From Antedon mediterranea (taxonomy: Eukaryota > Animalia > Echinodermata): a stretch of DNA of 64,000 nucleotides. The stretch lies in contig NC_092676.1 in the NCBI RefSeq assembly GCF_964355755.1, positions 18,246,871-18,310,870 on the forward strand. Direction: 5' to 3'. The notes under the pieces were generated by a model. That model saw only the letters and a program-made list of their open reading frames with translations. It did not search any database and was not told the DNA's origin. Positions within the stretch are counted from its first letter, which is position 1; the number at the start of each line of letters is the position of its first letter. The translations under genes were made by a program, and so were the position numbers. Positions 1 to 64,000 of the stretch are shown here, one piece after another.

Positions 1-106
1 CAATACATTCTATCTGAGTCGAGATCAAGCATGGACAAGTTCTGCTGAGAGATTCAATCCAATAGCCTACGGGTTTTCCTGAATATTTGAATAGGTTCTT
101 GTTTTT

Positions 107-2555
107 CTATGAAGCGTTCGTGGTATCTATTGTGTAACAGGTAACCGGTAACCTAACCTGGTCGTGTACATACCTGAATAAAGAAATGAAATAAGGCCAT
201 CTTAAGTTGAGTTGATAGGAATTGCTACTGATGCTATCAGGGGTTGTTAAGGCCCATTTACACTAGGACGATAGCGATCGACGATAAATAGATAAGCATG
301 CATTTTTTTTACATAAAACAAAGAAATTAGAAAGGTTTCCGTTCTATAAGAACTATAGGATAATCATTTCTGCTGTCTTTGATAAAAATAATATTTAAAA
401 AAAATTCCAATCAAATCGTTGTCACGATATTATTGCTCTTACTAATCATGACGTCATTTTATTGGACGTATGAAAATATCATTTTCATTAAAGGAAGTAT
501 AGAAGGTTATTCTATAGTTCTAGAATGAAAAGTTTTTATATTTCTTTTGTTTTATGTATGAAAAATGCATATTTGTATATTTATCGTCGATTGTTATCGT
601 CCTGGTGTAAATGGGCCTTTAGTATAATAGTTCATTGTTTGGTAGCTTAATCTGATTGGGCCAATCAATTAAATTGGGAGACTCGGGCCTTAAAAAATAT
701 AATTTAGATCATAGTAAAAGACAGTTACGATGAATGATTATCCGATTCTCGGTACTGTATCTCCACATTATGGCATTATGGCGAATTATCTGTCCAGTGT
801 CATAATGCATCACAGTAGGCGCTGTTTCTTGTTTGTACTGTTAATGTTAGGTTAGGCGTATGACCTGTGTGATACATATGATTCAGTATTACAACCTTCG
901 CCTATGATACTGGACAAATTATAGATACAGTACCTAGAATCGGCTAGAATGATGAGGTATAAAGTTTCTACAAAATATATGGTTAAATCCGAACCCAGTC
1001 GCCTAAGTCCTGACCTATTAAAAATATCTCTATTAAGCACAAAAATACTTACACACGGAATCCGTTCTCACATCCCGCTGCACGTAACACTGGTACTGAA
1101 TAAAACCCGTGTTCACATTTATAATTTGTATTAAAATCAGCCGTGCCATTTTTCTTGATTATGCCGTATTCGCACTTGCAACGAACATAGGGGAGACTGT
1201 CCGGATACCTGTAGTGCCAAAATAAAATGAGGGCGTATTAAGAATTATTATTTTAAAGTACCTATATAGAATCTCTATAGGAAGGCCTACTCTATATTAT
1301 TCTATTGTATAAATGTCCTGATGCATGCATTCAATTATTACCGAATGATTTGAGAAACTAAACACTGATAAATAATAAGGAAATAGAATGACGTAGGCCA
1401 ATACACTTTTAACGAGAGGAAATAATTGAGTAGACGATTATATATGGTAGGTAAAAAACTATTTAATGTCTTTAAATGTTACTTACAGATTTGAATTGTA
1501 ATAATGAAGGGTTTCATATGGGCAAATTGAGCGGTCTGCTTCTGTTCCGGTATTGAATTCCTTCAGAATAATGTCAGGGTACACGTTACCCGTGTGGGCA
1601 TACGTAGCATTTACGGTGATACTGTGAGTGTGAACGGAGGCTTCTCTGTTTAATCGTACATGCATATCCGCCGGCGTTTCACACTTGGAAAAATCTTCCA
1701 ATTCTTCATTCGTTACACTTGCTATCGTAACCTCTTCTGTCGATATGCTTCGTGAAACAGTCATCAGCTCTGTAACAACATTTTCGCCGGCTTCTTTAGC
1801 CTTAACACCTTGTTCAATTCCATTGTCCCAATCGTTAAAAAACGTGGTATCTTCATAATCATTATTGGAGATTAAATTTCTTTTGATTTTATTTGAAGGA
1901 TATCCCGACACAGACAACAAGCATAACATAGTCGTAAATAATAGTCTGTTAATATTCTGGAGAAACAAAGATACACAAGTTAAAATGCATTGTATAGGCC
2001 TACATTATCTGTTTAATTACATTTAATAAACATAATAGTCAAACAAGTAAAAATATACCAAAACTATATAATTATAGTACAACATGTAAAAAAATTAATT
2101 TGAACAATTAAAAATGTAATAAGGAAAATAAAAATCGTAAGTTAAACCTCAGAGATGTGTGACAACATGATTCTATATGATAATCAATATGCCTATGTGT
2201 CCACTATAGGTTGGTGTCACCCCCACAGTGATAAAGATTTATATAAAAATAATCATATTGAAGATAAAGAACAATAAAAAACTAAAGTTATTATAAATAA
2301 TAGTCAAGGCATTGCAAAACTATAGTAACAAATTTAAAAAGTAATTTTTTTAGACAATTAAAAAAATTGAATTAAAAAAAAATCCGCATAAGCAAAAAAA
2401 AAAAAAAAATCGCGAGTGAATATAAAGGTAAAAGATAATCATATTGAAGTTAGGTCTAAAGAACAATACTATCTATATAATACAATACTATCTATATAAT
2501 TAACTTAGAGATATAATACTTTATTCATGCTAGATATACACACCTTCACCTTCAT
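107..2555 (-). CDS. IL17: Interleukin-17-like cytokine, paralog 1 (4 coding exons, ~234 aa)
   Basis: Exons 2555-2544 (MKVK), 1956-1487, 1208-1053 and 173-107 (TAG), all GT-AG and phase-consistent. Signal peptide LLFTTMLCLLSVSG, then IL-17 motifs RSICPYE...LYPDSLPYVRCKCEYG...CEHGFYSVPVLRAAGCENGFRVYVHDQVRLPVTCYT. Confidence 0.88.
250..618. mobile_element. PIF/Harbinger-type MITE in IL17-1 intron 3
   Basis: Imperfect TIRs over 100 bp, AGGCCCATTTACAC.../...GTGTAAATGGGCCT, flanked by TTA on both sides. Confidence 0.8.
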
Positions 2556-2644
2556 CGTTATCTTTGCCCCGGTCGTTGTTATTGCAGACAAGTGTTAAAT
2601 GTAAGATTAATATTTCTGAATTAATTTAACATTTTAACCATTAG

Positions 2645-2760
2645 GCCTTATATATATACCCGTCGTATAGGGGAAAACCATAACTCCTAAAAATATAAAT
2701 TACAGAATTTTCGAATATCCCATCTTACTTTCCGGATTTGACTTGAAAAATGACTCATAT
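2645..2760 (-). promoter_or_regulatory. IL17-1 proximal promoter: TATA, kB-like and AP-1 sites
   Basis: TATA-like run at ~2648-2658, GGGGAAAACC at 2670-2679 and TGACTCA at 2751-2757. The block aligns with the paralog promoter at ~9825-9945. Confidence 0.6.
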
Positions 2761-2995
2761 TACGAATTTGGAATGACAAAAATAATCACCAATAACCAAT
2801 AGAATCGGTGACAATACATTGCCAAACATGTTTATTTGTAGACTATCTTAATTAAAGAAAACAATATAATTGTTATATTATTTTTATACAAATAGTTTAA
2901 TATGTTTAATAAGGCACAAATAAATTTGATATCATATAAATTAATAGTAATCGTAGTTTAACTAATAAGATTGTCGATTTCCATTAAAGTAGAAA

Positions 2996-3017
2996 GGGGA
3001 AATTTAGGGAAAATCCC
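2996..3017. promoter_or_regulatory. Tandem NF-kB/Rel-like sites upstream of IL17-1
   Basis: GGGGAAATTT (2996-3005) next to GGGAAAATCCC (3007-3017). Confidence 0.5.
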
Positions 3018-3387
3018 TAAATGCATTTTACCGGGTGATGGCGCTCTTATTAAATAATGAATGGACCAGGACGTGCACAAAATACATGCAGTTATATTGG
3101 TATGTTTGGTTTTTCTGAACATCCTAATATACTTACGAGATTATGGCATTAAATTAATTTGAGTTAATCTAAAAAATCTAAAAAAAGATATAAAAAAACT
3201 GTTTAGACATGCTCTTTCATAATTTTTTTTTAAAGGTTGAAACTGCCCATTCCTTATGCCTAATATTTTAGTTCTACGACTTTTGTCGTTTCAACTTTTC
3301 TATCAGACAAAATAGAACCAAACGAAAAGAGATACAATATATTCTGTAATAACCAGTTGAAAGGGAGAAGACCAGAAATTATGAATG

Positions 3388-3566
3388 TCATTTCTTAACA
3401 TAATCATATTTTAGCAAATTCATTTCCAAAATGTTAGCATATTATTGCAGATTTTTATATTTATGTTCTTATTGTCAGGAAACAGCGTGTTATTCAACCC
3501 AAGACCAACTTTTGCTTTTCCTACTAAATGTTATAAGTTTATAGGCCTATATTGAATAGACATTAA
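3388..3566 (+). repeat. Dispersed repeat shared with ~18975-19190
   Basis: ttcttaacataatcatattttagcaaa...gttcttattgtcaggaaacagcgtgt.attcaacccaagaccaac...taggcctatattgaata occurs at both places. Confidence 0.8.
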
Positions 3567-4089
3567 ATAGTGCCTCCTTTTTAAAATGCATTCATCTTCA
3601 TACATCAACATCTTATTCACCAAGATTCTGTTTTTGCTTTTCATTATAATGGCAAGAAGACTGCAAAATTGACCGCCTAAACCATAGAGATATTATAGTG
3701 AACTATTTAGGCATATAGATATTGTACTGTTATTATAGTTCACTATAATATCACTATAATATCTCTATGCCTAAACTAAAATAAGTATGGAAAATATTGC
3801 TTTCCACAAACAAATTTCATTTTATTACTTGACAGTTTTTATAGGTTTTTTATGCCCATGTATATAGGTCTAATGTATTATATTTGTGTATATTTTTTAT
3901 CGTTCTTGGTTTTAATGTTAATTTTATGCATATGTGTATATATTGTGTGGGTATGTGTATGTATATATATGTTTGATATATGTAGTATGTATTTCTATAT
4001 ATATACGTGTGAATGTATTGATATTATATACATATACAAATATGAATGAAAAAAATCAAGACTCAGGTTAATAATTCAACATAATTATT

Positions 4090-4660
4090 TATTAACACTA
4101 CAAACTGTTTCATGAGAGAGATAAAATACCTCGTCAATCTTCAAGTGTTAGGCTCTGAGTAAAGTAATTAGAAGAGACTGTTTATAGTTAATATATGCAA
4201 GCAACAAAACAATAGTTGTATATTCAACTGTTCTATTTATCAATAGGTGTCTTTAATTAGTAACCTTTATATCTCAATAAGAATTCTCTTCTGTGTCTGC
4301 ATAGTGCTAAATAATTCGTTTCTTTGACTAAGAGAGCAAATATCTGGCTTAAATATAATGAAATATTTCTCTTGCAGACATAGTTTGCAGCGTTTACTTA
4401 TATTGGAATAAGGCTTACATTTGGCTAATACTCGCCATTTAATATTATATTTAATGTTGTCATCTTTAGTTTCCAAACATGTTAGCTAAGCGCTGTACTA
4501 TTTTTATACTTTTCATTACAGAATGAGCTTGTATGCCCATTGTATCTACACTTAAATGTATTTTCTGTCAGTCCAACATATGTTTCAATTTTGTTAGTGC
4601 CATTTCTTGTGACAGCATGGTATACTACTGTTAAGCATTTCCCTAAAGGGCAAATCAAAT
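4090..4660 (-). mobile_element. Penelope-like retroelement remnant (GIY-YIG endonuclease, pseudogenised)
   Basis: CPLGKC..VVYHAV...TYVGLTENTFKCRYNGHTSSF..NSTALS*, then after a frameshift KDDNIKYNIKWRVLAKC...CKLCLQEKYFII...RNELF. A degenerate hammerhead-like TTGAAGATTG...CATGAAA lies at ~4105-4146. Confidence 0.8.
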
Positions 4661-7600
4661 ACAAATATATAAACTGAAAGATACACAAATTATGATAAAT
4701 AAGTTAACAAACGTTTCATAACTAAACAACTTTTTTCATTAAACATGCAATATATTTTGTAATAGATAACATAACAAAAAATATACAGAAAATAATGTAA
4801 ATATATACATGAGATTCTATAATTGTTGAATAAAGGTGGTAGTTAACCACAAAAGAAAAAAAAAACAAATTTCTAGCTGATGTAGGCCTATCTGGGTTGA
4901 CCTAACAACATTCGTAAAGCATGGTTTAATACTTTAAGTCGATTCCTTTTTAAAATAATGAGAACATAAAGGCCTACTAAATAACTTTACAAGATTAAAG
5001 GTCACGACGTATAATAACTTTGAACACAATTTTTCATTTATTGTTCCACATAAAATATGACAAGACAAAGAAAAAAAAAAGAATTTAAAAAACCTGGGTA
5101 GTTATTTGTTTATGTGAGGAGACTCAAGTAAGCCAAAAAAGGCTTTAAGGCTGAGTTCCAAAATACATCACATAGTACATGGTAACGTAAAATTGCTTTC
5201 TAAAAAAAGGAACAAAAAAGCCAAACAGATTTGATTGAATATGAATACAAGGAAAAGTAAGGAATAAATTCACATAGTAACAAACTTATTAACTATCTAA
5301 AGAATATTGATGATGGATTAAGTATTGTTTGCATTTTTTTTTAAAACGAAAGTAAGGTAGGTAATAATTTAATGTTTAAAGTTAAAAGTTAAATTATTCC
5401 ATAAAAATGGTCCGTTAAAAATGAAAGAATTTTTCCTGAGGGCTGTAGTGTACTTTTCATAAATAAAATGTTTCCGGGTAGATGACCTGGTCTTATATGA
5501 ATGGAGCTGGCTAAACATTATGAGCGCCGCTTAATTATTTCCGGTATTACAAAGTATTTTTGTTTCAACGATGAAAACTGTAAATACTTAAAGTTCATAT
5601 TAACATAATACTTTTCTGTTGACTGAACCTGTAATGTACACGATTTATTGCTAGATGAGTTCGATTTCGATATTTTTATCCTTTAACAATTTAAAACTAT
5701 TTTAATGTAGGCCCACAACAGTTTTGCATATATTATAGCATGGAGAAATAAGTTAACTTATTTCTCCATGATTATACCTAACCTTGTTTTTAAATATCCA
5801 ATATTTTATATGTTTGTAAGCATTTTTGTTTTATCGAGGACGCTTAATGATCAGCCTTCCTTCATTGGAACTGGATAAGCCATATACAACATAAGAGTAT
5901 CACTTATACTGTACAACGATACAGAGATATTGAGATTAATTAGATGTGGGTAGTTGTAAAGTGATAAATGATAACAAAAATGTTCGACAATACAAAACGT
6001 AGTTATAAAATTCATGCAACAGTTTTTATATAGATTTATTGATACATCTGGATATACATGAACATTTTCGCAAATAAAGTATAGTAATTATAGATTTTTA
6101 GAAGATTACTGTATATATAGAATTAATATATCTCATATGTCCATTGAATCAGCTGGGTCGAAATTATTTGCGGTGCTTTCCCCATTATATAAAACTGTTT
6201 GCAGCACACATAGCTCAACTATGCAATCGTGAAAAATTAGTTTTGTGTAGATAACCTATAGTTTGCCAGGAAAGTGTCCACTGAACAGAGGGGTGTCCAA
6301 AAGGAGGGGTAAATTCCAAATTGTATCTACTTTTTAAACTACAACTTTTTAAGCGTTTTATGCATTTTTATCGTATTTTAACTTTACCTTTCAAATTGTC
6401 TCCAAGTTTTTGTGCAATAATGTGTGTGCATTCTAGTTGAATTGTTTGTTTATATTTTATATATATATCTGTTTTTAATTGTTACGAATATACTTGCCAA
6501 TCTTTAAGAAGAATTTCTATTATTATTTTATATGGTAATGGATAAATAAAGCTTTTCAGTATTCAGTGTAACGCTCATAAAATAATCGGTTGAAGATTAT
6601 TGTTTAATTGTTTGTTCCATGCAATTGGATTTTGTGAATGCTCTCTTTTCCCCCTCTCCCTCCCCCTCCTCCATTACAAAAAATTACTTGTTAATGGGAA
6701 CGTAGAATACCGCATCAAAAGGCTAATCTATAGAATGTCTAAAACGGTGATCTATATAATTTATGCGTGTGTTCAAACTTTTTGAATCTGAAAATCGATT
6801 AAAACTGGTACATTATTTGCAGGGTACCGTATATGGTAGTTAGAATAAATGTAAACGTGATGGATTTAACAACACAAAAACTAAGGCACATTAGTTAGTT
6901 CAATTTCACATAGACTATAAGCTTTATTCCCACATGCAAATGAGAAACTCATTTGCATAAGACTAAATTGTTGCTGTGTTATACTGTAAAATAGCTCATG
7001 CACTTATAAATGTTATACTTCTACGCTATATAGCGTTATCATTATATAAATTTTATAACATACTCAGTTTTTTGTATGATACATACATACTACATTGATC
7101 GATAATGTATTATTATCAAATATTGATAATAAATCCTTTTTTTTTTTTAAATCATAAAACACGTTGTAGTGTATACATTTTCTTATAATTTAGAAATAAA
7201 TTACCTTTGAAAAATACCAAAATGGTATAATAATATAATATTAATTCAACGAATTATTACGGTATAATATATTTTCAAATATATATATGTGTGTACATTA
7301 AGAATACGCCAATCACACAGACCCGGATAGGCTACTTAAAACCAACAATTTATACAAGGAAGAGAAAGTTCCTTTAAATAATAAATTAAATCGTTGATTA
7401 CCAATGACGAATAAAAATATAGTTTAATATATATTTGTATTGCATATAAAGCACAATTTTAAAGGCTTTTGTATAAATATTATTAAAATATTTTTTTTTC
7501 ATATTTAAATATTAATCCAGTTTAAATGTTGTATTGGATTAGTTAAATCAAGGTAAGCCTGAACTTCACACATTATTGTGCAATAAATATCCATTAAAAA

Positions 7601-7972
7601 CATATTCTATTAAATATAAAGTGGTTATATATAATATAAATTATGTATACAATAAGTTAGAGACAAATCAGTATAAAATATGTAAAAGATATTCGATTGC
7701 ACATACACGCACCCCCCCCCCCCGCCTTTTTTTTTCAAAAGATTAAAAAAGGTTCACCACTTCTGCCCACTCAATCATGCATGCAATTTCATTCTATTAT
7801 AGCTAACGATACTTTTAAATGTATAAGCTTATTAATAGTTATTGTAGATAAGAGATGCGCTTCACACAAATTCACTACATGTAATTTGTTCAAAGAAGAC
7901 ACATATTAAGAGGAATATTTCCAATTTCCTTGTTTAATTACGTTGAGTTTGACTATTTTGTCCTGGTGTATT

Positions 7973-9773
7973 TTAAGAGGAGTTTGTGTTGCTTACAGTC
8001 GTGTAACACGTAACCGGTAATTTAATCTCGTCGTATTCATATCTGAAAAAGAAATTAAATCGGATCAATCAAAAGTTTAAAATAAAATTTAATAACAAAA
8101 AGATCGACATTTCGGAGCCATCATGGAACCATTCTAAGGAACAAAATGAGTAAAAATAAAAACAAAATACAAAGAATGAGGAAATGCTTCAACAGTTATA
8201 GTAACAAAGACTGAAATACCTCTCGTTAATTATTAAAGAATTTTAGGCGTTGTTTGTCATTTTTAAACTTATTTTTATGATCTATCATATTGGTCGTCTG
8301 TGAAGCAAGTGCGTAGGCGTTGTCGGTTGCTGGTTGACATTAGACCTTGGTCCGGTCCAGGAAGTGATCCGTATCAATATAAAATACAATCAATTAATCG
8401 ATACTATTTCCAATAAGTATATGGAGGAAATAATTCTACCTTGTCAAAATTAAGGAAATTGATTTATAAAATGCGGCCTAATAATACAATGATTATAGAC
8501 ACAAAATACTTACACACGAAAGCCGTTGACACATCCAGTTATTCGTAAAACTGGCACATTGTAGTAATCATGTTGACATATATGATTTGTAGAAAAGGTG
8601 GCGTTGTTGTTGCTATCCACATCAATGGCGTATTCACATTTACAGCGAACATACTTGTGGGTGTCTGGGTACCTGCGACATAAATTATATTAACAAATAT
8701 TGTTAGGCCTCAAATAGACGATCGTAATAATTGGCGAAGGGCGGATCCAGTTGGTAACAGAGACCGAACAGGGCATGCGGGATCCTTCCAGCAAAGATTC
8801 CAGTACCTTTCCCCACTTTGTCCCTTTTCCTTAGTGGGGATAAGAGGGGTGGGAGACTGATTGATTGTCTACGATACATTATATGCTCACAGTATTGTAA
8901 GTTTAGACTTAGTTACTAATAGGCTTATACTTACAGACTGGAATTATGATAATGCAAATATTCATATGGACAAGTTGAGCGGTCTACATAATCAGTCCCT
9001 GTATTAAACTTATCGAGAACAGTATTAGGGCACGTATTACCAGTATGGCTATAAGTCGCATTTATGGTTATACTGTGTGTGTTAACAGATGCTTGACGGG
9101 CTAATCGTAGTTTGACATCCGATGGCGTTTCACATTCCGAATAATCGTCAGTCACCCCGGCTCTGACTTCTTCGCCCGAACTACTGGTCTGAGTGACCGA
9201 GTCTATCAGATCATTTCCATTTTGCGTTGCCAACTCCTCTGCTACATCTGTGGTTGTGTCTACGTCAGCAACGAGATTTTTTGCTGCGCTTCTTCTTTGT
9301 TGTGAGGGATAGGCGAAGCACATAGACAAGTAGCATAAAGTTGTCAGTAAAACTGTTAGTCCTTTAAATTCCTGAAAGTAAATAGAAGTGTAATGCATAA
9401 GTACAAAAAGAAAATTTACAATAATTACAAGTACATTTTTATAACTGTTACGTTTGAAGTAAGTACAATATTGTTTTTACAATTCACAAGCGAATAGTTT
9501 TTATAACAACGTTTAAAATAAGTAAATATATAATACAACATGACAGATTATGAACTGAAAGACAATAAAATATTAAAAAAAAAACATTTTATCAAACGAT
9601 ATGGCTTCCCGTTGAATTTACACAACCGTGAAATAATAAGGTTATGAAATTAAAATATTATTTTAATAATATTAGAATATGGCCTACAGTATAGTGTATA
9701 GGCCTAAATGTACAATGCACAATATTGTATACAGATACAGTCTAAAAATATACACCTTTGTTACTCCAGCCAT
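7973..9773 (-). CDS. IL17: Interleukin-17-like cytokine, paralog 2 (4 coding exons, ~227 aa)
   Basis: Exons 9773-9756 (MAGVTK), 9371-8935, 8672-8514 and 8042-7973 (TAA), with the same intron phases as paralog 1. Motifs RSTCPYE...YPDTHKYVRCKCEYA...CQHDYYNVPVLRITGCVNGFRVYEYDEIKLPVTCYT. Confidence 0.88.
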
Positions 9774-9821
9774 GGTCACAGAAGAATATTATGTAGTAAT
9801 TCAAATGTCGAGGTAATTTAA

Positions 9822-9950
9822 GCATTAAATATATACCCGTCGCAAAGTGGAAAATCTAATTCCTAAAAATATAGATTATAGAATTTTAAAAAAATCCATT
9901 CCATTTTAGTCATTTTATGCCGGATTCTAGATTGAAACGACTATCACGTG
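9822..9950 (-). promoter_or_regulatory. IL17-2 proximal promoter, homologous to that of IL17-1
   Basis: atatatacccgtcg...ggaaaa..t.a.tcctaaaaatata...agaatttt...ccggatt matches 2652-2745. Confidence 0.55.
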
Positions 9951-10865
9951 ATCAGAATATCAGTTTACAATTCCAAATTTGTTTCTTTTTATCAATGAAA
10001 AAATACTTATAAAAAAAAAAAAAACAAAAAAAAAACTTAATCTATACTTTTAATTCCTAATATTATAATATACTATCAAATACATTGATATATATATATA
10101 ATATACTGTATCATATTAGTATATTTCTCAAATATCTAAACATGATTTTATTAAATACCGGTAAGTATTATTAAGCAGACATGTAACCTGATAATAATGA
10201 CGTCATATGTGTATGCTACCAGATTTGCCTTTGGTGTGGACACAATAAAACGGGGAAATACCGCTTTGGTTTTTAAGTTTATCACCAGGCGATACATTGT
10301 GCACCGTTTATTTGAAAGACTTACGGAACAATTGAATGAAATTTCGGCCCGATGAGAAACTTTCTGTCCTTTTCGAACCATTGTCTTTTATTCATTTCAA
10401 TTAATATCCCCTAAGGAATGTATTTTGTAGATTTCTCAATAAACATGTCTATATTTATGTTTGGTACTTTAATCTATATATTTAATAAGTTACTGACATT
10501 AACATAAGTAAAGTTTGCAGTACACCAACGATTTCCTAAATAGTTTGTATTAATAAAAATGCATCGGATAGAAATGCATCGGCTAAATTTGCAATGTCGT
10601 GATGAACTTATATGAATCGTCATCTATAATAAACTGTGAAGATCGCTAACAATAATATATCTAGGGCATTTAGTAGTTATCATAGTTTTTATTCAACTTT
10701 GTTTAATGAGAGTGACTCAAAACAGCCGAGGCTGACATGCATAAGGCCCTCAACACTTAAAAAACGGAACAATAAAAATACAAAAAGACGAGAAAAAGGA
10801 AACCAATAAGAGAAAAAAAGAGACCAATCAAAAAATATATAAATATATATACATAGTGTTTGCTA

Positions 10866-11230
10866 AAGCATGGTTCCCAATAGGACGCAACGCAAGGACG
10901 TGAACGCAACGCAAGGACGTGAACGCAACGCAAGGACGTGAGCGCAACGCAAGGACGTGAACGCAACGCAAGGACGTGAGCACAACGCAAGTACGTGAGC
11001 GCAACACAATGACGTGAGCGCAACGCAAGGACGTGAGCGCAACGCAAGGACGTGAGCGCAACGCAAGGACGTGAGCGTAACGCAAGTAATTTCAGCAAAA
11101 CTTGGTTGGCACTTAAGACGCAACACAAAGAAGTAGACCCAATGCAAGCTACGCGACAGTTCGAATAATCCATCGCTTGTGATTGGTCAAATCACCTTTG
11201 TTGCTCTTACGTCCTTGCGTTGTGTTTAAT
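10866..11230. repeat. Harbinger-like MITE derivative with an amplified 19-bp tandem array
   Basis: Starts AGCATGGTTCCCA, followed by ~10 copies of ACGCAACGCAAGGACGTGA (10885-11085). Confidence 0.8.
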
Positions 11231-11241
11231 TATAGTGCTAA

Positions 11242-11420
11242 AGCGTGGTTCCCACTAGCGACGCAACACAAGGACGTAACGCAACGAAAGTGAATTGACC
11301 AATCACAAGCGATGGCTTATTCGCTTGTGATTGCTAACTGTCTATAACTTCACTTGTCATTGGTTAAAACGCTTGCGTTGCGTTTACGTCCTTGCGTTAC
11401 GTTCTAGTGGGAACCAAGCT
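11242..11420. mobile_element. Harbinger-like MITE (AGCTTGGTTCCCACTAG family)
   Basis: TIRs AGC(G/T)TGGTTCCCACTAG...CTAGTGGGAACCAAGCT. Same family as 53838-54015. Confidence 0.8.
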
Positions 11421-13019
11421 TACCAAAATGTAATGGATTATGCGAACTGTCGCCTTATTGTTATGCTTACGTTGCGACCTTTTTAAAAAATGTTATTACA
11501 TTTTAAAACATTTACATACAAGAAATAACAGAAATATATCTTTAAAAAGTGATTTAAAAAAAAACTATCGCATAAATTAATTACATCGGTAATACTTTGT
11601 TCTAGAATACAAATATGATAGATTGTTGAAATGAAATTGAAAAACTTGTAAGTAAAACACTCATTAGTTCGCAATTATTTAAATTTCATTTGTATTTTTT
11701 GGTAAGTGTAAAGTCAATGATTAAAATTAAGAGATTGTTCCTAGCCTTAATTTGACAAGGAAAAATATACCACTTTACAGTAATAATGAAAAATGGGATT
11801 TAATATAATATGTTTATAAGTACGTAACAAAATTTCCTTGTTTTCACCAGAATACATTTCTATAAAAATTCATCGGTTTTTTCAAACCTTTTTGTTTCAC
11901 CAATTTTTTTCCAGAAATTATGAATTGAACCAAAAATTTGTTGATATAATAAAAAGTTGGATTTACAATTATGCCTTTGCTTAAAATAATCTATTTCTAA
12001 TATTTTTCATTCATTATTACTGACCTATTTACTACCATTTTTGCGTTTTGCATTTATATTCAAGATTCAAGAGATTCAAGATTCAAGATTCAAACTTTAT
12101 TCTTATCCATTTCTGGAAATTCCATTGCTTGCATTATTATAAATTACAGAACAACAATTTAAATTGCATTACAAAAAACATACTTGACATATTTATATAT
12201 ATAAACAATAAAATGCAAAACTAATAAGTACATTTCACTTATAGTTTTCATCGTTTGTAATTTTTGTGAAGAAAAAAATTATTATCCTCTATTGTAAAAC
12301 AATACTTTGACTTTTTGTCAATCAATTTATAAAATTATTTTCACTACTACAGTTAAAGATTGTGAGGTAAACTTCAAGGTATACAAAAAATAATGTAAAA
12401 AATTAGTAAGGTATTACTATAGCTTTGAATGCACATCACTATTGTTAATTAATCTATAAAATAGTATTACTTACCATAGCGTGTTACTTTCTGTATACAC
12501 TTCTTTATAATCGTTTTGAACACTTTACTTGTTAGATTGCTGATCTATACCATTTTCAAAGTTGAGCTATGTTTTATATACAATATTTTTTAAAGGAAAT
12601 AAATATATTCTAAATTTATCGCTGTATAATTTCCGCTATAATCTAAATCCGTGCATTAATGATTACTTCATAATTTCATTAAATAACATTTTACCTAAAC
12701 AAAACCAGGTAAGGATGTGGGTTAGTATAGATTTCCCCTTTCTTAGCTAGCACCACAGGTACGATTTGGACATCAAAATGTTGTTTATTTGATTTAACCG
12801 TGGGAATAAAGAGAAATACTCTCACTCTTCCCTAATTTTTATTTTTATTAACATCCGAAAAATAATGATTAAACATTACTGCAATTGATATTTGAGATGG
12901 ATGACTGTGTTTATTTTTTAAATTTTTTATTTATCTTTATTTCTTACGAATCCGAAAACTCGCCTATTACAGGATTTAATATTCTAAAAAGTATCATACT
13001 TATATCGTTCTAAGTATAC

Positions 13020-13337
13020 TGCCTCAGACGTAGTGGCTTATGCCTCTCCTCTAATTAAGGTGGGCACTGGACGAGAGAAGCCCATGGTCAATGTTGGGAC
13101 CAGCCAAATGTGCTTTAAACAGTCATGGCTTAGTCATCATTCAGATGTAAGACTAATTGACATTGTCGTTTACGACAGAAGTCGGCCGTATATAAATATA
13201 TATATATATCGCTTAGGCTAATAAGGAGTGGAATAGAAAGAGTCGCGGTGTTATACACCATGGCATTAGGTTAGGATCGGATTGAACCCTTGACCTTAAG
13301 ATTGGAAGGATGGCATGTTAACCACCAACACTATAAC
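13020..13337 (-). mobile_element. Degenerate tRNA-derived SINE
   Basis: The minus strand begins with a tRNA-like head: A box (GGTGGTTAAC), CCTTCCAA loop and B box GGGTTCAATCC. A GC-richer body follows. Confidence 0.45.
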
Positions 13338-14784
13338 AAACAATTTGTTACGTTTCCAAGACAGTTTACGCAAAAAAAGAAAGAGAAAGAAATTGAAAAT
13401 TAAATCATGGCCAAAAACATTTTATACCATATTTATAGCAACCAATCTTTATTCCCGGTTTAATATGATATTAAGGTATGACAATACCTTCCTGTTATTA
13501 AATGTTTCTTGAAAATGAATGAACCTAGAAACAATTTATGAAAAAAAAGTCTTTTTATCTACTCCACTACGGGCAAGATGAGACAAGTAGGCCTATGCCT
13601 TATTTCTAATCTTGATCCCAATAATGGTCTTTAGTTATAGTAATATTTTGTATATTTGTGGAGTTTTCTTTTTTTTTCTTTTTAATTTTACCACCATATA
13701 TTATTACCATTATTGAACATATTGAACACCGGAAATATGTAAAGATTATAATGAATATAACACTATGATTATACATTGCTTTACTTTTGTAATTAACACC
13801 AATTAACGTAAATATTTAAGTAACTTGTATGTTTAAAATAAATTTAATTTCACAGTATGAGGGAACATCGCGTATTCACCGCTCTGGATCCAGTCGTATC
13901 TCTTCTTTTCTTTTTTTTTTTTAAAGTGTATCTATTTTATTTATTTCACCATAATGCAAGAGCGTGACCTGGGCATGACGAGCTGCTTAATCGTTACTAC
14001 TTGGTACTTGGTGGTTGTCCTCTTGAAAACTCCACAAGGAAATCTGACAAAGACGCCTCAGGCTTAATTATTAATTATCATTATTGTATTCAATTTTATA
14101 TTATTTCTGATTATGTTCATCACCCTACATGAAGCTCACATACTTAATTTGTTGCTAAAAAATGTGCTTCTGTCCTAATTATAAGAATACAGACAAAATA
14201 TACTTGTACACTTGCATTAATATTGTTGAAGGGAATATGTGTACCATTAGATTGCTGTAACATTACATCATAAGCGATAAATTGTAACATCACAACATTG
14301 TTAAATTAATTTGAATCTTTAGCCCCCCCCCCCTCCCCCTCCTCCATCATTATATAATGCTCTTTTTCTATTTCTGTTATTTCGATAATTGTTATGTTGA
14401 TAAAATGTAAGAAACATTTGCTTATTTCATTGTTATTTCCTAATAAAACCACAACTGTTGTTTTATAAAATTGCATATAACATTTATTCCATTACCCTTT
14501 GCTTTGCAATGTTTTACTTTCATTTCTAACAATTATATAATTTGAAAAGTGTAATAGGTAAGGACCGAGGATTTATGAAATACTAAACATTGCTGACAAT
14601 TAAACGACTTACGTTTTTCAGAAATTATTATCGAAAAGTTTGTCAATATCGTGCATGATAACGTAAGGATGTATGCGATTGATCACCCGAACTGTCGATT
14701 GTGATTGGTGGTCAACTCACTTGCGTTGCGTCGACCGGTGGCGTTGATATCAATAGTGATGGAACGGCTGTGAGCGCTCACTGG

Positions 14785-14957
14785 TTAAACCCAGGGGCCC
14801 CCTGAGCAGTGTCCAGGGGCCCCCCTGAGCAGTGTCCAGGGGAAAAACAGGCATTAAGATATGTCAAAAAGGGCTAAAAACACCCGAGGCTTCCAGCATT
14901 GGAGGGCCACTTTGGTTTCCTAAGCCAGGGGCCTCATGCCTCTGCGTTACGCCACTG
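14785..14957. mobile_element. GC-rich MITE fragment with a CAGTGGCGTA terminus
   Basis: Ends ...TACGCCACTG. Contains a duplicated CCAGGGGCCCCC(C)TGAGCAGTGT. Confidence 0.4.
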
Positions 14958-16569
14958 TAAATAGTATGTACGGCATGCGCACATATCATGAGGTTAACCA
15001 ATACCACTTTCAATACAACTCTTCATTATCTAAACAATCAAGTCTCATATATTTATTTTACTATGTTACTTTGATTGCATCTTCTAATTATTGTCTTCTT
15101 CCTTGGCAAATATTTCAAATTGGCAGGGAATATCTCAACAATCATATTATTGTAGTAGCAATTCACAAAATGTATTAATTACCATTTATTTATAAACGAA
15201 GCCTCCTCTTTATTTTGCAAAAATAATCTAGAAAAGAAACCCATCTCGAAAAGACGTCCACCACAGAGTCCTAACAAGAAGAAGCCCGTGGGCTTCTTTT
15301 TCGCGTTTTTACGGTAACAATTTAAATATCTTTCATTTCCGACAGGATCCGGAATGGAATCCAATCTTCCTGGAATGGGGGACTGATTGTGTTCCTTCTC
15401 ATCGGTATTGATTGATCCACGTCCCACGCATCTTACTATTTTATCATCCACTGTTTCCTTATAGATATTCAGGTAAGTTGTAAACAGGTTGGTAATGAAA
15501 TGCGGAACTATTTAAGAAAATAACCACCATCTATATTGCTTTTTTATGTTATAATTTTTGTTTGCTTTTTTTGTAATTTAAAGTAAATGTTTATTGGATT
15601 TAATTCAATGTATATATGGAATTGACAACTAAACAAAACAGCAACAAACTAGAGTGACACGGATCCATCTGGGTCATCCGGTTCACCATCAAATATAGAT
15701 TTTAAAATATATGACAAGGATACTAAATATTTATTTTAATTCACTTTAGGCACGATGACGTACCTTTTACGCTTGTTTTCCATTAGCCTGAGTTATGATT
15801 GATTGCACGTTTTTCCACGTCATTAAAAGTAGGTGAAAACATAATACGCATGCGCATTAGTGATATAAAATATCTCATATCATTTTGTTCAAAAATCGTC
15901 GTGAAAATAAAACGGTGCCTTTATTATATTGTTTTTTTTCTTTACTCGAGTATAGTCCATGTTTTGATTGAGAGTAAGTTAACGCTAAAATGAAACCCTG
16001 AAGGTGGAAGGGGGAGTAGTGGTGGGGGTGCGAACGAATTATCAGTTTGTATGACGTTTGTGGTACCATAACAGCACTAACCTAGTAACGGTGGCCTCTC
16101 TTCCTACACTATTTATAAATTAGTTGTAATTAAGGTTAAAGTATAATAAAACTATATATTACCCGGACATACCATTCTATTTAAAGTTTTACAATGCCCA
16201 CCACGCCCCGTTTTCATTCGTCGTCGTGTTTTAAGAGAATAAGTATAGGACCATTTTAGATAATCGGAAATACCAGTCACTTAAGATGCTATTAAATGTA
16301 AATGTTTTTATTGTAAATAATAATAAACATCCACTCTCCGCCACACCTCAACTAGGCCATATTTTGGAATAAACTACGCCTTGAATAAACGTCCCTGGGC
16401 TATGTTTTTTTCCTTGCCCCGTCACATGCATAACATGCAATCTTCTATTATTACACACTTCTATTTACTGAGTAGATTCATGACTTCCAAGAACTAAAAT
16501 TTACCAAGCATCTTGATACTTGTTTTCGTTACCGTTAAAACTACTCCACAGACTACGACTTGCTTGCTC

Positions 16570-16864
16570 GATTCCCACTTGTTGGTCAATCGACGCAATT
16601 AAATGCAAGAAGCACGTAAGGACGTTAACGCAACGTAAGCGTGTTAAAGCTTGGTTCCCACTCGTTTGTGATTGCTAACTGTCTATAACTTCGCTTTTCA
16701 TTGGTTAAAACGCTTGCGTTGCGTTTACGTCCTTGCGTTACGTTCTAGTGGGAACCAAGCTTTACCAATGACAAGCGACAGCCGAATAAATCATCGCTTG
16801 TGATTGGTCAAATCCTTACGTTGCGTTACGTCGTTGTGTTGCGTCTCTAGTGGAAACCAAGCAT
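16570..16864. mobile_element. Two nested copies of the AGCTTGGTTCCCACTAG MITE family
   Basis: An inner copy at ~16648-16761 (TTA flanks) interrupts an older copy that ends CTAGTGGAAACCAAGC. Confidence 0.7.
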
Positions 16865-18019
16865 AAGCCCGCCGAAACATAAATAACCAATCATCACGAC
16901 CTTAACTGTTGTTTGTGCAAACCGCAATTGGGTCAGCTCGTTGTACCGGGAAATAGTTTGACAATATTCGGGATGTTGTTTTTTTTTAAAGGCCTAGGTT
17001 GCACCAAAACTGTATGGCATTTCTTACTAATTGAAAACGTCTATGATGTAATAATATTTCATTATTTTAATCCTAAGACCATAGATTGTCAGAACTTTGC
17101 AATTCCTTCGGGTCCACGATGTGGGTTTCATTTCCCTTTTTTTCGATTTTCATTTTCCCGACAAAATATCTAGTTCCTACGTCATGTGTTCCGGTTGTTA
17201 AATTAGACAAAATTAAATTGATCGCCAAACCACATAGCTTTGTTTGCGATTGCTGTGCTTTCCTAACACAAATACTAAATAATATAATTTAAATTTATTT
17301 GTAGTTCACATAAAATTTACCTTTAATGGCCGAAACCATCATATTCCAGTAAGATAACAAGAATTTAAATCATTTTTAAAGATTATTTTCTCCCTGAACG
17401 TATTTAAAAAAAATTTTTCTTGAAAATTCTATTTTAATGTCACATAATAGTTATTCACTTTGACCAAAGATTTTTGGGTCGAAACAAATGAATTACCTGA
17501 AAAACTGTAATTTAAAGCAAAACAAAAAAAAAGTCAAATTTTCTGTCAGGATAATATGTTTTGGTAAAAAAATTAATCCTTATGATTGTTGAATGAAATT
17601 CTTATTTTAGTTCGTTTTTTTTTCTACAGAAGTAAATACTTATTATTAAAACTGCAAAATGGCATATTCAAATTCTGATTTTATTAGTCATGTTTCATGT
17701 TTTGTTGGAGAACAATACATCTTTGACATCTTTTCCTACCATATGATTTTAATTAATTTTATCTGGTGGAGATGATCTGGCATTCCCTCCAGTACTGCCT
17801 GGATCCGGGCCTCTCCAGCATTCTCGCATTGCATTTTATCATTTGTTTTAAATTACGGTAGTTTTTTTTTCTGAATTACTGCTGTTACCCGTTTTTTCAT
17901 TAATGCTGAGAATGTTTTTTGCAGATCTTTTTTTTTTCTTTTATTACTAAAATATATTCATTTCGTAATGACGTTTCATAATATTCATAAATTACCATAT
18001 TCATCTCTTTAAATATTAA

Positions 18020-18900
18020 TTTCTTAACACATTCATTTCTTAGCGCATTCATTTCTAGCGCATTTATTTCTTAGCGTATTCATTTCTAGCGCATTCATTT
18101 CTAGCGCATTCATTTCTAGCGTATTCATTTCTTAGCGCATTCATTTCTTAACACATTCATTTCTAAGCGCATTCATTTCTAGCGCATTCATTTCTAACAC
18201 ATTCATTTCTAACGCATTCATTTCTTAGCGTATTCATTTCTAGCGCATTCATTTCTAGCGCATTCATTTCTTAGCGCATTCATTTCTAGCGCATTCATTT
18301 CTTAGTGCATTCATTTCTTAGCGCATTCATTTCTAACGCATTCATTTCTAGCGCATTCATTTCTAGCGCATTCATTTCTTAGTGCATTCATTTCTAGCGC
18401 ATTCATTTCTAGCGCATTCATTTCTTAGTGCATTCATTTCTAGCGCATTCATTTCTAGCGCATTCATTTCTTAGTGCATTCATTTCTTAGCGCATTCATT
18501 TCTAGCGCATTCATTTCTTAGTGCATTCATTTCTTAGCGCATTCATTTCTAGCGCATTCATTTCTTAGCGCATTCATTTCTTAGTGCATTCATTTCTTAG
18601 GGTATTCATTTCTAACGCATTCATTTCTTAGCGTATTCATTTCTAGCGCATTCATTTCTTAGCGTATTCATTTCTAGCGCATTCATTTCTAACGCATTCA
18701 TTTCTTAGCGTATTCATTTCTAGCGCATTCATTTCTAGCGCATTCATTTCTAAGCGCATTCATTTCTTAGCGCATTCATTTCTTAGTGCATTCATTTCTT
18801 AGCGCATTCATTTCTAGCGCATTCATTTCTTAGCGCATTCATTTCTTAGCGCATTCATTTCTTAGCGCATTCATTTTCTTAAACATATTCATTTCTTAAC
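18020..18900 (+). repeat. 15/16-bp minisatellite (AGCGCATTCATTTCT[T])n
   Basis: More than 50 directly visible tandem units with no spacers. Confidence 0.95.
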
Positions 18901-19898
18901 ATAATCATTTTAACATATACAATTCATATTTTAGCATATTCATTTGATAACATAATCATATTTTAGCAAAGTAATTTCTTAACATAATCATATTTTAGCA
19001 AAGCAATTTCTTAACATAATCATATTTTAGCAAATTAATTTCTTAAATTTTAGCATATTCCTGCAGATCTTGATATTTGTGTTCTTATTGTCAGGAAACA
19101 GCGTGTCATTCAACCCAAGACCAACTTTTACTTTTCCTACTAATGTTATAAGTTTATTATTAGGCCTATATTGAATATAGGCCTACATTAACCGAACTGA
19201 TTTAGATATTACTACATTCCAACCACTAATCCATATAGGCCTATCTTGAAGGCTAAAACCTCAATGGGAAATCACCTTCTCTTGTAATTAATACCACGAA
19301 TCCCTTCTCTAATTAATACCACAAAGATAAATCTTGTCCTGGTGTATCCGCCTGGTAGTACACCTAATAGCCTACCTTATATGTTATTATATGTCCATTG
19401 ACGTCATCAATTTATATACAAATAAGTTGTATTAAATTATTTTTAGTGACATCTTTGATGGAGTACAGAATCCTGTAGGCCAGTACAAACTATTGAGTGG
19501 CGATTTATTTCTTTCACAACAAAATCATCCATTTGAAACTGTTTGTGAATGTTTATTCCACGAAGAAAACTAAAGAGACTAACATCTTCGAGCGAGATAC
19601 TCTAAGCCCTCATATAGTATCGATTCATTATTTAAAACAAGAAATATTTCTTACAAAAAAAGGCCGCTCGACTTTTTGACGTAACACTTTTAATTATTGT
19701 TCTTTCTTCGTAAATAATGATTTATTATCAATAATTTTTTTAACAATCAGTAGTAAACATTTTTCGTAACGTAAAATAGTCTAAGTAGAATAAAAACTTT
19801 GAGCGAGTATACTCTAGGCATCATATAGTATCGATTGATTTAATTATTTTAAAATATATATATATATATATCAGGGACGAGTTAAATTTAACTCTTCC

Positions 19899-19993
<95 letters not shown>

Positions 19994-20118
19994 ATGAGGG
20001 CGTATCAATTTGATCTCTGTTGCGCGTGCGTACAACTGAGGACTAGTGCTGTTCCGCCGTACCACGCCGAGAATGTAAAAGAGTCGTTATCCAATCGAGT
20101 TCGAACAATACCATGAAA

Positions 20119-20190
20119 GCCCCAGTGGTCTAATGGTTAGGACATCTGCATATCAAGCAGGCGGTCCGAGTTCGAGTTTCGGTTGGGGCT
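20119..20190 (+). tRNA. tRNA-like gene (anticodon ATC), element-borne and probably non-translational
   Basis: Acceptor stem GCCCCAG/TTGGGGC, D arm GTCT-AATGGTTA-GGAC, anticodon arm TCTGC-ATATCAA-GCAGG, T arm CCGAG-TTCGAGT-TTCGG, followed by a TTTTT terminator. Confidence 0.65.
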
Positions 20191-20297
20191 ACTTTTTCTC
20201 ATTCTCACAGATTTCCTCATCTTTATCGTTTCAAATTAATTAATTAAATTTCAGTATATCACCAGGCGGTTTAGAATTAATGTTCTTTGCCTCTTGT

Positions 20298-20338
<41 letters not shown>

Positions 20339-20340
20339 TT

Positions 20341-20377
20341 GCACTGATGAAGGGCTAGTGTTGCCCGAAAGCTCTGC
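20341..20377 (+). ncRNA. Minimal type I hammerhead ribozyme (Penelope-type)
   Basis: GCA-CTGATGA-A-GGGC(TAGTGTT)GCCC-GAAA-GC-TC-TGC: intact core, stem II, palindromic AGCT in place of stem III, stem I GCA/TGC. Confidence 0.75.
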
Positions 20378-21031
20378 TATCTTTCCTGGCTGTTTTACTT
20401 TCGTTTTTATTTAGCTTTTCGCTTCTTTTTTTTTGTATACTCCATTGAGATCCAGCCACTGATACCCACAGCATTGTCATTTTTTTCAATAATTTGCTTT
20501 TGGATTTATATATATAGTATATATGTAATTTTTTTTATACATTTATAATAAACTAGTGACGACGAAAACTAGGTGATACACCATGTTTATATACCATTAT
20601 TAACAAAGTATTTATTAAGTTTTTTTGGGGGAAAATCCTAAATTAATGTTCTGATGTAAAGGATGCTTGGCCGCTTAATTAATTAATTAGTATAAACTAA
20701 AATAAAATAGTCAAATTATGTGCCAGATAATGGGGTATCTGGTTAAATTTAACTGTTTATTATTATTTTAGAAGTGAAATCAGTATTTTTTTGTTCATTT
20801 TTCTATGGCAGTGATAAACTTCATTAAAACTTTTTTTTGTAATCTTCATTTTCATGTTTTTTGAATGAGATCTTTACATAGAATCTGTACTCATTTATTC
20901 GACCTATGTGCCGTAGTTGGGGGCGCTATGACAATAAATCAAAACACTCTTATATTGCGAGATGAGCTATTGCATAATAAACGTGTACAAATCAGCAGCA
21001 TGGATGGCTCGTATTAGGACTATGTTTTAAA

Positions 21032-24000
21032 ATGAGTAGATTCATTCCTCATTTCAATTATATAAAAGCCTATATATTACAACCAAAACTATTAAGAAAA
21101 GCGATGTCAAAGATAATTCACATTAAAAACGGTAGGTATTGTCTGTAGTGCATAAAATTGCAACAAATATTCTAGGCCTAGGCCTACCGTGTGGTGTGTG
21201 GTGGAGGCAGTTGAATCAGGCGAGGCGGCACAGAATCGCGCTGTCGCCCGCGAATATACGATGATGCAATATGATGAAACTAACAGGAATGGCTTTGTGA
21301 TTTTTAGAATTGTATTATTTGATTAAAATGTTGGCGCTAATGCAGTTTCGTACCCACCCCTTAAAATTACTCAAAATCTTCATCCAACCTACTCACGAGT
21401 TGTCTACAACATTCTGCAATCATAAAATTGTAAAAAATCGATAATTTTTTATTTAAAACTATTTTTAGGTGATCATTTAGAATAAAATGATCACCTATTG
21501 TTATTGTACAAAATCTTTATTGGTTATCCGCAACGAAGTTGCTGATAACCTCTTGTGATTGTACGAAATCAACATCAACTTTTTATTTTTCTTCTTTCTT
21601 TCTGTATGATTTTTGTGGCACGTTTTTCTCTAAAACTTGCAAACATAACATTTTGTTAACTATGTTAACATTTTGACATTTATGTAACGTCGTCAAGCGA
21701 AGCTTTTCATGATGTTTACAATTGCGCAACGTGACGTACGCGTGATTTAACGATTTTCTCGTATTTAACATATGTCAAAAACCAAACAACATTTTAAAGT
21801 GAAACTTTGCAAAAGTTTAATTTATATCATGCGCTAACTTTCTGTTGGAAAAAAATTGCGTGTTTTACACAAAGTTACGCGCGCACGCGCATTTAAAATT
21901 TCAAAATGCGCAAAATTAATTTATAATCAACTTTCTACGCGTTTCAAGTCGTTTTAAGCATGTCAAAAATTCCCACGCGTGCGCACATTTTTACGTGTGC
22001 GGTGCGCACGTAGCATTGAAAACGTATTTTTTTCACGTGATTTCTGTTTTTCCAGCCTTTTCAAGTAATTTTACCAAATTTTAAACAATTTCGACTTAAA
22101 GAGATGTCATACGAGCACGTCGAATTGGACAATTTGCGCGCGTTTTTTATGAAAAGGTTAAAAAATTCGTTTAAAATATGCCTTTTTTTAAACAGTAGTA
22201 ATTTCTAAACTAGACGGTCAACTTTTTGTGGATGGCATATTCTGGAAGTAGATGAGTTGTAGATATCGGATTAGGTATTAATATGGCCAACCGGACATTG
22301 TGACGTCATCGTATGGCCACGCGAATATAAAATTTAAGATTTTTGTATCTTTCGTCATTGCTCATCACATTGAATAGAGCGCATCTCCACTTATCCGTTT
22401 TCCATTTTCACCCCGATTTTGATATTGTCTAGGTCAATCAACTATCTTTCGCATGAATTAAAAATATTTTAATTTTTATGACGTCATCATACCTAAAAAT
22501 TGAAATCACGTGTGGCATCAATTTCATCTTTACAGTAAATTTTAATCTGTTATAGCTCGTAAGAATAAAATGTGATAATCACGATTAAAACTTTTTCTGG
22601 AAGCTATTGGATTGTAGATACGAAATTATGTAAAAATGTTGCCAATCGGATATTGTGACGTCATCATATGGCCAGTTAAATAAAAAAGGTCGTATTTTCA
22701 TCTTTTGCGTCATAATTCATTACATTTAAAAGAGCGCGCATCAATATTTCACGTATTCAAATTTCTTCTACACGCTAATACGTTGTTGCTGAGATAATTT
22801 CGTTTCGGAATTGCTACCTTCGCGTTTCATTTTAAAACCGTCAACATGTTAAAAATTGCAATAAATAGCGGGTCCCGTAATTTCACCTATTCTACACTGT
22901 ATGTGATATGGATACAGATTATACTGTGTATACTATATATGAATTTAAATAATAAAATTCAGCAATAACAACATATCATATTCTTCAGTTCAGGTCCTAA
23001 TGCCAACGTGAACACTTCCTTTTGTCCTCAACCTATCCCCTTAATGTTAATGTTGCACCACTTGTGCGGCGGATAACCAAACTCGTCAAAGTGACGAGTT
23101 ACATGTCTAGTTATTGTTATTAGTTATCCGCATTTAGCGGATAACTCCTTGGAACTGTCCTGTGTCTTTTTTTTTTTTTTCATTATTCTTCAGTCTTTCT
23201 CCCTCACTTTTTGTGCAGAGCGTATCTCTAAAATGGGTAAACATAACATTTCATAACTTTGTCAACATATGGGCATTTACGTGAAGTTGTGCACCTCCTA
23301 TTTTTGAATGACGTCATAGTTACGCAACGTGACTTACGCGTGATTTTATGATTTTTTTAAATTGATCATAGATTTAAAACCAAGCGTAATTTTGTTTTTA
23401 CATTTTGTGAAAATTTAAGTCATATCAAGGGCAAACTGTTTGTGCACAAAAAATGGCATGTTTTACAAGAAGTTACGCGCGCACGCGCGTTTGAAATTTT
23501 AAAATGCGAAAAATTAATTTCTAATCAACTTTCTACGCGTTTCATGTCATTTTAAGCATGTAAAAAATTCCCACGCATGCGCAAATTTTTACGTGTGCGG
23601 TGCGCACGTAGCATTAAAAACATATATTTTTCGCGTAATTTATGTTTTTCCAGCCTTTTCTAGTAATTTTACCAACTTTTAAACAATTTCGACTTAAAGT
23701 TACGTCATACGAGCACGTCGAATTGGACAATTTGCGCACGTTTTTGATGAAAAAGTACAACAATTTGTCAAAATTATGCCTTTTTTTAAACAATCGTAAT
23801 TTCTAAACTACACGGTCAACTTTTTGTGGATAACATATTCTGGAAGTTGATGAGTTGTAGATATCGGATCATGTATTAATATGGCTAACCGGACATTTTA
23901 ACGTCATCGTATGGCCACACGAATATAAAATTGAGGATTTTTGTATCTTTCGTCATAGCTCATTACATTTAATAGAGCGCATCTCCACTTATACATTTTC

Positions 24001-27000
24001 CATTTTCACCCCGATTTTGATATTGTCTAGGTCAATCAACTATCTTTCGCATGAGTTAAACATATTTTAATTGTTATGACGTCATCGTGCCTAAAAATTT
24101 AAATTACATGTGGCATTAATTTCATCTTTACAGTAAATTTTAATCTGTTATAGCTCGTAAGAATAAAATGTGATAATCACGATTAAACGTTTTCTGGAAG
24201 CGATTGGATTGTAGATACGAAATCATGTAAAAAAATTTCCAATCGGATGTTGTGACGTCATCATATGGCCAGTTAAATAAAAAAAGTCGTATTTTAATAT
24301 TTTGCGTCATAGTTCATCACATTTAAAAGGGTGCGCATCTATATTTTACGTATTCAAATTTCTTCTACACGTTAATATGTTGTTCCTAAGATAATTTCCT
24401 TCTGAAATTGCTATCGAAGTGTTTCATTTTGATACCGTCGCCATGTTAAAAATTTGAATAAATGGCGGGTCCCGTAATTTCACCTATTCTACACTGTATG
24501 TAATATGTATACAGATTATACTGTTTGCATGTATACTATATGACACAAAATTGACTGAATTCAGCACTAACAGCATATCATATTCTTCAGTTCTTGTCAT
24601 AATGCCATAATCTTTATCTGTGTGTGAAATATTCCAACGTATGACGTGCACGTGGCGTTTGTCGTTGTGCGGATAACTAACTCGTCAAAGTGACGAGTTT
24701 CATGTCTAGTTATTATTCTTCTTTCTGTACACTTTTTGTTCGTCAAATATCTCAAAAAGTTGAATAGCAATGATCACAAAAATTTTACAATGTCTTTCAA
24801 ATACTTTAACTTAGCCATAATAAGCTTTTCAGCGTGATCACTGACCCGTGACGTCACGTATACGCGATTTTGTGAAATCACATTATCAATCATATATCCA
24901 TAATTCATTATCACATATTTATGAAATTCACTACACGTAAACTTCAGGTCAAGGTAAAAATATTAGCAAATAAAAACGCACGCGCACGTATAGACATGCG
25001 CGTGAAATCGCGCGTTAAAAATTTAAAAGGCTCAAAATTAAGTTTTGATCAATTTAGAGCATGAATTAGGCCATTTGCGTGTTTCAAAAAATTACTGCGC
25101 AAAAACACGTTTTTGCGCGCGCGATACTTAAAAAGCGTAAAAATACGATTTTTTTGTAGAAATCGCATTCTACTCACCATCCTTAGTACATTCACCAAAT
25201 TTGAGTCAGTTCCGACTTAAAATAACGCTATACGAGCACGTTAAAAATGACAAAATGCGCACATTTATTTCACAAAAGTTCTGAAAATGGTGAAAAATAT
25301 GTCTTTTTTAAAATGAAAATAACTCTTCAGAATGCACGATGACACCTAAGTTTTTTAACTTATTCGTGAAGCCATTGAGTTGTAGATATAAATGTATATA
25401 CACATTAGACGTAAAAAATGGTATTACGTCATCAAATGGCCACTTGAATTTAACAATTAGGATTTTTTTCCGTTTTGTTTAGGTTATCACATTCAATAGA
25501 GCGCATCTCCGCTATTTGACCTCGATTTTCGCACAAATTTCAGTGTGTGCTTGCTTAATTATTTATCTTTCTCATAAGTTGTCAGTGTTGTCATTTTGAT
25601 GACGTCATCACGCGTAAAAACTTGAATAACGTAGGTCGTGTAATTTCACCTTCGCCGTAAATTTGAATATCTTACAGCTCTTCAGAATTGAAGGTTACCT
25701 TGACGATTATAATTTATTATGAAAGCTGATGAAATGTAGATATGAATTCATATAAAAACCAAGCGTATCAGATGTTGTGACGTTAACATATGGCCAGATG
25801 AAGTTAAAAAGTAGTTTTTTCATCTTTTTCGTCAAAGTTATACAAATTTCAAAGAGCGCGCACAGCGCTTCTACGTGCCAGATTCTCTTCCAATTCTTAT
25901 ATTTATTTGCTCAATTTATTATCTTTCGAAATTGTCATCTTTGAGTTTATTTTGATAATTCCATCATACCAAAAAATTAGAACATGATGTGTGTCCCGTA
26001 ATTTCACCTATGCTACACTGTGTATAGATATACAGTATATACTGTACATATTGTATATGGCATATAATAGGCACAACTCAGCGATATAAGATTATGCATC
26101 ATGTCATAGGATGGCGTAAATCAACTTTTTACGATCGTATGTTAACGTACATGCATGTTTAAAAAATGTTAATTTCATTAAAATGATAACAATGATCACC
26201 TATAATTCGTCAAAGTGACGAATTAAATTCTAGTTAATCAATTAATACTGAGCACCCTTCGGAAATACATCGCCAGCTTAGCTTCGCGAAAATCATCGCT
26301 AGGCCTGCCGATAAAAGTACGGAGGCCTCACAGGACATTAACTCTATAGAGTAAACAGTTTCGTTCTATAGAGGGCGTAGTTACTAACGTTTAAAGCACG
26401 CACCAAATAATTATAATTTTCATTATTTCCGACATGCGTTTCGTATTTTTAATAAAGAAAAGAAATACTATACAATTGCTGTATTCATCATTGTGGGTAT
26501 CATCATAATTATGTTATGTTTTTAATTTGTTCTTTCATTTTACTAGTAGAATTTCACACAGAAAAGAAGATAAATATGGAACTGCCGACTCTTGAAGATA
26601 TAAGTACTGACCAATTTTCCTCTGTTTTAGTTTATTTTACATTATGGTTTGTAGGTCAAATAAATAAATGAAATGAATAAAAAGAATTAAAAAACAGAAA
26701 GATATAATTTATTGAAATGTAATGTACAGTAATACAATAATTATAATAAAAATGTTTTCCATCAATTACTAGAATTTATTTTACTTCTGCTGACACTGAA
26801 TACATCATTTCATGTCTATTCATTAATTTATTTCAACAATATTTTATGTTGGTGGTCCATCCAGCCGAAGCTGATCATTAGGGACCCTTACAAAAAATAT
26901 AATTTGACAAGACAATAACACACAACATTCAAAATAAATAGAATTCAACATAATTAAACACAAAATATTATTATGAAAAAAACTTAAAATCCGTTTCACG

Positions 27001-30000
27001 AAGAACATGTAAAAAATATTTTATTATCGCCATAATATGATCATATAACAGCGTCCTCTATAGATCGATGCCCTATGAGGCCTCCGTACTTTCATCGGCA
27101 GGCCTAGCGATGATTTTCGCGAAGCTAAGCTGGCGATGGATTTCTGAAGGGTGCTCAATTATTAATTGATTAAAAATAGTTATAAATAAGAAATTATCGA
27201 TATTTTACCATTTTATGCTTGCTGTATGCTGTAGACAACTCGTGAGTAGGCTAGATGAAGTATTGAAATCATTTGGAGTAATTTTAAGGGGTGGGTACGA
27301 AACTGCATTAGCGCCAAAATGTTTTAATCGTTCTTTTATTATGTATAGTATAAACAGTTTTATGTTTTTTTGTTGTTTTTTTCAATTTTATTATTATTAA
27401 TTAACGCCGTGGCTAAAGACACGGTACCGTATCCTAACTTCCGTTTGCTAAAGGTACGGTAAAATTGCATTACGTCATAGTCAGCCAATGTGTGACGTCA
27501 TCACACATGTGGTACGTGTGTGACGTCATCGTATAAGGACTTGGGATTTTTTTTCATATCGCGAAAACAGTGATCAACCAGCGGCTTAACATTTTATTAT
27601 GCTTCATTTATCGCTATTATCCCCGTCGTGTGACAAAACTAAATGTATCCTAGGCCTACGTCTGTTATTATTGATAGGCTAAAACATGTTGATTTTAATT
27701 CTAGAATACAGAAATTTACCATTTCAAAAGAGGCCTACTACGTACTATAACCATGCTATAGCCTCGGTATATGAGCTTGTTTGCCAGGCTGGGGCCAGCT
27801 GCATGTGATTGTGTGCGCTGATTTCTGTGACTAAGACCTGGGGATAGGCCTATTGTCTAAATCATAGTATTTGAGGGCCCCTTTATTGTCCGCATTTGCT
27901 TTTTGTTTATGGTCACCATCTGTAAACAAAGTTTATTAAAAAATATAGGCCTAAATAGGCAATTTGGAATAAAAATAAAACCCTCATAGTAACTATAGGC
28001 CTATGGATGAATGAACTAGACGCAACACAATTTCCAACATTGAATTATAATTCCTTTACTTCTAATTTGGCTATCAACATATTTCTACTGTAGTGTAGTG
28101 TTTAATGTTGTATAATGAAATAATATTTGAGGTTGAGTGCATGATTTAAACGCTTTGTGTAACGTCCACCAACCACATGATCTTGCTCTATACTACAGCA
28201 TCGACGATTCTGGATTCAACATTACTAGGTCTAGCCCCGAGGCTGAGTCACAGAATCATAAGCACATACTGTACATCCATGCAGCCATGGCGGATAGGCA
28301 TTTTCTACAGACGCGATGTGAAAAAAATCCAAAGTCCTTATACGATGACGTCACACACGTACCAGCACCCCACCCCATTGGCTGATTATGACGTAATGCA
28401 ATTTTACCGTACCTTTAGTAAACGGAAGTTAGGATACGGTACCGTATCTTTAGCCACGGCGAATTAAGAAAACCCCCAAAAAGCGCCTAGTTTATTTAGG
28501 CCTACTGTAATACACTCTGTAATTAATGATATTAATATTAAATATGCAAATTTTTGACCTTTAATTTTAAAAGAGTAAAATTCTAATCCACCAGGTGTTC
28601 ATTTAAATTTTGTATTAATTGACAGGGTGCAACATAATTAATAAATAGTAAAAAATAGTAGCCCTTAGTAGTAGCGACGTTACCCTCGATCCTGGAACTG
28701 CACCTGCTTGATGATCTTGAAAATGTCTCTATTATGATTCCGAAATGTCTCTTTTTGTCAATAAATTTTGTAAATATTCTCCATTCTTATTTATTTCAGA
28801 TCCAATAGCAGCAGTTGCTTTGGCTGCTGAACGTATAAAGAATGGTAAGGTGATAGCAGTGCCTACGGACACTATCTATGGCATCGCAGCCATGGTGCAG
28901 TCATTTGAGGCAGTCCAGGATCTATACACTATAAAAAGCCGCAATCCTCATAAACCAATCGCTATATGTGTTTCAAGAATAGAAGACATCCAAAAGTAAG
29001 TTTTTTCTTAATATCCTGATGGAATATAATATAGAATTATGGAAGTAATCCTTGAAAAAAAAAATTCTCATTACAAAAATAATTATCACTGTCAAGTCAT
29101 AAATCACCACCCGATTCTTATCTTCTCATTAAAATATAAAAAGTATTAAGGCAAGTTCTGTAACACAGCATAACATAACGTAAATCTCTTATTCATCTCA
29201 TAAACAAACAAAAACAAGCGAGGAGTAAAACATTTAAACGATGAAAGGGACCTCCAAGAAACCCCAAGGGGCTTGTGATAGGAGGCCCACTAAAAACTAG
29301 TTACATTAATTAAGATACCATAAAAAGATCACATGTGATCTGTATTAGGGTCTATGATATGTGCTCCTGTATCATAGAATTTTCCTTTGGTACTGACAAA
29401 TTTAGATACAGAATCGTCTGCATATTTTATGCCATTATTAATAATTATTATTTTACCCATTCACACTCCCTATTCTTTTTATCTTCTTTATTGTTTATTT
29501 TATTTCACTTGGTGCATTTTATATTACTGTTTTTTCTAGTTGTATTCATATTCACTAAGTCACAAAAAATACCTATAGATTGATGTAGTGCATATTATTC
29601 AATAATTATGTAACCCACCAGCACATCATTTTATTTCTATATGCTATCATCACCAAACCAATAATATTAATTTCTGTTTCTCTAGGTGGGCAGAAGTAAC
29701 AGTACCTAACACATTACTAAATGACCTTCTACCTGGCCCAGTTACAGTAGTATTTCATCGAACTGCTGCCCTCAATCCAGACTTTAATTCAACAACCTCA
29801 TTGATTGGTCTCCGCATTCCAAATCACCAGTTTATCTGTCAGCTTGCTGATCGTGTAGGGAGCCCTCTTGCTCTCACAAGTGCAAATATAAGTTCAGAAC
29901 AAAGTTCACTTTCTGTCAATGTAAGTTTTATATACAATAGAACCGTCGAGACCTACAGGTAGCAAAGTGTCCCCTTAAAGATGTATTGTCCCCCAAAAAA

Positions 30001-32495
30001 TGAAGATTAATTAAATCAGACTTTAAATATGTTATTTTGTAGTTTTAATAAAGTTAATCACTTCCATAGAAAAAAAAAATGAAAAAAAAAATGTTTTCAC
30101 CTATAAATTGACAAAATACATGGGTAAATTCAACCAAAAACCCATTATCTGGCAGCCAATTTGGCCATTTTTTGCTTTAAATTACAGTTTTTTTCAGGTA
30201 AATACTTTTTTTTTCGATCTAATTTTTGGTGAAAGTGGATAACTGTTATGTTACATTAAAATGGTATATTCAACAAATATTTCATTAGGAATTATTTTTT
30301 CAGGGGGACAATACATCTTTAATAATTTACACGGTTGGCCATTGTCTGAAAACATATTATATATATTGCCTCTCTTTCTCCTCACAGAAAAGTGTCTCCA
30401 TAATCTTTAGACCTCTAAATAGGAATGTCCCCTGAATAGATGTGTCCCCTGATTAGGGGTTGGCCAGGGTTAAAATATATATTCTTTTAAACAAGAAAGT
30501 TTCTTTTTAATACTGTATGTTCCCTGAATAGGAGTGTCCTTTGAATAGGAATGGGGTGTCCCCTGATTAGAGGTTGATCGTAGTGTTTTTGCCCCTTGTT
30601 CTCTTTGAAAAATATCCCCATAATTGGGATGTCCCTTGAATAGGGGTGTCCCAAAGGAGGTGTTCTACTGTAATGGAACAGAGGCACAGATGTACTTACT
30701 GTATCTCATGGAATGTTAAATTCTGTTTCACTAAAGATAAAATACTAAAATATAAGTTGCTATGTAGACAGACTTTATTATGAAATTAATTAATTAAAAT
30801 TGAATTGTCTAAGTACTTAAAATGGGGTTTCTATGTTTTCATTATTAGGAATTTGAAGTATTATGGCCGAAACTAGATCTAGTATTTGATGGTGGTGTGA
30901 TCGGCGAGACCAAGGCATCCAGGCTTGGTTCAACAGTTGTAAATTTATCAAATCAGGGTTATTATAAGATTATTAGAAACGGAAGGTAAGTTCATTATTG
31001 GAAGATGATTATATCTGTATAATGTACATAATGTATTTTTTATCATAAGCAAAAAAGAATTGTCAAATTTATGGGATTTTAATGAGAACCATAGAGAACA
31101 AATAATTCAAGCCAAATTGAGCAAGAATCAATTTTTCATTTATTGACCAAATACTTGTGATTATCCGGTACAGTGTGACACTCGGCTGTACTAGAATACT
31201 AGACTGTACTGTGTAACACTGTACCATACTGTACTATGTAACACTGTACCAGAATGTACTGTGTAACACTGTTACCAGACTGTACTGTGTAACACTGTTA
31301 CCAGACTGTACTGTATAACACTGTACCAGACTGTACTGTGGAACACTGTTAACAGACTGTACTGTATAACACTGTACCAGACTGTACTGTGGAACACTGT
31401 TAACAGACTGTACTGTATAACACTGTACCAGACTGCACTGTGCAACACTGTACCAGACTGTACTGTGCAACACTGTACCAGACTGTACTGTGTAACACTG
31501 TACCAGACTGTACTGTGTAACACTGTACCAGACTGTACTGTGTAACACTGTACCAGACTGTACTGTGGAACACTGTTAACAGACTGTACTGTATAAAACT
31601 GTACCAGACTGTACTGTGCAACACTGTACCAGACTGTACTGTGTAACACTGTTACCAGACTGTACTGTATAACACTGTACCAGACTGTACTGTGCAACAC
31701 TGTACCAAACTGTACTGTGCAACACTGTTACCAGACTGTACTGTATAACACTGTACCAGACTGTACTGTGCAACACTGTTAACAGACTGTACTGTGCAAC
31801 ACTGTACCAGACTGTACTGTGCAACACTGTACCAGACTCACTGTACTGTGCAACACTGTTTACCAGGCTGTACTGTGTAACACTGTACCAGACTGTACTG
31901 TGCAACACTGTTTACCAGGCTGTATTGTGTAACACTGTTACCACACCAGTCAGTGTCCCAACAGAGGGGTTCTACTTCATATAAAGCTTGTGGGTTGTTG
32001 GTCTAATTTGACAACAAACTCATAAACTTATGTTTAACTAACACATTACTTTATACTACAAACAGATAAGAAGGCGATTTAACAGCTTACCCTAATTATT
32101 AAATGTCCAATATCTATCTTGCTTTATTTACTTATTGTCTGGTAAAGTTATTAATCTGTTAGATAAGTAAGGGTCAGTCATAGTTTATTGAAAGGGTCAA
32201 TCATTTGTAATCCCTTACAACAACCCCAATATGTTCGTTTGACAGTCTGGAGGAACAAAGCCCGCAAGTGTAATTTTCTGGGGGAATTGGAAGACACCAC
32301 TTAGAAGGAGTGCAAAATATTACTTTATTAGATATTATTGTTATTCACAATACTAGTATGTGTTAGTGAACCATTATTCTTCTACACACACACTTTTATT
32401 CTAGCCACAATTTTAAATTGTTTGTATTTTCTCTTAGTGCATATGAAGATACTGTTAACACTTTACAAAAATATGGCCTGAAAGAAGAAAGGTAA
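21032..32495 (+). CDS. YRDC: Threonylcarbamoyl-AMP synthase YRDC/Sua5 (5 exons, ~241 aa)
   Basis: Exons 21032-21131, 28800-28995, 29686-29920, 30849-30985 and 32438-32495. Motifs GKVIAVPTDTIYG, IKSRNPHKPIAI, LLPGPVT, IGLRIPNH, PLALTSANIS and DGG...GSTVV. Exon 1 is inferred from phase fit and is less certain. Confidence 0.92.
21521..23110 (+). mobile_element. Helentron-associated element Y
   Basis: 5' GGTTATCCGC..GCTGATAACC. 3' GCGGATAACC plus hairpin AACTCGTCA-AAG-TGACGAGTT and CTAG. Confidence 0.75.
23121..24709 (+). mobile_element. Helentron-associated element Z (close relative of Y)
   Basis: 5' AGTTATCCGC..GCGGATAACT. 3' GCGGATAACT plus the same hairpin and CTAG. Body collinear with Y. 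Confidence 0.75.
27401..28467. mobile_element. MITE with ~110-bp TIRs, superfamily unassigned
   Basis: CGCCGTGGCTAAAGACACGGTACCGTATCCTAACTTCCGTTT... is inverted at 28345-28461. AT-rich (TTAA-like) flanks. Confidence 0.75.
29934..30670. mobile_element. Tc1/mariner-type MITE with a nested Kolobok-like MITE (29979-30318)
   Basis: Outer element TA-CAATAGAAC...GTTCTACTG-TA with repeated TGTCCCCTGAATAG motifs. Inner element TTAA-AGATGTATTGTCCCCC...GGGGGACAATACATCT-TTAA. Confidence 0.7.
31190..31945 (+). repeat. 25/26-bp minisatellite (ACACTGTACCAGACTGTACTGTGTA)n in YRDC intron 4
   Basis: About 29 tandem units with variant positions. Confidence 0.95.
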
Positions 32496-32563
32496 CAAAG
32501 AGTGCAAGGTATACAAGAATTAAACTATTAAAAAGCATTCCAAATATGCGATCAACATTGTAA

Positions 32564-32701
32564 AGCTCTATCTACACTATCAAACTAGTTTGACAAAAAA
32601 AGTGTGATGTGCCTAAATATAGTTGTGTCATCATCATCGTGTCCATATATGGGCACAGCACATTTTGTTGCCACATAAAGTTTGATAGTGTAGACAGAGC
32701 T
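32564..32701. mobile_element. Harbinger-like MITE in the YRDC 3' region
   Basis: TIR AGCTCT(A/G)TCTACACTATCAAAC with TAA TSD. A sister copy lies at 43653-43821. Confidence 0.8.
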
Positions 32702-33892
32702 TAAGCCATTAGAGATGTTTTGTATATATTTATGTAATGTCACAGGCTTGATAATTTTTTAAAGATTTCCTATATATATGTTGATGTTTGTGACATATTT
32801 AAAATGATTAGCACAAAGTAGTTTTCAGTAGTCTGGTTTATTTTCTTACTTTTGTATATTCAAAAAGTTAAATAGAGTCGAAATGAAGATGGCCTGAACT
32901 ATAATATATTAAATTATTTAAACTTTCAAACATTACATAACACTGTAATCTATATTCTTGAACTATAAAGTAAGTAAGTTTAGTCAAGTTAATTAAGATT
33001 CACCATCAGGCAGATTTTCTTCATCATTACTTCTGAGAGTTTTACTCTTTGCCTCTATGAATCGATGACTTGTTGGGAGGAACGTTACCAGACCACAGCC
33101 AGTACCATCTTGATTTTTTTAGATCTGTTATTGTGTCTACTCAGGACACACCCCTGTTAAGGAAACACATTTTTTTGTGGTCAAACAAGGGGATGTTTTA
33201 ACCAACCCCTATTCAATGACTATTCATGACGTAGTGTGATGAGAAACACACTGTAGTGCACATAAAGACCCTATTAAGGGTCACAAAAGGGTCACCCTAA
33301 ATAGGGATTCTTCTGTGATTGTTTTGTGTTAATCATATTTGAAAGCAGTGTACTTGAAACCAGTATTTTATTTAAACTATTTATAAGAATTATTCTCTAT
33401 TATTTTAACTAAGTATGTATTATAAATTGTAATTTTCCGATTGGTTTTTCTCATAGAAAATAGGTTGTTTTCCGTAAAATGGTTTTGTTAAATGAATAAC
33501 TTAGACAAGGACCCATACTATTTGTGGTGTGTGTAAAAGCTGAGGAGTCAGGACAAGCATGATATGAAACATTATGAACATTGTGTTTTGTAATTTGGTA
33601 CAGTAGTGCATTTAGGTTATCTTTAGGACTTTCCTAATACAGTGTATTAGAAAGGAAAATAGGAAAATTACGATTAAATGTATTGATTAAATAATTATAA
33701 AATTTAATACCAATAATTTTGACCCTGATCATTTCATTTCCATGAATTCCTACTGGTAAAATAAGCAAATAAATAATTACATTATATACATACATCACAT
33801 ACCACTGTACAATAATATCGACAAATGGAAAATTGTATTGAATTTTCAGAATGACATTGCACACTGAGGTGTCGCGGATGCTATAGAAATGT

Positions 33893-41896
<8,004 letters not shown>

Positions 41897-43139
41897 ATCT
41901 ATTAATGTTATTCTTTATCTCTTCAATTTCTTCTTGTTGATGTGAATTTTAGTTTAGGTTTGATCAGATGGTTGACAGGTTGATTTTGATTTACTAATTA
42001 TTTCTTTAAATGTACAAAGGCCAGGTCCACACACTCATTGTTGAAGCCGCTATAATTCGGACCATAATGACCCAAAAGGGAACAATCAGGTGGTTTACCA
42101 GACTACTTAGAAACCCAATAGGATGCTTTGAAAGCCGATTCCAAATATTAGCCCGCCAACAATGACTTGGTTTACTATCTTTATACACTCATTTCAGCTA
42201 GAGAAATAAACATAGTTTGTTTCGCCAGTCGTTTAAAGTAAATAATGTATTGAAGTACGTATCATTAAAGAGATAAGACGTTTACAAATGTGAACTGATA
42301 TCATAAAGTAAAATGAAACTTAGGCCTACGTCTAATATTTACTTATTTCTGCATGGTTTTTGTCCCCAAAAAATGAATAAGATGAATAAAATCAAACGTT
42401 GAATCGGTCATTTCTAAATGTGATAAAGTTCGCATTCACAAAAACGGTCAACAAAATTAATAATTTCACTTATTAAAACATAATATATACGGTGAGATTT
42501 AACTGGCTGACTGTCTTTAAACTTAAAATTACGAGGTGTTTTCAAATAAAAATGTGTAATTCAACGAGCATTGTTCGAAACGGATTTTTTTCTAGGAGGA
42601 AACTATAAGATCTATTTCAGAAGTGACTATGTTTGTATTTATTTGTTAACTCCATACGAAGGACATTTTATTATATTTAGACAGTGCCTATTTAGAAATT
42701 ATTATTTGGTTAATTATTTGAAGACATTGATATTGCGTAAAAATGGTTATAGTAATGAAGGGAATTAAGGAAAGGAAGATACGGTATGGAACGGATTAGA
42801 TTCATCAATTTTTTATTCAATTTTCGGCGATCTTGCCAATAATGACGTAATTTACTTAAACTGGACTGAACTAGTTTATGAAGTAAGTCTTCTGTCTGAA
42901 GAATTGAGAAGGCGCGCATAGCACGTTCCACGTTTAAGAAAGTTAGTTTTAACTAATTTAAAAGTAGCGCCCAATGATACGGCCCTGACCAATTCATACC
43001 TCCATGGCCCTGACACTAACAGTCCGGTGTGAATTAATAAAATGTGAGTAAACACTTCTTGTTTCTTTCAAATTATTATATATTTTGTATACTAATCTTC
43101 ATAAAAGTCAAAACAAACAAACAAAACAAAACAAACAAA

Positions 43140-43280
43140 AATAGTTATAAATAAGAAATGATCGATATTTTACCATTTTATGCTTGCAGAATTTTGTAGA
43201 CAACTCGTGAGTAGGTTAGATGAAGTATTGAAACCATTTTGAGTAATTTTAAGGGGTGGGTACGAAACTGCATTAGCGCC
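43140..43280. mobile_element. Solo terminus of the Merlin-like element
   Basis: Matches 27175-27315 and ends ...GAAACTGCATTAGCGCC. Confidence 0.75.
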
Positions 43281-43652
43281 TTTATTTAACTTATTTTGAG
43301 TTAGGCCTACATTATACTAGTTCGGAACTGAGGATAGACCATCCTTACTAGGCTTTAATAACTACATAGATTTAAGCATGGCCTACTCCAAGAACTATAA
43401 AGTATTAGACCTATGTTTAGGTCAGGACTAAATACAGTTGGAAAACATAGTTCATGACTAAGTATAGAGTACTAAATAATAATAGTAGATGACTATTGTA
43501 TAGTCTAGGACTTAATAATTATGTATTTAGTTAGTGACTTAAGTATAGTCCGTGACTACGTACAGCACTAAATAATAATAGTTATACATATGACTATGTA
43601 AATATATTTAGTCAAGGCCTATTGTATGTCCAGTACTAAAATCGAAGTCTAA

Positions 43653-43821
43653 AGCTTTGTCTACACTATCAAACTTTATTTTTATGTGCCAAAAAAATGT
43701 GATGTGCCCATATATGGACATGATGATGTCATATCACTACCATACTTGGGTTGGGCATCACTACCATATTTGGGCACATCATACTTTTTTGTCAAACTAG
43801 TTTGATAGTGTACACAGAGCT
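43653..43821. mobile_element. Harbinger-like MITE (sister of 32564-32701)
   Basis: TIR AGCT(T/C)TGT.TACACTATCAAAC with TAA TSD. Confidence 0.75.
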
Positions 43822-43837
43822 TAAGTAGGGTCTGGAT

Positions 43838-44042
43838 TATAGTCCAGAACTAAGGATACACCATACAGGACAAGAATAGCCCAGGGCTTTTAAGTAATAT
43901 AGTCCAGAACTAAGGATAGTATACACCATACAGGACAAGAATAGCCCAGGGCTTTTAAGCAATATAGTCCAGGACTAAGGATAGTATACACCATACAGGA
44001 CAAGAATAGCCCAGGGCTTTTAAGCAATATAGTCCAAGACTA
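43838..44042 (+). repeat. 60-65-bp tandem repeat, 3 copies
   Basis: TATAGTCCAGAACTAAGGATA...CACCATACAGGACAAGAATAGCCCAGGGCTTTTAAG repeated three times. Confidence 0.9.
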
Positions 44043-45027
44043 CAGCAAGGATGGTACAGTATAATACTGTTCTATAAAAAAATAACAAACATTGTGTAAT
44101 TGTCAATTATTTATTTTATAAATTCTACTTGCCATAACATTTAACAGACATTTAAAATGACATCCAAATCAACATTTTACTACATCATGAAATGTACAAT
44201 ATACAACAAAATGTATATTATTTTGTTGTTTTTCATGAACATTTATAGTATTATTTATTAACAATATAGCATACAGACAATAAACACACAGTACAGAAAA
44301 GAATACAATTGCTGTTTGTGTTCAGTGGAACTTGTCTGGTATCTTACGATAACAAAACTCTGAATATATTCAATATTGAATTGTTTTATTTCACCATGTA
44401 CCGTCACAAAATATGCATCTATTATTTAACCTGAGAACTGCGTAGGGTGATGCAACGTGGAATAAGCTACATACAGGGAAGATTACTATTATATTTTTAG
44501 ACTGCAATAGGAATGGTTAAAGTTAAAATGATATTTTGAGTGAATAAAAATAATAATAACTTGATTGAAAAGCACTTTTGGATCAGTGGCAACACACTCA
44601 TTGGTGGTGAAGCCAACTTAAACAACATACAAATGAACCTTATAAACCAAACATGTATGTATGTACACTCAATGATACATACATAGACATTAAATACAAT
44701 AGTAAAACAAAAACCAATGCAGTGGCTTTTCTTAACGTTTAACTTTAATTACTAACCTAAAATATATTATGGATTATTAGTACAGTAGTACATTTCATTA
44801 TTCAGTTTTAACAAGTACTGAAAGAGATAATACATTTTCCCCAAAAATAATTAAATCATCATGAAAAACAACCACAAAACATTTTCAGCTACTGTACAAT
44901 AAAATATCTGTAAAAGCTATTAAACTAATTAACATTTTTTGAAAAACCATTTTTTGAATATTTATCACCTTGTTACATTCCAAGTACATGAATACATTTT
45001 AATATTTCAATAAAAAAAAACATTTAA

Positions 45028-45185
45028 AGACGCACTGGCTCTTAAACCTCAGCTCCCCCTCCTCCAATCCTACAAATCAAATTTGGATAATTAATTTATT
45101 GGCAAAATTCTCATTTTGTGTAAATTAATGCAATTAATTTTTTTTTTCAAATTGCCAAATATTTTTTTGCGACAACATTGCATCT
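45028..45185. mobile_element. Kolobok-like MITE
   Basis: TTAA-AGACGCA...TGCATCT-TTAA. Confidence 0.5.
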
Positions 45186-46949
45186 TTAAATATATTAAAC
45201 ATGGTCAACTTATTCAATCTTCTATCGACTAAAGCCAAAGTATAGTCGTTATCTCGGGACCGTTCTATGGCCACCACCAGGTAGGCTTACTTCATCAAAG
45301 CTTCTATGAATGGATGTACTGGTTGGGAGCAGAAAAACTAGTAGACCATACCCAGTACCATTTTGATTACGATCAATCGGGAAATTACCTCACGAAGCCA
45401 TATACATGGCTGCAGTCGCTTGCTCAAGTTAGTGTTTACCGACCAACATAGTGATCTGTAGAGTGGCATTGCACGCGACTAAAAAGCGAAAACATTGTAC
45501 TGTAAAATTCCTAAGTACTCTACACTAAATATTGCTTTAGCAATAAACTAACACCATTTCTATTTTATTCTATACAATTTCTCCATTCTTTTAATTTGAA
45601 CATTGTAAAAATAACACAAACATATTCTCTTACAATTATCTTTTTATCTTTGATTATGAAATTACGATATCTATCAATTTAAGCATTAAATATAAAATGT
45701 TTGTTAAAATATATAGCTAAACAATACAGTATGATCATGTGTGGTTTGATGACGTTGTGCTCCTGGTGGTCAGTTGAGAGCTGGCTTGTTCAAATCCTGT
45801 CCTGAGTGATTTTATCACAATTAATGTATGGCATTGTTGAAAGCTATGTTACACAGTATAAATATATCATGTCCATATTTGGACACTTGTCTTTACCTTA
45901 TATATTTATATATTATATCATATTTTGAAAAATCTACAATGCATGGTTAAAAATACATTGAAATATCAAATTCTGGGCAGTGTTTTCAAATGTATATGTA
46001 CGTATACATTTATCACATTTAACATTCATAATATGGCAAGACAATCAATTAAGGCCTGAAAATTTTATTTTCACTTTTTGTTTCGAAAATATACTTTACT
46101 AAAAGACAACTTAATTTTTAACACAAAATAAATAACATCTATCCAAAATGAAAATGCCTTTTATATGAGGTAAATATTAAAAATTACCTGCATTGAGCCA
46201 GATTAGCAAACCAAAAGCTGAGGTAGACCTCATCAGATTATATTACATCTAACAGTATTTACTAGTTTAATAATTATTTATATTTTCAGCAAACCAGCCA
46301 AAAAATAAAAATCACTTTAGGATAAAAATGCTATAATATAATTTTATATTTTCATGATTAGAAACTATTTTAACCATATAAAAATAGATTTTTTCTTTCT
46401 ATTGCCAAAAGATTTTATCCATAGACAAATTATTTACTAAATTTGACTATAAAAGTAGTAACATTTGCACAGTGTTTGTTAATAATAAACTGTTATTTTT
46501 CCCCTTTTTTTTGTGCAAAATTATTTTGTTAATGGGAAAAGCTGAAAACATTATTTTTTAAATTGTTTTATTTTTCTCCAAAGATTCTCTTTACAAAATA
46601 AATATGCCAAAAGCGGCATGTATTTTTATACAGTACAAGGAAATATTAATTAATAAATAATATATATAAATAAACAAATATTTATCTATTGGGTCAGGAA
46701 TGTTTAATGCAGCAAAATAGTTTCTTTGGCAAAGCAATATCATGGAAAGATATCAGAACTTGTTCTAAACAAATAAATAAATTGGAAGCTTTGCCAAAAC
46801 AAAACGCAGTTGAGAGTATAAGTAAAAAACAGTATTGTGAATTTCTAAACAAAAAGTGGTATATATGTATATTAAATTCCCAATTATAAATGTTGCGGAC
46901 CATTTGAAAAATCTAATGAATTGTTTCATTGTTTATGATTGAAATTTCG

Positions 46950-49900
46950 TTAATGTAAATTTTGTTTTAGAAAATTTACATGTATAGGAGATTTTTTGTA
47001 GAAAATGCAGTGAGTTCTGGCATCCAGCATGACTATTCTATCCTCAGGGTCTTCTGCTAAAGAATGTATCAAAAACGACTGTAAACTCTGGTCATTTTTA
47101 CACCATTCAAAATCTGGTTTATATCCACAGCCAATCTGAATAAAAAAAGATTGTTCAAATTAACTTAATAATGTACAGGGTAGAAGTGCAGTGGGAAGAG
47201 AAAAATGGATGAAAGTGTAAAAGCAGTAGCAGTACTACTACTACCATTGAGTAGGTAGCAAAATTGGTAATGCTTAAAACAAAAATTGTGTTTTTTTTCT
47301 TGCAATTTATTTTTAATGATTTCACTCTAATGTTATAGCATTAGCATGTAGACTTTAATCTTGACAAAATCACAAATCTAGGCCTATATTTTCAGTCAGT
47401 GTTTTTGAATTGATTGGTGTTTGGACTTGCGCATGTGGTGTTTAGACATGTACATGTGGTGGTTAGACATGTGTGTATTTTCACAAGCTAAAATTCAATT
47501 CAATTCAATTCAATTCATATTTATTTACTCATCGTTTATAAATGTAATTTCATAGCATAAATGATGGCAAGGATCCTGCAGTTTACACTTCTGTTTTCGC
47601 AGGACCCTTTTACATAAAAAACATAAAACAATAAACACAACATAATAGATATAAGATAACAAAAAAAGCATTTCCTATTTACATTTTAGAGTTGTTCATC
47701 ATCATAAAGCGATAGTGTTTTTCTCAATTGATTATTTATACATTTATTTTTCTTAAAAAAAGATATTCAGTTTATTACTTCCAGTACATGTGAATTCTTT
47801 CTTATATATATTACTATAGTTAGATTATTATTTGAGAAATCAATAATTAAGGTTTTTACCTTGTTTCTAACAACTTCTGGGTGTTCATGAGATAAGGCAA
47901 AGAATAAAGTTTTCTTGTGAAACAATTCATAGGTTAAAGTACCAACTCCCCAAACATCTGACTGTCTTGTTCTGAACTGCTTCTTACACACCTACAATTT
48001 TGGTTAAAATAAAAATGCCAAAATTAAAAAGAAAAATTGTATTCATAATATTATAATTGCCCAAAGGACACAATGTGGTCTTAATTAGGCATTCACAATC
48101 TTAACTTCAACACATTCAACACTAAAATTCAAGATAATTCTGTACTAGCAAATGTTATACTCACTTCAGTAGGTGTAAGGTGAGGCCTTAGCTGCTTTTT
48201 ATCATTTGATGTGTAACGCTTTGTACTGTCCAATAAAACAGCACTACTAAAATCATGAAATATCATCCGCTGTCTGGTTACATCAAGGCTAATGTGGTCA
48301 CCTGAGAGAAGGTGAAAAAAAAAAAAAAAAGACAAACATGAGTTTTATTAAATGATTTTAATTAATGTTAAAGATGTATTGTCTCTTTGAAACACAAAAA
48401 AATGAAGGTCAAAATATTCTAAATTTAAATTGGCCATATCAAAGTAATATTAAAGTTATTCACTTTAAGTCGAAAATTAGAGCCAAAAGCAACAAGTTTA
48501 CGTGATTAACAGGTATATTAGTTTGATTACATTTCGTCTGGAAAATCGTCGCGAGCGAAAGTAAACAAAGATTTCAAATCATGAGTACGCATTACGCATA
48601 TGCTAATTAGGATTGTTTACAACTCGTCACGGTTGAGAAAGGTATTTTCACACAGATCATGAGGAAGTTTTATGATTATGCATAGAGAGTAGCCAAACAA
48701 GCGCGTTTCATTATTGGGTATGTTTTGATCGAAAACTTTGACTGGAAGTCAGAGTTATTTTTTTAACAAAAAAACGTCTGTATTTCAGTGAAATGATTTT
48801 TTTTTCAACAAATTTTTGGTGATAGTTAATAACTATTATGATACTTCAAAATGACTCACCTTTTTTCGAAATCTGTTATTTTTTATTTTTTTGGAATTAG
48901 TCAAAGGGACAACATTATAGTGGCAATACATGTTTACCTAGCTTAACAAATTTGCAAGAACACTGTAGTATTAGTGTTCCCACTAGGATGTAATGTTGGG
49001 ATGTTAGCGCAACGTAAGCGATGACCAATGACCAACTCATCGCTTATGATTTGCCAAATCCCCTCTTTTAAATTTAGCAGTCAGTTGCCTGGAACTTCTG
49101 TCAATCTGGGAGAAAACATGTATCTACCAGAACCAAAGTAGGAGAAGCAGGTACTGTAGTACTTACTAGACCAGTCTAATAGGATAATCCGTAGGTCTCG
49201 GAGATGGACGGCCACCATACAGGCCTGGTCAATGTAACTTAGTCTATTGTTCTCTAGAGTCTTTATGTCTTGCGTACTTCCAGAGTTGATTAGGCTTTTC
49301 AATGAACCACCTAAAGTAAATTATTATGAAATTAAATACAGCACAGCAATACTTAAAAGTCACTGTCAAACAAGACTAAAATTGAAAATACAGAAACCAT
49401 AAAAATGAATCCGCCTTTTTTAGGGCATGTTGTCAAGACTTTTTAATGGCTGGAAACAAGCATAAACTAGACTAGACTAGTGCCATCAGCAGGCTTTTCT
49501 TTATTACTGTCTGTATGACACGCCATGCATGCCAATTTTCTTACCAATATTAAGCTGAACACCATCTAGAACCTAGACTAGACCAAAAAGTAACAGTGTA
49601 CAATGATAAGATAAGATAAGATAAATCTTTATTGTCATGAACACAACCAGGCGAACATGAAATTGGTTGATATGTACATATTTTGAATAGCATATTTGTG
49701 GAAATGTGCGAATGTAAGTCAAATTTGACTGCAGTGTATCAACATATGTCTTTGGTGCTGTACTTACTTGTTGGTAAAAGCACAAGAGCAGACGTGAATT
49801 GGCACAAGTAGAAAAAACAGAGCTGAGGGATGAAAGTTTAATGAATGATTACTTGTTGTTAAAAACTGTAGTCCTATCGTACCTTTAACAAGACTTGTAC

Positions 49901-52900
49901 ATATGTAACCAGCATTGTCATTGACTCTATACCACAGATGATAAGCAATTTGAGGGAGTCTGTTTTGATTCACCGTGCTCAAGATGTTTTTAATCTCGTC
50001 CCTGTTTTCTTTCTGTATTTCAAAGAGATTAAATTTTTTGATCCACAGTATAATAATATAGGTTACTGTATGTACCAAATAATTATTATGACTTGATAAA
50101 ATCTAGTGTTAAGACATGAGCACAAGAAGGAAGCAATGATTACTGCACCAACACTTGCTGGTCTATTCAAGTTTTGGGCAAGACACCTGATGATTAAGCA
50201 GCTCTCTGACATAGTAGTTCTACTATATGACCCAAATTGTACTGGGAAAGTTTTAAACTACATTTGAAAACTGCCCTGGAGTGGGCATGGGGGAAGTGGT
50301 GCAAAGGTAATAGGGTATCAAAATGTACCAAGAATGGTTTAAACTACGTTTGATTTGGTGTCTTGAATAAATAAAAACACTTACTGATACGCAAAAATGC
50401 TTAATAGCATATGGAACAGAACAATTGACCATAAATTGTACAGTAGTGAAAATACCAAATCCACATGGCTCTTGTAGAAAATCATTCAACAAATACAACT
50501 TCTTTGTATCTCGTTTTGTCCAAATATCATCAAAGTCCTGTCCTTTCTAAAGTGTTCAAATTTGAATTAAAAAATATTATGTACTGTACACGTACTGTAT
50601 AGGTTGTTGTGTGACATGTGATGTTTGTAGTGTTTAGTAGGATGCATGTGGATAGAATAAAATACTATAGTACATATTTACCCATTCATAATCATGTTCT
50701 TCTCGCAACCATCCAAATTCCAATACTGTCATTAATAGTACTTTTTTTTCAAAAATGGTGTAAAGTTTAGCAAGGGAGTGATCTTCTGTTATACCAGAAC
50801 TATGAGGGAGAGAGAGAAATAACATTAACTAGATTTTAATTTATCATTTGAAAAATTATGGGTGATATTCGAGTTAAAAACAGAGATAACAAGTCAACAA
50901 CAATCTTTAAGTTATCCACACAAAGAAACGCAACAGGCATGTACAGTATGTTAAATGAAATACCGTAAATGTTCTAATTGTAACCCTGGGTTATTATTCT
51001 TTGATTGTTTTTTAGAAGGGGGTTTTACAATTAGATTAGTGGGTTACTTTTCCGATCAGCAACTCATAGCAAAATAATAACACAGTACAAATAAACAAAG
51101 TTGGTTTATTTTATAAACTCAAAAACACTCAATCCTCCTCCACTCCAGAGATCAACATGCATTATCTCCTTATTTTCATAATACGGCTGCATCATAAAGT
51201 TTTTGTGACTCTAATGGCTAACACCCATGGGTTACTATTAGAGTAGTGGGTTATTATTATAGATTGACTTAAGGTGGGTTACTATTGGAAGTGGGGTTAC
51301 TATTAGAGTGTGTGTTTACTATTAGAAGATTTACGGTATGCAGAAGTTGATATATACCCTCCCATGTCAGACCTGAATAAATTTATGTTGAATTTTGTCA
51401 TCTACAGATACAGTATTATAGTATATATGGCGTAGCATACTGTAGGTAAATTACGGGAACCAATCTAATATTGAAATTGGAAAAACGAAAATTGGACACA
51501 TACAGTAGGGATGAGATGTGCGTTCTTATTTAATCATAAGCTAAGTGGTGGTAGTAAGAATGTGTGCTGAAGAACTGTGAAAGTAAAATCAGATTGGTAT
51601 TGTATTGTAATTGTTCAGTCATAGTCTACTTCTATTTGTGATTAATTGACCAATCACAACAGGTTAACAATAATGACATTTGATTAATTTTGGGTGAGCT
51701 AATTAATACAAAACAATATTAATAATATTGAGTTATTGACAAATATGTGTGATAAATATCTGAATTAGGTTTCCATTAAACACATAACTATACTCAGAAT
51801 ATTATGCCATAATGCCATTATGTGCAACACAGAGCATGTGCATCCATTTTATGGACATGTTACTTAAGCTTGGTTCCCACTAGGATGTAGATACAACACA
51901 AGCAAGTTTACCAATCATATACGACTGTTGCAAATAATCCATCGATTGAGATTGGTCAAATCACTGAGTTGCGTTACGTCATTGCGTCCTAGTGGGAACC
52001 AAGCTTTAGTAGAGCCTATGTCTAATATTGGAAATTTACATGGCACAAAATATGTTTTTTTTAATTTTATGTTTTATTTAGTGTACACAGTACTCCAGTT
52101 GAGTCTAACTAGTACTGTAGGCCTACATGTAGTAATATTATTATCTAATAGTAAAATTTAAGTACTGTTTCAAAAATGCTTAAAAACATACTATTGTTTA
52201 AAAAAGTTACAAAATGGAACAGGGCACTTGAACTCCTCGCAGATCTTGCTATGATGGTAAAACAAACTGACGACACGGTTACATTTCATACATGGGACGC
52301 CATTTGACAAACACATCTTTAGGTGTGTAATCACAGTGTGTACCTGAAAATAAAAAGATACAGTATTTCATATCAAGGAAGTTATCAACCTATATTTAAC
52401 AATACAAGATATTGTACTATGTAAATAATTCAAGATAAAGAAAAATTGGATAGCACTCCATGACTAATGTAGTTGAAAGTGCTGTGTAAATTTTGTTGGT
52501 ATAGCTGTATGCTAGAGGACAAACTCTGAGTGACTATAATATTATTAGTGATAATACCTTGTACCATACAAGTGAGCGCTTAAAATAAGTTTGTCTGAAC
52601 ACTACAAATTTGTGCATGCGGTGAACATAACCAAACTATCAGGATGTTTTTTTCTCATTATTTGTAATTTATTTAATATTGAAAGTTATTTCCAATATAA
52701 ACAATATTTTTCCATGCCATAGTAATACAGTAATTGGTGCAAGTACTGTATGTGAATTGCAGTACAGTATATGATAATATGCATAGTTAGTTTACCTGGT
52801 TACATTGTTGTTCAATACAATTTTGAACTTTACACAGAGATTTCAAATGCAGACACTCCATTTGGCAACATTTAACATTATTAAAACCAAGACCATCTAC

Positions 52901-53409
52901 TCCATGCTGTAACATTAACAATACATAGATTGAATGTTATTTATATATATGTTCCGCCGTACCATGCCGAGAATGTTAAAGAGTCGCAATCCAATCGAGT
53001 TTGAACAATACCATGAAAGCCCCAGTGGTCTAATGGTTAGGACATCTGCATATCAAGCAGGCGGTCCGAGTTCGAGTCTCGGTTGGGGCGACTTTTTCTC
53101 ATTCTCTCACAGATTTCCTCATCTTTATCGTTTCAAATTAATTAATTAAATTTCAGTATATCACCGGGCGGTTTCGAATTAATGTTCATTGCCTAATGTG
53201 TTTATATATAAATATATAACTCTGACGTTATCCAAATTCCTTCACTTGCACTGATGAAGGGCTAGTGTTGCCCGAAAGCTCTGCTAACTTTTCTGGCTGT
53301 TTACTTTATCGTTTTGATTTAGCTTTTCGCTTTTTATTTTTGTATCTCCATTGAGATCCAGCCACTGATACCCACAGCATTGTCATTTTTTTCAGTAATT
53401 TGCCTTTGG

Positions 53410-53446
<37 letters not shown>

Positions 53447-56400
53447 TCTGTTAATGCATCATAATAATGTAAAGTAGTATGTAAACCACAATATTTAATT
53501 GATAGGGCATTATAAAAATATAAAACATCAATATAAGAAACCATACATTACTATATAAAAATAAAAAATAATAAATTTTGATTAAAAGGCATATGTTGTA
53601 TACAGTATTTAATTATTATTATTTATTTAATCGTTTAACATTTTTAACAAGAGTAGGTATTGTACTGTTGAATTGTAAAAAATAAATTAATTGAAGATAT
53701 GATGCTGTTTAATATTCCTTTTCAAAGAACATTCATGAGTGTGTTTGTTGAATGTCAGTCAGTAAAGTTAACTGATGGCCAGTAATTGGTTGTATGTTCA
53801 ATTATTATGCAACTCCTACTGCTGTTATCCTGTATTAAGCTTGGTTCCCACTAGAACGTAACGCAAGGACGTAAACGCAACGCAAGCGTTTTAACCAATG
53901 ACAAGCGAAGTTATAGACAGTTAGCAATCACAAGCGAATAAGCCATCGCTTGTGATTGGTCAATTCACTTGCGTTGCGTTACGTCCTTGCGTTACGTTCT
54001 AGTGGGAACCAAGCTTTACAGAAAACAATTTTATCTACTGTATATTTGTTTAAGTTTAAATCATTCTTACGACCAATTTCTTAATTAGGCCAAAATTTAT
54101 CTAAAAATTTACAATAATTTTTCTGAAAAATAAAAATCAATGAAACTTTAAAGAGTGTACTATATTATAAAACATTTCAAGTAGATATAATTATAATTGG
54201 TATTTCCTATTGAAGTCCTATTTCTAATATAATAGAAATACAATTGTTTTTATAAGATATTGATAAAATGTCAAAGTTAAAAATCAATCATGCATAATTT
54301 GTCCAATCAAGCAAAACACCTCAATGAATTTATGACTTTTTCTTGCATGAACGAGGCAATAACTATAGTCTACTTTTACAACATGGGAGTATAAAAATAT
54401 ACCTCCAGGGAAATTTAGCAATGCCAGATTTTAGCTTTAAAGCATGGTTATTTGATTAAATACAAGCTTTAAGAATGAATAATATATGTATATAAAGTTT
54501 CAAGTTTCGGAGAATACAATTATATTTGCTGTAAGCAAATGGAAATGAAAAATGAGTGCAAGTATGAGCTACAATGGCTAGAAACAGAAAATTGTATTTA
54601 TTCATAGGGGGATTTGCAAAAAAAATCATACTTGTGCAGTATCCAGCGGTGGATCATCCAGAAATGATGCATTGACTTCAATTGATTCCTCATGCTGTAT
54701 GCTGCTTATATTTGACACTTGTCTATTAAATTCCTTGAAACATAAAGCAAAGTAAAAATTAAACAAGGCATGAAATAAAAAATGACTGGGGTAATAATGT
54801 TCAGCGCTTTAGAGGTTTCACAACATTAGGTGCTATATACTGTAGATCCAGGATATTATTATTATTATTATCTATATTATTCATTCATTTAATTTTCATT
54901 CATTTATAATATTGTGCCTTTTTAAATTTGTAACAATTTTTAAATGTTTTTTACAACTTTTTAATGAATGTAGTTACAGTATTTTTGCAAACAAAAGTTC
55001 ATACTTGTGAAGTATATATGGGATCATCAAGATATTCTGATGCAGCTTTAATTGATTCTTCATGCTGTATTCTGCTTATATTGGACACTTGCCTATTAAG
55101 TTCCTTGAAACAAAAAGCAAAGCAAGGCATGAAATAAAAAATGACTGGGGTAATAATGTTCAGCGCTTAGAGGTTTCACAACATTAGGCGCTATATAAAT
55201 CCAGGATATTATTATTGTTATCTATATTATTCATTCAATTATAATATTGTGCCTTTTTAAATTTTTAATATGATTTATTAAAACATGGTTGAAATGACTA
55301 AGTTACTGTAGGCGTGGTGAAAATTACAATTTTTATGGTTTAGGTTTACATTTCAAGTATTTTGTCTGTAAAAATAGATGAAATAATTGGGACAATTCTA
55401 CCACCTGGAACTTGGAACAAGAATCAGAATGGAATTAGAGGACTGCCAATATTTATACATTACTATATTTATGCTGTTTTATAATAAACATCCCGTCATA
55501 AATGCATTTTTTCTCTATAGAAAAGTACTACTCTTCAAAGGCCAGCTTATGACAACAATGGGAACGGTTGGAGTAGTTTGGGGAATAATTTTATAATCAT
55601 AAAACCATGTACCCTACAGTAGTAATGATCAAGCATGATTTCAAAGCCTAAAATCAAAATTCATTTAGGCATTTCTCTCCCTTAGCAGAATCAGTCCATT
55701 TCACCCGGGTTTTTGAAAAAATCCGGGTAATAAATCTTGGTCGGTTTTAAACAATTTATGAGTTCTGATTGTTTATCTTGACACACATGAAAGGCCAGCT
55801 GGAGTGTGACAGACACTTCACTACAGAAATTGCTGAAAACCATGTAGGAATTTTCATGAGCTGTCCAGGTGACCTTGTTGTAAATGACATAATAGTACCC
55901 TTGGGTTGTATTTGATGGGCAGTTAATATAATCAAATTACAATTGTGTGTTTTATGGGCTGATACTCTTGACAGACCTGTGGACCATTTCTGCTAAGGGA
56001 GAGTTTTGCTCAATGGTCAATGACACTGGAACTCAGTGCCTGTTAAATCCATTATCCATTATTGTTATCTATATTATTCATTCATTTATAATATTGTGCC
56101 TTTTTAAATTTGTAAAGATTTTGAAATGTTTCATAATTGTTCGTTTTAATGAAGTAGTATATGGCGCGCCAAGCTGTCATTTATTCAAGCAATAGAGATA
56201 TCTTAGTTTTTAATAGAGATATCTTAGTTTTAAATAGAGACATCTTAGTTTTAAATAGAGATATCTCTATTAATAGAGATATCTCTATTAACAGAGATAT
56301 CTCTATTTAAAACTAAGATATCTCTATTAAAAACTAAGATATCTCTATTAAAAACTAAGATATCTTAGTTTTAAATAGAGATATCTCTATTAATAAAGAT

Positions 56401-59182
56401 ATCTCTATTAATAGAGATATCTCTATTAAAAACTAAGATATCTTAGTTTTAAATAGATATCTTAGTTTTTAATAGAGATATCTTAGTTTTTAATAGAGAT
56501 ATCTCTATTAATAGAGATATCTTAGTTTTAAACTAAGATATCTTAGTTTTAAACTAAGATATCTTTATTTCCGAATAAATGACAGCTTGGCGCACCATAG
56601 TAGTACAGTATTTTTCATAGGAATTTGAAAATACTTGTGTGCAGTATTCATGGGATCATCAAGATATTCTGATGCAACTTCAATTGATTCTTGGTTTTTA
56701 TTTGTATGCTGTGTTTTTTATGATACAACTATTTGACACTTTTTCAAGTTTCTTCTTAAACATACAGCAAAGTTAAAAGGTACACAAACGAAAAGAAATT
56801 TTTAAGGATACATAACCTATTAAGATACATCTATATTATTCATTTATTTTATTTATTGGTGCTTTTCTTTTCATTTGCAACAATTGTAATGTTTATATTG
56901 TTAATATTCGAGCAAATGAATTTCTAAATTTCTGAGATCAATAAATTATACAGATTACTGGTAATAATGTTAACAATTATAATACAGTAATAATTGTTAA
57001 ATTAATTATTATTGATAAATGAATGAATGATTTATGACTTTGAAGGTTTATTGTTTTGTTCTGTTTATGAATCTAAATGTAATTTTATATAATCATTTAA
57101 AAAAAATAGTGGTACAATAACGTTTGAACTATTTTACTGTATTTTTTATGGCAATAAAATATACCATGGCAACAAACCTGCTTTATTGTTGATACGCAAC
57201 ATGCTGTAGGCCAACTGTGTATCACCCATTGTTTGTTATTGTTATATTTGATATATCATTTGTATGAATTTGAAAAGGTTATCACACCAGCATTGTAAGT
57301 GTAATAACAGCGTGTTCTTCAAAACTTGTTTTTCAAAGGTCAAAATACAGTATTTGTGCATTTTGTTGATTGATTAAAATTTTTAATATGATTTATTAAA
57401 ACATGGTTGAAATGACTAAGTTACTGTAGGCGTGGTGGAAATTACAATTTTTATGGTTTACATTTCAAGTATTTTGTCTGTAAAAATATATGAACAAATT
57501 GGGACAATTCTACCACCCAGAACTTGAAACAAGAATCAGAATGGAATTAGAGGACTGCCAATATTTATACAGTACTATATTTATGCTGTTTTATTTTAAA
57601 GATCCCGTCATAAATGCATTTTGTCTCTATAGAAAAGTACTACTCTTCAAAGGCCAGCTTATGACAACAAGGGGAACAGTTGAAGTAGTTTGGGGAATAA
57701 TTTTATAATCATAAATACCATGTACCCTACAGTAGTAATGAAGCATGATTTCAAAGCCTAAAATCAAAATTGAATTGAAAATGGTCAATGACACTGGAAC
57801 TCAGTGCCTGTTAAATGCAAAGCAAAGTCAATACGTTATTCAAAGCGGGGAGTTAAAAAACATAGTCTGACCAACTACCTTTATTCACACTCACTTGAAA
57901 GTTAAAACAAATTTACACACACAAGCGGTAACGGTAAGCGAAAATCGCGTACCTTGTCTCACGTAAAATCTTTATCTATCCTGAGCAGAAACCCACCATC
58001 CACTTTTGTGTAAAAGGTCATATAAGGAATACTATATCATAGATTTTATATTTTTATTACCGTTACTGCTTGTCTGTGTAAATTGGCCTTTAGTGAGAAT
58101 TTTCAACATACTATAAAAATGCAAGTTTTATTGTAGAACTATAAGCCTTTAGTAAAAAAGCAAATGTCAAAGTTCTCTGGTCCAATCTAAAAAAAAAAAA
58201 CTTACATGTACTTCCTTTAAGTCTTTTTCATCCAATTCAAAAGAATCACTTGATTCCAATTCCACGTGATTATCTGGATTTGCTTCCTTATCACCAGTAA
58301 TTTCCTTTTTAGAAGAAAGGATAACTTCACTTTTTTCTGCTTTGCTAATTTCAGTCTCACAATCGTGAAGTACTTTTCTGTGCGAAGATGTTCCATATCG
58401 ATCCCAACGCTCTACTGTACTCTTCAACTGTTGTAAATCTGCACTGCAAAATTTTTGGTCCTTCCTTTTCATGACTCCAATTGATTCAGTAATTTTCTGG
58501 TTATATTGTGCAATCTCTGGTTTGTATTTATACATCTTTTGAATCTTTGAGGGGTTTTCAAAAGAATCAGTTCTGCTTCTTTTTCTTCCATTAGACGGTT
58601 TCTCATTTTGATTTACCTCGGTAGTATTCTCGTGCAGTCTCTCATTTTTTCCTTCTTCTGCAATGAAATTAACGTCTAAAAACGTTGAGGATCTTCTTCT
58701 GTTGTTGCCACTGTACCCACTCTCAACGCTGGCACCCAGAACAGATTCATCTTGTGAGACTTCCGCCGATCCACTTCCTCTACCACTTGATACTGACCTG
58801 AAGTGTTGTCTTCGTTCTTCCACAGAAGTAGTTTTGTCTGAAGGAGCTGGGAAATAACGAAAGAAAAAATCTAGATTGAAAGCAAGGAGCATTCTAGCAA
58901 GGATAAAGCTTTAGGACCAGAAAATTAGCACATGAAATAATAATAAATAACAAATTGTCTCCATATTCCAAGTATTTCTCTATTTGACAAGAAAACAAAA
59001 TGACAAAACAAATTATACAAAAGAAGTTACATACATTCATTTTCAAAGCTGTTCTGTCTTTGAAGAGATCCATGGCATTCATTAGGTTGAGTAACCAAAA
59101 TGCAGCAAGTACCAGCACTGTTGTTATTGTTCTGCTGCGCATCTTGGATGGAATGGCCACTAATGTTATTATAGTTTGACAT
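46950..59182 (-). CDS. Uncharacterised TAZ-type zinc finger + degenerate protein kinase-fold protein (13 exons, ~753 aa)
   Basis: Phase-consistent GT-AG exons 59182-59035, 58846-58206, 55103-55005, 54733-54632, 52906-52796, 52343-52192, 50799-50682, 50546-50385, 50012-49883, 49310-49167, 48301-48165, 47991-47860 and 47135-46950. TAZ: CLHLKSLCKVQNCIEQQC..HLKMC...CMKC...HHSKICEEFKCPVPFC. Kinase: YAIK, GGSL, IILLDWSSDHI, DFS, TPTE, SDVWGVG, EDPEDR. Confidence 0.8.
48372..48935. mobile_element. Kolobok-like MITE (family of 29979-30318)
   Basis: TTAA-AGATGTATTGTC start and a degenerate right end ...CAATACATGTTTA. Confidence 0.55.
50963..51336. mobile_element. Tc1/pogo-type MITE
   Basis: TA-CCGTAAAT...ATTTACGG-TA with internal GGGTTACTATT subrepeats. 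Confidence 0.7.
51867..52005. mobile_element. Harbinger-like MITE (AGCTTGGTTCCCACTAG family)
   Basis: Both TIRs present, with TTA flanks. Confidence 0.75.
53019..53090 (+). tRNA. tRNA-like gene (anticodon ATC), copy 2
   Basis: Same cloverleaf as 20119, with a perfect T stem CCGAG/CTCGG, a G discriminator and a TTTTT terminator. Confidence 0.65.
53248..53284 (+). ncRNA. Minimal type I hammerhead ribozyme, copy 2
   Basis: GCACTGATGAAGGGCTAGTGTTGCCCGAAAGCTCTGC, identical to 20341-20377. Confidence 0.75.
53838..54015. mobile_element. Intact Harbinger-like MITE (AGCTTGGTTCCCACTAG family)
   Basis: Perfect TIRs of more than 35 bp and a TTA TSD. Confidence 0.85.
55258..55660 (+). repeat. ~400-bp intronic duplication, partner at 57378-57770
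   Basis: Collinear near-identical sequence. It gives rise to the paired spurious ORFs at 55387 and 57490. Confidence 0.9.
55662..56014. mobile_element. MITE absent from the duplicate at ~57775
   Basis: TIR core CTCTCCCTTAGCAGAA/TTCTGCTAAGGGAGAG. The paralogous site is empty. Confidence 0.7.
56160..56599. mobile_element. IS3EU-like MITE with internal ~20-bp tandem repeats
   Basis: Termini TATGGCGCGCCAAGCTGTCATTTATTC/...GCGCACCATA with a 6-bp TSD GTAGTA. Internal AATAGAGATATCTTAGTTTT array. Confidence 0.8.
56635..56754 (-). pseudogene. Decayed third copy of the duplicated ~100-nt exon (pseudo-exon)
   Basis: Homologous to 55103-55005 and 54733-54632. It keeps AG/GT ends but has an internal frameshift and an in-frame TAA. 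Confidence 0.6.
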
Positions 59183-59307
59183 CTTGCCTCTTGCTATGTA
59201 TATTAATAATATTGTGTATTAAACTTTTTAAAAGTACATAATACATGAGCATGCACTTTAGTTACACAAGAGTGATTGACACAAAGATGTATTAGTACAG
59301 TAGGCCC

Positions 59308-62300
59308 TGTAACGCCAAATGAAGTGACATTGCCAAATGAGGTGCGCGTGGTCTGTATCGCACAAGGCTAGGTCACTTAATTTGGCAGCACGTTTCTGGC
59401 GAGCTAATCGTGTTATAAATATTGATATTACTTATTTCCAAATAAACACAAACTGAAAATTATTAACCGGAGTATTTCTAACCTAATAACCTTTACTCAT
59501 TGTATTAAATTAAACCATTATAACTGAAACATACGACGAAAATTTACTATTTTAGTGTAAAAAACGAAAGGCACTGTTCATCGAAAAATCTAGAAAACTC
59601 GAAATGCATGATGGGAAGCCTACCGACCCCTTTCTAAGCAGCTGGAAAAGGAGACTACTCGTTTTAGCGCCAAAGGAAAGTGTCTGAAGTCACGTCTGCA
59701 TGTTATGCGGACATGGTCTGGGACAATTTGCCTTTGGGCGCTAAAGCGTTTAGTGTTTGAGTTATGGGACGCTATTGCTGCATTATTTTCTAGTAATAAT
59801 TTGATTTGACGTTCCTTTCGTCGGTACATGATTCCCGTTATTATTTTGTTCGGTTTTATGAATTTCTATGTTTATGTTTTCAAATTAAAATGATTATTCG
59901 TTGAATATGAATGTATCCTGTTATTCTACTGATTATTATATATATTTTTTTGTTTAACATTGCTTACTATTTAATCAATTCCGTTTTTTTAAATGTATAT
60001 GACCAATGTTATTTAGGCCTATGTTTTTTATTTATAAGTTCTTTAAAAATATTAGTTACATGATCACATTTTTGTCACTTATTATACCTACAGTATAACA
60101 CTATATTTCCTTTGATGTCTGAAACATTAAAACATAAATTTGCAATACTATGGCGAACCTAAGTCGCAAATTGTTAGTTGGATATTCGTTATAATTTCAT
60201 CATCTCATTTGACACATGTGTGTGTGACCTATAATAAATAAATAAGGGATGGTAGGCCTAAAGGTAGTCGAGGGGAAATTCATCAAATTGTTTCATCAAA
60301 ACAATAACTCATAAGGTTGGAAACATTTAGATAATGGAACCAAATTTTGCAATAAAGTCTTTATTGCAAAAATTGGTTCCATTATCTAAATGTTAAAAGA
60401 TGAGATATTGCCTTGTTCTCTTTTGTTATCAATCTTTTCATGTCACGTACCGTAATAGAATGTAACAGTTGAACATGCATATCACAATAAATAAAGAATG
60501 GTACCTAATTAGTTCAGCATTTTCATCAAGTTTTAACAATATTTGATGTCGGAAACATTTCCAATAATATAGAGACTAATTTTGCAATATGTTAGATATT
60601 TTATTCAGCTGGTACTTTTTACCTTGATGTCGGAAACATTTGAACATAAATTCGCAATAATGGATCATAATTGTGCAATGAAGTTGTCATTTCATTTGTT
60701 CATATCGATGTGAGAAACAGTTTGGATGGGAATGTGGTGAGCGAAATTCTAAGCAAGCTAAATACATGATACAGTTATTTTAAGGTTGGGAACACAACGT
60801 GAATTCGCAAATAATTGAACGTAATTTTGCAATAAAGTCGTCATCTCGTTTGTTCATATTACGATGTGGGAAACAAGTTTGGATGGGAATGGGGTGGTGA
60901 ACGAAATTCTAAGTAAGTATTACTTCGAAGTCGGAAACAACCTTAAATTCGCAATAATGCAATGGAACCTAATTTTGCAATGAAGTCGGTCACCTTGTTT
61001 GTTCATACGATGTTGAAAGCATGTTCGGAGGGGTGGACGAAATTCTAGGAAGCTAAATACAGTTACCGTAGTTATAACAATAATTATTTTGAGGTCGTGA
61101 ATATTAGAATTTATACTTAAATGGAACCTAATTTTGCAATGGAGATTGCATGCGTTATTTTCATCTCGATTCTTCTGTTGTTGCCACTGTACCCACTCTC
61201 AACGCTGGCACCCAGAACAGATTCATCAAAGCTATCGATGGAATGGTGGGTACGAAATCCATGATAATTTAGTTACTTATCTAAAATAAATTCGACGGGA
61301 ACCTGATTTTACAAGAGGACCTCTTATATGAGTTTGTGAGGACTCCGTTTATAGAGGACATCTTAATATCTGTTCTAAAGATTCCTTATATCAGTTCTAG
61401 AATTAACCTTAATTCAATTCAAATTGATCAGTTCTTTTCTAATGAAGAATCTGGGCAATTTACAATCAAGCAACAACACCACATAATTCTACGTGAATTC
61501 TGCTGTACGTGAGCTAGCCTTAATAATACCGCCTGATTACGGTATATAGGCCTACAGTATTAGCTTCAGAATAAATGACAACGCATTCTACAGATATTAA
61601 AACAGAATGAAAATATTAAATTGGCTTCGTTGAAATGTTGTACCTTGATAGACAGACCCCCAAGCAGACAGCCCACATTACTGTACAGACAATCTGCACT
61701 GCAGCACAATCTATTGGTTTTAACTGTACACGCGGTGATTCAACTAAAAGCAGTAAAAACATTTTGGCACACAATGCGTATCATATAATTTGGGGACCAT
61801 GACCGAAGCACTTCCGCTTCGATCTATTCGACGAAAATCAAAAAAGGATAACTATTTTCTGCTTTATGGGTCATTCTTCAGTAAGTGTCTAAAATCGTGT
61901 CCCGATACTTTGGTGGGATAGAGACTGAAAATTCATCATTAAAAAATAAAAATTCTTGACTTAAATCATAATCAACATTATTGTAAATATAATTAATTAC
62001 ATAAAACAAAGATAATTACATTGATATTGTTAATTTTTATAAAAATGTTTCAGGCAACCCCCTAAAATCCTATGTCCCGATCGTACATCTTCAATTTCAT
62101 GATCGCCGTATATATTTGATAACAGGACTTTTGTTATCGAAAATATTGTAAAAAGTTAGTTAATCATGATTTCATGCGATTATATTCTTCGAAATACATC
62201 TCTACATACATTAAATCTCAAACTTTAAAGTTTTTGTTTGGAAAAAGCTTGTCCCGCAGTTTTGTGTCATTTCCGTCACATAATTTAAATGTACCGTCTA

Positions 62301-63616
62301 CAATTTAATGAACGGCGGGGAACATACGAAGATATTGAAAAAAAACTAGCCGCACATCATTTTCAATAAAAGAGGAAAAAAGCTAAAAAAAAACGAGGTT
62401 TTAGAAAAATTTCAGTTGCGTACCTTTATTGAATGTCATATCCGAACGGTATAGAACTCATTAAATAATTATAATTTCTGGTTTTTTTCAACTGGAAGTA
62501 CAAGTTATTCACGGTATCTAGAAGTATGCAATCCGTCTCCGCTGTCAGACATGCCTACGATGTGATCCTAGGCTGTCCAATGCTAAATACATCATCTCCG
62601 TCACGGTCAGCTCCGTCACATTTCCCAATGTTTCGTTGTGACGGAGATGACGGCCCGTGACGGATATGACTTTTTGTTATTGCCAGGGCCTTTTTTGTTG
62701 TACATTTTGTTTTGTATATCTTTATTATGTTATTACATTGTATATCCATGTGACTCTGGTCAATAAGCATAATCAAATCATATCTTAAAGTCATCTCCGT
62801 CACATGATTTTTTAGGTTCGTCATATCCGTCACGGTTTCATCTCCGTCACATGGATATTTTATCCTTTTAAATCCTAAAATATTTAAGTAATGAACGCAA
62901 TTATGTGGTATATTGAAATATAAACAATATTCTTCTACTATATCAATGGATAGTAATATTAGTTCAACAGAATTTTGTAAAACATCAGTGACAGTCATAC
63001 TATTTTCTGAAAATTATTATTTTTTGGAATAGTAAATGGTTTTGAACGTATAACATCATACTTATAAATGTTAAAACAATAATTTTTTGATTAATAGAGA
63101 CAAAAATAATATATAGTATCAAAGAATTAATAATGGAAATAATTTTATAATTCATAAACCGTTATTTTTTCTATCTTTGTATATTCCATAAATGTGACGG
63201 AAATGACAGTAACATAGAACCATGTATTTATAAATACGAATAAAATACGAAATATATAATAAAGATTGCGCCAAACATACGCTTGCCATGTAATACATGT
63301 TCATTTATCTGAATAAACTTTTAAAATTTTAAAAATGCAAATTTTAAAATCGATTTTTTATAAACCTGAAATTAGACACTTACTGAAGAATGACCCTTAT
63401 ATTTAATTTAATGTAATAGCTTGATCTAATAACAGGCGTAACAACACAGAATACATATTGTAGTTTAATACTGGCTTAAATATGTCTGTTTTATATAAAC
63501 TGTATTTTACAAAATTACAATAGAACTTCATTTTGCAATAGTACCTAATTTGGCGCCTTAGACGCCAAATTAAGTGCGGTACCTCATTTGGCAGTGGTAC
63601 CTCATTTGGCGTGACA
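59308..63616. mobile_element. Ginger2/TDD-like non-autonomous DNA transposon
   Basis: Termini TGTAACGCCAAATGA.../...TCATTTGGCGTGACA with a 5-bp TSD GGCCC. Repeated GCCAAATGAGGT subterminal motifs and an internal ~120-bp degenerate array at 60100-61290. Confidence 0.75.
61868..63396. mobile_element. Sola2-like non-autonomous element nested in the Ginger-like element
   Basis: 25-bp perfect TIR GGGTCATTCTTCAGTAAGTGTCTAA with a 4-bp TSD TTAT. Internal TCCGTCAC motifs. Confidence 0.75.
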
Positions 63617-64000
63617 GGCCCATTGTAGGCCTATTACAGGCAATTATTTAAAAACAGTGGACAAGAAAACTTCAAACTCAGACTATTTATCACCTAAAGC
63701 CTATGGATACCCTCTGATCCCCAACTTATCAATTTGATCTGTGTGTGGGATGTATCTCTTTGCCTACAAATTGCACTGGACTAAATCAAACAAGTATGCA
63801 TTTTATAATAATTGAATAAGGATGTTGATCAAATTTATTGCAACTAGGACGCACAAAGAATGTTACCACAGTGACAATGACGTTCGCTAGTCGCTTGTGA
63901 TTGGTTGAATTATTGGCGTTGCGCGTTAAAATGTGTGCTCATTTTCGGGAAAGTTTAGCTCAGTTGATTGCTGCTGGCGAATTTATTGTCGTTAGATAGA

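What the first reader, a model, noticed from the sequence alone, without database searches (positions are those of the whole stretch)
19853..20516. Mobile tRNA-hammerhead cassette inserted in (TA)n microsatellites (second copy at 52941-53442)
Seen: a ~460-bp unit occurs twice, 33 kb apart, each time bounded by (TA)n. It contains a full tRNA cloverleaf with A/B boxes and a TTTTT terminator. About 150 bp further on, on the same strand, is a 37-nt hammerhead ribozyme (CUGAUGA/GAAA core) that is identical in both copies. Known: minimal type I hammerheads with a palindromic stem III are typical of Penelope-like element pseudo-LTRs and are thought to cleave as dimers. Inference: this is a non-autonomous, Penelope-mobilised retrozyme- or SINE-like RNA with its own Pol III unit. 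It is not a classic SINE, because the tRNA is internal and terminated. A Penelope GIY-YIG remnant at ~4.1-4.7 kb shows that potential helper elements exist in this genome.
Basis: partly seen in the sequence, partly recalled or inferred. Interest (0 to 1): 0.85.

Follow-up and report, generated by a model that had tools for sequence, protein, structure and literature searches.

The report
Caged-tRNA hammerhead Penelope passenger repeat
This is a high-copy, non-coding animal repeat sitting in TA microsatellites that carries an intact tRNA gene and a minimal hammerhead ribozyme motif; it is likely copied by Penelope-like retrotransposons, and its own leader is predicted to fold over and hide the tRNA, which would keep the cell from cutting the travelling RNA apart.

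Summary
Two 91%-identical copies lie in (TA)n; each has a strong tRNA (Rfam 52 and 58 bits), a T5 terminator and the same minimal type I hammerhead motif. Public contigs show a high-copy family in two organisms, with depth rising towards a fixed 3' end (tRNA half, then hammerhead half, then the last 70 nt), as expected for 5'-truncated retroposition. New here: the leader is antisense to the tRNA's 3' half and terminator and is predicted to fold the 5' 240 nt into one rod (z -5) that unfolds the cloverleaf, while a Pol III-length transcript keeps its acceptor stem. Pol III is unlikely to make the mobile RNA (seven T-runs; leader lies upstream). The nearby Penelope remnant is real but has a different hammerhead, so it is not the shown partner. 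Linkage of the halves genome-wide is unproven: hammerhead halves are 1.6-2.3 times deeper, the junction varies, and some tRNA halves continue into other sequence. A tRNA-derived, hammerhead-bearing retroposon is known (schistosome Sm-alpha). Verdict: new variant of non-autonomous Penelope-type element (retrozyme/Sm-alpha kind); interest 0.5.

The parts
19902..19990 (.). (TA)44 upstream of copy 1, presumed target
19991..20118 (+). Copy 1 leader, family sequence; its first ~11 nt and 20069-20106 are complementary to the trailer and to the tRNA 3' half plus terminator
   Evidence: high depth over 20003-20118 in run X2; loose ends before 52950 match it; fold and shuffles
20119..20190 (+). Copy 1 tRNA cloverleaf, anticodon AUC, A and B boxes; private C61T and G73T
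20193..20197 (+). T5 Pol III terminator-type run
   Evidence: sequence
20198..20300 (+). AT-rich trailer; 20214-20226 closes the predicted rod with the 5' end of the leader
20301..20335 (.). Internal (TA)17 between the two halves
20341..20377 (+). Minimal type I hammerhead motif, predicted cut after C20374
20378..20506 (+). U-rich 3' tail, fixed 3' end before TA
20507..20516 (.). (TA)5 downstream of copy 1
52950..53018 (+). Copy 2 leader, 5'-truncated; antisense arm 52969-53006
53019..53090 (+). Copy 2 tRNA cloverleaf (57.9 bits), followed by T5 at 53093-53097
53203..53241 (+). Copy 2 junction: TA-like tract and 23 bases absent from copy 1
   Evidence: one multi-copy contig in X11 has other sequence before 53219
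53248..53284 (+). Copy 2 hammerhead motif, predicted cut after C53281
53285..53412 (+). Copy 2 3' tail; last ~75 nt have the highest depth in the family
53413..53443 (.). (TA)15 downstream of copy 2
4093..4670 (-). Separate, broken Penelope-like remnant: C-terminal GIY-YIG region with CxxC linker end, then a degenerate hammerhead of different sequence (about 4093-4150); same kind of helper, not the shown partner

Best explanation
This is a high-copy, non-coding repeat made of a leader, an intact terminated tRNA gene, an internal TA tract and a Penelope-type 3' end with a minimal hammerhead motif, and it is likely copied as one unit into (TA)n by the reverse transcriptase and GIY-YIG nuclease of a Neptune/Nematis-type Penelope-like element. 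Shown: the anatomy, high depth in two organisms, a fixed 3' end and variable 5' ends. Inferred: the template is a long RNA begun upstream of the leader (Pol II read-through or the promoter of an upstream tandem copy), not the tRNA's Pol III product; reverse transcription starts at the 3' end and often stops early, with the internal TA tract as a favoured stop, which gives hammerhead-only copies. Predicted: in that long RNA the leader pairs with the tRNA's 3' half and terminator and unfolds the acceptor and T stems, which would protect the template from RNase P and RNase Z; the short Pol III transcript lacks the leader and keeps its acceptor stem. The tRNA gene likely helps at the DNA level (TFIIIC/Pol III occupancy keeping copies open) rather than in translation. 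The hammerhead is predicted to be inactive as a monomer and would cut only as a dimer or with the helper protein.
For: Both window copies have the same order and strand, and the window has no solo half (2 of 2 composites). Depth at typical positions is about 5,300-5,700 times the single-copy flank in the tRNA half, 9,200-12,000 times in the hammerhead half, and doubles again over the last ~70 nt (the tool warns this is no copy number; a crude lower bound is 170-390). Long contigs begin at scattered 5' positions and end at about 53402-53419 (table 8). Hammerhead features match the PLE minimal motif: extra base before stem II, G10.1-C11.1, palindromic stem III (PMC4209133); 25 of 25 metagenome loci of another family keep the core with a different paired stem II and carry no tRNA. 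(TA)n targeting is tied to PLEs with the CX2-5CxxC linker (PMC8557442), and a remnant of that type lies in this window (63% identity to a full RT-EN protein, E 2.7e-10). Cage: leader versus tRNA+trailer complementarity beat 2000 of 2000 shuffles for copy 2 (123 of 2000 shuffles reached it for the more mutated copy 1); fold z -5.2 and -5.1; forcing the cloverleaf costs 16-23 kcal/mol; acceptor-stem probability falls from 0.99 for a start at 53012 to under 1e-7 for starts at 52985 or earlier. Of 6 listed family variants at paired cage positions, 5 keep pairing (weak).
Against: No listed contig piece bridges the two halves (0 of 32 shown, of about 40,000 laid; the TA tract breaks contigs). The junction differs between the two copies by 23 non-TA bases, and one multi-copy contig (X11, depth 68.9) has unrelated sequence upstream of those bases. 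Joints in the reverse order (hammerhead half then tRNA half) exist. No autonomous partner sharing this hammerhead and tail was found. The cage is a computed fold with no compensatory double change shown; an inverted duplication of the kind PLE insertions make could give it without any function. In PAc, hammerhead cleavage was not needed for insertion in vitro (PMC11167929). About 10% of depth carries CpG-type changes in the hammerhead core region (53273, 53274).
Confidence: 0.5

Rival explanations
1. Two separate TA-targeting families: a ribozyme-free caged-tRNA passenger and the truncated 3' end (pLTR) of an ordinary Penelope-like element. They meet by repeated nesting in each other's TA ends or by template switching during reverse transcription, so the tRNA-hammerhead link is a by-product.
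For: Variable junction with TA between the halves; hammerhead half 1.6-2.3 times deeper; other sequence upstream of the 23-base linker in one multi-copy contig, reverse-order and half-to-half joints; PLEs tend to insert into or beside earlier copies (PMC6765202); earlier unchecked notes describe caged-tRNA repeats without a hammerhead in sea urchin and other genomes.
Against: 2 of 2 window copies are composite, same order and strand, with no solo half in 64 kb, which chance nesting would rarely give; solo hammerhead halves are also expected from 5' truncation; copy 1 looks more mutated than copy 2 in both halves (few sites).
Confidence: 0.3
2. An Sm-alpha-like retrozyme: in tandem master arrays the tRNA promoter drives Pol III read-through across the next units, paired hammerheads cut out monomers that may circularise, and dispersed monomers are dead ends.
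For: tRNA promoter upstream of a type I hammerhead as in Sm-alpha (PMC2770079, PMC6765202); near-perfect A and B boxes; self-paired RNA as reported for retrozyme circles (PMC7229834); a few head-to-tail-type joints.
Against: T5 directly after the tRNA and T-runs up to 7-9 nt in the tail; neither window copy is tandem; 5' ends do not cluster at the cut site but just upstream of the hammerhead or at scattered places; the hammerhead is minimal, predicted misfolded as a monomer (stem I probability 0.05).
Confidence: 0.12
3. An unusual SINE mobilised by a microsatellite-targeting LINE, with the hammerhead-bearing segment as an inert captured piece.
For: tRNA-derived part, 3'-anchored truncation and a simple-repeat end are SINE-like (established knowledge; PMC10886601 passages).
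Against: The tRNA is internal and terminated; the 3' part is a PLE-type hammerhead region; no LINE tail match was tested or found.
Confidence: 0.06

Closest known systems
Sm-alpha / Sj-alpha SINE-like retroposons of schistosomes (PMC2770079 passages; PMC6765202 section 11; primary paper PMC108972 not held)
   Same: Short non-coding retroposon that combines a tRNA-derived Pol III promoter (tRNA-Gln-like in S. mansoni, over 1,000 copies called as tRNAs) with a type I hammerhead; very high copy number.
   Different: Sm-alpha is described as Pol III-transcribed across tandem units with an active hammerhead. Here the tRNA has its own terminator, the hammerhead is the minimal PLE type, the two copies are dispersed in (TA)n, and an antisense leader is predicted to cage the tRNA; none of the passages read mention such a cage.
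Animal non-LTR retrozymes (PMC7229834 passages; bioRxiv 10.64898/2026.07.22.740005 parts 1-3 of 5)
   Same: Non-coding, low GC, type I hammerhead, self-paired RNA, proposed to be mobilised by PLEs and derived from their pLTRs.
   Different: Defined as tandem repeats of 150-450 bp with a hammerhead in each unit that yield circular RNAs; here about 500 bp, not tandem in the window, minimal hammerhead; a tRNA cargo is not mentioned in what I read (the 2026 preprint has 0 occurrences of 'tRNA').
pLTR ends of C-terminal EN+ Penelope-like elements, Neptune/Nematis type (PMC4209133 and PMC11167929 main text; PMC8557442 passages)
   Same: Minimal hammerhead with extra base before stem II and palindromic stem III, 5'-truncated solo ends, (TA)n bias, no clear target-site duplication.
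   Different: No ORF; carries a tRNA domain; no inverted copy beside either window insertion; the autonomous partner is unidentified.
TRIMp3 elements Cassandra, Helenus, Ajax (PMC10886601 passages)
   Same: Non-autonomous retroelements other than SINEs that hold an internal small-RNA-gene sequence with Pol III boxes.
   Different: Those are LTR elements with PBS, PPT and 4-5 bp TSDs; this one has a PLE-type end and TA targets.

Membership tests
Minimal type I hammerhead (PLE type) | CUGANGA and GAAA core, NUH cut site, stems I and II | tested here: met
   stem I only 3 bp
Minimal type I hammerhead (PLE type) | Extra base before stem II, G10.1-C11.1, palindromic stem III | tested here: met
   sequence against PMC4209133
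Minimal type I hammerhead (PLE type) | Self-cleavage as dimer or with protein | not testable with these tools
   monomer fold predicted inactive in context
Rfam hammerhead families | Score at the family threshold | tested here: not met
   no hit at E up to 10
Non-autonomous Penelope-like element | No ORF, high copy number, fixed 3' end with 5' truncation | tested here: met
Non-autonomous Penelope-like element | 3' end shared with an autonomous PLE of the same genome | tested here: inconclusive
   the one remnant in the window does not match; no genome held
Non-autonomous Penelope-like element | Partial tandem or inverted arrangement (pLTRs, tail) | tested here: inconclusive
   absent at both window copies; low-depth go-back joints in contigs
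Non-LTR retrozyme | Tandem units each with a type I hammerhead | tested here: inconclusive
   not met in the window; one joint repeats the hammerhead half in two runs; genome not available
Non-LTR retrozyme | Monomeric linear and circular RNAs | not testable with these tools
   no raw RNA reads listed
SINE (SINE2) | tRNA-derived head at the 5' end, Pol III transcript spanning the element | tested here: not met
   128-nt family leader upstream, T5 directly after the tRNA
Sm-alpha-like retroposon | tRNA-derived promoter plus type I hammerhead in one unit | tested here: met
   both window copies; genome-wide linkage open
Sm-alpha-like retroposon | Pol III read-through of tandem units | tested here: inconclusive
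   seven T-runs of 4 or more in each copy argue against it; no transcription data
Functional cytosolic tRNA-Asp | Anticodon and body agree; canonical anticodon loop | tested here: not met
   anticodon AUC with A32; the annotated best matches among phage tRNAs are tRNA-Glu (12 of the 15 rows listed, 3 unannotated); that animals read Asp with G34 is recalled

The most novel reading that the evidence does not exclude
A Penelope-dependent counterpart of SINEs in echinoderms whose RNA is a two-state switch: the short Pol III product folds as a processable tRNA-like RNA with an AUC anticodon, while the long transposition template hides the same tRNA behind a built-in antisense strand and carries a hammerhead at its 3' end. 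This family would link the ribozyme-free caged-tRNA repeats noted in sea urchin to hammerhead-bearing retrozymes, as one class that swaps its 3' helper-recognition module.
Probability: 0.25. Interest if true: 0.75.

Novelty: new variant of a known kind. Interest (0 to 1): 0.5.

Why it matters
SINEs are the known tRNA-bearing parasites of LINEs; whether Penelope-like elements have an equivalent, and what small-RNA genes and hammerheads do for them, is open (PMC8557442 calls HHR function unclear; PMC11167929 found cleavage dispensable in vitro). This 500-nt element puts an intact tRNA, a predicted antisense cage and a minimal hammerhead in one short, easily synthesised RNA, so processing, cleavage and trans-mobilisation can be tested directly. 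It also means hundreds to thousands of high-scoring false tRNA-Asp(ATC) calls in such genomes. It is less surprising than first scored because tRNA plus hammerhead is already known from Sm-alpha.

Tried and rejected
No whole genome was held, so the genome-wide BLAST could not be run. Exact 39-nt hammerhead: 0 hits in metagenome contigs; tRNA and hammerhead patterns: 0 hits in prokaryote genome contigs. A loose pattern in viral contigs gave 120 loci; BLAST of copy 1 against all 145 loci fetched gave no hit at E 1e-3. The 25 metagenome loci are another family without tRNA. No RNA holder listed; run X8 is only guessed to be RNA, so its depth is not used. Runs X11, X15, X16, X18 (organisms C-F) hold the repeat at 100- to 10,000-fold lower depth with the same majority letters, probably traces, so no wider distribution is claimed. 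Ideas tested and dropped: leader as a decayed hammerhead (333 of 2000 shuffles as good); trailer homologous to the post-hammerhead tail (1069 and 1584 of 2000); shared 3'-end motif of the two halves (best 187 of 8047, other three comparisons 1908-3629 of 8047; inconclusive); remnant 3' UTR as source of the tail (337 of 2000; last 70 nt 36 of 2000, chosen after inspection). The small tRNA-like RNA as primer on the leader (duplex -35 kcal/mol) was rejected because copies do not end there. Pfam found nothing on the remnant pieces or on three full-length relatives beyond one sub-threshold hit; the PLE call rests and motif comparison with PMC8557442. The two primary papers PMC108972 and PMC5785218 were not held. 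Repbase and Dfam could not be searched. Eight paper searches listed no description of a caged-tRNA, hammerhead-bearing PLE passenger; I judged most of those papers by listing only, and supplements were not read.

Full report
Observation. The window is AT-rich animal DNA (32% GC); earlier AI notes on the same genome call it a feather star, which I did not test. Self-BLAST finds the two copies at 20050-20527 and 52950-53432, 91.2% identical, with unrelated flanks and TA tracts at both ends. Each has a tRNA that scores 51.6 or 57.9 bits on RF00005, a T5 run two bases later, an AT-rich trailer, an internal TA tract, a hammerhead motif and a U-rich tail. Identity by region is 64 of 69 (leader), 70 of 72 (tRNA), 105 of 112 (trailer) and 118 of 130 (tail); the 37-nt hammerhead is identical. 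A relaxed scan of both strands finds these two motifs and two weak AT-rich chance-like ones.

The hammerhead. It has the features that PMC4209133 (main text read) lists for minimal PLE hammerheads: a base between positions 9 and 10.1, G10.1-C11.1 and a palindromic stem III. Rfam does not detect it. A degenerate scan of metagenome contigs returned 25 loci of another animal family with the same core, stem I and stem III but a different paired stem II, and no tRNA in any of the 25; the core letters were part of the pattern, so only stem II pairing is independent support. In its context the active fold is predicted rare (stem I 0.05, stem II 0.10-0.26), in line with the low activity reported for such motifs.

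The family. No genome was held, so I laid public contigs. In runs X1 (organism A) and X3 (organism B) the flank of copy 2 has depth 255 and 144, the tRNA half a median of 1.45 and 0.77 million, the hammerhead half 2.4 and 1.7 million, and 53335-53380 up to 5-8 million in X1. The tool says these sums are no copy number; bounds of roughly 170 to 12,000 follow, so hundreds to thousands of copies. Long pieces start at scattered 5' positions and end near 53402-53419, and many hammerhead-half pieces start at 53242-53268 with unlike sequence upstream (32 pieces shown of about 40,000). Loose ends before 52950 match copy 1's extra 59 bases, and that leader is deep in X2, so copy 2 is 5'-truncated. The flank contigs of X1 and X3 leave the window sequence at 52950 and 52947, a hint that copy 2 is absent or different on those alleles; the letters were not shown. 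An older subfamily has a 5-nt variable loop and a different end after 20278.

One unit or two. For one unit: both window copies are composite in the same order and there is no solo half in 64 kb. Solo hammerhead halves fit either view. I put one co-mobilised unit at about 0.6 (including the Sm-alpha-like rival) and separate families at 0.3.

The cage. The leader at 52969-53006 is complementary to the T arm, 3' acceptor strand, terminator and start of the trailer: 0 of 2000 shuffles reached the score for copy 2, 123 of 2000 for copy 1, which has private changes in the tRNA. The first 240 nt of copy 1 fold into one rod closed by its very 5' end (-86.3 kcal/mol, z -5.2); the forced cloverleaf is 16 and 23 kcal/mol worse. 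With a Pol III-like start at 53012 the acceptor stem forms with probability 0.99 (the T stem only 0.19 in this model); with 35 or more leader bases it falls below 1e-7, while the anticodon stem stays. Five of six listed variants at paired cage positions keep pairing, which is weak evidence. All of this is computed; no compensatory double change was shown.

Mechanism. Shown: anatomy, abundance, 3' anchoring, TA context. Inferred: Pol III would give only an ~85-nt RNA, and seven T-runs of four or more lie on the sense strand of each copy, yet copies include 128 nt upstream of the tRNA, so the template must start upstream, as for PLEs transcribed from an upstream pLTR (PMC6765202 section 11). An embedded cloverleaf would be a substrate for RNase P and RNase Z (established knowledge); the cage would prevent that. 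TA bias is associated with PLEs bearing the CX2-5CxxC linker (PMC8557442 passages). The remnant at 4.1-4.7 kb is of that type (63% identity to a 726-aa RT-EN protein), but its own degenerate hammerhead and 3' UTR differ from this element, so it shows only that such helpers exist. The tRNA is unlikely to serve translation: AUC anticodon, A32, and a body whose annotated best phage matches are tRNA-Glu. A resemblance of the older variant to tRNA-Arg-derived sea urchin SURF1 is recalled and untested.

Comparison and novelty. Sm-alpha already joins a tRNA-Gln-derived Pol III promoter to a hammerhead (PMC2770079 passages; PMC6765202; PMC8490949 passages). Retrozymes as non-autonomous PLE derivatives are published (PMC7229834 passages; 2026 preprint parts 1-3), and internal Pol III cassettes are known in TRIMp3 elements (PMC10886601 passages). 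What I did not find in eight searches is a terminated, intact tRNA caged by an antisense leader and coupled to a minimal PLE hammerhead; Repbase and Dfam were not searchable and supplements were not read. It works like a non-autonomous PLE or retrozyme, fails the SINE test, and is not shown to be a retrozyme by the tandem and circular-RNA criteria. Verdict: new variant of a known kind, interest 0.5.

Noticed in passing
window 19872-19901: 30-bp near-perfect hairpin with CAGGG...CCCTG ends between two TA tracts; looks like a tiny MITE relic; single copy in the window.
   Followed up: partly
window 53338-53391: Many contigs repeat this ~50-nt part of the tail in tandem or start at 53338; may be the PLE 'tail' or a second RT start.
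   Followed up: no
window 4093-4150 (minus): Degenerate hammerhead in the 3' UTR of the Penelope remnant, first core base changed, long stem II.
   Followed up: partly
L001-L025: A separate animal PLE-type family with the same minimal hammerhead core, short dispersed copies and inverted partial duplicates beside the motif.
   Followed up: partly
window 1483-2004 and 8931-9476 (minus): Two paralogous exons of a secreted-looking protein; no Pfam hit on these pieces; IL-17-like by recalled motif only.
   Followed up: partly
   Followed up: no
window 11239-11422, 53836-54018, 16662-16868, 51894-52029: Palindromic MITE-like family in several copies.
   Followed up: no
window 21580-26082: 1.6-kb tandem duplications with an internal ~355-bp period.
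   Followed up: no
window 60322-60394: 73-bp almost perfect hairpin.
   Followed up: no
window 18015-19046, 31197-31946, 56191-56570: Minisatellite arrays with 15/16-, 25- and 21-bp units.
   Followed up: no
run X2 record 22, on window 20099-20246: A 1,273-nt contig at about five times the usual depth carries the tRNA and part of the trailer, then 1,127 other letters: possibly a larger repeat that has captured this unit.
   Followed up: no
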